64,000 bases of DNA from Marinoscillum sp. MHG1-6 (GTDB taxonomy: Bacteria > Bacteroidota > Bacteroidia > Cytophagales > Cyclobacteriaceae), in assembly GCF_024714475.1 (NCBI RefSeq), contig NZ_JAMZMI010000007.1, forward strand, positions 63,498 to 127,497, given 5' to 3'. Under the pieces are notes generated by a model. That model saw only the letters and a list, made by a program, of their open reading frames with translations. It ran no database searches and was not told the origin of the DNA. Shown here one piece after another: positions 1-64,000 of the stretch (position 1 is the stretch's first letter; each line of letters opens with the position of its first letter). A program made the translations under genes and the position numbers.

Positions 1-1071
1 GAGGTAGCAGTATGTAACCTGGCTTCAATCGCTCTGAACAAGTTCGTGAAAGAGGACGGTACTTATGACCATGAGAAACTCTACCAGGTCACCAAAGTAG
101 TCACCAAAAACCTAAACAAGGTTATTGATGTAAACTACTACCCAGTTCCTGAAGCTGAGTACTCAAACATGAGACACAGACCGATTGGTATTGGTGTACA
201 GGGACTTGCAGATACCTTCATGTTGATGAAACTGCCTTTTGACTCTGAAGAAGGAAGAAAACTCAACAAAGAAATTTTCGAGACCATTTACTATGGTTCT
301 ATGGAAACTTCAATGGAGTTGGCTGAAAAGCATGGCCCGTACGAAACTTTCAAAGGTTCTCCGGTATCAAAAGGAATTTTCCAGTTCGATATGTGGGGCG
401 TAACTCCGGATAGTGGAAGATGGGATTGGTACTCATTGAAACAAAAAGTAAGAAAGCACGGTGTTAGAAACTCATTGCTTCTAGCTCCAATGCCAACAGC
501 TTCTACTTCTCAGATCCTTGGAAACAATGAATGTTTCGAGCCATATACTTCGAACATTTATACCAGAAGAGTGCTTTCCGGCGAATTCATCGTTGTGAAC
601 AAGCACCTGATGAACGATCTGATCAAGTTGAATCTATGGGATGAAAGAATGAAAAACCGAATCATGGAAGCAAATGGTTCTATTCAAAACATTCCAGAGA
701 TCCCGGAGAATATCAAGGAGCTATACAGAACAGTATGGGAGATTTCTCAGAAATCTATCATTGATATGTCTGCTGACCGTGGTGCTTACATCTGTCAGAG
801 CCAGAGTTTGAACATCCACTTACAGGATGCCAACTTTGGCAAAATGACTTCAATGCACTTCCACGCATGGAAGAAAGGCTTGAAAACAGGTATGTACTAC
901 TTGAGAACTAAAGCAGCAACAGACGCTATCAAATTCACTGTACAGAAAGAACAGCAAGCTCAACCTACAGCTAAGACATCTGCAGATATTGAGGCTGAGA
1001 AAGCACAGAATCAATCAGCCATGCAGTGCTCACTAGATGATCCTGAAGGTTGCGAAATGTGCGGAAGTTAA
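1..1071 (+). CDS. nrdA: Ribonucleoside-diphosphate reductase large (alpha) subunit, 3' portion; the CDS begins upstream of the window
   Basis: Frame 1 is open from nt 1 ([16 protein letters not shown]...). Translation shows class I RNR alpha C-terminal hallmarks ([30 protein letters not shown]-terminal CxxC tail). Confidence 0.9.
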
Positions 1072-1094
1072 TAGTCATTATTTCTGAAAGTATA

Positions 1095-1121
1095 AAGCCA
1101 CTCAAAACAGTGGCTTTTTTT
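1095..1121 (+). terminator. Intrinsic terminator after nrdA
   Basis: Hairpin aagccactcaaaacagtggctt followed by a T-run. Confidence 0.6.
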
Positions 1122-1170
1122 ATTCCTATCAAACCAATTGAACACTCAACGAGCAATCAATCACCCAAGA

Positions 1171-1950
1171 TCACATACTCACGGAATGATACACCATTCT
1201 GCTGCCCAGCTGTTGAATAGGACGGTTATCATCATTTATCACACGGTGTATTGCTTCAATTTGATCCTTTTGAGCAGTGATAGATTCCTCAAAAATGATC
1301 CAATGCACATTTTCTGAACATGGAGGGGTAGTGAGTGATCCATCATAATAGTAGAAATTATTGGTGTGGGCAGGGAAGGCCTCAGAAATTGACACCATTT
1401 CACCTCCTCTTTTTACTTCGCTCGCATGACTTGGAATACAATTCTTAAAATGATCAAGAAAATGATTTCTGCTCGCACCTTCCTCGATCAATATACCGAT
1501 TACACCAAAATCACCCTTTACATTTTTATGTACAAAATGGATTTCCATTGGGAATTCACGACCATTGATATGATGCTCGGATGGGGTGTGAAAATGAAAT
1601 TGAACAAGGCTATATTCCTCACCATCAAAATGCATCGACTTGGGCTCCATGATTCTTTCCATTAGTGTATGGCCATTATTGAAAAGTTCGGCATAAAAAG
1701 GATGGTAACTAAAATATAGCTCTTTCTGTTGATTGATACAATGCGTCGCATCTATATCCACAGGTGATTGTCGTTCACCTGAGCAATCTGAGTATTCAGG
1801 ATTCAGCTCTGACCAATGGTCGGGACCCTGATCACCTGAATAGGTCCAATAAACGCTATTTTCCACTTTTGGAAGATTTGAATCAACCTTATGGTGAATC
1901 ATAATGGCACTCAAAAATAAAAGTGAAGTAACGATGACTACAATTCTCAT
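1171..1950 (-). CDS. Alpha-type carbonic anhydrase, secreted (signal peptide)
   Basis: Alpha-CA motifs: SPVDID, FHFH(x)SEH zinc-ligand histidines, GSLTTPPCSE. N-terminal hydrophobic signal. Confidence 0.9.
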   Translation of the reverse strand: MRIVVIVTSLLFLSAIMIHHKVDSNLPKVENSVYWTYSGDQGPDHWSELNPEYSDCSGERQSPVDIDATHCINQQKELYFSYHPFYAELFNNGHTLMERIMEPKSMHFDGEEYSLVQFHFHTPSEHHINGREFPMEIHFVHKNVKGDFGVIGILIEEGASRNHFLDHFKNCIPSHASEVKRGGEMVSISEAFPAHTNNFYYYDGSLTTPPCSENVHWIIFEESITAQKDQIEAIHRVINDDNRPIQQLGSRMVYHSVSM

Positions 1951-2051
1951 GACTTTAGTTGTTGACCCAGAGCAAAATTAAATCCGGTATTAATATGAAC
2001 TATGATCAACATCATTACACCAACTAACTTTAGTTAATGCACTCAAGAGCA

Positions 2052-2079
2052 TAAAAAAAGGGATCATAAGATCCCTTTT
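2052..2079 (-). terminator. Intrinsic terminator after clpC (minus strand)
   Basis: On the minus strand, stem aagggatc/gatccctt followed by a T-run. Confidence 0.55.
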
Positions 2080-2096
2080 CTATTAATCAGTAGTAA

Positions 2097-4664
2097 TTAT
2101 TCTTTCTCTTTGTTTTCCTGTGGTGCCTTTTTCTTTTTCACCTTCAGTTTCAACTCCTCAGATTTACCATCCCAATCTGCAACAATCGTGTCACCTTCCT
2201 GGATTTCTCCTTTAAGGATCTCTTCTGCCACAGGGTCTTCTAAATATTTTTGAATGGCCCTGTTCAAAGGTCTTGCTCCATACTGTGGATCATATCCCTT
2301 ATCAGACAAGAAATCTTTCGCTTTCGGTGTCAATTCAACATTGTATCCAAGGTCAGTGATTCTCACGAATAGTTTACCCAACGTGATATCAATGATCTTA
2401 TGAATATGCTCTCTTTCAAGTGAGTTGAATACAATCACATCGTCTAGCCTATTCAAGAATTCCGGGCTGAAGGCCTTTTTCAAGGCATTCTGGATCGTAG
2501 ACTTCATAATCTCATCTGTCGACTCACGCTTGGATTGAGTACTGAACCCAATACCTGCTCCGAAATCCTTCAAGTCTCTGACCCCAATATTGGAAGTCAT
2601 AATAATAATGGTATTTCGGAAGTCAACTCTTCTTCCCAGACCATCTGTTAATATCCCATCATCCAATACCTGAAGCAGGATATTAAAGACATCCGGGTGA
2701 GCCTTTTCAATCTCATCAAGCAATACCACTGAATAAGGTTTCCTTCTTACCTTCTCGGTTAGCTGACCACCTTCTTCATATCCCACATATCCCGGAGGCG
2801 CTCCTACCAATCTTGAAACCGAGAATTTCTCCATGTACTCACTCATATCAATTCTGATGAGTGAATCGTCCTTATCAAAAAGATAAGAAGAAAGCACTTT
2901 GGCCATCTCCGTTTTACCCACACCAGTTGGTCCCAGGAAGATGAATGAACCAATCGGTTTTCTAGGATCCTTCAATCCTACACGCGTACGCTGGATCGCT
3001 TTTGTCAGCTTTTTCACAGCATCTTCCTGACCGATGACTCGTCCTGTAAGCTCGGTATTCATAGTGAGCAACTTCTCACTTTCATTCTGAGCGATACGTT
3101 TGGTTGGAATACCCGTCATCATCGCGATTACTTCCGCCACATTATCTTCCGTGACATCATAACGCTTGGTTCGGGTTTCTTCTTCCCATCGGTTTTTCTC
3201 ATGCTCGAGTTGAGCAATGAGCTTTTTTTCTTTATCTCTAAGCTGTGCGGCCTCTTCATATTTTTGGCTCTTCACAACCTGATTTTTCTCCTTTTTGATA
3301 TCCTCAATCTGAGCCTCTAGCTGTACGATCTCAGTAGGTACGTTAATATTATTAATATGCACCCTGGCTCCCGCCTCATCCATCACATCAATCGCCTTGT
3401 CCGGAAGATATCGATCACTGATATATCGATCCGACAATGCCACGCATGCCTTGATCGCTTCATCAGCATAATTGACATGGTGGTGATCCTGGTATTTATC
3501 CTTAATATTTTCAAGTATTTGAATTGTCTCCTCAGGAGTGGTGGCATCCACCATCACCATTTGAAATCTACGAGCTAACGCACCATCCTTTTCAATGTAC
3601 TGTCGATACTCATCCAAAGTGGTTGCCCCGATGCATTGGATTTCTCCTCTTGCAAGGGCCGGTTTGAACATATTAGAAGCATCCAGAGAACCGGAAGCCC
3701 CTCCTGCACCAACGATAGTGTGAAGCTCATCTATGAATAGGATCACATCCGGAGATTTTTCAATCTCGTTCATAACCGCTTTCATTCTTTCTTCAAATTG
3801 TCCGCGGTATTTTGTTCCGGCAACAAGAGATGCCAGATCGAGTGTGACAACTCTTTTCCCAAACAGGATTCTGGATACTTTCTTTTGAACAATTCTTAAA
3901 GCCAGTCCTTCAGCAATGGCTGTTTTACCCACACCGGGCTCCCCAATGAGGATCGGGTTATTTTTCTTACGTCGACTTAGAATCTGCGCAACACGTTCAA
4001 TTTCTTTCTCACGGCCAACAATCGGGTCAAGCTTGTCATCTTCTGCAAGTTTCGTAAGGTCCCTTCCAAAGTTGTCAAGCACCGGAGTCCTTGATTTTTC
4101 AGAACCTTTTGACTCTTTTCCTGCACCGGTTCCACCTGATGAAGAACCTCCGAAAATTCTTCCTGAATCCTCATCCCCGTCATCTGTGTCAGATTGGGCC
4201 ATTGGGTTTTCGGTTTGATACTCCAATAGCTCCTTCACCACGTCGTAGCTCACATCAAACTTGTCAAGTATCTGTGTAGCCAAATTATCCTCATCTCTTA
4301 GTATGGAAAGCAACAGATGCTCAGTACCAATTAACTGGCTTTTGAATATTTTGGCTTCCAGGTAGGTGATCTTCAATACCTTCTCTGACTGCCTTGTTAA
4401 GGGTATATTGGCAAGGTTTTTCACATTGCTGGTAGCAGTACCTTTAGTGGCCTGCTCAATGGCTGATCTCAATTCTTCAAGGGAAACACCAAGCTTCTTC
4501 AGTAGCCCCACAGCTACGCCCTCTCCCTCACGGATCATACCTAACAGCAAATGCTCTGTCCCAATATAATCATGTCCCAATCTAAGCGCCTCTTCGCGAC
4601 TCAGACTGATGACCTCTTTTACTCTATTTGAAAACTTTGCTTCCATAGACATGGATTTAGTCAA
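2097..4664 (-). CDS. clpC: ATP-dependent Clp protease ATP-binding subunit ClpC (double AAA+ with UVR linker)
   Basis: Two Clp_N repeats, two Walker A motifs ([16 protein letters not shown]), UVR-like coiled segment between them, ClpB_D2-small C-terminus. True start may be the internal Met (MEAKFSNRV). Confidence 0.9.
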
Positions 4665-4749
4665 TAAGTGGTTTAAGTAAATTTAAGACTTAAATAAGTC
4701 AAATCCCATCATCATCTGAGGTTAAAAACACAATGCGTTTCGGAAATGT

Positions 4750-5382
4750 TCAGCCTTTGCTAAATTCAGATTTTCGCAAAATGTCAACCGACTCGGTTCC
4801 CATCATCAACATCAAATCAAGGATACTCAAGTTTGGGGCAAATTCATTGCCAAAGTTTTGCCCATATGAGTTAGGGATATAAATTTTTCGGTCGGCGAAG
4901 TGTTTTTTGGGGTGCAATACTTCCCTAAAGTCAGTATATGAGCTTTCTGACGTTTGAATATACTCATTTGTAAAATCAAATGTAATATTCACTCGAAGAA
5001 CTTTCAGACAGAAAGTCATGAAATCTACATTTAAGTCTAGCAAAAAGTCATGCTTGATCTGAAGGATGTGCTGAAGGTCATCAGCAAAGTATTCGAAGAA
5101 AGGGGATTTGCCATAGCCCGAATAGATCGCTCCCCAATGATCTCGTTTCCAGCTTTGGGTGTTGTCGATTTTCACTTCCTTGTAGGGCGTTCGATTTCCA
5201 AACTTCACAGGAACCATCAGGGGCATAACTCCCTGAGCGGTGAGGATGTAGCAACGATTTTTATAGGATTGCTTGGTGAAATTTTGGTGAATCTCCAGGG
5301 TGACTTCCTGGTATTTGGTGAGCAGTGTGTAGTACTCCAGACTTCCTAAATAATGTGGTTCAATAAGTAACTTATCTCCCAT
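4750..5382 (-). CDS. WbqC-like family protein
   Basis: Translation matches the WbqC-like family pattern (HQNFTKQSYKNRCYILTAQG...MPLMVPV). Confidence 0.75.
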   Translation of the reverse strand: MGDKLLIEPHYLGSLEYYTLLTKYQEVTLEIHQNFTKQSYKNRCYILTAQGVMPLMVPVKFGNRTPYKEVKIDNTQSWKRDHWGAIYSGYGKSPFFEYFADDLQHILQIKHDFLLDLNVDFMTFCLKVLRVNITFDFTNEYIQTSESSYTDFREVLHPKKHFADRKIYIPNSYGQNFGNEFAPNLSILDLMLMMGTESVDILRKSEFSKG

Positions 5383-6008
5383 TAACCCACAAAATCAACT
5401 TCTCCCAACCCTTCCCGGATCACTTCCGGATAACCAGAGGAACAATCTATGATTGTACTGGGCTTGACTCCTCCATTTCCTCCGTCAATGACCAAATCTA
5501 CCCTGCTTCCAAACTCCTCATAAATGAGGTCAGGATCTGTGACATAATCAATGATCTCATCGTGATCATGTACTGAGGTGGATATGATCGGGTTACCCAA
5601 TTCTTTCACAATGGCTCTTGGGATATTATTGTCAGGCACTCTAATACCTACAGTTTTCTTTTTCACATTCAAAATCTTCGGGGTCTTACTGGAACTCTCC
5701 AGAATAAAAGTATAGGGCCCCGGAAGGGTACTCTTCATTAATTTGAATATGGGCGTATCCACATGTTTGGCATACTCTGAAATGTGGCTGAGGTCGTAAC
5801 AGATAAACGAAAGGTTCAGGCTTTTGCCTTTGAGTCCTTTTATTTGCCGAATACGCTCGATCGCCTTCTGATTAAAAATATCACAGCCCAGACCATAGAC
5901 TGTATCTGTGGGATAAATAATCACCCCGCCATCGCGTAGGACATCCACGACCTGAGCAATTTTCCTCGGGTCCGGATTTTCCTGATACATTTTTATGAAC
6001 TCAGCCAT
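5382..6008 (-). CDS. tsaC: L-threonylcarbamoyladenylate synthase (YrdC/Sua5 family)
   Basis: YrdC domain signature [13 protein letters not shown] and overall length. Confidence 0.85.
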
Positions 6009-6078
6009 CAGCTAAATATTTATACCGGAAAATTACACGGCTTGGTTTACATCCCAAACAAAAAAGTCTTGTCTATTT

Positions 6079-7140
6079 TTGCCGCTATCATTTGAACCCC
6101 TCTGTATGAAAAGGATCAAAATTTTGTCGATAGCCATAGTGGTCTTTACCATCTTTTTATCGTCATTTTCATTTTATGCTTACCAAATCTTCTTTACACC
6201 TAATATACTGGTAGATAAGGGCGATCAATATTTCCCAATTTATCCTGGCACTACTTTTAAGGAGCTCCAGGACCAATTGTACAAACAGAATATAGTCAAT
6301 GATCTCATTTCATTTAGCTTTTTGGCAAGATTAAAAGACTATGACAAGTTGATTAAGCCGGGTATGTACCTCTTGAAAAAGGACATGTCCAATAATGATG
6401 CAATCAACATGCTCAGAGCCGGAATGCAAACCCCTATCAAGTTGACTTTCAGCAATGCAAGGAAACTCGAAGACCTGGCATCCAAACTGACTGACAACCT
6501 GGCGATCGACTCGGTGGACATGCAAGCACTATTGGCCTCTGACAGCGTAGCGGAAGCTTATGGGTTTAATAAGCAAACTTTTATTAGCATGTTCCTGCCG
6601 AACACCTATGAGGTTTACTGGACCGCTTCGGCAACGGAAATATTAAACAGACTGAAATCCGAATATGATAAGTTCTGGAATGAGGAAAGAAGAAATAAAG
6701 CCCAAGCCTTAAACTTAACGCCGGTAAAGGTTTCCACATTGGCCAGTATTGTTGATAGTGAGACGAACTTTATGGATGAAGCTCCCCGAATTTCAGGTGT
6801 TTACCTGAATCGCCTGGAAAGAGGCTATCATCTTCAGGCTGATCCGACACTCGTTTTTGCTGTAGGAGATTTTACCATTCGCCGGGTACTCGATGTCCAC
6901 AAAAAGATAGACTCTCCATACAATACTTATAAATATAGAGGGTTGCCTCCGGGGCCAATCATGATGCCTTCTATTTCTGCGATTGAAGCCGTGCTAAATA
7001 CAGAAGAGCATTCCTATTTATATTTTTGCGCAAAAGAGGATTTTTCAGGTTATCACGTTTTTGCCAAAACCCTGAGTGAGCATAACGCCAATGCAAGAAG
7101 GTTTCAACAGGCACTTAACAAGCAAAGAATTTACAGATAG
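6079..7140 (+). CDS. mltG: Endolytic murein transglycosylase MltG (YceG family)
   Basis: N-terminal membrane anchor, then YceG-like domain (GVYLNRLERGYHLQADPT, YNTYKYRGLPPGPI). Confidence 0.85.
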   Translation: MPLSFEPLCMKRIKILSIAIVVFTIFLSSFSFYAYQIFFTPNILVDKGDQYFPIYPGTTFKELQDQLYKQNIVNDLISFSFLARLKDYDKLIKPGMYLLKKDMSNNDAINMLRAGMQTPIKLTFSNARKLEDLASKLTDNLAIDSVDMQALLASDSVAEAYGFNKQTFISMFLPNTYEVYWTASATEILNRLKSEYDKFWNEERRNKAQALNLTPVKVSTLASIVDSETNFMDEAPRISGVYLNRLERGYHLQADPTLVFAVGDFTIRRVLDVHKKIDSPYNTYKYRGLPPGPIMMPSISAIEAVLNTEEHSYLYFCAKEDFSGYHVFAKTLSEHNANARRFQQALNKQRIYR

Positions 7141-7548
7141 ATGTACCATCACGACACACAAATACGCGTCAGATATGCAGAAACGGATCAAATGGGTTAT
7201 GTTTATTACGGCAATTATGCTACCTATTTTGAAGTAGCCCGTGTGGAAGCCTTTAGACATTTGGGGTATCCGTATAAAAAAATGGAGGAAGAGGGTGTTG
7301 GGATGCCGGTTCTGGAATACCAGATTAAATATTTGCAACCGGCAAAATACGATGATCTTCTGACCATTAAGCTGGCCATACCAGAAATGCCCAAGGCACG
7401 AATTCGGTTCACCTACGAAGTAACCAACCAACATGGAGCACTGATAAATACTGGAGAGACAACCCTGGTTTTTATGAATATGGAAACCGGAAAAGCGACA
7501 CGCATACCAGCGGAAGTAAATAAACTTCTAAAGACCTATTTTGACTAG
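7141..7548 (+). CDS. Acyl-CoA thioesterase, YbgC/4HBT hotdog family
   Basis: IRVRYAETDQMGYVYYGNYATYFEVAR hotdog thioesterase signature. ATG directly abuts the mltG stop. Confidence 0.8.
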   Translation: MYHHDTQIRVRYAETDQMGYVYYGNYATYFEVARVEAFRHLGYPYKKMEEEGVGMPVLEYQIKYLQPAKYDDLLTIKLAIPEMPKARIRFTYEVTNQHGALINTGETTLVFMNMETGKATRIPAEVNKLLKTYFD

Positions 7549-8515
7549 TAAAAGACATTTAAGGACCCGCCAGCAGCTTCATCGCCATCTTAGCTATACG
7601 GGATGGTATATCCGGTTGGTACAACTACTGAAGTCCATCCATTTGAGACATGGTAAAGCTTCTTTGTACCGTACCTGTGTTATCTTCATAGATAAGGTCG
7701 GAGACCACCACCTATTTGAACGGGCCTATGGCGTAGCTTTCAATTTTACGCTGTCGCTTTTTCCCAGTATCATTTTCATGTTCGCCCTGATACCTTTTGT
7801 TCATACGATGATACCGAGTATTTCGGCGGCAGAAACTAAGGTCTTTCTAGAGGGTGTATTGCCTGCCAGTCTTTGGGAGGTCACGGAAAGCACGATCAAT
7901 GACACCCTGGAAATACGGCGTGAAGGACTAATCTCCTTCGGTGTACTCTTCGCATTGTTTTTGGCCACAAACGGGGTAAATTCATTGATGAATTCTTTTA
8001 ATGTGAGCTATAAAACAGTTGAAAGGAGATCCTTTGTTAAGACCAGGTTCATTGCACTTTTCATCACATTGCTTTTGGCGACTGCCTTTATACTATCCAT
8101 CCTACTGCTAATCGTTGGGGAATTAGTGATTGATTGGTTGCTGGACTTTACGAACATTTCAACCGACTTTATAAATTATTTTGTACTTCCCTTACGGTTT
8201 GTGGTCATCATGGCTGCCTTTTATTCGGCCATTGCCTCCATCTATTACTGGGGACCTGCCATACATGACAAGTGGAGGTTTTTCTCGATGGGATCCTTTT
8301 TGGCTACCCTGTTGTGCCTTGCCACAAGCTTTGGTTTTTCTTATTACATCACCAATTTTGGAACGTACAATAAGCTGTACGGGTCCATTGGAGGTATGAT
8401 CGGCTTGATGGTTTGGCAGTACTTAATGTCAGCCATTTTGCTGTTGGGCTTTGAATTCAATGCGAGTATTGATCGTGCGGCTAGCAGTGAAGTTTACGAT
8501 AAGGAAAAAGATTAA
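7541..8515 (+). CDS. YihY/BrkB (virulence factor BrkB) family inner-membrane protein
   Basis: AYGVAFNFTLSLFP motif followed by 5-6 TM helices. Start uncertain. Confidence 0.75.
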   Translation: MTSKRHLRTRQQLHRHLSYTGWYIRLVQLLKSIHLRHGKASLYRTCVIFIDKVGDHHLFERAYGVAFNFTLSLFPSIIFMFALIPFVHTMIPSISAAETKVFLEGVLPASLWEVTESTINDTLEIRREGLISFGVLFALFLATNGVNSLMNSFNVSYKTVERRSFVKTRFIALFITLLLATAFILSILLLIVGELVIDWLLDFTNISTDFINYFVLPLRFVVIMAAFYSAIASIYYWGPAIHDKWRFFSMGSFLATLLCLATSFGFSYYITNFGTYNKLYGSIGGMIGLMVWQYLMSAILLLGFEFNASIDRAASSEVYDKEKD

Positions 8516-8637
8516 GAAAGATTTTACGCTCAGTAATTGCCTAATTCATCTGATCCATTATTTTTGCGTTCCCAAATCGGATATTGAGCGGCAGTTATTG
8601 TTCAATCGCTGATTTGCAAAGATAGCAAAGGCGTTCT

Positions 8638-8828
8638 CGCCTTAATAAAATATTAGAGTAACAGAAGGTTACTAACAACATTGCAGAGACTACAGAGGCG
8701 TGGCAGAGTGGACTAGGCGTCCCCGTCGAATGCGGCGGACCCGCCTTAATAAAATATTAGAGTAACAGAAGGTTACTAACAACATTGCAGAGACTACAGA
8801 GGCGTGGCAGAGTGGTCGAATGCGGCGG
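8638..8828. repeat. Tandem direct duplication, 104-bp period: 74-bp identical copies at 8638-8711 and 8742-8815 covering the tRNA-Ser upstream region plus the first ~17 nt of the tRNA
   Basis: Identical 74-mers read directly. The first copy carries a 13-bp insert (actaggcgtcccc) and then resumes gtcgaatgcggcgg before breaking off. Confidence 0.85.
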
Positions 8829-8882
8829 TCTTGAAAACCGTTGTACCGCGAGGTACCGGGGGTTCGAATCCCTCCGCCTCTG
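8798..8882 (+). tRNA. tRNA-Ser (anticodon TGA)
   Basis: Hand-folded: acceptor AGAGGCG/CGCCTCT, D-arm GCA..TGC, anticodon stem GCGGT/ACCGT with loop CTTGAAA, long variable arm TGTACCGCGAGGTAC, T-arm GGGGG-TTCGAAT-CCCTC. CCA not encoded. Confidence 0.85.
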
Positions 8883-8890
8883 CAAGCAAG

Positions 8891-8918
8891 CCCTGACAAA
8901 TTTTGTCAGGGTTTTTTG
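8891..8918 (+). terminator. Intrinsic terminator after tRNA-Ser
   Basis: ccctgacaaa-ttttgtcaggg hairpin plus TTTTTT. Confidence 0.7.
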
Positions 8919-9486
8919 TTTCTGAACATTTCAAAACGTGTTTTAGGAATGGAAAGAAGCAAAAAAGAGATCAATCCGAAAACCTGTGGACTGTCTAAGA
9001 AACTTAATATTTTAAAAAAGCAGGATAAATTCTGCACTGGGTCATCCAGTGTCAGTGAGGATATCCTATGGATAGTGGGATATCGCTTTTCCACATCTCC
9101 TCCCAAGATTGAATATCCCTTCCATTTGCCTTGATGCAAACGGAAGCCAAAAATCAAGGCTGTGAAGTAATTCCGGAAATTCAAATTCAATAGTGTACCG
9201 TCCTGAAATAGGTTGACTCCAAATTAGTAAATTGATTTCTTATAGTTCTTCCAGTGGTTTTCATTGATAAGTACAACCTTCCAACAACTTTATTGCTTGA
9301 TCCTATTTATATAGGGATTCAAACCCTCGATCCCTCTCAAATACGCTAAAATTCACCCTTTTGAACCAATATGTATTATGAAACACTCATTCAGCATCCT
9401 CTTTTGGCTTTTAACCAACCGGGCAAGTAAAAAAACCGGCGAGGCTCACGGGGTTTTATCTAATTTAAAGTCCCCTTATGTCGGAT

Positions 9487-12400
9487 TTAATCCTTTATCA
9501 ATTTTCCTGCCACCTTGAGTGAAGCTCCATTATCTATCACAAGCATAAAAATACCCGGATTAAAATCTGACAGGTCATAGCTATTTTCCGCATTGGCCAT
9601 GAACTGCCTTAGAATCTTACCGTTCATATCAATGATCATTAACTTTTTAATTTCAGAACCATGGCCATTTAATGAAAATGTAGTGAAAACAGGGTTTGGA
9701 TAAATTGAAATATTCGATTCAGCGATCATGTCCAGCACTTCTTCCGCTGATACTTCAATAGTTAAAGTTCCATTCACATAGCTGAACTTATAGTTATTAT
9801 CATATCCACCACTCACCTCAATATCAAATACTCCATCAGTTTCAGTAGAAGTCACCGATGTAGAGGTTACCGGAAGTTCATCAATTACCAGCGCATCATC
9901 ATCATGAACAAAACCTTCTATTGTGATTAGCAACTCAGGAAACGAATCCCCCTGACCAACCGTCACATCACTGGCAGTAACCGTCAATAAGGCTTTATCT
10001 ACTACAATATCCTGTACCGATCGAACTGGGGCAAATTGATCGTTTCCTTCCTGGTTAACAATAATAGCCGCCGATCCTGCTCCTTTAATTGTAGCTGTAT
10101 CACCACCTATGGCAATGATACTTTCATCGGTACTGCTAAATACCAGCGGCAATCCTGAGGAGCTTGAAGCAGAAAGCACAAATGAACCATTACCATAAAC
10201 CTGATCACTGAGGGAATCAAATGTAATCTGTTGAGGCCTTATTGAAATATCTCTCACTGCGCCCAGATATTCCGTACCAGGAATTCCTGCCAAATCTCTA
10301 AACTCACCAGCAACAAACAGAGTATCACCCATCAATTCGAAATCTCTAGCAGGATTGTAATAAGAGCTAGTAGAACCACCTCTCCAGGAAGAGAGTAACA
10401 AGGAGTCCTTATCAAATCTCACTGCATTACCGGTATATTGGTTGTTCATATGGCTAAACACCCCGCCAACATACAGATGACCTCCCAAAGCTTCAACTTT
10501 ATACACATAACTTTTCGGTTTCGGGCTCCAGCCTGTCAAAGTATCCCTAGAAAGGTCAAATGAAGACAAATAAGTACGTGCCTCTCCACCTATCTGGGAA
10601 TAAGCTCCACCAACAAATACCATATCATCTCTTACCGAGAGATCAAACACAACATTATTTGGAGATATATTCCATCCCAGCAATGCCCCATTAGCGCGGT
10701 TTAGCATCGCCAAATAGTTACGACTTTCACCATCAATTTGATTAAAATATCCTCCTATCATCAACGAATCTCCTTTGGCTCCAATGGTCAATACCGTAGA
10801 GTTAATATTGCTTGAAAGTGAATTAAGTCCTCCGTCTACAGCGTTAAAGGAAGCCAGAAATCGGCGCTCATTACCATCAATCTGTGTAAATCCACCTCCA
10901 ACATAAAGTTGGTCATCAACCAGATGCATGGCTTCAACATTAGAATTTATTTGCGGACTCCATTCCAACAAATTCCCTGTTGAAGTATCAAATGAAGCGA
11001 TATTATTCCTTGATTGCCCGTCTATGGAGACAAAAGACCCTCCGACGTATAGTTGATCATTAGCCAAAACCATTTGTTTCACGATTCCCGAAACGGCAGG
11101 CTCCCAATCTATTAATTCCCTTGTTACGAGATCAATTGCTGCCAGTCCACTTTTGGACACTCCTCCTATGTTAATAAAAATTCCTCCAACAAAAACATCC
11201 TCAACTCCAGACTCCAATACAGTTGGAGCATAACTTGGTGATGGATTCCATGCTAATAACGTATCCTCAATCAAATCAAAAGAGGCCAAATACCTCCGCT
11301 GTTCATTGCGAGCATAGTTAAACCATCCACCAACATAAAGGGTGTCATTAGCTACTTCAATTTTATATGCCGAACTATTTAATTGGAAATCCCGGTCTGT
11401 AAGTTCACCCGTTTCAGTATTTATTTCTACAAGACCTGTCCGGTTCTGTCCCTCATAACTATAGATATCACCCGCCACATACAAAAGATCATTATGGACT
11501 TCAAGATCTCTGACTGAGTATATAGTCCCTATTGGACTATAGGCATTAAGCGTACTATCCTGGATTGAAATTGAAGCCAGTCGATTCCTTGGCTCCCCAT
11601 TAATAGCCGAAAACTGGCCGCCCAGATATACTTGATTCCCTGCCACAGCAATGGTGTTAATATTCCCATTGGCCTCTGGGGCCCAGTCCGTTAATTCATC
11701 GGAATTTAAATTATAAGAAGCCGCACGCAATCGGTCGGCTGAATTCACCTTTGTAAAATTGCCACCCAGGTATAAAGTGTCTCCATCGATTTCCATATCA
11801 TTGATCACACCATTAGTTTCAATTGACGTAGGGACAAAATCACCCTCAACAAGATCAAGTGCCATGAAGTTATTTGCACTTTTCCCTCCTATATAATTAA
11901 ATGATCCTCCAACGAATATTTTATTACCCAAACCGGTAATTGTATAAATCGATGAACTAGCTGATGGATTCCATTTTGTGAGTTCTTCATTTCCATTAAA
12001 TGCAGCTCCTCGACCTCGATTTATTCCAGATACCTGAGTAAAATCACCCCCGATATATAAATCACTGTCTTGGAAATCAATTGCTCTCACTCGATTATCA
12101 ATCTCAGGATTCCATGGTAATAGCAGATTATCTCCCAAGTCAATAGCAGCCAAGTGGTTTTGTGCAATACCTGCAATTTGAGAAAAATATCCACCTACTA
12201 TTAAACTGTCATTCTTGATGGCCACTTTTTCAACACTGCCACTAACAGGAAAATCAAGCGAATTCAATTGGCCTGTCAAGAGGTCAAACCCCGCCAACCT
12301 CGACCTGGCAGTTCCATTCGCATCCGTGAAAGACCCGCCTACAATCAGTTGATCCTCCCAAATAACCCCTGAGGTAACAGTATTATTTAATGCCGGATTC

Positions 12401-15400
12401 CAATCGCTGATGTTTCCGGTGGACAAATTCACAGAAAAGAGTCTCCCTCTAGGTTCCTGCCCGACGAAAGAGAAACCTCCTCCAACAAACAAGCTATCTG
12501 CTGATCTCAAAATAGATGTGACTACTCCATTCGTAGGGACATCCCAGTCGGTAACTTGTTTTTCAACCAAATCGTATGCGAATAAATTTGATCTGGAAAC
12601 ACCACCAACCGAACTGAATTGCCCACCAACATATATTTCCTCCCCTATTGAGCTGACTGTTAATACTCTTTGATTCATGCATGGATCCCATGGAAGTAAT
12701 GAATAATCCGAAAGCTTTAAGGCAGAAGCATAATTTCTAGATTTGCCACCGAAAACAGTATAATCTCCTCCGGTATATAAAGTATCATTTTTAACAAACA
12801 TGTCTCTGACTATACCGCTTGGTGAAGGATTAAAAGTGGTGATATTATCTGTTGTCAGGTCAATTTCAGCCATGTAGTTTCGCGACATGCTATTTAACTC
12901 CGTGAAAGCCCCACTGATAAAAAGTGAGTTGGCCGAACTTTCCAGCTTAAGAACATAATTGTTCGCATCGAAAACCCAGTCTTCCAGAGTTTTTGATGCA
13001 CGATCAAAGGATGCCATTCGACTTCTACTAAGCCCATCAACTTCCGTGAAATAACCGCCTACAAATATCCGATCAAATGTTGTTTCAATATCCATAATCT
13101 GGCTACTTACCTGTGGTGCCCAACCGGAAATATCCATTGATGGCAGGTTAAAACTGGCCAGATAAGATCGGTTTTCATTGGCAATCGAAGTAAAATTCCC
13201 GCCAATCAAGAGCTCCTCATTTGTAATTTCAAGGTCATTAACAATTTGATTTGGGTTAGGCCGCCATCCTGATAGAACCATGGAATCACCCATATCATAA
13301 GCTATAAGGTTTTGGTAGTAAGTTGCCCCAACTACAGAAAAGGAGCCACCCAACATCAAGTCATCACCTGTTTTATCAATACATAATACCTGACCATTTG
13401 TGGTTGTAATAGCTGATAAAATCGAGCTATTTTTTAGATCAATACTGGCTATTCCCCTTCTCTCTTCACCATCAGCTGTAGTAAAGGTTCCTCCAACAAA
13501 AAGCGTGTCATTAGAAATGTCAAAGGCGTTTATTGTGTTATTGAATGGAATATCCTCCCCAATCAGGTTACCCGACTTTAAGTCAAACATTGCGAATCGA
13601 CTTCTGGGTTGGCCGGACACCTGACTGAATGATCCTCCAATAATTAGACTATCACCTTTAAGCTCCATCGCTTCAACGACAGAATTTACAACCGGATTCC
13701 AGGACAACAGGGTGCCAGACGAGTCATTCACGGCAGCTAGATGCGCGCGTGATGAACCCGCCAGATTTGTAAAATACCCTCCTAAAAAAACGGTGTCAGA
13801 TTTGAGTACAAACGACTCAACACGATCATAGTAAGAATAATAACCAGAAGTAATTTGGGGATCCCATGGAAGGACATTCCCGGTTTGTATATCAAGGGCC
13901 GCGGCTCGATTGTGGCTTATTCCATTAACCAGGCTGAAATAGCCTCCAATGTACAACCGATCATTATTGATGGCCATTGAAAAAACCGTGCTATTTGTTA
14001 TGGGCGACCAGTTGCTGATTTCTCCCTTTGATAGGTCATATTTTGCCAAATTAGACCGTACAAATCCTCCTATTTGCGAAAAATCTCCTCCGGAGAAAAC
14101 AACGGTATCAGAGACTTCCAGGCAATTGACAGTTCCGTTGACCCCAGGATCCCAATCTAAAAGTTGTTTTGTCGATAAGTCAAAGGAAGCGAGACGTGCC
14201 CTGGATTCACCATCAATGTCCAAAAATTCACCTCCCAAATACAGTGTATCATTTTGATATGCCATTGTTTGAATGGCTCCGGAAATTGATGGAGTCCATG
14301 GATCACGGTTTTTTGTGGTAAGATCAAATACTGCCAGACCGCCGCTTGTAGCCCCATCAATATTGGCATAATGACCACCTAGTACCAATTGATCCGGAGT
14401 GGTTATTATCGCATTGACCGAGCCATCGGGGTTCGGAGCAAAAGAAGTAACCGCACCATCCGAGGCCTGCACCTCTGCAAAGTGACTACGTGATTGCCCT
14501 CCCACTTCGGTAAAATCACCGCCTAAATGCACCATGCCATTTTCCAAGTTAATGGCTTTGACCGACGCATTCGGAAGTGGGTTCCAGGAGGTCACTGACA
14601 GTTCATTTAGATCCATTTGAGCCACATATGGTCTCGATTGCCCCTGAAACTGAGTGAAATCACCACCAATATACAAATGACTATCATCTCGATGCAGCGT
14701 TTTTACAACTTGATCTGTACTGAGGTCTATATCTAAAACGGTAGATGTTGTCGTATCTATGGCGATAAGATACTTTTTCTGGCTTCCACCTATTTGGTTA
14801 AATGCTCCCCCTACAAAAATTACAGAGTCATTGGCGCTTACACTGAGTACCTCTCCATTGGCACCGGGACTCCAATCGTTTAAGGTCTCATTCATTAAAT
14901 CATATTCAGCCAATTTTGATCTGCCAATACCATTGATTGAATTGAAGTCTCCTCCTAGATACAGGTAATTATCTTGCAAAGAGAAAGAATTAATCGGACC
15001 ATTAGCATTTATCAAAAGATCACTTAAGTCTCCGGTTTGCCTATTAAAAGCAGCAAAATTTCCACGTGACATTAAATTGACCTGTGTGAATTCACCCCCA
15101 ACAAAAATGGTATCATTACGTGACTGAATGGCATGGATACCACCATCCAACTGAGGGGCCCAATCGGTGAGAGTGCCTGTAGATATATCTATTGAAGCTA
15201 AATTAGACTTTGATGACCCTCCAATGGCTGTGAACTCACCGCCAACATATAAAAGGTTATTATCCAAAAACAACGAATTCACCCGGGTACCGTAGTTACT
15301 TGAGATTTGAGGTAAGCCTCCGACCGTAGCCCCAGAGTTGCGGTTCAATGCTGCAAAATTGCCAACATTTTGCCCATTTACAGTGGTAAATATCCCGCCA

Positions 15401-18400
15401 ATAAAAAGCGTATCTCCTTTGACCTCTAATGCCTGAACAGTATTATTCACAACAGGCTCCCATTTAATAAACCTTCCTGTTGAAGTATCCAGGGCAGCCA
15501 GTTTGTGATAATAAAATACACCTGTCGTATTGAAATTTCCACCTACAAAATATTGGTTTTGTAAGCTTTCAATGGTCAAGACGTTATTTGAAAAAGATGG
15601 ATTCCAATCCAATAATTTGCCATCACGAGCATCAAATGCCCCGGCATTTTTTCGACTTGATCCAGCTAAAAATGAAAAATATCCTCCAACAAAGAGGGTG
15701 TCGTTTTTTATATGCAAATCATACACTGATCCATTTGATCCTTTATCCCAATCGGTCAATGATCCGGTAGACAAATCAAACTGAGCAATTCTTTCTCTGG
15801 ACGAACCGTCTACCACATTAAACTGTCCACCAATAAACAGGCTATTTCCCCATTTTTGCAGACTGTGAACATAGGAATTAACATCGGGAGACCAGTCAAT
15901 CAGGGTAGCAGTAGGTGCATCAATTGCTGCCAGGTTATATCTTGTTTGTCCTTGGAGGCTCGAAAAATATCCACCTACATAAAGTGTATCTCCGGAAAGA
16001 AGCATGCTTCTTACCTGACTTCCATTAAAATTAGCATTCCAATCATTCAATGCTCCTGTTTGACCGTTTATCGACGCTAAACTCCTCCTATATTCCCCTC
16101 CCACATATGAAAAGGACCCACCTATGTAGATATCATTATTTTTATGTTCTATTTCCCAAACCTCACCTTGTGGCATTGGAAACCAGTCATGAAATTCTTC
16201 GTTGACCAAATCATATGAAGCAACAAATTGAGTCCGCTTTCCTCCTATAGCTCTAAAACTTCCACCAACGAATACCAGGTTCCCACTCGCCTGAATAGTA
16301 TTAACCTTATCAGAAGCTCCTGGATTCCAACTTGAAAGCAAACCTGATGAAGGATCAAATCGAGCAAGGCCCTCTCGTTTGCTACCATCAATTTCAGTGA
16401 ATGATCCACCCACCCATATTGGTCCATCGACATCCAGCGTCAACACTGGATGATCAACAATGGGAGCCCAATCAGTGGAGATAGCGGTTCCTAAATCAAT
16501 TTTTGCCAGGTTGGTATGTGTATTGCTTCCTATTTGTGAGAAACTACCTCCGACTACCAGCGTCCCTGCCAGAGTATCCAAGGAATAGATAGTCCCCGAA
16601 ACATTTGGATCCCATGAAGTAACGTTCCCTGAGGCACCATCAATAGCTGCCAGTCGATTCCGTAGATTACCAGCCACCTCCGTAAATGAGCCCCCAATAT
16701 AAACGTTGGATCCATCATAGATAATATCATTAACACGCCCATTTGCTTCCGGAAAATTTTGAACAATTCCTGTTAGGGCATTAACCGCTGTCAAGTTTGA
16801 GACACTATCTACCCCAACTCTTTTGAAATCTCCGCCGATCAAAACATTGCTATTATCCAGCGTAATACTGTAACCGGTGGCATCCATCGCGGGATCCCAA
16901 TCCGAAATGATATTGGAAGTGACATCTATGGAGAAGGCATTACTTCTAGTCTTTAAATTAATTCTATTGGAATAAGCACTAAATATACTCACCGAGGATC
17001 CATCAACATACATACGATTAGCTGAACTTAGTCCGGGATTCCAATCAGTTGCTAACTGAGTTGTTCGATCAATGACGGCCACGATATTTCGACTGCTGCC
17101 TGCAACATATCCGAACCCTCCGCGGACATAAAGAAGGTTTCCACTGGCATATAATTCGCTTACTGCGCCATTAACTCCGGGATTAAAATCATTCAGATTG
17201 CCCGTATTGGCATCGAATGCGGCTATATACTTTCTTTCCTGCCCATCAATAAAACTGAAGTGTCCCCCCGCAAATAAGGTATCCCCGGAAATCGTAAGGT
17301 CATTTACGGAAGAATTTGGATTTGGTGCCCAGTCCAGGACTGAATTGTCCGACAAACGAAGTCCCCCCAATCTGTATCGATATTGACCCGCTAAACTTGA
17401 AAATTGGCCACCAATATACAAGGTATCACCTTTAAAGGCCATGGTAAAAACGTATTGATTCAAGGCCATATTCCATGATTCATCCAACTGCCCATCAGAA
17501 AGGTTAAACCTGGACAGATAAGGTATGGATTGGCCGGCAATAGCACTATATGAGCCCGCAACGTAGAGGTATCCATTATTAATCACAAATTCATTCACCG
17601 ATCCGCTAATGGATGGATTCCAACTCAATAATTGACCGGTATTTGCATCTAATGCCAAAAGGCCAGTTTTGGATACTCCATTTACCTTATTGAAGGATCC
17701 GGCCACAAAAACAGTATCCCCACTGACTATAAGATCAGTAATTTGTCCATCTGTATCAAAGACCCAATTTTGTTGAGGAGTACCGTTCGCAGAAATTTTT
17801 ATAATGTCATTGGAATTTGAGCTCCCGCTGATGAGAATATCTCGTCCTCCTAAAAACCAAGAACCGTCCGGCCCTTTAACAGCGTCTTGTATGTATCCTG
17901 AGGTAATTGAGCCAAATAGATTGGTTAAAGAGCCATTGTTATAATTAATTGCAGGCCCCACCGCCGCCGATTCGCTATCCTGAATGTACCTAAAGGAACC
18001 GGTGACATAAAGCGTATTGCCGGAAAGTGCCAAATCATATACTGTACCATCGATAGTCGTTGAACGAAAAAAACCGGTCTGATTTCCCTGGGCATCAATA
18101 TGTGCTAACCTAGCTGAGCCATATGAGGAGGAATAAAAACTGCCTCCTATATACCATCCTCCATTGCCATCAGGTATGGTTGCATTGATGTCACCATTGA
18201 TTTTAAACGGTGACTGAATTGGAATACCTGTATCCGGATCAATTAATGCCCCATTACTGTCAGGAAATGTCAAGGAATCTCCGGAAAAATTGAAATTACC
18301 TCCTATCAATAGACTGTCTCCTTTCAAGGCTAGGGTATACACTCCACCGCCTAGTGGCGTGTTATCAAATAGTTCGCTTACCTCTCCATTGGAGTTGATA

Positions 18401-20681
18401 TGCGCTAGACCATCTCTTGAAACACCTCCTACATTGCTGAACTGCCCACCGATGAAAATCCCCCCATTGCCATCCTCAATGGCATCCCAAACCGAGCCAT
18501 TAACCTTTGGAAATGATTTATCAATTAGACCGATCCCATCAATCTTTGTTCCATAAGTCCCTGACAAACCATTCTGATTATCTGTATAGGTAAAAGAGCC
18601 TCCTATGTAAAGCAGACTATCCTGAAGTGCCAGCGACTCAACAGACCCATTAAGTGATTCCCCATCTAAAAACTGCTTCACGTTACCATAAGCATCGATA
18701 CGTGCCACTTTGTATGTGGTGGCAGAACCAATTCGAGAGAAATCCCCGGCCAAGTACCACCCTCCTTTTCCATCATCGATAACCTCCCTTACCGTGCCAC
18801 TTACTCGTGGAAAGGCTAAGTCCGGAAGTCCATTCTTATCTATTTTGGCTCCATTTGAACTTGTTAGAGCTCCTTGTGTATCGTTAATATTGAATGCTCC
18901 CCCGACATACAACGTTGATCCATCAAGCGCCAGGGCATTTACATCATTATTTAAATATTGACCCTCAAAAAAATCAGTTACTCGTCCCTCGCTATCGATA
19001 TGTGCAAGTTTATTTCGATACTGGTTACCAACATAACCGAATCTCCCCCCCATAAACCAGCCACCATTGCCATCAGAAATCACCGCATTAACCGAATTAT
19101 TGCTCTTAGGATATGTTGGCATTGATAATCCAGAGCGAGTTGAAATTATTCCCGATCGAGTGTTTGTAGTTGCATTAGTTGCATCAGCAATGTTAAAACT
19201 GCCTCCAATATACAAGTCTTGATCCTGCAAAATCAGGCTATTCACCTGACCTGAAAAATTCACATCACTCATGAAATCAGTCACATTACCCTCCGCATCA
19301 ACATGTGCAATACCACGTTGGTTAGTATTTCCCACCTTATTGAAACTTCCTCCCAGATACCATCCTCCATTTTTGTCTGAAACTATTGAATTTACATTAC
19401 CACTCACTTTTGGGAAACCTTTATCCACTTCAAATGAATCATTCAACCGTACAACACGAGAATCTCGGTAGGTCCCAAGAGTATCTTGAAAATTGAAGTT
19501 CCCGGCGATCACCAACGTATCATTATACAATTGGATATCGTTTACACTTCCATATCCAAGATTGAAATCATTAAGCATTGCTGTAACCTTACCGGTTGAA
19601 TCTACATGAGCAACATCAACTACGGGAACTGCATTAACATATGAAAAATCACCTCCAAGGATTTGGCCTCCCTTATTATCATCAATAATTTTATTAACTG
19701 TTCCATAGACAATTGGAGTTTCAGGTAGTAAAAGCCCATGATTATCCCACCCAGCAACCCCTCTTCGATCGTACTTCTCTTCACCTACATTTTTAAAACT
19801 ACCTCCCACATATAGCATATCGCCAACAACCTCCAAACTATTAATTGCCCCATCAATATTAAGTCCTACTACCTCATTTTTTATTTCTCCAAATTCATCT
19901 AGATAAACAATTTTATTAATCGATGAATCACTTACTGAAGTGAATGAACCTCCAACATATAAACCGCCCTTCTCATCCTTTTTCGACACTTGTACGGTTG
20001 AGTTAAACATCGGAGTCTCAGGGAGATATTCTCCCTTTAAAGGATCCAAAAAAGCGCCTCTTGTATTTTCTAAAGGATTTACTGATGAAAAGGAACCTCC
20101 CAAGTATAAAATACTATCTCCATTCATCTGCATTGAAGTTACACTCCCTATTATTTTTGTATCGGCAGCCCAGTCTGTCACCATTCCATTTTCATCAATG
20201 TGACCAATGCCACTTCTCGTGGAGTCCCCCAGGATCGAAAACCCTCCGGCCAGATAATATCCGCCATAGCCATCCGGGGAAGCAGCGTTGACAGCATAAT
20301 TCGGATAAGGATATATCAGAGGAACCTGACCCTCCTCTTTGCTGACAGGGACTCCATATTGACCAAATCTCCCGGCCTTTGCAAAACTTCCTCCAAGGTA
20401 TAGCAGGTGATTGACGGAGTCATGAACCATTGAGAACACTGGTCCTGATACAGAAGGAAGATGCTTTTCCAACACCTGAGCAGTATTTTCATCAACCTCT
20501 CCATTGCAGTTGTTATCTACTCCATCCAATATTTCGGGAGCACCTGGAAAAATCGCAGCACTTGAATCATTACAATCCAATGCAGCATCTACACCATCGC
20601 GATCGAAATCCTGAGATCTGACGGTGTAAATTGATAAGATCAAACTCAATAGAAATAGCGGTAGAATATGAGGTTTCATGG
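9487..20681 (-). CDS. Giant (~3730 aa) T9SS-secreted repeat protein: signal peptide, MopE-like Cys/Asp motif, dozens of delta-60-like beta-propeller repeats, Ig-like domains, Por/T9SS C-terminal sorting domain
   Basis: Single uninterrupted ORF. Start placed at MKPHILPLFLL (signal peptide). Repeat unit LYVGGxFtxvxGxxRxxLAxxDxxTGxLxxWNPxxNGxVxxLxxxGDt repeats throughout. C-terminus contains IYPNPV...GIFMLVI...KLIK, typical of the T9SS C-terminal domain. Confidence 0.9.
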
Positions 20682-20743
20682 TAAGATAAGTTAAGCGGTA
20701 GAATATTATCAGCATAATAAAGGTATGGCTTAATCAATGTTAG

Positions 20744-20769
20744 TACAATACCTGTTTTCAGGTATTGTA
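20744..20769. promoter_or_regulatory. Perfect 11-bp inverted repeat (tacaatacctg-tttt-caggtattgta) 63-88 bp upstream of the giant gene start
   Basis: Read directly. No T-run on either side, so not a terminator. Candidate operator or 5' leader hairpin. Confidence 0.3.
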
Positions 20770-20904
20770 ACACCAATCTGATCGGCCTTAACCCCTCATT
20801 AAGTTCCAAATCGAAGATTCCCGAGGGGACGTGCGGCATGGTGGCGGGCAGGAGAAATACCTCTACCTATCCATTTTCCCTAACTTGGTAGTATCTTACA
20901 GCTA

Positions 20905-21084
20905 ATGAATCCAAATACATTAAAGAAGCTGAGTTATGTGGGCTTGACTATCGTGATGATTGTTAGCCTGTGGTATAGCTATAAAAGCTATTCTGAAGGT
21001 GACCCCAAGTATAACTTTGTCATTCTGGGCTTCGGTATTGCGATCCTCTTAGGGATCAACCTACTAAAGAAAAGAGAGTATTAG
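20905..21084 (+). CDS. Candidate small (59 aa) two-TM membrane protein, below the ORF-track length cutoff
   Basis: ATG...TAG ORF translating [59 protein letters not shown], with two hydrophobic helices. Overlaps the recR stop by 4 nt convergently. No homology support. Confidence 0.3.
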
Positions 21085-21692
21085 TCTGTCTCGAAGGCCG
21101 TTCTTGTAGCGATGCTACGACCAAGTGTCAGCTCATCTGCATATTCCAGCTCACCACCCACCGGTATTCCGCGAGCAATGGTAGTCACTTTAACTCCGGT
21201 TTCCTTCAGCATTTTAGTAATATAAAAAGCGGTGGTATCACCTTCCATGGTAGAACTAAGGGCTAGAATGATCTCCTTAACTTCTTCATTACTGGATTTT
21301 ACCCGTTCTACCAGCGAGTCTATTTTAACATTGTCAGGCCCAATACCATCAATAGGAGAAATGCGGCCACCCAACACATGGAAAAGCCCGGTGTATTGAC
21401 CTGTATTCCTGATAGCCAGCACATCAGGGGTATCTTCAACCACACAGATTGTAGACACATCACGAGACATTGTTTTGCAGGTGCAATCTTCTGTGTCTGC
21501 TATGATGTGACAGGTACGGCAGTACTTTATGTTTTTCCGAAGTTCGGTAAGTGATGAGGATAGGGAAGTTGAGGCCTCTTCTGGTTGCTTCAATAAATGT
21601 AATACCAGCCTTAGCGCCGTCTTTCTGCCAATCCCCGGAAGTTTGGCTATTTCTTCTACGGCCTTTTCGACCAACTTGGACGGATATTCCAT
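21081..21692 (-). CDS. recR: Recombination protein RecR
   Basis: HhH motif ([12 protein letters not shown]), C4 zinc finger ([16 protein letters not shown]), Toprim region. Confidence 0.9.
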
Positions 21693-21986
21693 CTATTCTA
21701 TTGTGGCTTTGATACCTGCATCGGTTATGCCGTCCTTCATCGGCTTCAGCTTATTAAAGGGGCCCTTTTTTACAGAACACCGACCCTTGTAATGAACAAT
21801 GTAAGTGCATTGCTCCGCCTGGTGGACATCGTGTTTACATACCTTGATCAGCGTATTGGTAACATGCTCGAAGGTATTGAAATCGTCATTATGAACTACC
21901 AGATCCTTAAATTCGTCGCTATCCTGGTCCTCCAGAACCTCAACAAGCTCTTCTATTTCGTAATCAAATTCCATAGTTGTGACCAT
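21693..21986 (-). CDS. clpS: ATP-dependent Clp protease adaptor ClpS
   Basis: LVVHNDDFNTFEHV...IVHYKG matches the ClpS core. Directly abuts the recR start. Confidence 0.8.
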   Translation of the reverse strand: MVTTMEFDYEIEELVEVLEDQDSDEFKDLVVHNDDFNTFEHVTNTLIKVCKHDVHQAEQCTYIVHYKGRCSVKKGPFNKLKPMKDGITDAGIKATIE

Positions 21987-22060
21987 CTTGCAAATTTAAT
22001 GCATGTGGATAACTTACAAGAATCTATATTGCAAACTTCGTTTCGTAAGCCCTTGATCAA

Positions 22061-23497
22061 ATGAGCCCAATACTCGTCGGCACAATCATATTAACCTACT
22101 TTTTTATCCTCATTATCATCTCCCATTTTACATCCAAAGGGGGATCGGATGAGGATTTTTATACAGCCCAAAGACAGTCTCCCTGGTACCTTGTAGCATT
22201 TGGAATGATTGGGGCTTCCCTGTCGGGGGTCACATTTATCTCCGTTCCGGGCGAAGTAGGCACGAGTAGTTTTCACTACTTTCAGGTCGTCCTCGGCTAC
22301 CTGGTTGGGTATGCGGTCATCAGCCATATTCTGCTCCCTATTTATTACCGTTTGAATCTGGTTTCGATCTACACTTACCTGGAACAGCGTTTTGGCTTTT
22401 GGTCCTATAAATCAGGTGCGTTTTACTTCCTCCTTAGTCGAATCATAGGCTCTTCCTTCCGCTTGTTTCTTGTGGCAGGGGTGCTGCAAATATCATTCTT
22501 TGATGCCTTTGGACTCCCATTTTGGGTTTCTGTGCTTACCACGGTGGTATTGATCTGGATCTACACTTTTCGTGGGGGGATTCGAACAGTAGTATGGACA
22601 GACACCCTTCAGACCACCTTTATGATTGCTTCAGTAGTGATCAGCATTTCTTTCATAACCGGCGAAATGAACCTTAGCATGGGTGAAATGATCTACGGAT
22701 TAATGGAAGATCAGCGAAGTACTATTTTTAATTGGGACTGGCAAAGCGGCAGAAATTTCTTTAAACAGTTTTTTGCAGGAGCTTTCATAGCCATTGTGAT
22801 GACAGGACTGGATCAAGATATGATGCAGAAAAACCTCACTTGCCGCACACTCAAAGATGCCCAGAAAAACATCTTTTGGTTTTGTATCATACTGGTGATA
22901 GTCAACTTCCTGTTTCTGAGCATGGGATTATTGCTTTTCCAATTTGCAGAGACCAATCAGATAGCCATTCCCGAAAGGACCGACTACCTTTTCCCTACCA
23001 TCGCCATTGACCATTTTCACATGCTTGGGGCTGTGGTCTTTCTTCTTGGGATTGTAGCAGCCGCTTATTCCAGTGCTGACTCAGCATTGACGGCATTGAC
23101 CACGTCCTTTTGTGTTGACTTCCTGGGCTTCACCAAAGAAAATTACGGTGAAAGGAAAAAGCTTCGGATGCTCATTCATTTTGGGTTTTCAATCGTGTTG
23201 TTTTTGGTGATTCTGGTATTTCACGCCGTCAATGACCAAAGTGTGATCACCGCTGTTTTTGTAGCTGCCGGGTATACTTATGGCCCCCTATTGGGACTAT
23301 TTGCTTTTGGGATTTTCACCAAATGGCAACTCAAAGATCAATATGTGCCTGCCGTCTGTCTGATCAGCCCGATACTTTCCTATATCATCAATCTAAACTC
23401 TGTGGCCTGGCTAGGCGGCTATAAATTCGGTTTTGAGATATTGATCCTAAATGGACTGTTGACCTTTGTGGGATTAGCTACAATACGTAAGTATTAA
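22061..23497 (+). CDS. Sodium:solute symporter (SSF) family transporter
   Basis: About 13 TM helices with SSF-type conserved segments (GASLSGVTFISVPGEVG). Confidence 0.85.
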   Translation: MSPILVGTIILTYFFILIIISHFTSKGGSDEDFYTAQRQSPWYLVAFGMIGASLSGVTFISVPGEVGTSSFHYFQVVLGYLVGYAVISHILLPIYYRLNLVSIYTYLEQRFGFWSYKSGAFYFLLSRIIGSSFRLFLVAGVLQISFFDAFGLPFWVSVLTTVVLIWIYTFRGGIRTVVWTDTLQTTFMIASVVISISFITGEMNLSMGEMIYGLMEDQRSTIFNWDWQSGRNFFKQFFAGAFIAIVMTGLDQDMMQKNLTCRTLKDAQKNIFWFCIILVIVNFLFLSMGLLLFQFAETNQIAIPERTDYLFPTIAIDHFHMLGAVVFLLGIVAAAYSSADSALTALTTSFCVDFLGFTKENYGERKKLRMLIHFGFSIVLFLVILVFHAVNDQSVITAVFVAAGYTYGPLLGLFAFGIFTKWQLKDQYVPAVCLISPILSYIINLNSVAWLGGYKFGFEILILNGLLTFVGLATIRKY

Positions 23498-23522
23498 TTA
23501 TATTTACATTTTATAAATATAA
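23498..23522. promoter_or_regulatory. Palindrome TTATATTTA-N7-TAAATATAA immediately upstream of the antitoxin start; putative toxin-antitoxin operator or promoter
   Basis: Inverted repeat read directly. It fills the whole gap between the transporter stop and the antitoxin ATG. AT-rich, so could be coincidental. Confidence 0.35.
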
Positions 23523-23523
23523 A

Positions 23524-23757
23524 ATGACCACATTCACCAGTTCACTACCGGATCGCCTACTCCAAGAGCTTAATAAAAAGGCTACTGAACTCTCTATTCC
23601 AAAAAATAAGCTGATTGAAAAAGCGCTGACTATTTACCTGGATCAACTCAATAAAGCTGAATACATCAAATCTTACAAGCAGGCCGGTCAGGATGTTGAT
23701 ATTATGAATATCGCCGAAGAGGGCATGGCAGATTATTTCAAACAAATCGAAGAGTGA
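23524..23757 (+). CDS. Ribbon-helix-helix (CopG-like) antitoxin
   Basis: 77 aa. N-terminal RHH-like LPDRLLQELNKKATELSIPKNKLIEKAL. Overlaps the downstream MazF-family gene by 4 nt (ATGA). Confidence 0.65.
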   Translation: MTTFTSSLPDRLLQELNKKATELSIPKNKLIEKALTIYLDQLNKAEYIKSYKQAGQDVDIMNIAEEGMADYFKQIEE

Positions 23758-24086
23758 AGCAAAGAGAAATCTGGATTGCCTCGCTTGACCCAACTGAAGG
23801 GTCCGAACAGAACGGCACACGTCCTGTAGTCATTCTGAGTGGTAATATGATGAATGAGTTGTTGCAAGTGGTGATTGTATGCCCATTGACCTCCAATGTA
23901 AAAGGCTATAAAGGAAATATAATACTCCAGCCGGACAATGTTAACAACCTTACTTCTCCTTCTGAAACACTTATTTTTCATATTCGATCTGTTTCAAAAT
24001 TCAGGTTGGTCAGAAAAGTTGGAAAAATCACGCAGGACCAGTTGACACAACTCAAAAATAGTTTGGATGATATTCTCAGGTATTGA
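23754..24086 (+). CDS. mazF: Type II toxin, MazF/PemK/Kid family endoribonuclease
   Basis: REIWIASLDPTEGSEQNGTRPVVILS...VIVCPLTS is the MazF/PemK signature. Confidence 0.8.
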   Translation: MKQREIWIASLDPTEGSEQNGTRPVVILSGNMMNELLQVVIVCPLTSNVKGYKGNIILQPDNVNNLTSPSETLIFHIRSVSKFRLVRKVGKITQDQLTQLKNSLDDILRY

Positions 24087-24088
24087 CG

Positions 24089-24445
24089 CTACAACAACTC
24101 CTTGATCGGTTCCCAGTATAGTTTTTCAAAACCCACCACCTGATCGTCTATCACATTAATTCCTTCAGCCTCGAGTAACTCCTGCATTCGGGTTGGAGTA
24201 GCAAAGTGATGCTTTCCGGTCAAAAGTCCCTTTCGGTTAAGCACGCGATGTGCGGGCACGCCCTCCGGAGCGCCGTTCATGGCCCAACCCACCATTCTGG
24301 CACTACTTTTTAATCCAAGGTATTCCCCGATGGCCCCATAGCTGGTCACTCTCCCTCTGGGAATGAGCTTTGCGACTTCATAGATATCATTGAAAAAACC
24401 GGATTGATCTTTTGCCATAACTTTGAATAACACCCAACAATTCAA
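24089..24445 (-). CDS. Alkyltransferase-like (ATL) protein: MGMT-fold DNA-binding domain lacking the catalytic cysteine (PAHRV instead of PCHRV)
   Basis: 118 aa with only the C-terminal Ogt-like domain (SYGAIGEYLG...SARMVGWAMNGAPEGVPAHRVLN). Confidence 0.75.
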   Translation of the reverse strand: MNCWVLFKVMAKDQSGFFNDIYEVAKLIPRGRVTSYGAIGEYLGLKSSARMVGWAMNGAPEGVPAHRVLNRKGLLTGKHHFATPTRMQELLEAEGINVIDDQVVGFEKLYWEPIKELL

Positions 24446-24447
24446 AG

Positions 24448-25125
24448 ATGAGCAAAAACATAATTATAACCGGTACCACTGGCAATCTCGGATCAGCCGT
24501 GGCAAAAAAATTTATCAGCGAAGGCTATCACGTCCTTGGCTCTTCTACACCAGGCAGAAGCACACCTGACGATGGTGTAGACTATTTCGAGGCGGATCTC
24601 ACCAACCCAGATTCATCAAAGGAATTCTTTAAAAGAGCATTTAAGAAATATGATACGATAATTGCGGGTATTTTTTTGGTTGGGGGCTTCGGAATGAGCA
24701 ATATCGAAAACACTGAGGATAAAGACATTCACAAGATGTTTAACCTCAATTTTTTGACTGCCTTTCACTGCACCAAAAACTTATATCCTCACTTGAAATT
24801 GTACGGAGGTGGAAAGATGGTGGTGGTGGGAGCCAAACCTGCATTGGAAGGGGGCGGTGCCGCTATGCTTCCTTACACGATTTCGAAAAATGCCGTCATG
24901 AAATTAGCTGAGCTGCTCAATGAAACCGGTCAGGATGATTATATTCAAACCTCTGTCATCATCCCAAGCATCATCGATACACCGGTCAACCGTGAAGCTA
25001 TGCCAAAAGCCAATTTCTCTGACTGGGTGACTCCCGAATCTATCGCTGAAAGTATCTATTTCCTCATCTCGGAAAAGGGAAATAAGCTACGGGACACGGT
25101 GCTTAAGTTATATGGTAATAGTTAG
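24448..25125 (+). CDS. SDR-family NAD(P)-dependent oxidoreductase
   Basis: TGTTGNLGSAVAKK Rossmann motif. Confidence 0.8.
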   Translation: MSKNIIITGTTGNLGSAVAKKFISEGYHVLGSSTPGRSTPDDGVDYFEADLTNPDSSKEFFKRAFKKYDTIIAGIFLVGGFGMSNIENTEDKDIHKMFNLNFLTAFHCTKNLYPHLKLYGGGKMVVVGAKPALEGGGAAMLPYTISKNAVMKLAELLNETGQDDYIQTSVIIPSIIDTPVNREAMPKANFSDWVTPESIAESIYFLISEKGNKLRDTVLKLYGNS

Positions 25126-25547
25126 TCTACCTTCTCAACTTCAGCTTCTTCGATTATATAAAAAAGATGTAAAGGGCTGCCTGCATTGAGACGGAGACGT
25201 CCTTTGATCTTCACCTTTTCGTCTTTAAAGCGAGTAGTTTCCGGGGTATAGACCTCTGCGACCGTCTCCGGCCCGGCATTACCACAGAAAAAGCAAGAGC
25301 TGTATGGGAAACGGGAAAGTACGAAGTACTCTTGATTGGCCCTGGACTGTAGCGGAATGACATAACCTTCAAGCTCAATAATTTTACCGTCAAATGCTTT
25401 CAGGTCATCTGAGAAGATAGGAACATCAATTGATTCGCTCAAAATTTCATCAAATTGACGGTCTATCTTGAGCTTACTTAAGGTATCCCAACCCTCAAAG
25501 GGAGGATCGGTAGCCAGCATTAAAAACAAAAGAAAAATTAACCTCAT
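25122..25547 (-). CDS. Secreted hypothetical protein (DUF3299-like, conserved CFFCGNAGPE motif)
   Basis: Signal peptide. Family assignment from memory of the motif, not searched. Confidence 0.5.
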   Translation of the reverse strand: MRLIFLLFLMLATDPPFEGWDTLSKLKIDRQFDEILSESIDVPIFSDDLKAFDGKIIELEGYVIPLQSRANQEYFVLSRFPYSSCFFCGNAGPETVAEVYTPETTRFKDEKVKIKGRLRLNAGSPLHLFYIIEEAEVEKVD

Positions 25548-25633
25548 AGCCTATCTGAGATATTCAAAACTAATCATTCGTCGTACTTTTCTTTATAACT
25601 GAAAAATATAATTCTTAGTAGCTTTATCACGCA

Positions 25634-26341
25634 ATGAACATTATTGATACCAAAAGCATTTCCAAAATGTATGAAATGGGTAGTGAGACCATTCATGCTC
25701 TGGAATCTATTTCAATACAAATCAAAAAAGGGGAATATGTTGCCTTCATGGGACCATCCGGTTCCGGCAAATCCACCCTTATGAATATTGTAGGTTGTCT
25801 GGACACGCCATCTTCGGGAGAATACATCCTCAATGGACACGATGTCAGTGATCTGAGTGATGATGAACTGGCCGAAATCAGAAATAAGGAAATAGGATTC
25901 GTCTTTCAAACCTTTAACCTGCTGCCAAAGTCAACTTCATTGGAAAATGTGGCATTACCGCTCATTTATGCAGGATACGACAAAGAAGAACGTGACGAAA
26001 TGGCTCGAAAGGCCTTAGCTAATGTGGATTTGGAAAACCGTGCAGACCATAAACCCAATGAGCTCTCCGGGGGACAAAGACAGCGTGTGGCTATCGCCAG
26101 GGCTTTGGTTAATAATCCAAGTATTATCCTTGCGGACGAACCTACCGGAAACCTGGACTCCAAGACCTCCTACAGTATTATGGATCTTTTCGCAGAACTT
26201 CATAATAGAGGCAACACGATCATCATGGTTACGCATGAAGAAGATATTGCAGAATATGCTCATCGCATTATCAGACTCAAAGACGGATTAATAGAGTCCG
26301 ATATAAAAAACGAAAACATCAGACAGGCTGTACCTGTTTAA
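25634..26341 (+). CDS. ABC transporter ATP-binding protein (MacB/LolD-like)
   Basis: Walker [10 protein letters not shown], signature LSGGQRQRV, Walker B ILADEPT. Confidence 0.9.
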
Positions 26342-26347
26342 CCCTCT

Positions 26348-26911
26348 ATGTCCATTAAGATTTATACCAAAACCGGCGATAAAGGCCAGACATCTTTACT
26401 CGGAGGAAAAAAAGTGGCCAAATCGAGTATAAGAATTGAGTCATATGGCAATATCGATGAGCTCAATTCATTTATCGGACTACTCAAAGATCAACCCGAG
26501 GTGGAAGCCAAAATCAAACAGCAGTTTTATTGGATCCAGGAGCATTTGTTTTCCATCGGCTCCATTTTGGCTTCTGAAAATGGCTTTTCGGGATTTGAAT
26601 TACCTCAAATTGGGGAAACACATATTAAACAACTAGAAGTTTGGATTGACAAATACACTACTGAACTGCCTGAATTAAAGAATTTTATACTTCCGGGAGG
26701 TCACCAAGTTGTATCTTTGTGTCATGTTTGTCGTACTGTATGTCGCAGGGCGGAACGCAGCATTACCCAACTCCATTCCGAGGAGCCCGTTGATGAACAT
26801 ATCATTCCGTTCATTAACCGACTTTCGGATTATTTTTTTGTGATGTCAAGAAAAATGAGTCAGATATTACAAATCGCTGAAGTTCCGTGGAAGCCACAGC
26901 TCGACGATTAA
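26348..26911 (+). CDS. PduO-type ATP:cob(I)alamin adenosyltransferase
   Basis: IYTKTGDKGQTSLLGG...ESYGNIDELNSFIGL N-terminus typical of the PduO/MMAB family. Confidence 0.8.
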   Translation: MSIKIYTKTGDKGQTSLLGGKKVAKSSIRIESYGNIDELNSFIGLLKDQPEVEAKIKQQFYWIQEHLFSIGSILASENGFSGFELPQIGETHIKQLEVWIDKYTTELPELKNFILPGGHQVVSLCHVCRTVCRRAERSITQLHSEEPVDEHIIPFINRLSDYFFVMSRKMSQILQIAEVPWKPQLDD

Positions 26912-26922
26912 AATTTAGTGGT

Positions 26923-27987
26923 ATGACTGAGACAATGGAAATTAAAATCAAGAAGACAACCAATTCCAAATTGGAGAGTACGGATCTGACTAATCCTGTT
27001 TTTGGGAAAGTCTATTCCGACCACATGTTTATTGCAGACTACGCCAATGGCGAATGGGGTGATCTAAGGATTGTTCCTTATGGCAACCTGAGTATCAGCC
27101 CGGCCAACACCACACTGCACTACTCTTCAACCATTTTTGAAGGACTGAAAGCCTACAGAGGAAAAAATGATGAAATACTTGTTTTCCGACCTGAAGCAAA
27201 TGCAAAGCGTTTGATCAAAAGTGCGGAACGTATGTGCATGCCGGCCGTTCCGGAAGAGCTATTCATGCAAGCTATGACTGAGCTTCTGAAACTGGATTCT
27301 TCGTGGGTGCCAGGTGAGCCGAACACCTCCTTGTACATTCGTCCGTTCGAAATTGCGATGGATCCTTACGTTGGCATTCGCCCGTCTGACACGTATTCAT
27401 TTATCATTATTACAGGCCCAGTAGGTGCTTACTACTCTAAGCCTGTAAAGGTGAAGATTGAAAAACATTATACCCGTGCTGCTGAAGGTGGTACTGGTTT
27501 TGCCAAGACAGGTGGAAATTATGCTGCGGCATTGAAGCCTGCTGTCGATGCGGCAAAACAGGGTTATGACCAATTGATCTGGACGGACTCTAAAACGCAT
27601 GAGTATGTTGAGGAATCAGGCACCATGAATCTGATGTTTGTAATTGATGACACTCTGGTGACAGCTCCTGCGGGAGACACTATTCTTCATGGGATCACCA
27701 GAGATAGTATTCTTACCCTTGCCAAAGATATGGGCATGGAGGTAGAAGAAAGGCCTGTGAGCGTGAAGGAAGTCGTGGCTGCCATTGAAAAAGGTACACT
27801 TCAGGAGGCATTTGGTGCGGGTACTGCTGCGACAGTGGCGCAAATTCAAACGATCAGCAATGATGGTATTGATTACGAGCTACCTGCTATCGAGACCAGA
27901 AAATATTCTAACGGATTTCTTGACACCCTCAACAAGATCAAGACCGGAGAAATTGAAGATAAACACGGATGGGTTTATAAAATTTAG
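26923..27987 (+). CDS. ilvE: Branched-chain amino acid aminotransferase
   Basis: Class IV aminotransferase signature regions. Start set at MTETMEIK, trimmed from the 26887 ORF start. Confidence 0.85.
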   Translation: MTETMEIKIKKTTNSKLESTDLTNPVFGKVYSDHMFIADYANGEWGDLRIVPYGNLSISPANTTLHYSSTIFEGLKAYRGKNDEILVFRPEANAKRLIKSAERMCMPAVPEELFMQAMTELLKLDSSWVPGEPNTSLYIRPFEIAMDPYVGIRPSDTYSFIIITGPVGAYYSKPVKVKIEKHYTRAAEGGTGFAKTGGNYAAALKPAVDAAKQGYDQLIWTDSKTHEYVEESGTMNLMFVIDDTLVTAPAGDTILHGITRDSILTLAKDMGMEVEERPVSVKEVVAAIEKGTLQEAFGAGTAATVAQIQTISNDGIDYELPAIETRKYSNGFLDTLNKIKTGEIEDKHGWVYKI

Positions 27988-28049
27988 GAAGCAATGTCAC
28001 ATTGAGCTGCCATGAATCGGCTGGTTGAAATGTGACCGTTAATAATCGA

Positions 28050-28082
28050 ATCCCACCTGATTGATCGGGTGGGATTTTTTGT
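28050..28082 (+). terminator. Intrinsic terminator after ilvE
   Basis: cccacctgattgatcgggtggg hairpin plus TTTTTT. Confidence 0.7.
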
Positions 28083-28715
28083 TATCCAAATAACAATTCA
28101 GTTATATTATATTTTACGCTTTATTTGTCACCCCGAAGAATGAGGAATCAATCTGGAAACCTTTAGTGTAACTTGAAAAAGCACAATCAGCCTTTTTACC
28201 GCCGAGAACACTAAGGGCGCAAAGGACTATTTTTTGGTAAATCTCGATTCTCCTTTATTAGATAAAACCACTTTTCATTCAGAGAAAGAAGGCTGTAATT
28301 CTCCAATAAGACTTTAGTCACCACCGTCTCTGTTCTCTCGGCCATCTCCGTGGTGAGAGAAAAGGAGGGAATTCTCATCTCAGAATGTCTCTATTAAAAA
28401 AGCACAATCGCCCCGCAACTTTATTGGTTTATCCAAAAATGAGGGATCTTCCTCTTTCGATAAACCGATAGTTTAAAGTAAGATTCCACTAGCCATCCGC
28501 CTCCTAAAGTGGAAATGACAATACTGATTTGTCAGCACCTAAACCTGCCTTCAGGTATAGACAATTGGACGCATTGGAGCAGCATTTAAGTAATAAATTC
28601 TGACAATGTGTCACAATCTGTCTGACATAAACCAATCAAAACGCGGTTGGCACAACCATTGATCAATTGGAATTGAATTTGAATTTTAGAAAATCTTAAT
28701 AATAAATAAACGGAC

Positions 28716-30647
28716 ATGGGAAAAATTATCGGCATAGACCTAGGTACCACCAACTCCTGCGTGGCGGTAATGGAGGGTAACGAGCCTGTAGTGATTCAAA
28801 ACAGCGAAGGGCGAAGAACCACACCATCTATCGTCGCGTTCCTGGACAATGGTAACGGCGAAAGAAAAGTTGGTGACCCGGCTAAGCGTCAGGCGATCAC
28901 TAACCCACAAAACACCATTAGCTCAGTGAAGCGTTTCATGGGTAAGAAATTTGGTGAGGTTGCAGAAGAAAGAAAAAACGTTTCATACGGACTGGAGTCT
29001 GGCAGCAATGACGTGGTAAGAGTTAAAATCGGTGACAGAAATTATACACCACAGGAAATTTCTGCAATGATCCTTCAAAAAATGAAGTCAACCGCAGAAG
29101 ACTTCTTGGGTCAGGAAGTAGCAGAAGCTGTGATCACCGTTCCGGCATACTTTAACGATGCTGAGCGTCAAGCAACCAAAGAAGCTGGTCAAATCGCAGG
29201 ACTTGATGTAAAAAGAATTATCAACGAGCCTACTGCTGCAGCACTGGCTTACGGTTTGGATAAGAAAAATGCTGACATGAAAATCGCGGTGTATGACCTT
29301 GGTGGTGGTACATTCGATATTTCAATACTAGAGCTTGGTGATGGCGTATTTGAAGTAAAATCTACCAACGGAGATGTTCACCTTGGTGGTGATGACTTCG
29401 ACTCTGTAATCATGAACTGGTTGGCAGAAGAATTTAAAAGCGATGAAGGAATTGATCTAAGAAAAGATCCAATGGCCCTTCAAAGACTAAAAGAAGCTGC
29501 GGAGAAAGCTAAAATCGAGTTGTCTTCTTCTTCATCTACGGAGATCAACTTGCCATACATCATGCCGGTAGACGGAGTGCCAAAGCACCTTGTACGAAGC
29601 CTGAGCAGAAGCAAGTTTGAACAACTAAGTGATGACCTGATCAGAAGATCTATGGAGCCTTGTAAAAAAGCCTTGGCTGATGCCGGACTTTCTGCTTCAG
29701 AAATCGACGAAGTGATTCTTGTGGGTGGTTCAACTCGTATTCCTAAGATCCAGGAAGAAGTTGAGAAATTCTTCGGTAAGAAGCCTTCAAAGGGAGTTAA
29801 CCCGGATGAGGTGGTTGCAATCGGAGCAGCTATCCAAGGAGGTGTACTAACGGGTGAAGTAAAAGATGTACTTCTTCTAGATGTGACTCCACTTTCTCTG
29901 GGTATTGAAACACTAGGTGGTGTATTCACCAAATTGATTGAGTCGAATACGACAATCCCTAGTAAAAAATCTGAGACATTTTCAACTGCCGCTGATAACC
30001 AGCCTTCTGTAGAGATTCACGTCCTACAGGGAGAGCGTCCGATGGCAAAAGACAACAGATCAATCGGAAGGTTCCACCTGGATGGAATTCCACCGGCACC
30101 TAGAGGAGTACCTCAGGTAGAAGTGACTTTTGATATTGATGCGAATGGTATCCTTCATGTATCAGCTAAAGACAAAGGAACTGGTAAAGAGCAGAAAATC
30201 AGAATTGAAGCTTCTTCCGGATTGTCAGATGAGGAAATCGAAAAAATGAAGCAAGAGGCGCAAGCCAACGCTGACTCTGATAAAGCGGCAAAAGAAAAGG
30301 TAGAGAAAGTGAATCAGGCTGATTCATTGATCTTCCAAACTGAAAAGCAGTTGAAAGACTATGGTGATAAACTTTCTGATGGTAATAAAACGGCTATCGA
30401 AGGGGCATTGACCAAGTTGAAAGAAGCACATGCTGCTCAGGATGCTGAAGGTATCGATGCAGGAATGGAAGCTTTGAACAACGCATGGCAAGCTGCTTCT
30501 CAGGAAATCTACGCAGCACAACAGGCTGCTGAAGGCGCTGAGAAAGCTCAATCTACCGATGCAGAAGGAGGAGGAGATGCTGCTGGCGGTTCTGACTCTG
30601 ATGTATCAGATGTAGAATTCGAAGAGGTTAACGACGAGAAGAAGTAA
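28716..30647 (+). CDS. dnaK: Molecular chaperone DnaK (Hsp70)
   Basis: [36 protein letters not shown]. Confidence 0.97.
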
Positions 30648-30751
30648 GTCGCAACGCGACACGAATACTTCAGACCATACATAGGTCAAAACCGGATCGT
30701 CCCACCTCGGTGGGTAAATTCTCGAAGTAAACCAATGTTATAAATCACAAA

Positions 30752-30780
30752 CCCTCTATCGTTGATAGAGGGTTTTTTGT
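30752..30780 (+). terminator. Intrinsic terminator after dnaK
   Basis: ccctctatcgttgatagaggg hairpin plus TTTTTT. Confidence 0.7.
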
Positions 30781-31238
30781 TGTGAGAAAGGCAGGCCTTG
30801 AGGTTCATGACAGATTGATATATCGATTATTCGCCTTTATTATAAAATATGAAAAAATTATGATTTTTTATCATAAAACACTCATTATCAGCGGGTTGAT
30901 TGTATGGAGATACTCCTTCTTGTATTCTTATTATTTGTGTTAATAAATCAGCTAATCGCACGACGAGATAAGTCGATCAAAGAACATCACGCCTTTTGGT
31001 TTAAAAGGTATAAGCGGCCTTGAGAAAATGCGTTAAGAAAGTTCCGAGCAGAGCGTCGAAAATTCATACTGTCTGACCAAAGGGAGTTTATGAATTTTCA
31101 GCGGAGCGAAGGAAATTTTAGCCAATTTTCTCACAGCCTCGATTTTTTTGGTTCTTTTTGGGTCAAGCCAAAAATGAACAGAAAGTTGCTCCGTAGCCTG
31201 CGGAAGGAAGCTCAAGAAAATTTTTTAAATTATCTCAA

Positions 31239-31260
31239 TAAAAAAGGGGCTCTCGCCCCT
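31239..31260 (-). terminator. Intrinsic terminator after the flotillin gene (minus strand)
   Basis: aggggcgagagcccct hairpin followed by a T-run on the minus strand. Confidence 0.6.
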
Positions 31261-31264
31261 TTCA

Positions 31265-32737
31265 TTATTTCTTATCCCCACTCTCCTTCGGTTTAGGAGG
31301 TTTAGGTTTTTCTTCCTTAGGTGGCGCTACCACCTCTTGAGCCTCTTTGACCTCTGCAGCCATGGCTTTGATTTCATCCGGAGACTTACCTTTCAGGTAT
31401 TCCGGCAACTCCATCCCCGCCATTCCAAACATTTCCTGAAGCGGCGGCACTGACTTATAAAGTCCGGAGATGAAGTTGGCAGTGGAAGACTTGTCATTGG
31501 TTCCATTACCACTCTCCCAAACAGTGATTTTATCGATTTTAATGTTTTTGATCGCTTCTGTTTGCAGTCTAACCAGTTCATCCAGTTTATCCGCAACAAT
31601 CAATAGCACGGCATCCCTCGAGTTATTTCCTGCGGCTGCAACCAGCTGTTTAAACCCTTCCGCCTGCTTCGTCAAAACTTCATAAATACCCTTCGCCTCT
31701 GCTTCCTTTTTAAATAGAATCGCATCGGCCTCACCTCGTGCCCGGCGTCTGATCATTTCCGCTTCCGCCTCAGCAGCAATCTCTACTTTCTCCTTATCAA
31801 TCCTCGCCGGAACGACTATATCAGCGGTCTGACTTGCCTGATCTCTCTCTGCTCTGGCTCTTTCCGCCTCTTGTTCCGCTGCATAGGCCTCCTCCAATGC
31901 CTTCGCAGATTGTACCTTTTCAGCAGCGATCGCTATTTTTTGCGCCTCAGCCTCCTTCTCTCTTCTCGCCGCATCGGATTGTGCGATTTTAATTTTGGCC
32001 GTATTTTCTCCTTCCACCGCCATGGCGTCCGCTGATGCCACTTTCACTCTTTGGTCCTGATGAGCATTGGCCTCACCAATTGATCCATCCCTTTCTTTCT
32101 CTGCTACGCTTTTACGAGCATCGTTGATCGCCTTTGCTGCTGCTTCTTTTCCAAGTGCCTCAATATATCCTGACTCATCTTTAATATCCGTAACGTTCAC
32201 GTTGATCAGTTTCAAACCAATCTTCTTGAGTTCGGCTTCCACATTTGACGCGACATTCGCCAGGAACTTATCCCGATTACTATTAATCTCCTCAATATCC
32301 ATAGTGGCTACAACCAAACGCAATTGACCGAAGATGATATCCTTAGCCAGGTCATGAATACTCTCCTGCGAAAGTCCAAGCAAACGCTCTGCTGCATTGG
32401 TCATCACACCTTCTTCTGTAGAGATACCAACAGTAAACCTTGATGGCACATCCACACGGATATTTTGTCTACTCAAGGCATTCGTCAGCATCACCTCAAT
32501 AGATATTGGGGTTAAGTCCAAAAATTCATAATCCTGAATGATCGGCCAAATAAAAGCCGCCCCTCCATGAATACACTTGGCAGATCTTCCTAGGTCATCC
32601 GCACCTTTGCCCACCTTTCCATATACAACCAGAATACGATCAGAAGGACATCTTTTATAACGACGAAAGAGTCCTATCAGCAGTATGAAAACAAATATGA
32701 CAACTGCTGCAACAATGAGGATAAATAGTCCTGCCAT
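31265..32737 (-). CDS. Flotillin-like SPFH/band-7 protein (YqiK/FloA type)
   Basis: N-terminal TM, SPFH domain, long Ala/Glu-rich coiled coil. Confidence 0.85.
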   Translation of the reverse strand: MAGLFILIVAAVVIFVFILLIGLFRRYKRCPSDRILVVYGKVGKGADDLGRSAKCIHGGAAFIWPIIQDYEFLDLTPISIEVMLTNALSRQNIRVDVPSRFTVGISTEEGVMTNAAERLLGLSQESIHDLAKDIIFGQLRLVVATMDIEEINSNRDKFLANVASNVEAELKKIGLKLINVNVTDIKDESGYIEALGKEAAAKAINDARKSVAEKERDGSIGEANAHQDQRVKVASADAMAVEGENTAKIKIAQSDAARREKEAEAQKIAIAAEKVQSAKALEEAYAAEQEAERARAERDQASQTADIVVPARIDKEKVEIAAEAEAEMIRRRARGEADAILFKKEAEAKGIYEVLTKQAEGFKQLVAAAGNNSRDAVLLIVADKLDELVRLQTEAIKNIKIDKITVWESGNGTNDKSSTANFISGLYKSVPPLQEMFGMAGMELPEYLKGKSPDEIKAMAAEVKEAQEVVAPPKEEKPKPPKPKESGDKK

Positions 32738-33313
32738 TTACTTTTTAGATTTAGTAACTACGAGAGTATTGTTATTAATTACATCGATTACAGATACGAC
32801 CGTTCCGGTTTGAAGGTCTTGTTCGTCATCGGAGATGGCTTCCAACTCACGGAGCGATCCCTGAACTTTGATCTGAACCTTACCGATATTTTCACGAGAT
32901 GCTTTTATGGGGAGGTACACCTGTCCAACGCCACCAATTGCGTTATTGATTGACAAGGTCCCAGAATCACTTAATTGACTGAAATAATAAAAAATAGCTG
33001 CCATCAACACCATCATACCCAACCCTGCAAAAAAGGCCCACATGAGTGAACTGAATTCTGAAAAACCTGACTCCAGGCATGCCAACCCCGTCCATGCAAA
33101 AAGCGTAAAGAAGCCAACAAAGTTTTTGAGGGTAAAAAACTGAAAACCCGCTCCATGATCAGCCTCAATATCCGTATCAACCGGACCCTCGGCATCCAGG
33201 TCTCCAGCCACGAAAGTCATAATCATTTGGATCAGGAAAATGAGGCTAAATGGAATAGCAAAGCCCCAATAAATTTGTTGAAGGTTTGTTAATGAACTCC
33301 ACCATTCGGACAT
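32738..33313 (-). CDS. NfeD-like/YqiJ-type membrane protein partner of flotillin
   Basis: Multi-TM N-terminus plus C-terminal OB-fold-like segment. Start abuts the flotillin gene. Confidence 0.6.
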   Translation of the reverse strand: MSEWWSSLTNLQQIYWGFAIPFSLIFLIQMIMTFVAGDLDAEGPVDTDIEADHGAGFQFFTLKNFVGFFTLFAWTGLACLESGFSEFSSLMWAFFAGLGMMVLMAAIFYYFSQLSDSGTLSINNAIGGVGQVYLPIKASRENIGKVQIKVQGSLRELEAISDDEQDLQTGTVVSVIDVINNNTLVVTKSKK

Positions 33314-33410
33314 ATAGGATCGGTTTGGGTTAAATGTTGCGTTAAAATATTTCTTTTTTCCTTAAAGTCATTGACGTTAGTTGCAAAATCTTCCTTTAAA
33401 CGGAACTAAT

Positions 33411-34562
33411 TCAATAACTCCACTTAACCCTGAAATAAACAACCTTGGAAACAGCATGATAATCACCGTTGAGGTTCTCACCAAAGTAAAGTTGACTAAT
33501 AAGATCGAGGTCCAGGTTTTGCAGAACTGAGTAAGTAACGTAAGGATTGATAAAAACGGATGCGTCCGAAGGAAAGAAAATATTCGAAAGGCCCAGATTT
33601 ACCAGCGGATGCACGGGATAGGAAGCCTGCACAAAGGTGGACATGCGATAGGGAGAAAGCGATTTAATATCGAGGTTAGACCTCGTATCCACAACAAATA
33701 GATCGGATTTCTTCTGTCCGAAAGAGGAATACAATACCGCACCATTGAAATAAAGTGAATTTGAAAACAGGTAGTCCAAGGTGGTGGATACCAACCAGCC
33801 CTGTTCATTAGAGTTAAATTGATTTAGGTAGGTAAGCTCCCCTTTGAACCCGGCGTTTCCAAGATTCCCGGCCCATCCAGAACCCAGGGCCAGATGGTTT
33901 TGCATGACACCACCCAGAAACTGAATATCATAATTCCATTTATTGAACTGATAACGACCGGCTGCTGTGAGTTCCTCAAAACTGTCAGCGACCTTGATTG
34001 CAAAGTCTACCTCTGAAGCAAAACCCGTGTATTTCTTAATCCTCAAAGCGTCACTTCCCGGGCGCTCTTCATAGTCAAAGTCATAAAATGAATAGGTATT
34101 GAATAGATCGTTAGGGTTCCAGGCCAGGTTCACTCCCCAATTGATACGTTGACGGCCGGCGGTAACCTCCCAATCATTCTTGTTCCACTGTAAATAAAGG
34201 CGGTCGATCATGGTGTGAATGACCACCCGGTTGTTATTGACAGACATCCATGACAGATCAAAGTAGTCATCATTCACGTCAATGAAACGTCCATAATCCG
34301 GAATAAGGCCCACCACATCTCCATGAAAGACCCTGGTTCGGAATTCTATTTTACCGGTGAGATGTTCATTGGGATACCAGGCCACATTTAACCTGTGATG
34401 AATGAGATTGTCAATGAGGGTGGAATCACTATCAACAAAATTGAAAGTGGACATATCCTTCAGGTATCCTTTTAAGAGCCATTTTTTTTCGTCTTCAGAC
34501 TGCGCATACCCTCTAAGAGATAAAAGAAATAAGAAGCACGTAACGAGTAGATAATACCTCAT
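33411..34562 (-). CDS. Putative outer-membrane beta-barrel protein, last gene of the ABC operon
   Basis: Signal peptide, alternating amphipathic strands, C-terminal aromatic residue. Overlaps the ABC ATPase gene by 4 nt. Confidence 0.5.
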   Translation of the reverse strand: MRYYLLVTCFLFLLSLRGYAQSEDEKKWLLKGYLKDMSTFNFVDSDSTLIDNLIHHRLNVAWYPNEHLTGKIEFRTRVFHGDVVGLIPDYGRFIDVNDDYFDLSWMSVNNNRVVIHTMIDRLYLQWNKNDWEVTAGRQRINWGVNLAWNPNDLFNTYSFYDFDYEERPGSDALRIKKYTGFASEVDFAIKVADSFEELTAAGRYQFNKWNYDIQFLGGVMQNHLALGSGWAGNLGNAGFKGELTYLNQFNSNEQGWLVSTTLDYLFSNSLYFNGAVLYSSFGQKKSDLFVVDTRSNLDIKSLSPYRMSTFVQASYPVHPLVNLGLSNIFFPSDASVFINPYVTYSVLQNLDLDLISQLYFGENLNGDYHAVSKVVYFRVKWSY

Positions 34563-35248
34563 TTTCGCTCATCCTTCACTACTCGTCCATCTTCCAACGT
34601 AATAACCCGCCTGGCTTTTTCAATCACACGCTGGTCATGCGTGGAAAAAACAAAAGTGGCACCTTCTTCCCGGTTCATGTCCGCCATGATATCCAGAAGG
34701 GAACTCGTAGACTTCGAATCCAAATTGGCGGTTGGTTCATCAGCCAATATGAATTGAGGTTTTGATGCCAAGGCACGAGCAACCGCCACACGTTGTTGCT
34801 GACCTCCGGAAAGCTGAGAAGGTCGTTGATTAGCCTTTTCGGCTATTCCCATTTGGCTTAGCAATTCCATTGCCCGGGCCTCACGGTCCTTTTTAGTCCT
34901 TTTTTGAAGTAGCATAATGAACTCTACATTTTCCATAGTCGTCAGTACCGGAATGAGGTTGTAGGCCTGAAAGACAAAACCTATGTTCTTCAACCGAAAG
35001 TCAATCAACTGGCCATCATTGAGGGATGTGATGTCCGTATTCGCCAATTCAACGCTACCCGAAGTGGGGTGGTCCAGTCCCCCAAGAATATTCAGTAATG
35101 TGGTTTTACCGCACCCGGAAGGCCCCACGATGGCCGTAAATTCACCCCTATCAATTTCCAGAGTTACGCCATTCAGCGCATGTACGGGAACTACAGTGTG
35201 ATTATAAATTTTCGTGATGTTTTCTGCTTTGATGATGCTCATGATCAA
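34559..35248 (-). CDS. ABC transporter ATP-binding protein (LolD/MacB-like)
   Basis: GPSGCGKTT, LSGGQQQRV, ILADEPT. Confidence 0.9.
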   Translation of the reverse strand: MIMSIIKAENITKIYNHTVVPVHALNGVTLEIDRGEFTAIVGPSGCGKTTLLNILGGLDHPTSGSVELANTDITSLNDGQLIDFRLKNIGFVFQAYNLIPVLTTMENVEFIMLLQKRTKKDREARAMELLSQMGIAEKANQRPSQLSGGQQQRVAVARALASKPQFILADEPTANLDSKSTSSLLDIMADMNREEGATFVFSTHDQRVIEKARRVITLEDGRVVKDERK

Positions 35249-35259
35249 AAAATTAGATA

Positions 35260-36474
35260 CTAAATCATATGTAATGCTTCAACCGGCTTCAGCCTAACTG
35301 CCTTCCAGGCCGGGTAGACGGCTCCAACAAAAGCCGTTATCAATACGGCAATAACAATTTGAAAATAGGTACCGGATTCTATGTAGGGATATAGGATAGA
35401 ACTGTACCCAAATGACTCTAGTCCTTCTGAGTATTGAGAAAGATCGACCCCGGTCTCGGAGAAATAACGAATGGTTAGATACCCGAGGCCTAAACCTATA
35501 GGAGCTCCCAATATTCCAAGGAAAATGGTTTCCAATAACACCAGGGAATATACACGCACCTTGGACATCCCCACCGCCATTAGCATTCCCAATTCCCTTG
35601 TGCGTTCCAATACGGCCATCAGCATCGTATTGATGATTCCAAAGACCAATGCAAGCATGATAATGACCATCAAAACGTATAGCATACTACCATACATTTC
35701 CTGCATCATATCCATCTCAGGAGAGATCTCCCTCCAGGTTTCAATCAAATCGTCGGGATACTTTGATTGATACTCGTCCACCACTATTTTTTCATCAAAA
35801 TGTGGTTCTGTCAGTATGGCTAGTTCATGAACCAGCCCACCCAATCCCAGTAATCTGGTCAGATCCTCTTGCTTCACAAATGCATACTGTTTGCTGATGT
35901 TAACCGAGGAACTTTTTACAATGCCATCCACACGAAAAGCTGCTGAGGTAATGTTTCCGTTGGCATCATTGAAAGTAAGCACCACTTTGGATCGTTCGGA
36001 CACTCTCAGTTCCTCCGCCAGTTGATTTCCAAGGACAATCGGGTTACGGCGAACATTCTGAAAAAAACTCCCCTCGGTGATCAGGGAATCCACAGCGGTC
36101 ACCCTTGTCTCGTTAGCCACATCCACACCACGGATCTGAACTCCTGATGCTTTCCGGGGAGAGGCGATCATTCCATTTACCAATGTACGGGTGGTCGTTG
36201 CTTTCACTCCCTCCCAGTGTCTCAGCTCATCGGCTTTTTGTTCTCCATTCGGAATGGTGAATTGCACATCTCTATCCGTTTTAAAATCTGGATGATGCAC
36301 CTGCAGATTGGAAACATCATGATTGATAATATCGGCCATATACCCTACCATAAAGGCATTCATGGCACCGGTGGCAAAAATCAATGCCCAGATCCCGACC
36401 ACGATGGATCCCATAACCACCAGGCTACGGCCCTTATTTCTCCAAATATTTCTCCAGGCTATTATGAACAACAT
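35260..36474 (-). CDS. ABC transporter permease, FtsX/MacB family
   Basis: N-terminal TM, periplasmic domain, C-terminal FtsX 3-TM bundle. Confidence 0.85.
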   Translation of the reverse strand: MLFIIAWRNIWRNKGRSLVVMGSIVVGIWALIFATGAMNAFMVGYMADIINHDVSNLQVHHPDFKTDRDVQFTIPNGEQKADELRHWEGVKATTTRTLVNGMIASPRKASGVQIRGVDVANETRVTAVDSLITEGSFFQNVRRNPIVLGNQLAEELRVSERSKVVLTFNDANGNITSAAFRVDGIVKSSSVNISKQYAFVKQEDLTRLLGLGGLVHELAILTEPHFDEKIVVDEYQSKYPDDLIETWREISPEMDMMQEMYGSMLYVLMVIIMLALVFGIINTMLMAVLERTRELGMLMAVGMSKVRVYSLVLLETIFLGILGAPIGLGLGYLTIRYFSETGVDLSQYSEGLESFGYSSILYPYIESGTYFQIVIAVLITAFVGAVYPAWKAVRLKPVEALHMI

Positions 36475-36485
36475 CTTATTAGTAT

Positions 36486-37709
36486 TTATGCCTCTCGCAT
36501 GGCTTTAACCGGCTTCAGTCGCTGCAATACAATCAAAGGATACAACCCAAGGATCATCGCCAGAATCAGTATCACCCAGGCCTGACTATAAAAAATGGAA
36601 GGCTGCAGTGAAAAGAAATAGGCTGCCTCAAACCCAAATTTCTCAATGGCTTCCGCTGATTCTCCCGAGAAATAAATGGGGTGATAATGATAGTAGATGA
36701 GAAAAGGAAGGGTGATCAATACCCCAATCCCCACTCCGATGGCCGACATCATGGCCATCTCTAAAAATATGATGACTTGCAACTGTATGCGCTTCATCCC
36801 AACAGAAATCAACACACCAAATTCATACATACGCTCCGCGGTCATCATCAGAAACGTGCCGAACATTCCAAAACCGATGACCGTATAAAGTATCCATGTC
36901 ATCAATTTGCCACTGATATTATCTATTTCGATTCCCTGAACCAGGTCAGGCATCAACATTTTCCATCCCATTACCTCCATGGTCTCCGGATCAATCTTCT
37001 CCGAAATTTGAGAGACGACACGATCAACATGCTTAGCCTTATCAATCACCAAGGCAAGCGTGGTCAATCGATTTTGTGCAGCATAGAGCCACTGTGCCTC
37101 CCTGAGAGGTAAGTAAATGGTCTGATTATTTTGTGCAGGTGAACGAAACTTGATGATGCCGTTCACCGGATATATCCCCACAGCAGTGGCTCCATGATAC
37201 CCCTGCCCCATCAGTACCACCGAGTCTCCTTTGCTTACTTTCAAATAGTTGGCAAGACCTTCCGATATCAAAATCGACTTATCCTCAGGAGTGATACCTG
37301 CACCTTCAACCAGTTTCTCGCCGTATTGTGTCAACCTGTTTTCCAGTTCGGGGTCGATACCTAACACCAGGCAACCCTTCGTTTTTTGCTCAAAAGAAGC
37401 CAGTGCAAAAGACTCTACCCTTGGCACCACTTCCTGAACCCCCGGTGTTCGGGAAATGCTATCAATAAGGCCGCTGTCAAAAGAAAAACTGTTGTCGATC
37501 GTCTTTTCATCCCAGTATCCCTTCTGATGCACCTGCACGTACCCGGTATAAAATCTGGCCGCATTTTCTATCATACGCTCATATGAACCTAGCTGCATCG
37601 AACGCATGAAACAGGCCAATAACACCGCAAAAGCAATAGAACCAATGGTTATATAACTTCTGCGTTTGTTTCGCCAAATATTTCGCCATGCCAGTATGAT
37701 GTACATCAC
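36486..37709 (-). CDS. ABC transporter permease, FtsX/MacB family (paralog of the previous gene)
   Basis: Same architecture. N-terminus MMYIILAWRNIWRNKRRS parallels MLFIIAWRNIWRNKGRS of the adjacent paralog. Confidence 0.85.
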   Translation of the reverse strand: MMYIILAWRNIWRNKRRSYITIGSIAFAVLLACFMRSMQLGSYERMIENAARFYTGYVQVHQKGYWDEKTIDNSFSFDSGLIDSISRTPGVQEVVPRVESFALASFEQKTKGCLVLGIDPELENRLTQYGEKLVEGAGITPEDKSILISEGLANYLKVSKGDSVVLMGQGYHGATAVGIYPVNGIIKFRSPAQNNQTIYLPLREAQWLYAAQNRLTTLALVIDKAKHVDRVVSQISEKIDPETMEVMGWKMLMPDLVQGIEIDNISGKLMTWILYTVIGFGMFGTFLMMTAERMYEFGVLISVGMKRIQLQVIIFLEMAMMSAIGVGIGVLITLPFLIYYHYHPIYFSGESAEAIEKFGFEAAYFFSLQPSIFYSQAWVILILAMILGLYPLIVLQRLKPVKAMREA

Positions 37710-37725
37710 TGAAGAGTTAAATGAT

Positions 37726-38469
37726 TCACCGTACTCGTTTCATATTTTGTAAGGAAAAGAAGGAATCATCCATTGGCTGATCAAATTCCATATCCTTATA
37801 AGTAATCACTGTTCGTTGGTCCGGGTTCTCAGCGGGTATGACCTCCATCTTTGTTGGGATAACACGCCCACCCATCTCCCTGATATCAGACATGATCATG
37901 GTGTTTATCAGGTACTCGTCTTCATCATAGTATTTTATTAGTAGCTCGAGATAATCCTTTTTATCAATGTATACCTCCAATCGGCCCCAAACCACTGCCG
38001 CATCGGGCTTCGGTATCAATTCAATTTTCCATGCTTCCCTCATTCCAATAATTGTGTCCCCAAGCATTTCATGGTCGTAATCTTCTACAATCGAAGATTG
38101 CTTGACCAGATCATCATTGGTAAAATCTGACCCCATCCAGGACTGCATCATCATCGATGGCGGCATTTTGATCACCCGGTTAATGGTCGGCTGCCAATTC
38201 CATAGCTCTGTTTCCCTCTTTAAAAAAGCCGATCCCTGATCCCGAACCGGAGCCGTGATCAACACCAGGCTGTATTCCGTCCCCTTCGTCCAGCTCTTCA
38301 TTTGGATTTCTCGTGACCAATCCGGGCGGATAATCTTCATGACCATCTCTGCCCGATTAGTCTCCCCTTGCATTTTTTGATTGGCTCTTTCTATAATCTC
38401 ACTGGCCGACTGAGCAAAGACGAGCTGACCAACAATAAAAAACAGGGATAAAATCAATATTCGTTTCAT
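37726..38469 (-). CDS. Outer-membrane lipoprotein-sorting (LolA-like) protein
   Basis: Signal peptide. Family assignment recalled for this conserved cluster context. Confidence 0.6.
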   Translation of the reverse strand: MKRILILSLFFIVGQLVFAQSASEIIERANQKMQGETNRAEMVMKIIRPDWSREIQMKSWTKGTEYSLVLITAPVRDQGSAFLKRETELWNWQPTINRVIKMPPSMMMQSWMGSDFTNDDLVKQSSIVEDYDHEMLGDTIIGMREAWKIELIPKPDAAVVWGRLEVYIDKKDYLELLIKYYDEDEYLINTMIMSDIREMGGRVIPTKMEVIPAENPDQRTVITYKDMEFDQPMDDSFFSLQNMKRVR

Positions 38470-38481
38470 GGCCTTTACTAT

Positions 38482-39057
38482 TTAAGCACAGTATTTTTTG
38501 ATCAGCATTTCTTCTATTTCGTCTAGTGGATAATCTTCCTTGATAACCAGGTATTGAACACCAATACCATCAAAAATCGTCGACAAAATCCTGGCCTCCG
38601 TTTTATAATCCTCCATGCCAATTTGCTGCAACAGTTGCTCAAGGAGTTCCACGTATCCTTTCATCTTGGTTGTTGCCAACTCGTGCACAAAATCGAATCG
38701 ATCAACATGAAGAGTCATGCCAAATATGAGTCTGTTCATTTTTTCATGATCTCTCAGCCATCGAAAGATCATCCGAAAGATATTCTTAAGGGTCTGCTTA
38801 GGGTCTTCATCAAACAAGTCGGCCATCATCTGATCACCAATCGCCGTGAGATCCTCAATGAGCACCTTTAGTACTGCTTCCTTGCTCTCAAAGTAGTTAT
38901 AGATCAACCCTTTCGAAACACCTGCAACTTTCGCTATTTGGGCGATAGAAGTGTTTTCATATCCTGTAGTACCGAATAGCTCAAGTGAAGCATCCAGAAT
39001 TTTCCTGATAGATGCCTCTCTTAACTCTTCAAACTGTTGTTTAGACCTTGGACTCAT
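38482..39057 (-). CDS. TetR/AcrR family transcriptional regulator
   Basis: N-terminal TetR HTH (GYENTSIAQIAKVAGVSKGLIYNYF). Confidence 0.8.
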   Translation of the reverse strand: MSPRSKQQFEELREASIRKILDASLELFGTTGYENTSIAQIAKVAGVSKGLIYNYFESKEAVLKVLIEDLTAIGDQMMADLFDEDPKQTLKNIFRMIFRWLRDHEKMNRLIFGMTLHVDRFDFVHELATTKMKGYVELLEQLLQQIGMEDYKTEARILSTIFDGIGVQYLVIKEDYPLDEIEEMLIKKYCA

Positions 39058-39251
39058 TTTATGACTGAACGGTTAGTCAATTAAAAAGTTGCAATGATTG
39101 CGCATTATAAAATACCAAACAGGAGTAATGCCTTATTTCGTAAGTGCTATTTATTATTAGCAGGAAAACATTACTTTGGCTTTTGCTAGAAAAAGCTAAA
39201 ATGTAGTAGCCTAAGCAAGATTTAAAAGAAGTACAGACGATCGATTAGCCT

Positions 39252-39818
39252 TTGGAACAAATACACGCCTACTATAAAGAACGCTTTGATATATCCGAGA
39301 AGGATTGGGGAATATTCTCGTCTAAATTGATTCAACAAAAATTCTCAAAACACGAGCCCATTCTGAATGAAGGACAAACAGAAAATTACCTTTCGTTCGT
39401 AGAAAGTGGTATTGTACGACTTTATATTCCAAAGCTCGATAACGATCTCACTTTTGGGTTTGTTTTTGAGGGTTCCTTCATGAGCGGTTACGACTCTTTC
39501 ATCACCCAATCTCCCTCAAAATATGCCGTGCAAGCTATTACAGATACCATACTATGGAGAATAACTTATGACGATTTACAGACCGTTTATGTGGAAAGCG
39601 AAATCGGAAACCTGATCGGAAGGGAGGCAAGCGAAGAGCAGTTTCTGATAAAATCTAAAAGAGAGCTTTCATTATTAAATAATACAGCCGAAGAGCGCTA
39701 TCTAAATCTATTTACTGAGAGACCCGAATTGCTGAAGAAGGTTCCGCTCAAGTATATAGCCTCCTATATTGGAGTCACCCCACAGGCTTTGAGCAGGATC
39801 AGGAAACGAATTAGTTAA
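39252..39818 (+). CDS. Crp/Fnr family transcriptional regulator
   Basis: cNMP-binding-like fold plus C-terminal HTH (YIASYIGVTPQALSRIRKR). Confidence 0.8.
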   Translation: MEQIHAYYKERFDISEKDWGIFSSKLIQQKFSKHEPILNEGQTENYLSFVESGIVRLYIPKLDNDLTFGFVFEGSFMSGYDSFITQSPSKYAVQAITDTILWRITYDDLQTVYVESEIGNLIGREASEEQFLIKSKRELSLLNNTAEERYLNLFTERPELLKKVPLKYIASYIGVTPQALSRIRKRIS

Positions 39819-39875
39819 CCCAGGTTCATTGCGGTTTAGCGTACATAAGTGGAATTTTGAACAAAAAACTCCGCT

Positions 39876-40328
39876 ATGAAACCGTTCATTCTACTCATTA
39901 TCGTTTTTCTGCTTGCTCTTGGGGTCATTAAACTTTCTTCAGGACAGTTCAATGCTGCGCTTGCAGGCAGAATTGCTATGGCTTGTATGCTTGTATTCAC
40001 GGCTATTGGACACTTTGCTTTTACCGACGGAATGGCCGCCATGATTCCCGATTTTCTGCCTTATAAAACCGAATTGGTATTCGCTACCGGAATCGCGGAA
40101 CTGCTTTTCGCTATTGGCCTGCTGCTTCCAAATTTCACGGGCTATACCGGCTGGTTACTCATCATGTTTTTTATTCTTATTCTTCCAGCAAATGTAAAAG
40201 CTGCAATAGACGGAGTTAATTACCAAACAGGGGAACTCACGGGGCCCGGGCTCACCTACCTATGGTTCAGGATACCCTTACAGTTATTGTTCATAGCCTG
40301 GGTATACTTTTCGGCAGTCAGAAGTTAG
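39876..40328 (+). CDS. Small 4-TM membrane protein (DoxX-like)
   Basis: Four hydrophobic helices. Family call tentative. Confidence 0.4.
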   Translation: MKPFILLIIVFLLALGVIKLSSGQFNAALAGRIAMACMLVFTAIGHFAFTDGMAAMIPDFLPYKTELVFATGIAELLFAIGLLLPNFTGYTGWLLIMFFILILPANVKAAIDGVNYQTGELTGPGLTYLWFRIPLQLLFIAWVYFSAVRS

Positions 40329-40405
40329 CTAAATCAAGTAAATTAGTAAATGATACAGACGAATCTGTATGCCTCTTTTTGACCTTCTGATCATCGAAAA
40401 ATGTC

Positions 40406-41023
40406 ATGGGGCTATATGACAAATACATATTGCCGAAAGTCATAGACTGGACCTGCCAGCAAAGGCCCAACATGAAGCAAAGGGAAAAAGTGGTCCCACT
40501 CGCCTACGGAAATGTTCTTGAAATTGGAATTGGTTCAGGACTCAATCTCCCCTTTTATGACCAAGAAAAAGTCAAAAGTCTCATTGGCGTAGATCCAGCC
40601 GAGGAAATATGGCGAGAAAATGAGGTCGATGCTCACTCACTTCCATTTGAATTTCATTTTATTAAGGCTTATGCAGAGCATACTCCCATTGATAACCATT
40701 CTATTGACTCTGCTGTAGTCACTTATAGTCTTTGTTCCATCCCGAACTTGGCCGCCACCTTCGAGGAGCTCAAGAGAGTAATGAAACCGAATGGTACGCT
40801 GATATTTTGTGAACACGGCAAGGCTCCGGACAAAGCAGTTGAAAAATGGCAAAATCTTATCAACCCTGTATGGAAGAGGCTTGGCGGAGGTTGTAACCTG
40901 AACAGGGATATACCGGAGATAATCAAAGCGAATGGATTTAAAATCAACCATTTGGACACCATGTACATTCCCGGATGGAAGCCCGCCTGCTTTAATTACT
41001 GGGGGAGCGCCACAGTCAATTAG
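40406..41023 (+). CDS. Class I SAM-dependent methyltransferase
   Basis: Motif I VLEIGIGSGLN, post-I acidic residue, PNGTLIFCEHG. Confidence 0.8.
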   Translation: MGLYDKYILPKVIDWTCQQRPNMKQREKVVPLAYGNVLEIGIGSGLNLPFYDQEKVKSLIGVDPAEEIWRENEVDAHSLPFEFHFIKAYAEHTPIDNHSIDSAVVTYSLCSIPNLAATFEELKRVMKPNGTLIFCEHGKAPDKAVEKWQNLINPVWKRLGGGCNLNRDIPEIIKANGFKINHLDTMYIPGWKPACFNYWGSATVN

Positions 41024-41270
41024 TTCGATACCTACCCGAACACAGTGGCTGGATCGTTCAGCTCGATGGATATTGGAGCTTTCGCTGTCGCAGATTAAGC
41101 GCGATTTTGACTCCTTTTTCATATTGTCAACCGTTCGTCAGGCGGTTACAATTCGTTAACATCTCAGAGAAATGGCTTTTCCCATTCATCTATTTTGTCC
41201 TCACTCCATTAAATTGAGAATTGATTTCCCGCTCCTAAAACATTAGTCCACTCTCTTTTAAGTAAGAAAA

Positions 41271-42782
41271 GTGCATTTACACCCCACCAACCCCAATCCA
41301 GCATCCAACTACCAGAAGTATCTCTGGTGCCGAAACCTCATTGAGATTGGGTTACGTCTTTTCATGATTACGATTTTCATTGTCATCACCCAGACTTGTT
41401 TTGGTCAGGTAACCATTGTGGTTGAGTCAATTCCAAATGCAACACCACCTTCAGATACTATTTTCCTAACCGGGAATTTTAACAACTGGAGAACAAATGA
41501 CCCCGAGTATATACTACGAAAGCAACTGGATGGGAAACTAGCCTTTCGCTTCGATAAACCTGCGTACACAGAAATAGAATATAAGTTTACCAGAGGCAGT
41601 TGGGTGAAAGTTGAGTCAAGCCCATCCAATCAATACATGCCTAACCGAAAACTAGTCGTGACCGAGGAGTCACCGGTAGTGTATACAACTATTGACAACT
41701 GGCAGGATTTAGGTGGAGCTCAACCTATAAGCCTGATTGCATTTTATTATTCATCCGTAGCGTTTCTTGCTTCCATTCTGCTGTTTTTAATCTACAGAAC
41801 CAATAAAAAAGATCCGGTGCGCATGAAGGTCTTTACCATTTTTAACGGCTTCATGGTGACCGTTTTCAGTGCCGCCGTCGTCCTCCAGGTGGCAAACGCC
41901 ATTTGGATTAACCATGTGGAAATGATCCTTCAGGTTACTCTGTTTTTGTGGGGGCCATTGGTTTACTCATTTCTTCTGGGATTCAGAAAAAATCCATTTA
42001 AGGTCAAAATGAGCTGGTTAATTCTGCCTGCTTTTGGCATGATCGTGTTGACGGTAATGGAAATTAAGAACTTGGAGCTGGTCAATTTTATGAATTCGCA
42101 CTGGAGAGGCCTTAACCATGGCTACGTCGGAATTTGCTCTGCGGCGGCCATCAACACGGCTATTTGCTTATGGCTTTCGTATAAAACCATTTTCGATATC
42201 AATCCTAATCGAAAAGTCACAAATCAATTCACCAAATGGTTCTTTAACCTAAACCTACTTGTAGCAATCCTCCTTTTTGGAGGTTTTTGTGGATTTGCAT
42301 TTCAAATCCCTGAACTAATGATGGAAGACTATGATCCGATCTTTGTAATACTATCGGCTCTTGTCATTGTGGAAATGTACTATTTGTGGCGGTTCCCTGA
42401 AATCCTGAGTGAAGCCCCTGCACCATCAGCGCCGATAGCCCTCGAGCTAAAGGAAGAGCTTGAAAAGCTAATGATTGAAGAGCAGGCATTCAAAAATCCG
42501 GAATTAAGCAAAGCTGAATTATCTCAACTCCTCGACACCAAGCCGCACGTACTTTCCAAAATGATCAATGACTATTACGGTAAGAATTTCAGAGACTATA
42601 TCAATAGCTACAGAATCATGGCGTTCATCAAACTCGCTGAGGAGGGGCAGTTAGAAAGATTCACATTTCTTGCTCTGGCCCATGAGGTTGGCTTCAATTC
42701 AAAATCCACCTTTAACCTGGCCTTTAAGAAATACACTAACGAAAGTCCGCGCGATTACTTCAAGGAAAGAATCAGGAAATGA
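41271..42782 (+). CDS. Membrane-bound one-component regulator: signal/anchor, periplasmic CBM48/AMPK-beta-like glycogen/starch-binding domain, 7 TM helices, cytoplasmic AraC-type HTH
   Basis: LTGNFNNW...EIEYKFTRGSWVKVE resembles the AMPK-beta glycogen-binding module (LSGSFNNW...EHQYKFFVDGQW). Seven hydrophobic helices counted by hand. C-terminal AraC signature (HEVGFNSKSTFNLAFKKYTNESPRDY). Confidence 0.8.
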   Translation: MHLHPTNPNPASNYQKYLWCRNLIEIGLRLFMITIFIVITQTCFGQVTIVVESIPNATPPSDTIFLTGNFNNWRTNDPEYILRKQLDGKLAFRFDKPAYTEIEYKFTRGSWVKVESSPSNQYMPNRKLVVTEESPVVYTTIDNWQDLGGAQPISLIAFYYSSVAFLASILLFLIYRTNKKDPVRMKVFTIFNGFMVTVFSAAVVLQVANAIWINHVEMILQVTLFLWGPLVYSFLLGFRKNPFKVKMSWLILPAFGMIVLTVMEIKNLELVNFMNSHWRGLNHGYVGICSAAAINTAICLWLSYKTIFDINPNRKVTNQFTKWFFNLNLLVAILLFGGFCGFAFQIPELMMEDYDPIFVILSALVIVEMYYLWRFPEILSEAPAPSAPIALELKEELEKLMIEEQAFKNPELSKAELSQLLDTKPHVLSKMINDYYGKNFRDYINSYRIMAFIKLAEEGQLERFTFLALAHEVGFNSKSTFNLAFKKYTNESPRDYFKERIRK

Positions 42783-42826
42783 CCATTTTTCTTTTCCAAC
42801 AAGAGTCCTTTTCAGCGACTTTAATT

Positions 42827-42881
42827 CGTCCTATATTAAAAAATAGGACGTTTTTTCACACCCCGTTTAGGACTTTCGAGT
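42827..42881 (+). promoter_or_regulatory. Upstream element of amylase 1: CGTCCTA-N10-TAGGACG inverted repeat, then a second TAGGAC 24 bp downstream (TAGGACgtttttt...TAGGACtttcga)
   Basis: Read directly. The same architecture recurs upstream of the paralog. Confidence 0.4.
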
Positions 42882-42917
42882 CTGCGTTTCATATCCAATT
42901 CAATTAAACTAAAGCTA

Positions 42918-45272
42918 ATGACAAGAGCATATTATTTCAGCTTGCTTGTCATGACCCAGGTCCTGGCCACCCAATATTGCATGGCTCAGGATGATGTCAT
43001 GATGCAGGCATTTTACTGGGATGTACCAGTAGATGATCAGAACAAAAACGGTACCTGGTGGGATAACCTTAGTGGCAAAGCAGCTGCCCTGGATAGTGCA
43101 GGGATCACCGGCATCTGGGTGCCCTCTCCTGCTAAAGGTAATTTCGGAATATGGGACATGGGATACGGCATTTTTGACCACTATGATCTGGGTAATTATG
43201 ATCAAAAAGGCACCGTGGAGACCAGGTTTGGATCTCGCGCTGAGCTCGAATCAATGTTATCCACCATGCACGATAAGGGCATCGATGTTTATGCTGACAT
43301 TGTACTGAATCATATGTATACCGGAGACAGTGAAGATGAATCGAATCCGGCGGTGAAACAATACGTTTTTGACGAGGCTTATCGCAATGCTCAACAATAC
43401 TCCCCTTACCCAACCAATGAGATTATTTGGGTGGTAAAAAATGCCACAGCAGGTGACTATTATATTCAAATTGCGGGATACCATCTGGGTAGCACCAATA
43501 AAGAAGATCGCGCTTATGACGTTGAAATAGATTACACCGGATCAGGATTCAACGGCTCCTATTCATCAGAATCAGAACCTAATAATGGGAATGGGGATCA
43601 TAATACTTTTCCAGCATCGGGAAATACCATTCGCGGCTTCATAGAAGTGGGAGACATTGATGAATACAAGGTCTCCGTATCGTCAACCACCGATATTAAA
43701 ATAAAACTAACGGCCAGAAAAGAAATTGCCGATCCCTACGAGTGGGCATGGGCTGATCAAACTAACGGGTATTATCCCATGGCCATTTGGCATGAAGGAT
43801 CAAACATTGCCATAACAGCACAGTTGGAGGCCCACACAAACACTGGTGTTAACTACGTAACTCACACCGGCACCGGAGAGCCAAATTACTCCTGGACCTA
43901 CAACGACTTTCACCCTGTTGATGACAATGACTACCTGGGATACATCGGCACGGATGAAATCGTAACTAACACCAAGTTTTTCGGTAATGACATCAATACC
44001 TTTAGCTCAACCGTAGCTACAAGATTTCAGGACTGGGGCGTATGGCTTACTAATGAAATCGGTTTTGATGGATATCGACTTGATTTTGTGAGGGGTATCC
44101 AGTCGCAATATGTAGCAGATTGGGTGAAAAATCTTCCATTGGAAAATGATGTGCAGCGATTCATTGTGGGAGAATACTGGGGCCCGGATTATAGGATAAA
44201 AGAGTGGGTTAACAATGTTGCAGGTGGAGGAGCCAATGTAAATGGGTTTGACTTTCCGCTCAAGTGGTCACTCAATGATTTGTGCAATGGCGATGGAAGC
44301 AGTTATGACATGAGATGGCTTAACCATGCTGGTATGGTCCGAAATGATCAAGGTAACAGTCTTCCCGGATCTTCAGTTGTAACTTGGTTGGAAAACCATG
44401 ACACAGGTAAAGAGCATGACAAATGGGTGACCAAAGACTGGAAGTTAGGGTACGCTTATATCCTTACTCACGAAGGAAGACCATGCGTATTCTACAACCA
44501 TTTTTTTGGGGATCAAATGATGGACAGTCATGATAATTATTATAAAATATATCCAGCCATTAGTTTACGTGATGATATTGAGAAGCTCATCTTTGCAAGA
44601 AAAACATATCTCGGTGGCTCCCTAACAGTTTTGAGTGAGATTGGAAACCCCTACCCTGCTGAGGATGCATATAATGTATATGTAGCCAGAAGAGATGGTA
44701 ATGGATTGGAAGGAGAAGCGCTCAAAAGTGGGGCGATCATCGTAATCAGCAACCATGACAGCGAGACCAAAGGCCTTTGGGTAGATAGCTCACCTGAGGG
44801 ATGGGGAGATTGGAGTAACACAAAATTGATTAATGCATTTGATATGACAGATACCACCGAGGTTATGTCAGATGGCCGCGTATGGATCGAAGCACCGGCC
44901 AGAGGATATGCGGTCTATGTTAAGGAAAGTGAATTTGTAAACTACGCCATGGACAGCTCAAAGGTCCAGTTAGGGAATATTGATGAGCAGGAAAATTCAA
45001 TATTAAACCTTGACGAATCTGCTATGGCAAGGCTATACCCCAACCCTCTGGGTCATGGAAGTTTAATACTAAACCTAAAGACCCCTACATCCCGCCTACT
45101 CAATATTAAAATCTATGATGTTCAGGGTAAACTTCGCTTTTCTGAATCATATACGATTGAAGCAGGAAATCAGGATGTAAGTCTGAATGTGGAAGAATTA
45201 TCACCGGGATATTATATCACGAAAGTCGAGCATGGCACCCAACAAGAAACTCTTCCGCTACTAATTAGATAA
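42918..45272 (+). CDS. Secreted GH13 alpha-amylase with enlarged domain B (PPC-like insert) and T9SS C-terminal sorting domain
   Basis: Signal peptide. GH13 regions (QAFYWD, DIVLNH, GFDGYRLDFVRG, EYWG, WLENHD). About 245 aa between beta3 and beta4, including EPNNGNGDHNTFPASGNTIRGFIEVGDIDEYKV (pre-peptidase C-terminal-like). C-terminal LYPNPL...YYITKV tail. Confidence 0.9.
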   Translation: MTRAYYFSLLVMTQVLATQYCMAQDDVMMQAFYWDVPVDDQNKNGTWWDNLSGKAAALDSAGITGIWVPSPAKGNFGIWDMGYGIFDHYDLGNYDQKGTVETRFGSRAELESMLSTMHDKGIDVYADIVLNHMYTGDSEDESNPAVKQYVFDEAYRNAQQYSPYPTNEIIWVVKNATAGDYYIQIAGYHLGSTNKEDRAYDVEIDYTGSGFNGSYSSESEPNNGNGDHNTFPASGNTIRGFIEVGDIDEYKVSVSSTTDIKIKLTARKEIADPYEWAWADQTNGYYPMAIWHEGSNIAITAQLEAHTNTGVNYVTHTGTGEPNYSWTYNDFHPVDDNDYLGYIGTDEIVTNTKFFGNDINTFSSTVATRFQDWGVWLTNEIGFDGYRLDFVRGIQSQYVADWVKNLPLENDVQRFIVGEYWGPDYRIKEWVNNVAGGGANVNGFDFPLKWSLNDLCNGDGSSYDMRWLNHAGMVRNDQGNSLPGSSVVTWLENHDTGKEHDKWVTKDWKLGYAYILTHEGRPCVFYNHFFGDQMMDSHDNYYKIYPAISLRDDIEKLIFARKTYLGGSLTVLSEIGNPYPAEDAYNVYVARRDGNGLEGEALKSGAIIVISNHDSETKGLWVDSSPEGWGDWSNTKLINAFDMTDTTEVMSDGRVWIEAPARGYAVYVKESEFVNYAMDSSKVQLGNIDEQENSILNLDESAMARLYPNPLGHGSLILNLKTPTSRLLNIKIYDVQGKLRFSESYTIEAGNQDVSLNVEELSPGYYITKVEHGTQQETLPLLIR

Positions 45273-45296
45273 AACACTTTTTAAGCCAGCAGTTAT

Positions 45297-45331
45297 CCCC
45301 TGTCTTATTATTTAAGGCAGGGGATTTTTTG
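45297..45331 (+). terminator. Intrinsic terminator between the amylase paralogs
   Basis: cccctg...cagggg hairpin plus TTTTTT. Confidence 0.65.
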
Positions 45332-45446
45332 TACCATTTGATCATCTCGTAAAATTGATCACCGTTTTACCCTCCTCATAAATAAAAATATAGGCCTCTT
45401 GAATTGAATATTCATCAATAACACACTCAATAAACGCGTGTAGTTT

Positions 45447-45498
45447 GTCTGATTTTTAAAATTAGGACGTTTTTTAGAGTGGCTTGTAAGAGTTTCGA
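45447..45498 (+). promoter_or_regulatory. Upstream element of amylase 2: GTCTGA-N10-TAGGACgtttttt-N11-TAAGAGtttcga, same spacing as upstream of amylase 1
   Basis: Read directly. Half-site spacing of 24 nt is identical to the paralog. Confidence 0.4.
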
Positions 45499-45549
45499 TG
45501 TCGCCTTTTGAAGGCAAACAGAAACAACGTAACTCTAAACACAAGCAAA

Positions 45550-47901
45550 ATGAAAAAACATCTATCTGTCTTAGTGCTTGCTCTAATCTTATTCAGTGCT
45601 ATCCAAAAGGGATACGCACAGGATGATGTCATGATGCAGGCGTTCTATTGGGATGTACCCGTGGATGATCAAAACCTCAACGGCACCTGGTGGGACAATC
45701 TCAACAGCAAAGCAACCACACTTGACGATGCCGGGATCACCGGAATCTGGATCCCTTCTCCCGCTAAAGGCAACTTTGGAATCTGGGACATGGGCTATGG
45801 AATATTTGACCACTACGATCTGGGTAATTACAATCAAAAGGGAACGACTGAAACACGATTTGGCTCTAGAGCCGAGTTAGAAGCTATGATGACAGCAATG
45901 CATAACAATGGCATTGATGTCTATGCTGACATTGTGCTCAATCATATTTACACAGGAAGCAGCGAAGATGAATCCAACCCTGCTGTGAAACAATATGTCT
46001 TTGATGAGGCCTTTAGAAACGGACAGCAATTCTCACCTTACCCAACTAATGAAATCATCTGGGAAATTAACAATGCGACCCCAGGTGACTACTATATTCA
46101 GATAGCCGGATATCACCTTGCTAGCACCACCAAAACCGAACGTGGCTACGATCTTGAAATTGATTACAGCGACTCCGGATTTAATGGCAACTATTCCTGG
46201 GAAGCCGAACCCAACAATGGAAGTGGCAATTTCAATGTATTTCCTGCTTCTGGAAATACCGTCAGAGGACACATTGAAGTTGGAGACATTGACGAATATA
46301 AGGTGACCGTCACTTCGACCACAAATGTGAAAATCAAATTAACCGCAAGAAGGGAAAACACTAACCCATGGGAGTGGGCCTGGGCTGACCAGACTAACGG
46401 TTATTATCCTAAAGCCATTTGGTTTAACGGAACCAACATAGCACTTACCACACAACTTGAAGCACACACGAACACGGGGGTCAACTACGTAACTCATACG
46501 GGTATCGGAGAACCAAACTATACCTGGGATTACACACATTTTCACCCGGCTGACGATAATGACTGGCTAGGTTATGCAGGAACGGATGAAATAATCACCA
46601 ACACCAAATTCTTTGGAAATGACCTAAACACTTTTAATACTACAGTAACCGACAGGTATAAGGACTGGGGTGAATGGCTCACCAATGAAATTGGCTTTGA
46701 TGGTTATCGACTAGATTTTGTAAGAGGTTTTCAAGAACAGTATGTCGCTGATTGGGTAGGCAACCTCCCACTAAAGAAAGGTAAACAAAGGTTCATTGTT
46801 GGAGAGTACTGGGGTCCTGACTACCGAATTAAGGAATGGGTTAACAATGTGGCCGGTTACGGAGCAGATGTAGACGGATTCGATTTCCCTTTAAAGTTTT
46901 CATTGACTTCGATGTGTAATGGTGATGGCTCCTTTGACATGAGGTCACTCAACCACGCAGGAATGGTTAGAAATGATCAGGGCAACGGCCTACCGGGCAC
47001 GTCAGTGGTTACCTGGCTGGAAAATCACGACACTGGTAAAGAACATGACAAGTGGGTAACCAAAGACTGGAAAATGGGATACGCCTATCTCCTGACTCAT
47101 GAAGGAAAGCCTTGTGTTTTTTACAACCATTTCTTCGGCGATATAATGATCGATAGCCATAACAGTTCATATACCGTGACACCGGATCCGGACCTTGACG
47201 AGGACATCAAAAAGCTAATTTTCGCCAGAAACACTTATCTCGGGGGTACGCTATCTGTTCTTAGCGAGGTAGGAAACCCCTATCCTTCAGCCGACGCTTA
47301 TAACGTCTATGTTGCAAGAAGGGACGAAAATGGATTAAATGGAATTAAGGCTAAAAGTGGTGCCATTGTGGTGATCAACAATCACGACAGCCAAACCAAA
47401 GGGCTTTGGGTAGATAGCTCACCTGCTGGTTGGGATGACTGGAGTAGCACCATTCTGGTCAATGCATTTGACAATACTGATACTGCTCAGGTATACGCAG
47501 ATGGTCGGGTTTGGGTAGAAGCTCCTGCAAGGGGTTATGCTGTTTATGTGAAAGCAAACGAATATGTAGAATATAGCAGCGGAAGTGGTGCTCGTTTAGG
47601 CTCCCCCGTCGATCTCTCACAAAGTAGCAATGCAGAAATCTCTGCATTTGGGATCTCTAATCTTTACCCTAATCCAGTCTCTGAAGGTCAGTTCACCATG
47701 AACCTTGAACTACCAGGGGCCAATGTTGTCAATGTGAAAATCTTTGATATTCAGGGAAAACTTCATTTTTCTGAATCGAGGGAAATGAGCGCCGGGCGTC
47801 AGGAAATCAAATTAAACATTGAAGACATGACGGCAGGATACTACATCACAAAAGTTCAATTCGAAGGCGTGACTAAAACATTACCTCTTCTGGTGAGGTA
47901 A
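45550..47901 (+). CDS. Secreted GH13 alpha-amylase, tandem paralog of the upstream gene (same PPC-like insert and T9SS C-terminal domain)
   Basis: Start set at MKKHLSVLVLAL (signal peptide). Roughly three-quarters identical to the upstream paralog by eye. LYPNPV...YYITKV C-terminal domain. Confidence 0.9.
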   Translation: MKKHLSVLVLALILFSAIQKGYAQDDVMMQAFYWDVPVDDQNLNGTWWDNLNSKATTLDDAGITGIWIPSPAKGNFGIWDMGYGIFDHYDLGNYNQKGTTETRFGSRAELEAMMTAMHNNGIDVYADIVLNHIYTGSSEDESNPAVKQYVFDEAFRNGQQFSPYPTNEIIWEINNATPGDYYIQIAGYHLASTTKTERGYDLEIDYSDSGFNGNYSWEAEPNNGSGNFNVFPASGNTVRGHIEVGDIDEYKVTVTSTTNVKIKLTARRENTNPWEWAWADQTNGYYPKAIWFNGTNIALTTQLEAHTNTGVNYVTHTGIGEPNYTWDYTHFHPADDNDWLGYAGTDEIITNTKFFGNDLNTFNTTVTDRYKDWGEWLTNEIGFDGYRLDFVRGFQEQYVADWVGNLPLKKGKQRFIVGEYWGPDYRIKEWVNNVAGYGADVDGFDFPLKFSLTSMCNGDGSFDMRSLNHAGMVRNDQGNGLPGTSVVTWLENHDTGKEHDKWVTKDWKMGYAYLLTHEGKPCVFYNHFFGDIMIDSHNSSYTVTPDPDLDEDIKKLIFARNTYLGGTLSVLSEVGNPYPSADAYNVYVARRDENGLNGIKAKSGAIVVINNHDSQTKGLWVDSSPAGWDDWSSTILVNAFDNTDTAQVYADGRVWVEAPARGYAVYVKANEYVEYSSGSGARLGSPVDLSQSSNAEISAFGISNLYPNPVSEGQFTMNLELPGANVVNVKIFDIQGKLHFSESREMSAGRQEIKLNIEDMTAGYYITKVQFEGVTKTLPLLVR

Positions 47902-47937
47902 AAGCTCGGTTCAACCAGCAAAATGATCCCCCACCTT

Positions 47938-47967
47938 TTCGTGGGGGATTTTTTTTGTTCTCGACAT
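47938..47967 (+). terminator. Intrinsic terminator after amylase 2
   Basis: cccccacc-ttttc-gtggggg hairpin plus T8. Confidence 0.7.
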
Positions 47968-48072
47968 GCAATTAATGCGGTCCCCTAGGTGCAACTATGA
48001 ACGAAATCTCTAGTCTTTATAACCTAAAGACCCACAAAAGCGTCTTATTATCAAGCCAAACCTAAACCGCTC

Positions 48073-50472
48073 ATGATCAAAAACTATTTAAAGGTTGCAC
48101 TGAGAAACCTTCTTAAGAGCAAGGTCTTTGTAGCTATCAATATTGTTGGACTTGGACTTGCATTGGCCTGCTGTATCGTTGCTTACCTCAATTCAAAATT
48201 CAACTGGGATTTTGATAAACATCATGTGAACGTCGATCACATTTACAAAATTCACAACCTTAGAGAAAGCCAGGGGGAGTTAAGAGAATATGGGCGTATA
48301 CCCATGCCCATGGCTGATGCCATCAAAAATGATATTGCCGGCATCGACAAAGTTTTCAGGTTTGAAAGCCATGCCTTTACAGCAAGAGACGTAACCCTCG
48401 ACAAGGTTTTTCATACAAGTGTTTCCTATGCTGATCCTGGTTTTTTAGAATCTTTCACATTTCCATTGATAGAAGGAGACCCCTCGGCTTACCATAAACT
48501 AGAACAAGCAGTTGTTACCCGGGACTATGCCCGTAAGTTTTATGGTGATGAAAGCCCTGTTGGAAAGGTACTGACCGTATTTGATGATACGGGCATGAGC
48601 TTCAACTTCGTCATTGGGGGAGTAGTCCAAAGAGCTCCACAAAATACATCAGTCCATTTTGAGGTTTTATTGTCATTTGAGAACCGCTTTCGGATGTACG
48701 ACGATCAGGTCAAAGGCAATTGGGCAGCCCTGGCTCAGAATACCTTCCTTTATTTTAAGGATCCAGCAAAGGCGAAAGATGTTGAGCCATTATTAGATAA
48801 GTACCTATCGGTCCAAAATGAGGCCAGACCTGACTTCCTGATAGCAAAGTACAAGCTTTCCCCGATGAATAACCATGCGCACATTTCCCGGGATATCCGA
48901 TGGGACAACCTTCAAAACGCCATGCCGAAAGCAGCGATCCTCACTCCTCAAATCATGGCTATTCTAATCCTTCTGGTAGCTTGTTTTAATTTCACCAATA
49001 CGGCCATCGCCACTTCCAACAGGAGGTTAAAGGAGATCGGTATAAGAAAGGTCATGGGCGGAAGCAGGAGACAATTGATATTGCAGTTCATGGCCGAAAA
49101 CCTTACCGTGTGCTTCCTGGCGGTTTTAATGTCAGTGGCTATTGCACATTATTTGGTGCCAGCATACAGTGCCATGTGGGAAGAGATGGACTTCGAACTC
49201 AGTTTTACCGAAGATTTTCAAATCTATCTTTTTCTTATAGTAATGCTCATTATTACCACATTATTAGCAGGTTTATACCCTGCTCTTTACATCAGCAAAT
49301 ATGAGCCGGTACGTATTCTCAGAGGAAGTTTGAGCATTGGCGGAGCCGGAAGACTTACCAAGATCCTTCTAGGGCTGCAATACACCTTTACTGTCATTGC
49401 CATATTCGCAAGCATTGCTTTTATACAAAATGCCAGGTATCAGAATACGCTGGACATGGGGTACAACAGGCAGCAAATTATTGGGGTGAGCATACTAAAC
49501 GAAAACCAGTATCATAAAGCCAGAGCTGCCATGCAATCCAATCCCAATATTTTACAGATTTCCAGCGCAAAAAACCATATTGGAAGAGGCGATTACGGTC
49601 TAACTGTTAACAGCGAAGACACTGAATTGGAAGTGAATATGCTGGATGTTGGCAACGATTACATTGAAACAATGGGACTTAAGATCGTTGATGGGCGATC
49701 ATTTTCAAAAGAACTGGAAGCCACAGATAGCCAGCATTCGATGCTGATTAATGAAAAAATGGCAGAGGCATTTGGTTGGACTAACCCTGTTGGAAAAAGA
49801 ATTGCCATTAATGACACCACCAAATTAACTGTGGTTGGCGTGGTGAAAAACTTCTATATGTATGGTTTTTGGGCACCAATAGAACCAGTGGGCATGCGCC
49901 TCAAAAGTCTGAAATTTGAAGATGATGGAACTTACAGCTACATGATTGCTCGCACGGATTTAGATAATGTCAGAGAGGTGTATGATTATTTAGAGAAAGA
50001 CTGGAATGCCAACGTTCCAAACAAAGTGTTTGCTGGCTTTTTTCAGGATGACTTGTTAAGAGAAGCCAGAGAAGTAAACGGCAATATTATTATGATCTTC
50101 AGTTTCCTGGGGACTGTTGCCTTTATTTTGTCGTGTCTGGGATTGTTTACACTGGTTTCTATTAACCTGATCAAAAGGATAAAAGAGATTGGCGTCCGAA
50201 AAGTGCTGGGAGGTAGTTTGGGGCATATTATTTACCTCATCAACAAAGAATATTTTATTCTACTGGCTATTTCCAGCTGTTTAGGTGTTGGACTTGGTTA
50301 CTATCTGATTGATTCAATGATAGCCTCTATTTTCAGCTATTATAAATCCATGGATGCTCTGACATTCAGCATTCCAGCCATTACGATCATTGTTGTATCC
50401 TTGTCAATCGCCAGCTTGAGAACCATCAGATCCGCCCAGGTTAACCCTGCACATTCTTTAAGATATGAATAA
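48073..50472 (+). CDS. ABC transporter permease, duplicated FtsX/MacB-type (~800 aa)
   Basis: Two MacB_PCD-plus-FtsX modules. No adjacent ATPase gene. Confidence 0.85.
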   Translation: MIKNYLKVALRNLLKSKVFVAINIVGLGLALACCIVAYLNSKFNWDFDKHHVNVDHIYKIHNLRESQGELREYGRIPMPMADAIKNDIAGIDKVFRFESHAFTARDVTLDKVFHTSVSYADPGFLESFTFPLIEGDPSAYHKLEQAVVTRDYARKFYGDESPVGKVLTVFDDTGMSFNFVIGGVVQRAPQNTSVHFEVLLSFENRFRMYDDQVKGNWAALAQNTFLYFKDPAKAKDVEPLLDKYLSVQNEARPDFLIAKYKLSPMNNHAHISRDIRWDNLQNAMPKAAILTPQIMAILILLVACFNFTNTAIATSNRRLKEIGIRKVMGGSRRQLILQFMAENLTVCFLAVLMSVAIAHYLVPAYSAMWEEMDFELSFTEDFQIYLFLIVMLIITTLLAGLYPALYISKYEPVRILRGSLSIGGAGRLTKILLGLQYTFTVIAIFASIAFIQNARYQNTLDMGYNRQQIIGVSILNENQYHKARAAMQSNPNILQISSAKNHIGRGDYGLTVNSEDTELEVNMLDVGNDYIETMGLKIVDGRSFSKELEATDSQHSMLINEKMAEAFGWTNPVGKRIAINDTTKLTVVGVVKNFYMYGFWAPIEPVGMRLKSLKFEDDGTYSYMIARTDLDNVREVYDYLEKDWNANVPNKVFAGFFQDDLLREAREVNGNIIMIFSFLGTVAFILSCLGLFTLVSINLIKRIKEIGVRKVLGGSLGHIIYLINKEYFILLAISSCLGVGLGYYLIDSMIASIFSYYKSMDALTFSIPAITIIVVSLSIASLRTIRSAQVNPAHSLRYE

Positions 50473-50528
50473 CAGGGATCATAGGAACTTCAAAAGGGTT
50501 AAACTACTTTTAGATAAAGACTTAGGCC

Positions 50529-50897
50529 ATGGCATACGACGAATATCTGGGAGAGCGGATCTCTAACATACTCAAGACCAAAAAAGCCAATTTTTCATCG
50601 AAACCTATGATGGGAGGCCTATGCTTCCTGGTGGATGACAAGATGCTTTGTGGAATTCATACGGATAAAAAATTAGGACATTCCCTGTTGATGGCCAGAA
50701 TTGGTGAGGCATCCTATGAAAAGCAATTGGAGAAAGAAGTTTGCCTGCCGATGGATTTTACCGGAAGACCGATGAAAGGATACATTTTTGTCACACCCGA
50801 TGGCTTTGACATGGAAGCAGACCTTGAATACTGGATAGATCAATGCCTGTTATTCAACCCAGACGCCAAAGCCTCCAAAAAAAGAAAGAATGCCTGA
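50529..50897 (+). CDS. TfoX/Sxy N-terminal domain protein
   Basis: Pattern KPMMGGLCFLVDDKMLCGI typical of TfoX_N. Confidence 0.6.
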   Translation: MAYDEYLGERISNILKTKKANFSSKPMMGGLCFLVDDKMLCGIHTDKKLGHSLLMARIGEASYEKQLEKEVCLPMDFTGRPMKGYIFVTPDGFDMEADLEYWIDQCLLFNPDAKASKKRKNA

Positions 50898-50906
50898 AAT
50901 CAATGC

Positions 50907-53900
50907 TTAATCTTCCTTTAATATACTGACGGGTCCCAATAATCCTGACCTGATTAAAGGACGACCTTCCAACAAATAAGGTGCTCTGGGTGTAAAAGTT
51001 ACCCGCTCCTCCTCAGGTAATTCCTGATCACCTATGAGTCGATTTTGCCAGGTATTGGTCACTTCAACAATCAAGTCATTTATACCCGCTTTTAGAGCAT
51101 CAGTGATTTCCACTTGATATGGCGGAGTCCATGCGATGGCGCATTGCACTCCATTTACTTTAACCTCTGCGATATTGCCTACTTCCCCGAGATTCAGCCA
51201 GTACCTCGCATCCCCTTTCTTCTTATCAAATTCGAAGGTTGTTTGATAAGTAGCCGTCCCCGAAAAATACCTGATATCAAAAATCTCATGCTCGGTCCAA
51301 CTGATCAAACGATCAAAGTCAAAAACTCCTTTTGGCCCAAAATCAGCAGTATCAAATTGCACCTGCCAGCTTTCCTGAAGTTGCATGACCTCGGTAAAAT
51401 CCTTCCAGTTTTTTCCTTTAGACCGGGTTGGTTCTCCTGCCTTACTGAAAATCAGGAATAGCGACCCGTTTGGCTCTAACCTCAGCGGTAGCTCAATCCG
51501 ACCTTCAATCACTTTCCAATCCCGAGCTTCAATGAGCTCATCCACCACAGGATCATAGATTTCAGGTTGATATCCCTCCAAATTCACCGAAGCGTAAATT
51601 TCCCTAACCTCTTCTGTTTGATTAGAAAGAAAGTACAGATCAAAGCCCTTATCCTTTCGGTGAGTCCATGAGATTTCCTCAACCTGCTTCCCGTTTTGAT
51701 CCATCGCCACAAAGTCCCGATTTATACCAATAGGCTCAAGACTGGCAATATCAAATTTTCCTGTAAGCACCTTACCCTGCCCCAGGGCCTTCATTTTTAA
51801 GGAACCTCCCAATTGGCTGAATTTCCCACCAAAAATCTGGTTCATGACCGCATCGAGTTCCTTATCTGAACCTTTCAAGCCTAAAGTTTGGTCCATCTCC
51901 CCCTGAAAATAAACCGTTGCCCCTTCCTCTATGAGTTTCAATAATTTACTCGCCACGGCCACACTCATTCGTTGGCCCTCAGGATTCATCAAAGTATTTT
52001 GTGGAATCACCAGTATCCCGTAGCCTGAACCTTCCGCAAAAACCACTCTACCCTTTTCTATATGAGCCAAAGTCATTAACGCATGCGGATTAAATGAATC
52101 ATACTGATAACCATTCAGCGGATCAACCCAGGGAAAATTTACCGCCATATTGGCTGTGAGCGTTACATTAGCTGGCTGCTTCATCGTGGGTGTCCCTTCA
52201 TTCCTTAGCCGAGTGCTTTCTCTTTCCCTCAGTTCCTGATCATAAAGTCCGGGTAAGATCCTTACCAAACGATCTGGCAACATAGAGCGCCTTGGAAGCT
52301 CTTCTCCGATAAAAACCGCAATATCACGGACCGGGATGCCATTTTGCAGCAAAGCCTGGCATCTGGTCGCATAGTCCACCATTGCTCTCCCTGGTTTCCA
52401 CCATGTCTGATCTCTTTGAAAATAAAGCCCTACTCCATTCAAAGTCATTCCCGGCTTCCGATCCATCCAGGGATTATGCGCAAAGACATGATAGACAAAC
52501 CTGTTGATCCCCAGGGTATACTGATAATCTCCCAGCGCCTTCAGGCTAGCCGGATGCTCATCCCAATCCATTCTTAACTGGGTAAATGCTTCAGCAGGAA
52601 TAATCTTTTTCCCATAGATATGCCCGCCTGAAATGGCATCCAGCATGTCATTTGGTTTATCGTGTGTAGGACTTCTAAGCCAAAATTCCCCTATCGGTAA
52701 ATCCACCTCTGCAAAATGTCTTACCCCATCACTGAGCATGGTTGGCGAAACATTTTCAGCGCTAAACTGAACCCCATTGTTATGAGCCAATTCAGACAAT
52801 GTTTGGTAGAAGTTCTCAATATACAGCTCCGAAATGGTTTCCCTAAAATCATACAAAAAACGTTCAGAAACCTCGGGAGACTCCAATGGAATTCCAGCTA
52901 AAACGGGTAGGTATGGAGTGATTTCATAACCCCGTCTGGTCAGAAATTCCTCAGCAAAGGTGCTGCTCCAGTTTTGGCTGCCGCACTCCCAGCTATCCAC
53001 ATGAAACCTAGTGATTACCTCTCTGGCTAATTCCGAACCTGCCTTTTGCTGTATGGCCCCAAACCAATTTTTGAATTGAAGCGCCACCGCTTCTTTACTG
53101 AATTTATCACATTCCAGTCCTAGACCTCCTCCCCCGGTATAGTTCGTATGACCGGTAGAAGTATGCCCCATTCTGAGCACTGTCCAACTCCCATCAGGAA
53201 CGTTCCAGTTCAAAACACCATTTTCATCCAGGGAATCTGTAAGTAGAATAACCTGGTTTTGACTGGTGCACAGAGATTTTGGTATTTGGCTCTCACTAGT
53301 TCGGTCACTGATCCTCCACACCAATCCGGACTTACCTTCAATTTGGTGGATTTTAGGGCTATTCATTAATTCAATATTCTGAACAACCAATTTGGCTTTC
53401 CATTTACCTGCATCCAGGTCTTCTGATCCCGGTTCGGTACCTTCAGGATTATAAGCAAATCGAAAATACCTGGCAGTGGTAGGAGGTACAGAAAACGTAG
53501 AGCCTTCATCCCAGTTTTGCCACCCCTGCCTTGCGGGTTTCATTTGTGCGACTGTATCAAATTGTTCACCGTCCTGACTGGCAAGCATGGTCAGCCTTTG
53601 CCATTGAAGGTTGGAAGAGGGCCCGGTGGGACGTACTGATCGACAGGTAAATGGATCATCAAATTCGAATTGGATCCATACAGGATCATCAGATTTAAAC
53701 TTCTCTTCCGTTTGATCTATTCCAAGAAAAGCTACATTCTCAGCATTTTCACTTATTACAGAAGGGTTTAGGTTAAAAGAAGATACCGGTTCACCACCCA
53801 AATTCGGAATAGCTATAATAGCTATGTCCCGATAGTAACCTTCGATTGTTGGAGGTTGAGGAAGCGTATCATTGAACTGCTTCCCGCCATTCACAACAGT

Positions 53901-54389
53901 TTCGGACCAAACCAACTTTTGCATGGACTGTTCAGGTTTAATCCAGGGACCACCAGCTACCGCAAACCCATCTGAGGCATGAATGCCTAATTCAAGCCCT
54001 AAACGACCTGCCTCCTTTATGGCATGCTCCACCATCCCCCACCATTCAGGACTTAGCTGAAGGGCTGTGGGCTCATACACCGGTGGGTCCAGTTCTCCAA
54101 GTATAGGCATCATGTAAGCCCCGGCCAGACCAGCTTCTTTCATAGCTTCCAAATCCGCGGTAATACCCTCTTTAGAGACACTGGCATACATCCAGTACCA
54201 GAAGACCCATGGCTGATCATCATTCGTATCAAAATGGACTTTCCCCACTTCAGTTGTCGCTGGGGAATCGCACCGGAAAGTGAATAAAATAAGAAATGCA
54301 ACAAACAGATTACTAAGGCTGAAGTTACTTGGGTTCAAATGTCGTTCGTCTTTTGAATGAGTGTCAAAGTTACAATTGCCTGGGTACAA
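50907..54389 (-). CDS. Large secreted glycoside hydrolase (N-terminal WVFWYWM family; GH106/GH2-sugar-binding-like)
   Basis: Signal anchor, then the conserved PWVFWYWM motif seen in large Bacteroidota glycosidases. Family assignment uncertain. Confidence 0.65.
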   Translation of the reverse strand: MYPGNCNFDTHSKDERHLNPSNFSLSNLFVAFLILFTFRCDSPATTEVGKVHFDTNDDQPWVFWYWMYASVSKEGITADLEAMKEAGLAGAYMMPILGELDPPVYEPTALQLSPEWWGMVEHAIKEAGRLGLELGIHASDGFAVAGGPWIKPEQSMQKLVWSETVVNGGKQFNDTLPQPPTIEGYYRDIAIIAIPNLGGEPVSSFNLNPSVISENAENVAFLGIDQTEEKFKSDDPVWIQFEFDDPFTCRSVRPTGPSSNLQWQRLTMLASQDGEQFDTVAQMKPARQGWQNWDEGSTFSVPPTTARYFRFAYNPEGTEPGSEDLDAGKWKAKLVVQNIELMNSPKIHQIEGKSGLVWRISDRTSESQIPKSLCTSQNQVILLTDSLDENGVLNWNVPDGSWTVLRMGHTSTGHTNYTGGGGLGLECDKFSKEAVALQFKNWFGAIQQKAGSELAREVITRFHVDSWECGSQNWSSTFAEEFLTRRGYEITPYLPVLAGIPLESPEVSERFLYDFRETISELYIENFYQTLSELAHNNGVQFSAENVSPTMLSDGVRHFAEVDLPIGEFWLRSPTHDKPNDMLDAISGGHIYGKKIIPAEAFTQLRMDWDEHPASLKALGDYQYTLGINRFVYHVFAHNPWMDRKPGMTLNGVGLYFQRDQTWWKPGRAMVDYATRCQALLQNGIPVRDIAVFIGEELPRRSMLPDRLVRILPGLYDQELRERESTRLRNEGTPTMKQPANVTLTANMAVNFPWVDPLNGYQYDSFNPHALMTLAHIEKGRVVFAEGSGYGILVIPQNTLMNPEGQRMSVAVASKLLKLIEEGATVYFQGEMDQTLGLKGSDKELDAVMNQIFGGKFSQLGGSLKMKALGQGKVLTGKFDIASLEPIGINRDFVAMDQNGKQVEEISWTHRKDKGFDLYFLSNQTEEVREIYASVNLEGYQPEIYDPVVDELIEARDWKVIEGRIELPLRLEPNGSLFLIFSKAGEPTRSKGKNWKDFTEVMQLQESWQVQFDTADFGPKGVFDFDRLISWTEHEIFDIRYFSGTATYQTTFEFDKKKGDARYWLNLGEVGNIAEVKVNGVQCAIAWTPPYQVEITDALKAGINDLIVEVTNTWQNRLIGDQELPEEERVTFTPRAPYLLEGRPLIRSGLLGPVSILKED

Positions 54390-54453
54390 TCGTTTTCCTA
54401 TTAGGGACTAATTCAAAATCAAATTCGTTATTTTAATAGATCGAAATTCAAAA

Positions 54454-55311
54454 ATGATGAATTCACTGGTTGATTTTTTCAGCGACACACCCCTTTGGTT
54501 TCGGTTAACCATGCTATTAGGAGGGATTGCCTTCTTTTGGATCATTGAGATGATAATACCATTATTCACCATCCCTTATCGAAAAATCCGTCACGCCGGA
54601 TTGAACTTATTTTTCAATGGCACTACAGCTTTAATCAACCTGGGACTGGCGAGCTTACTGGTTGGATCTTCTGTTTTCGTGACCAATCATGAGATCGGAG
54701 TGCTCTATCTTTTTGAAGCGCCATTGTGGGTAAAAACCATATTGTGTGTGCTCCTGATGGACTTAATTGGGGCCTGGTTTATCCATTGGCTGGAACATCA
54801 AATAAAATGGATGTGGCTTTTCCATCTAATCCACCATACAGATACCCATGTGGATGTCACCACAGGACTTAGACACCACCCAGGCGAGAGCATCTTCAGA
54901 ATGTCATTTACGATACTGGGAGTAATAATCACAGGTGCTCCGATATGGATGCTTATGATTTACCAGTCTTTATCAGCCTTATTTACCCATTTCAACCATG
55001 CCAACATTAGTTTGCCAGATAAATTAGACCGGTTGCTTTCATGGGTCTTTGTTACTCCCAACATGCACAAGGTACATCATCATTACACCCAGCCACTTAC
55101 AGACACAAATTATGGAAACATGTTTTCCATTTGGGACCGCGTTTTCGGCACCTTCGCTCAGGTCGAAGATTCAAGAGACTTGATTTACGGGATAGATACC
55201 CACACCAAACCATCGGAAAATGATAATTTGGGAAACTTATTGGCTATTCCCTTCCAAAAATATCGACCTCCAACCGGCAAATTCGTTAAGGAAGAAAAAA
55301 AAGAAAATTGA
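54454..55311 (+). CDS. Fatty acid hydroxylase/sterol desaturase superfamily membrane protein
   Basis: Histidine boxes HWLEH, HLIHH, HKVHHH. Confidence 0.8.
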   Translation: MMNSLVDFFSDTPLWFRLTMLLGGIAFFWIIEMIIPLFTIPYRKIRHAGLNLFFNGTTALINLGLASLLVGSSVFVTNHEIGVLYLFEAPLWVKTILCVLLMDLIGAWFIHWLEHQIKWMWLFHLIHHTDTHVDVTTGLRHHPGESIFRMSFTILGVIITGAPIWMLMIYQSLSALFTHFNHANISLPDKLDRLLSWVFVTPNMHKVHHHYTQPLTDTNYGNMFSIWDRVFGTFAQVEDSRDLIYGIDTHTKPSENDNLGNLLAIPFQKYRPPTGKFVKEEKKEN

Positions 55312-56120
55312 AAGAAATAATCACCTGTCTGTCGCTCATCCTCAGCCTCTCGTGTGCTTTGGCACAGGAGGTGAAAATTGTTCCCGTTGTACTTAAAGAC
55401 AAGTCAATCGAGCTCTACATTCATAATCAAACATTTCAGGGACAATCGGTTCTGTTGGATTGTGAATTAAAAGGGATGACTTCCACTGAAAAATTACCTA
55501 TCACTAAATTTCTGGAGGTAGGAGAAAAAGTGCTCTTTACAACGCTCGCCCCTAAAGACATTTATAAACCATTTGGATACGGTACATCCATACTGTACGT
55601 AGAGGGAGATGTCCAGGCCAAACATGACGATAACTATGTTTACCTGCTACCTTACCCAAAAGGAACATCATATAACATAGACCAGGGCTATCTGGGGAAT
55701 AAAACGCATGAAAACCTCTATGCTCTGGATTTCAATATGGATGTTGGGGCTGAAATCACGGCGATCAGAGATGGCATCGTAACCAAGGTTATTGAGCGAT
55801 ATGATAAGGGTTGTCCGGACGAAAGCTGTGAACAATACAACAACCTTGTACTCGTAACCCATGAAGACGGAAGCATTGCCAACTATGCTCATCTCAAAAA
55901 AAACGGGGCAATAGTTAAAGTTGGTGACCGGGTGAAGGCAGGCGACCTAATCGGCCTCAGTGGGGCAACAGGATGGGCCTCGGGGCCTCACCTTCATTTG
56001 GAAGTTTACACTGCTTCATGGGATGGGAAAATAACACTCCCTGTCAACTATTACCTGGACGAGAAAACCACAGGAGAACCACAAGTTAATCAGGTCTACG
56101 CTCAGAAAAGGCTGAAATAA
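55308..56120 (+). CDS. M23 family metallopeptidase (secreted)
   Basis: Signal peptide. HxxxD...HLH motif region (NYAHL..., SGATGWASGPHLHLEV). Confidence 0.85.
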   Translation: MKEIITCLSLILSLSCALAQEVKIVPVVLKDKSIELYIHNQTFQGQSVLLDCELKGMTSTEKLPITKFLEVGEKVLFTTLAPKDIYKPFGYGTSILYVEGDVQAKHDDNYVYLLPYPKGTSYNIDQGYLGNKTHENLYALDFNMDVGAEITAIRDGIVTKVIERYDKGCPDESCEQYNNLVLVTHEDGSIANYAHLKKNGAIVKVGDRVKAGDLIGLSGATGWASGPHLHLEVYTASWDGKITLPVNYYLDEKTTGEPQVNQVYAQKRLK

Positions 56121-56177
56121 AAAAAGGAGACATGTGGTTCACGCCTCCGTAATCATTTAAGCTGGAACGAAAGTATA

Positions 56178-56510
56178 TTAATTGAGAGAGGGTTGATACA
56201 ATTGAAGCGCCCTCAATACCTCTTGATAAAGTAAATTTTCAGGAGCATTGTGCGCATTTTGACTGACGAAGAAGAAACATTCCTTAACGAATTTTTCCTT
56301 TTCAATTTTCGATTTAAAAGAGATCACATCATGATCATCCCATTCGCTCAGAATCTCCATAATCTCTTCATTCGAAGCTCCTAATTGTTGACCTGTGTAA
56401 AGTAATCCCTCTTCATAGCGTGAAGTATCACCAACTAAAGTTGCCAGTGTACATAATTGTCGAGTTACTGCTTTGTCCAGATCGTTGAATATCATAAGTG
56501 TCAAATTCAA
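56178..56510 (-). CDS. Hypothetical protein
   Basis: ORF only, no recognisable motif. Confidence 0.4.
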   Translation of the reverse strand: MNLTLMIFNDLDKAVTRQLCTLATLVGDTSRYEEGLLYTGQQLGASNEEIMEILSEWDDHDVISFKSKIEKEKFVKECFFFVSQNAHNAPENLLYQEVLRALQLYQPSLN

Positions 56511-56608
56511 TCAAAAAATTATATAAAAGATCATTTAAAAGCAAACGTTTGCAACCTTCATTTCTCTTCATGTCAATAATTGCCAAGCGGGTCCATAACT
56601 TTGTCGCC

Positions 56609-57499
56609 ATGAATACAGACCGGCTCCTGAGACATCTTGCTTTACTAACTGTTGGGCTACTCTACGGGGCCAATTTTGCTATCGCCAAAATCTCGGTTCC
56701 CGATCACATTGGACCCTTTGCATTAATTTTTATTCGAGTGGTGGTTGCCACTCTTTTTTTCTGGATGATCTCTCGAAACATCAGGGAAAAGATCAACTGG
56801 AAGGTTGACGGAAGGCGTCTGGTCTTATGTGCTATTCTCGGGGTAGGCATTAACATGCTCTTTTTCTTTAAAGGCTTAAGTCTCACATCGGCCATTCATG
56901 CCAGCCTGATCATGACCCTCACCCCCACTATTGTATTTACCATGTCAGTTATTCTTATTGGGGAAAAAATTACTCCGTTAAAGGTGAGTGGACTTCTGAT
57001 TGGCCTGGTAGGTGCATCAATAATCATCTACCAACCGAAAGGTGTCCCTATCACAGGAGACTGGTTGGGAGACCTTATGATTTTTCTAAATGCAGTGAGT
57101 TATGGCAGCTATTTGGTACTGGTCAAGCCACTACTCAATAAATACCACCCCATTACGATCATCAAGTGGGCTTTTACGCTTGGGAATTTTATTGTAATCC
57201 CGGTAGGGTTTTCCCAATTCATGACGACAGACTGGTCATCTTTTGATACTACAATTTGGTTTAGCATCAGTTATGTTGTTGTTGGGGTAACCATCATTGC
57301 TTACCTGGTCAATATTTGGGCCATGCAAAAAACAAGTCCCTCCACCATCGGGGTATACATCTATGTTCAACCCGTATTTGCCGTTCTTGTAGCTACATTA
57401 TTTTTTGAAGAGCTGTTCACCTTGAAACATTTAATTGCCTCAATCCTGGTATTTATTGGTGTTGGGATGGTTGTCAATCGTGAGAAGATTAGACCATAA
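56609..57499 (+). CDS. DMT superfamily (EamA-domain) transporter
   Basis: Ten TM helices, two EamA halves. Start trimmed to MNTDRLLRHL. Confidence 0.8.
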   Translation: MNTDRLLRHLALLTVGLLYGANFAIAKISVPDHIGPFALIFIRVVVATLFFWMISRNIREKINWKVDGRRLVLCAILGVGINMLFFFKGLSLTSAIHASLIMTLTPTIVFTMSVILIGEKITPLKVSGLLIGLVGASIIIYQPKGVPITGDWLGDLMIFLNAVSYGSYLVLVKPLLNKYHPITIIKWAFTLGNFIVIPVGFSQFMTTDWSSFDTTIWFSISYVVVGVTIIAYLVNIWAMQKTSPSTIGVYIYVQPVFAVLVATLFFEELFTLKHLIASILVFIGVGMVVNREKIRP

Positions 57500-57749
57500 A
57501 AAAGCAGCAACCGCTACTACCCGATTGCTGCCCAATATAATATGAAGAGAATTCTACTATCAGACTGTTACGCGGACCACGATTTGTAGTTTTCCAATTA
57601 ACAGACTTTAACAATCTAATACAGGGTTTAACTCCAAAAATGTGCCAACATGCTAAATAGGTCTCAATTATGCCAATTGATTGAGAAAAACGGCTTTGCG
57701 CTGTACACCAGCGAACAATAAGTGTTCACTAATGGTAAAACCTTCTGGT

Positions 57750-58619
57750 TTAGAAGGTATTGACGAACTGTGTGAAGTAAAACAGGGGCATAGACCATAA
57801 CTTTTCCTGGTACCGGCTACGAAAAAATCCAAAATGCCCGATTTTATTCAAACCAATGTCCTGAGGGCGAATGTGCTGGTAAGAAGTCTTTGCGTTGCCA
57901 TACTTCCGCATCAAGGCCTGAACGGATTCACCAGGAGCAAAGTCCCGGTCATCGGACAAACTGACAAAGTGAATCGGTATATTCAGATCATGGTATTTTT
58001 CATCTGATTCAGGATCGGACAGCCTGATCCCGTTTTTATTCGTACCCCATGTTCGCCACTCCTTAACTGCCCCTTTGGTCAGTGAACATCTTCCTCTGAT
58101 CGCGTAACCAGGGAGAAACCCATAAACTGTGGTGAGCACCGGAACAAAAAAATACCAAAAACCCAAAGCTCTCAATTTCGAAAAACCTGTCCAATAACTA
58201 AAATGGGGATCCTGTGAAGCTACAAAGTAAGCTGCCGAGATTCTTTTTCTGCTTTCTGCGAGCGGGAAGATCTGCCCAGCCACACTATGACCAAGCAGAA
58301 AAATCTGATCATATTTATCAGAGGCCCAGGCAATAACCGCATCAAGATCATATTTACCCCAGTCGGATAAACAGGATTCTTCTGTCACAACCGGCTTTTC
58401 CACAGACTCACCCGTTTCGCGATAATCAAAAGTGACAACGTCAAAATCTGAACCTGAAGCCGCATATTGGGCAAACTTGGTATAATAAGATTGAAGAACC
58501 CCTTCTGCTGACGCAATGATAATCAGATGTTTCACATCATAATTTCCCTGATAAAGACATGCCCCCACATGGTGTCCGTCACTTGCTGTCAACCGAAAAA
58601 TTCTGCTCTCTACGTGCAT
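57750..58619 (-). CDS. Alpha/beta-fold hydrolase
   Basis: GHSVAGQ nucleophile elbow. Confidence 0.75.
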   Translation of the reverse strand: MHVESRIFRLTASDGHHVGACLYQGNYDVKHLIIIASAEGVLQSYYTKFAQYAASGSDFDVVTFDYRETGESVEKPVVTEESCLSDWGKYDLDAVIAWASDKYDQIFLLGHSVAGQIFPLAESRKRISAAYFVASQDPHFSYWTGFSKLRALGFWYFFVPVLTTVYGFLPGYAIRGRCSLTKGAVKEWRTWGTNKNGIRLSDPESDEKYHDLNIPIHFVSLSDDRDFAPGESVQALMRKYGNAKTSYQHIRPQDIGLNKIGHFGFFRSRYQEKLWSMPLFYFTQFVNTF

Positions 58620-58741
58620 TCGTAGCTCTTAAATCTTAATAGGGTAGGTTGTCGCAAAACTATAGTAATAGTTTAAATTCAGAAACCATTTGGCAATCAG
58701 CCCAATTGAAATACTTTTGCAGCGAAAGAAAATTATCATCG

Positions 58742-59614
58742 ATGAGTGTTCTAGTAAATAAAAATTCCAAAATAATCGTTCAGGGTTTCACTGGATCAGA
58801 AGGTACTTTCCATGCCTCACAGATGATCGAGTATGGTAGCAACGTAGTAGGCGGAGTAACTCCGGGGAAAGGCGGCCAAACTCACCTGGACAAACCTGTA
58901 TTTAATACAGTAAAAGAAGCAGTAGAGGCTGTAGGAGCTGATACAACAATCATTTTTGTACCACCAGCATTTGCGGCTGATGCCATTATGGAAGCAGCCG
59001 ATGCAGGGATTAAAGTGATCATTACTATCACTGAAGGTATTCCGGTAAAAGACATGATGGTTGCAAAGCCATATGCAAAGTCAAAAGGGGCTACCTTGAT
59101 AGGCCCTAATTGCCCTGGAGTTATCACTCCTGAAGAGGCTAAAGTTGGGATCATGCCAGGTTTCGTCTTCAAAAAAGGAAATGTGGGTATTGTATCAAAG
59201 TCAGGAACTTTGACCTATGAAGCTGCCGATCAGGTAGTAAAAGCAGGTCTTGGTATCACAACAGCTATCGGTATTGGTGGAGATCCAATCATTGGTACAT
59301 CTACCAAAGAAGCCGTACAACTTCTGATGAATGACCCTGAAACTGAAGCAATCGTAATGATTGGTGAAATCGGTGGTAACTATGAAGCAGAGGCCGCCAG
59401 ATGGGTTAAAGAAAACGGCAACAAGAAACCAGTCGTTGGTTTCATTGCCGGGCAAACAGCCCCTCCGGGAAGAAGAATGGGACACGCCGGAGCAATCATC
59501 GGTGGAGCAGATGATACTGCGGAAGCAAAAATGAAGATCATGGCTGAAAATGGTATTCATGTTGTGAAATCACCAGCAGATATTGGTGAAACCATCAAAA
59601 AAGCGTTGGCTTAA
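58742..59614 (+). CDS. sucD: Succinate--CoA ligase (ADP-forming) subunit alpha
   Basis: [12 protein letters not shown] and GHAGAII (phospho-His region). Start trimmed to MSVLVNK. Confidence 0.92.
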
Positions 59615-59642
59615 GAAGTCATCTGAAAATAATAAAGTGGAA

Positions 59643-59670
59643 CCCCGGAAGAACATTTCGGGGTTTTTTC
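59643..59670 (+). terminator. Intrinsic terminator after sucD
   Basis: ccccggaagaacatttcgggg hairpin plus TTTTTT. Confidence 0.7.
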
Positions 59671-59700
59671 GTTTTATATTTTTGTGTAGATCGTTATTTC

Positions 59701-61062
59701 ATGAAGCATTCTGTATTAATTCTTTTCCTCTCCATTTCGATTTCTTTTGTCTCCTGTAAAAAGGAAAATGATAAAATCAGTGCTACGGAAGTTAATGAAT
59801 GGATCTACAGCGAAATGACCGATTGGTATTATTGGACCGATTTCCTGCCCTCAGATCCTGATTATGCGTTATCTGCCCCGGCATTTTACAACGCTCTTCT
59901 TTATGAAGCAGATCGGTTTTCATTTTACTACGAAGACTATGAAACATTGATTAATCTACTCAATGGTGTAAGTCTGGAATCGGGTTTTGAATATCAGCTT
60001 TACAAAGACTCAGATAACCCGGGAAAAGTATACGGTGTGATCCTCTATATCAAACAAGGTTCACCTGCGGATCAGGCCGGACTCAAACGAGGTGACCTGT
60101 TCCGACAAGTTAATGGGACGGATATTACAGAATCCAATTTTTCCTCCATTCGGGAGGCCATGTCGGCTCCTTATACCCTATCCTATGAGCGATATAATTT
60201 TCAAAACCAGACCTTTGACAAACAACCAGACCTTGACCTCACACCAATTCAATTTGCTGAAAACCCATTCCTCTTAGATACAATTCTGGATATCAGTGGA
60301 AATAAGGTGGGATACCTGGTGTATACCTTTTTCTCACCGGGAGCCACAGAGACGTCCTCAGAATATACTGATCAAATGGATCAAATATTTCAGAATTATC
60401 AGGCCGCAGGGCTCTCCCACATCATTGTAGACCTGAGATTTAACAGTGGCGGAAGCGAGCGTTCTATACGCAACCTGGCGAGCTACCTTGTTCCGTCAGC
60501 TTACACAGAAAGGTTTGTGATGAAAAAGCAGTATAATCAAGAAGTTCAAGATTACATCCTCAATGAGCCAAGCCTGGGTACGGATTATCTCCAAATTCAA
60601 TTTTCCAATAAATCAGCTAATATCGGAGATCAGGTTTCGGGCAATGGCATTACGTTTATTACCGCTGATCATACCGCTTCAGCAAGTGAGGCCTTAATGA
60701 ATTCACTCAAACCATTTCAAACGATCCATGTAGTCGGAGATACCACAGTCGGAAAAGACGTAGGCTCAATTACAATATATGATGAAAACCATAGCAATAA
60801 CCGAATTGGCCTGCAGCCCATAATTGTTAAAATCGTCAATGACCTTGAAGAAGATTATCCGAACGGGTTTACACCAGAAGTCCCAATAGAGGATCGCTTT
60901 AAAGTTCTCTATCCATTAGGCAGTATGGATGAGCCACTTTTGCAAGCCGCGATTGATAATATTTTTGGTGTGAGTGCTCGACAGGCTAAATTCGAAATGA
61001 GCACGGATCAACCTTTACGATCTAGCATTCCAAATCGATCGTTAAAGGTGCTATCGCCATAA
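59701..61062 (+). CDS. S41 family C-terminal-processing-like peptidase lipoprotein with PDZ domain
   Basis: Lipobox VSC, PDZ (GSPADQAGLKRGD), S41 motif IIVDLRFNSGGS. Confidence 0.85.
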   Translation: MKHSVLILFLSISISFVSCKKENDKISATEVNEWIYSEMTDWYYWTDFLPSDPDYALSAPAFYNALLYEADRFSFYYEDYETLINLLNGVSLESGFEYQLYKDSDNPGKVYGVILYIKQGSPADQAGLKRGDLFRQVNGTDITESNFSSIREAMSAPYTLSYERYNFQNQTFDKQPDLDLTPIQFAENPFLLDTILDISGNKVGYLVYTFFSPGATETSSEYTDQMDQIFQNYQAAGLSHIIVDLRFNSGGSERSIRNLASYLVPSAYTERFVMKKQYNQEVQDYILNEPSLGTDYLQIQFSNKSANIGDQVSGNGITFITADHTASASEALMNSLKPFQTIHVVGDTTVGKDVGSITIYDENHSNNRIGLQPIIVKIVNDLEEDYPNGFTPEVPIEDRFKVLYPLGSMDEPLLQAAIDNIFGVSARQAKFEMSTDQPLRSSIPNRSLKVLSP

Positions 61063-61164
61063 CATGATTTGTAATTTTTTTTAATTTTCTAAAAAAAATC
61101 ATGACTCATTAAGCCATTTCTCCCCTTTTTTAGAAATGAAGAATTCACCGTTATCAATAAATTC

Positions 61165-63636
61165 ATGTCTAAAAGAAAATGTTTCTATTCAGTATTGGGA
61201 TTTTTTCTATTTACCTGTACTGCTTTTCACTCACTACTCGCCCAGAATTCTCTTGACAGTCTAGGGATCAAGCTCTCCAAATACATCTCCACCACAATGC
61301 CTGAAAAGGCCTATATAGTTACTGACAAGCCTTACTATGCATTGGGAGACACCATTTGGTTCGAGAGTTTTTTGGTCAATGCCTTTAACCATCAGCCAAT
61401 TACATTCAGTAATACGTTGTATGTTGAACTCATATCTCCTGAGGGGGAGGTGATCTCAAAGAAAACACTCTTTTGCAATGAGGGCTCATCTCCAGGAGAG
61501 TTTCCCGTATCTGTTAAGCAGAAACCAGGCACCTACATGATTAGGGCGTACACCAACTGGATGCTCAACTTTCCTGAAGAATACCTGTTTAAGAAAAAAA
61601 TTAATATCTACGACATATGGCCTGACAATGAACCCTTAAATGTGGAGAATTCAGGTTCTCTAACCACTGTTGCAAGTTCTGTAAAAGAATCACAGGTAAT
61701 TAATCTCGGGTTCTTTCCTGAAGGAGGGCAACTAGTCGCGGGACACCCCTCCATGGTTGGAGTAAAGTCAACGAATGATTCTGGACAGGAAATCAGTGTT
61801 AAGGGAAAGATCGTCAACCGAAATAACCCTGAAGCAGTTGTTAAATTTGAAACTAATGAAGAGGGGATTGGAACTTTGTTTCTTTTTGACCCATCAGCCG
61901 AATATGTAGTCGAACTTGAGTCTCCAGCAGCCAATGTCAAATATGAGTTCCCAAAAGCGCAAACCAACAGCTACAATATTCAATTGATCAACCATCCCGC
62001 CGCTCCGGTTTTGCGCCTTTCAATTCGTACCGATATAGCTGGCGGACTTGAAGGTGGGTACCTAATCGGACATACAAGAGGACAAATTTTTACCTCTTTC
62101 AAGCTTCAGGGAACAGGACCCGTCAATCAAAAAATGGTTGCCATCCCTAAAAAGATAATGCCCACGGGCATTGCCCATTTCACCTTTTTCAGCCGATCAG
62201 GAAGGCCTGAAGCAGAGAGAATTGTTTTTATAAATCATGATGATCAAATCCAGGAAGCAAAAATCAATGCACAGCCAATGGCCCTGGGAAAAAGAGAAAA
62301 AGTTGATCTGGAGATATCCCTGCCTGATACAACGGCAGCAACCCTCACACTGTCGGTCACTAACAATAAAGTCATCTCCAGAACAGATAATGATGACTAT
62401 TTAGCAACTTATTTACTCATTGGTTCGGACATACCAGGCAATGTAAATATACCTATAAGCTACGTGACAAAAAGTGCAGGCATAAACCCACGTGAGCTTG
62501 ATGCCATTATGCTTACTCACGGGTGGAGAAGGTTTGATTGGGACAAAGTAATAGCAAGCGATACTTCCCAAATAAAAATGAGGGCTGAGCAAGGAATCAC
62601 CCTTTCAGGAAGCCTAAAAAATAATTTAATGAGAGACAAGATAGAAACGGGCTATGTGCAGCTTACCACCTTGCCGTTGGAGGATAACACCTCCTCCTCA
62701 CCAGGCTTTTTCGATACACATACCGATGATCAGGGAAGGTTCGTCTTCAACAACAATTACCATTACGATAGTGTAAAATATGTCCTGAAATCAAAAAGGA
62801 AGATTACAGACAGGCTGTATCGATACTATATCGAGATGGACACCAACCTTCCTCCCATGACCGATAAAGTTCCACAGGACACATCTGGTAATGAAGAGGT
62901 AATTGCTGGCTTTATTCAGAAAAGCAACAAAAATTTTGTGATCGAGCAGTCATATGGTGACGATGTAACTGTACTGGAGGCAGTTACGATTGAAGCCGTG
63001 AATAATAAATATCAATCTGCAGTAGGAGGTCGATACGGATCACCCGAATATCGTCTCATACCGGATTCTGTTGAAACCGCTCCAAATTACCTGATTGATC
63101 TGGTTTATCGAATGCCCAGTGTTCAGTTAACTGCAGGAAAGGAATTTACCATACGCAGTAAGGCCCCGCAGATCTATGTTGATGGTAATTTGATTGAAAG
63201 CTCCTTTGCTATGAATGTTTTGCAATCAACCTTGGTAAGGGATGTCTATTTCATTGATATGGATCGAAGTGGTTCAACCAATGTTTTCGGATTACCGGCA
63301 TTGTATATCTACTTAAAAAACACCAATAGTATCACAACCCCTGAATCCGAAATTGAGGAGTTGGGGCTGCGGTACGTAATTCATACAGGATACGATAAGG
63401 CACGTGTTTTTTACACTCCGGATTATGGTAATCAGGACATTGTCAAACCAGATTACAGACTCCAATTATGTTGGAAGCCTGAACTTAAGACAGCAGAAGG
63501 CAAAGCAACGGCCAGTTTTTATGTAGGAGATGATATAACCTCTTACGATGTGGTCGTGGAAGGCCTAAGTAAAACCGGTAAAATCATAATGGGTAAAACA
63601 CAGATACAAGTTGGAAGGCGGATTTCCGGCCAATAG
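61165..63636 (+). CDS. Secreted hypothetical protein, MG2-like N-terminal domain and TonB-plug-like C-terminal region
   Basis: Signal peptide. DKPYYALGDTIWFESFLV resembles the A2M MG2 motif. C-terminal SVQLTAGKEFTIRSKAPQIYVDGNLI resembles a plug domain. Confidence 0.5.
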   Translation: MSKRKCFYSVLGFFLFTCTAFHSLLAQNSLDSLGIKLSKYISTTMPEKAYIVTDKPYYALGDTIWFESFLVNAFNHQPITFSNTLYVELISPEGEVISKKTLFCNEGSSPGEFPVSVKQKPGTYMIRAYTNWMLNFPEEYLFKKKINIYDIWPDNEPLNVENSGSLTTVASSVKESQVINLGFFPEGGQLVAGHPSMVGVKSTNDSGQEISVKGKIVNRNNPEAVVKFETNEEGIGTLFLFDPSAEYVVELESPAANVKYEFPKAQTNSYNIQLINHPAAPVLRLSIRTDIAGGLEGGYLIGHTRGQIFTSFKLQGTGPVNQKMVAIPKKIMPTGIAHFTFFSRSGRPEAERIVFINHDDQIQEAKINAQPMALGKREKVDLEISLPDTTAATLTLSVTNNKVISRTDNDDYLATYLLIGSDIPGNVNIPISYVTKSAGINPRELDAIMLTHGWRRFDWDKVIASDTSQIKMRAEQGITLSGSLKNNLMRDKIETGYVQLTTLPLEDNTSSSPGFFDTHTDDQGRFVFNNNYHYDSVKYVLKSKRKITDRLYRYYIEMDTNLPPMTDKVPQDTSGNEEVIAGFIQKSNKNFVIEQSYGDDVTVLEAVTIEAVNNKYQSAVGGRYGSPEYRLIPDSVETAPNYLIDLVYRMPSVQLTAGKEFTIRSKAPQIYVDGNLIESSFAMNVLQSTLVRDVYFIDMDRSGSTNVFGLPALYIYLKNTNSITTPESEIEELGLRYVIHTGYDKARVFYTPDYGNQDIVKPDYRLQLCWKPELKTAEGKATASFYVGDDITSYDVVVEGLSKTGKIIMGKTQIQVGRRISGQ

Positions 63637-64000
63637 ACCTCCAACTGTGTATGTCTTCATCACAATAACAGATTCAAAATTGTTGGTAAACTAAAATTTA
63701 CATATTACGTTTGCCATCTCAAATCGGTAAACGATCGATTTATTAAGAAGCGCTGAGAGACAGGCTCTATGACGCGCTAGCAACCCCCACCCCAAAAAGG
63801 GAAGGTGCTAATGCCTGAATGATAAATTGACAATTATGAAAATTAGAAAAAACGTAACGCCATTTGCTGGCTCATGTAGCCCAATCACATTGTTCTATCA
63901 CGTACTGACCAGTGACGGTTATTGTATGTGTGGCCTTTAATCACCTTTGACCCATTCAGGATTTTGTGGTCAAATGAGAGCGACCATCTTACGCTCACCT

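Follow-up and report, generated by a model that had tools for sequence, protein, structure and literature searches.

The protein WP_258105420.1 of Marinoscillum sp. MHG1-6 probably represents a hitherto undescribed kind of starch sensor-regulator from Bacteroidota, because it joins a starch-binding domain, seven transmembrane helices and an AraC-type DNA-binding domain, and because its gene lies next to a secreted amylase gene in 32 of 32 related genomes. The analysis showed this domain architecture in the analysed stretch of 64 kb (hereafter the window; Table 1), and likewise the modelled fold, the predicted topology, the conservation of the gene pair across genomes and a conserved site. We read the protein as a one-component regulator of the inner membrane which senses malto-oligosaccharides in the periplasm and directly activates amylase transcription. 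A probability of about 0.6 is assigned to this function, which is inferred in the absence of experimental data. The computational checks put forward with the original prediction all spoke for it, and, as it had supposed, no characterised sensor with a combination of CBM, seven transmembrane helices and AraC domain, and no published description of one, was found in the literature.

In the proposed mechanism, a Sec signal peptide would direct the N-terminal CBM20/48-type domain to the periplasm, where it would bind α-1,4-glucan oligosaccharides via the canonical Trp/Lys/Trp site. The secreted amylases would generate these oligosaccharides from starch, and import across the outer membrane would follow. 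The GPCR-like seven-helix bundle may relay ligand occupancy to the AraC-type domain tethered at the cytoplasmic face. This domain would bind a palindrome of ~24 bp that abuts the −33 element in each amylase promoter, and would activate transcription. A positive feedback would result, in which basal amylase yields oligosaccharide and oligosaccharide yields more amylase. The ligand, DNA binding by the regulator, starch-dependent regulation and its direction, and the signalling mechanism are inferred. Since the sensor is placed in the periplasm, it would meet imported oligosaccharides and not starch granules; the model therefore requires oligosaccharide uptake across the outer membrane. The regulator-amylase module itself contains no SusC/D or porin gene.

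Table 1. Features of the sensor-amylase region, with positions in the window
Feature	Position	Strand	Remarks
Regulator gene (starch-binding domain, 7TM, AraC)	41271..42782	+	WP_258105420.1, 503 aa, Marinoscillum sp. MHG1-6
Predicted signal peptide	41364..41405	+	cleavage inferred before conserved Gln, ORF aa 46
Periplasmic starch-binding domain (predicted), CBM20/CBM48 type	41406..41729	+	ORF aa 46-153
Seven-helix transmembrane bundle	41733..42392	+	ORF aa 155-374; N-terminus out, C-terminus in
AraC/XylS-type helix-turn-helix DNA-binding domain, cytoplasmic	42525..42764	+	ORF aa 419-498
Candidate operator 1	42825..42858	+	CGTCCTA (42827-42833) ... TAGGACG (42844-42850), then T-run (−33-like)
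−7-like promoter box of amy1	42868..42878	+	TAGGACTTTCG; TTTCG begins 24 nt past the operator's CG
amy1, secreted GH13 α-amylase	42918..45272	+	WP_258105421.1; GH13_5/BLA-like core, ~200-aa insert, T9SS C-terminal sorting domain
Strong intrinsic terminator of amy1	45295..45331	+	−23.7 kcal/mol, z −6.9
Candidate operator 2	45444..45477	+	left arm TGTCTGA degenerate, right arm TAGGACG (45463-45469), then T-run
−7-like promoter box of amy2	45487..45497	+	TAAGAGTTTCG; operator spacing again 24 nt
amy2, paralogous secreted GH13 amylase with T9SS tail	45550..47901	+	WP_258105422.1
Intrinsic terminator of amy2	47925..47956	+	terminator scan

The open reading frame encodes, in this order, a signal peptide, the starch-binding domain, seven transmembrane helices and the AraC helix-turn-helix domain, and all of these features were recovered where the original prediction had placed them. 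The start codon is ambiguous, because a second gene call for the identical protein (P0001) begins at ATG 41364 and yields 472 aa. This shorter version has no positively charged n-region, so the true start may lie further upstream. At the inferred cleavage site, 90% or more of the 116 homologues retain the glutamine (Q15, corresponding to Gln 46 of the open reading frame), with AxA-type sites in front of it. Based on these AxA–Q cleavage sites and on the positive-inside rule applied over the 116 homologues, the ectodomain is predicted to be located outside the cytoplasm, in line with the earlier expectation. The C-terminus carries the hallmark of AraC/XylS proteins, a double helix-turn-helix of ~100 aa, and exceeded the Pfam cutoffs of HTH_18 (PF12833; 45.2 bits, cutoff 33.6) and PF00165 (27.4 bits, cutoff 26.6). 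Only ~30 residues separate this domain from the seventh helix, and the Pfam search gave no match to HisKA, HATPase_c or Response_reg in the regulator.

Seven transmembrane helices were obtained both from hydropathy and from an AF2 model. The bundle matched no Pfam family; its predicted fold is GPCR-like, with seven helices in GPCR connectivity. This arrangement is known only from the AF2 model, and a bias of the training set could produce it. The regulator does not meet the GPCR criterion of detectable sequence homology or G-protein coupling. The bundle could itself bind a ligand.

Each amylase gene is preceded by a Bacteroidota-type promoter and, abutting it, by a conserved palindrome, GTCCTA-N10-12-TAGGACG, which was present in 34 of 34 amylase-upstream regions. 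When both strands of the window were scored with a matrix derived exclusively from other genomes, operator 1 (36.4 bits; conserved in 32 orthologous intergenic regions) and operator 2 (33.9 bits) were the two best sites, followed by an unrelated site at 16.6 bits over a background of −31 ± 10. With leave-one-out training, the palindrome was the top match in 25 of the 32 loci of 20 kb. The −33/−7 promoter consensus of Bacteroidota is established, and a box A-N1-2-TT[TG][CG] begins 21-23 nt past the anchor in 29 of the 34 promoters. The TAGGAC repeat that had been described as shared by both amylase genes is real and far beyond chance, but its interpretation had to be corrected: the palindrome's right arm accounts for the first TAGGAC, while the second (42868-42873) lies inside the −7 box and occurs in amy1 only. 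Two palindromic arms of ~11 bp are unusual for AraC-type domains; the motifs reported for SusR and for hybrid two-component systems (HTCS) are direct repeats with long spacers (PMC3878776).

Binding of the palindrome by the regulator rests only on co-occurrence and is inferred without binding data. With the same architecture and targets, the protein might act as a repressor: bound to the palindrome, it would shut off the amylase promoter and let go once oligosaccharide binds. The direction of regulation could not be distinguished computationally here, palindromic operators are common among repressors, and protein bound at the site, which is in contact with the −33 element, could keep RNA polymerase out. 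We nevertheless consider repression unlikely. The site stops upstream of the −33 element and covers neither the −7 box nor the start site, and a second half-site 41-43 bp upstream, found in 17 of the 34 regions and in phase at 42 bp, suits an array of activators better. Moreover, activation is the mode of action of most AraC/XylS proteins and also of SusR and the HTCS (PMC3878776).

Activation in response to malto-oligosaccharides, the preferred reading, further depends on the ectodomain, which had been described as AMPK-β/CBM48-like. A starch-binding CBM fold was indeed predicted, a β-sandwich of ~100 aa, but it is nearest to CBM20 and not to CBM48. The ectodomain in the window remained below every Pfam CBM threshold (CBM_20, 15.1 bits, cutoff 23.3; CBM53, 14.9 bits, cutoff 27.6), and its placement among the CBM families is a prediction from the family profile and the modelled fold. 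At the family level, AMPK1_CBM was matched by 40 of 41 ectodomains at E ≤ 1 (best 8.5e-9), and some homologous ectodomains also matched the CBM53, X25 and CBM48 models. An alignment of the family with the CBM of AMPK β1 in hhalign reached 95.8% probability (E 7.6e-9) and paired FNNW with W100, YKF with K126 and GSW with W133; in a comparison of the family profile with the PDB, AMPK CBM chains were matched at E 1e-3. In the regulator, the corresponding motifs are LTGNFNNW (aa 66-73) and EIEYKFTRGSWVKVE (aa 101-115), with W73, K105 and W111 as putative ligand contacts. The sugar-contacting Trp, Lys and Trp, which are W100, K126 and W133 in AMPK β1 and form site 1 in CBM20, are conserved in 116, 116 and 115, respectively, of the 116 homologues. 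In AMPK, glycogen binding is lost in the variants W100G and K126Q (PMC6274970).

The regulator might still control the amylases without its starch-binding domain being the sensor of free oligosaccharides. In one version, a different signal, for example a membrane cue or a small molecule, would be perceived by the seven-helix bundle. In the other, the domain would attach to a partner protein or to a glucan in the periplasm, and its part would be confined to modulating or localising the receptor. Support for such a role comes from the conserved, GPCR-like bundle, since GPCRs bind ligands inside the bundle, from a marginal relative (P0132) that is a 7TM-AraC protein without any ectodomain, and from the allosteric and protein-contact roles of the homologous AMPK module (PMC6274970). 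It appears improbable all the same, as the essentially invariant Trp/Lys/Trp contacts are hard to explain without selection for sugar binding. In addition, the domain is tied to three different kinds of α-glucan genes: besides the T9SS amylase genes next to the regulator, downstream of one longer variant of the regulator lie SusC/SusD/SusE-F genes, and downstream of another a plant-type, different GH13 amylase.

The tandem of paralogous GH13 amylases with T9SS tails, also part of the original prediction, was confirmed by model matches. Both proteins (72% identity) matched PF00128 and the α-amylase model NCBIfam PRK09441 (1e-92), and Por_Secre_tail/TIGR04183 was above the cutoffs in both, indicating a type A C-terminal sorting domain. 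The GH13 conserved regions DIVLNH, GYRLDFVRG, GEYW and ENHD are readable, and the nearest PDB entries are BLA-like (6gxv, E 3e-48). The mechanical open reading frame of amy2 starts at TTG 45508. This genome carries a duplication of the amylase gene along with its operator and promoter, and both copies would therefore stay under the sensor.

The first copy of the palindrome lies immediately 3' of the regulator stop codon and folds into a weak terminator-like hairpin (−10.7 kcal/mol, z −4.4), which is followed by a T-run and was picked up by the terminator scan. The palindrome could hence be an RNA-level terminator or attenuator between regulator and amylase and not a protein-binding operator, but this is very unlikely. 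No covariation was detected (71.3% of cells pair versus 73.0% in shuffles, with 436 of 500 shuffles at least equal), and the copies at amy2 (z −0.02), L001 and L002 fold no better than shuffled sequence. The left arm drifts while the right arm remains TAGGACG, the spacing from site to promoter box is fixed, and a separate strong terminator already precedes the amy2 copy.

Wherever enough DNA was available (32 of 32 loci), the gene immediately after the regulator, on the same strand, is an ortholog of the T9SS amylase (48-76% identical). The link between sensor and amylase is thus much stronger than first seen, with the pair in 32 of 32 genomes and the palindrome at a fixed distance from the promoter, although the regulation itself is inferred. 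That the two genes are adjacent merely through joint inheritance or a common part in secretion and envelope biology, with the AraC domain acting elsewhere, is scarcely credible: the survey was limited to 20-kb loci and the full set of genes controlled by the regulator is outside its scope, but order and strand of the pair are the same across Cytophagales, Marinilabiliales and Bacteroidales while the surrounding genes vary, the pair is accompanied by a motif specific to amylase promoters, and variant regulators adjoin other α-glucan genes.

One of the closest known systems is SusR of Bacteroides thetaiotaomicron. This protein of the inner membrane has its sensor in the periplasm and its DNA-binding domain in the cytoplasm; it responds to periplasmic maltose or malto-oligosaccharide and switches on the neighbouring starch genes with no phosphorelay (PMC3878776). 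Its biological role and logic are like those predicted for our regulator. The DNA-binding domain of SusR, however, reportedly shows no significant similarity to those of other transcription factors (PMC3878776), whereas that of the regulator is AraC-type. SusR-type domains were judged absent from the regulator on the published description, without a direct comparison with the SusR sequence. SusR controls a SusC/D-based locus, while the regulator is proposed to control a stand-alone T9SS-secreted amylase. A CBM20/48 sensor and a seven-helix bundle are, to our knowledge, both missing from SusR. The claimed distinction from the Sus paradigm holds in so far as no SusC/D genes occur within the window, but is weakened by the longer variant that precedes SusC/D/E-F genes.

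The HTCS are likewise single inner-membrane polypeptides, with a periplasmic oligosaccharide sensor and a C-terminal AraC-type helix-turn-helix that regulates neighbouring glycan-degrading genes (PMC3878776). The regulator shares this layout, but lacks the histidine kinase, phosphoacceptor and receiver domains through which HTCS signal; HTCS sensors are of the β-propeller or periplasmic-binding-protein types and come without seven transmembrane helices. We tentatively propose, at slightly less than even odds, a fourth, undescribed class of glycan sensors in Bacteroidota, in which a GPCR-type fold would couple polysaccharide binding by a CBM directly to promoter binding by a fused AraC domain. 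If true, this class would stand beside SusR-like regulators, hybrid two-component systems and ECF sigma/anti-sigma pairs. It would signal without phosphorelay, second messenger or proteolysis, and would represent a natural 'GPCR-to-DNA' one-component system with both ligand class and operator defined.

Receptors of the 7TMR-DISM type (RetS, LadS, NicD, RgsP) combine seven transmembrane helices with an N-terminal domain outside the cytoplasm, for which carbohydrate binding is predicted, and with a fused cytoplasmic signalling module (PMC6107284). The likeness to the regulator is one of layout only. 7TMR-DISM_7TM (PF07695), DISMED1 and DISMED2 matched neither the window protein (E ≤ 1) nor eight homologues (E ≤ 0.01), and the precomputed Pfam lists for the 120 displayed homologues do not contain them; no profile-profile comparison was made. 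The known outputs of 7TMR-DISM receptors are kinases, GGDEF/EAL domains and phosphatases and do not include a DNA-binding domain, and in place of their DISMED1/DISMED2 sensors the regulator carries a CBM20/48 module.

CBM20/CBM48 modules, among them the starch-binding domains of glucoamylase and CGTase, STBD1, laforin and AMPK β, are known as appendages of enzymes or, in AMPK, of a kinase scaffold, with targeting or allosteric roles. We know of none that provides a transmembrane transcription factor with its extracytoplasmic input, nor of any CBM sensor in ToxR, CadC or BcrR. Like the regulator, these three proteins control transcription with a membrane-attached DNA-binding domain and without a phosphorelay; unlike it, they have one or four transmembrane helices and N-terminal DNA-binding domains of the OmpR or XRE type.

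An ectodomain scan of 185,579 species genomes returned 445 that encode the ectodomain of the regulator, and the 80 best-scoring loci were fetched. A gene for an SBD-7TM-AraC protein, in which the starch-binding ectodomain (SBD) is joined to seven transmembrane (TM) helices and an AraC helix-turn-helix domain, was present together with downstream DNA in 32 of the 80. The next same-strand gene was an orthologue of the window amylases in every one of the 32 loci. These orthologues comprise 770-797 aa, share 48-76% identity and lie 82-290 bp 3' of the regulator gene; the remaining neighbours of the pair vary between loci. The pair is found in Reichenbachiella, Fulvivirga, Cyclobacteriaceae, Chryseotalea, Ohtaekwangia, Pseudochryseolinea and Chryseosolibacter as well as in Alkaliflexus, Natronoflexus, Marinilabilia, Draconibacterium and Bacteroidales MAGs. 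A SusC/D pair upstream of the Reichenbachiella regulators was considered and rejected, as the 936-aa gene at this place encodes DNA polymerase I.

Coordinates of the features discussed (window positions, or positions in the fetched locus from another genome where an L number is given)
Feature	Position	Strand	Remarks
Regulator, WP_258105420.1	41271-42782	+	503 aa from GTG start
Half-sites 5' of the regulator gene	41180-41265		
Candidate operator 1, upstream of amy1	42825-42858		36.4 bits
amy1, WP_258105421.1	42918-45272	+	named 'alpha-amylase family glycosyl hydrolase'
Insert in amy1	43371-43976		aa ~152-353
Candidate operator 2, upstream of amy2	45444-45477		33.9 bits
amy2, WP_258105422.1	45550-47901	+	named 'T9SS type A sorting domain-containing protein'; mechanical ORF from 45508
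GH106 alpha-L-rhamnosidase-like protein	50907-54389	-	1160 aa
Single long ORF	9487-20715	-	3742 aa
Matrix site within the long ORF	13415-13448		16.6 bits
L054, regulator variant	1026-2936		
L054, genes downstream of the variant	3351-9435		SusC, SusD, SusE/F
L075, regulator variant	6201-8078		
L075, gene downstream of the variant	from ~8190		plant-type GH13 amylase (LLQGFNWES...)
~460-aa family, L048	9947-11317		
~460-aa family, L064	9941-11359		
~460-aa family, L043	9914-11329		

The original prediction had placed tandem paralogous T9SS amylases next to the regulator and no SusCD pair in the window. Both statements held: amy1 and amy2 follow on the same strand and are 72% identical to each other, and SusC/D, sought across the 64 kb, were not found. 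The two amylases match the alpha-amylase model (NCBIfam PRK09441, 1e-92) and carry a T9SS C-terminal sorting domain above cutoff. Their nearest solved structures are BLA-type GH13 amylases (6gxv, E 3e-48), split by an insert of ~200 aa within the catalytic domain. This insert has no Pfam match in amy1 or amy2 and is present, judged by length, in all 32 orthologues; its motif EPNNG...G.I..GDIDEYKV presumably recalls pre-peptidase C-terminal (PPC) domains. Because a strong intrinsic terminator closes each gene, amy1 and amy2 are regarded as separate transcription units. The flanking genes, encoding a cNMP-binding regulator, a methyltransferase, a MacB/FtsX permease, TfoX and the GH106 rhamnosidase, are unrelated to starch.

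An element of ~34 bp with the consensus GTCCnATTTTnnAAAATnGGnCGnTTTT is common to the amylase-upstream regions (34/34). When both strands of the window were scanned with an operator weight matrix trained on other genomes only, the sites upstream of amy1 and amy2 scored highest, which upholds the predicted shared upstream TAGGAC element. The best unrelated site, which alone among the others exceeded 15 bits, was rejected as a third operator, being located inside the 3742-aa ORF and far below both amylase sites; it is probably a chance match. With leave-one-locus-out training, the intergenic site outscored the rest of its own 20-kb locus for 25 of the 32 loci.

The Bacteroidota promoter consensus with its -33 and -7 elements is established knowledge. 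An A-N1-2-TT[TG][CG] box resembling the -7 element TAnnTTTG begins 21-23 nt 3' of the palindromic element in 29 of the 34 promoters, and a T-run immediately 3' of the right arm occupies the expected place of the -33 element. A second GTCCTA-type half-site is located 41-43 bp, or four helical turns, further upstream in 17 of the 34 regions, the window being without one. The regulator may be a repressor instead of an activator, and the direction of regulation is inferred only; activators usually bind where this element lies, adjoining the -33 element.

We propose that the regulator acts as a membrane-tethered one-component activator, with ligand and DNA binding likewise inferred, as is its function throughout. 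Malto-oligosaccharides freed by the secreted amylases would arrive in the periplasm and dock at the canonical CBM site, and occupancy would be relayed by the seven-helix bundle to the AraC domain. This domain would then bind the palindrome and bring RNA polymerase to each amylase promoter present; the duplication in Marinoscillum took in the amylase gene along with operator and promoter. The signal sensed could be something besides free oligosaccharide. It is also conceivable that regulator and amylase are adjacent without regulation. The assignment of the SBD-7TM-AraC protein as binder of the palindrome is an inference from strict co-occurrence, without DNA-binding data. Independent support for a link of the regulator to alpha-glucan genes comes from two longer SBD-7TM-AraC variants (L054 and L075; 625-636 aa, ~28% identical over full length), whose neighbours are listed in the table. 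The intergenic region of L054 holds a palindrome, GTTCCA-N10-TGGAAC, of the same design as the amylase palindrome and of other sequence. Both variants have an extra N-terminal region of ~130 aa and unidentified type.

A palindrome acting at the RNA level is disfavoured: only the amy1 copy folds well, those of amy2, L001 and L002 do not, arm pairing is not above column shuffles (71.3% vs 73.0%), and a hairpin was rejected for lack of covariation and of a fold in most copies. At the DNA level the element is an imperfect palindrome with a drifting left arm and a constant right arm, TAGGACG; its half-site occurs in the variants GGAC, GGTC and AGTC, and as GGAAC in L054.

Glycan-sensing regulators of Bacteroidota are usually described as three types, SusR-like, HTCS (hybrid two-component systems) and ECF sigma/anti-sigma (PMC3878776). 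Glycan sensors that are tethered to the membrane and bind DNA through a cytoplasmic domain are established in the phylum, namely SusR and the HTCS, the latter with AraC-type domains (PMC3878776). The regulator would have a working mode similar to that of SusR and would function as an HTCS minus the phosphorelay. Its layout resembles that of the bacterial seven-TM receptor family 7TMR-DISM, in which seven TM helices connect an ectodomain of carbohydrate type to a cytoplasmic module (PMC6107284). Membership in the 7TMR-DISM, HTCS or SusR family was rejected, since tests for the domains that define each of the three were negative. A literature search found no description of the architecture, consistent with the earlier statement that no characterised sensor with this domain combination was known. 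We rate the regulator as an unusual and very testable design among the membrane-integral one-component glycan sensors of Bacteroidota.

If the proposed activator function is true, a fourth, minimal polysaccharide-sensor design would stand alongside the three types, and a transmembrane transcription factor could receive its signal through a starch-binding module of the kind classically appended to enzymes. The control of T9SS-secreted amylases outside Sus-type loci would be accounted for. Few seven-helix receptors of bacteria would match the regulator in having a ligand and a DNA target that can both be predicted and an output of one gene, so that a simple reporter assay could test transmembrane signalling by a GPCR-like bundle directly. 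For marine and soil Bacteroidota, the regulator together with a single ~34-bp operator and a single promoter would make a compact switch inducible by starch or maltodextrin.

The window is DNA of Marinoscillum sp. MHG1-6, of the order Cytophagales. The regulator is named in the database only 'helix-turn-helix domain-containing protein'; its full-length homologues, ~480 aa long and 35-51% identical, number at least 178. An alternative gene call from the ATG at 41364 gives 472 aa (protein-search entry P0001). In L006 and L010 the regulator looked truncated, which was put down to an artefact of ATG-first gene calling; the entry P0029 from the same species has 475 aa. Only ~30 residues link TM7 to the AraC domain. 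When the 7TM region was compared by phmmer with 1.84 billion representative proteins (E<=1e-3), there were 18 matches, which had the same architecture or were fragments thereof, except for one marginal protein. The 7TM domain appears to be a small, distinct family. The exception, a 360-aa metagenome protein (P0132; E 9.5e-4), is a 7TM-AraC protein without ectodomain and with TM1 at its very start, and hints at a wider 7TM-AraC chassis; a word-index search with its TM region returned P0132 alone. Whether the GPCR-like fold of the modelled 7TM domain reflects ancestry or AF2 bias is undecided. Weak operator-like half-sites 5' of the regulator gene (TTGTCCTCAC, GCTCCTAAAACATTAGTCCAC), none of which exceeded 15 bits with the operator matrix, could point to autoregulation.

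Another 45 fetched loci (L036-L080 without L054 and L075), more distant ones, matched by the ectodomain only, in ~460-aa proteins of Flavobacterium, Hymenobacter and Saprospiraceae. They were rejected as regulators: a Pfam scan of four identified PF00756 'putative esterase' in 4/4 and a T9SS tail in 3/4, and the others were assigned by length and the ectodomain-only match. An amylase homologue was directly downstream in none of the 45 loci. An alpha-glucan-targeted esterase, for which there are no substrate data, would be an odd combination. The heads of these proteins are of the same SBD subtype (FNNW, EYKFTRGSW, NWxDLGG), and the Trp/Lys/Trp site is retained in 40-41 of 41.
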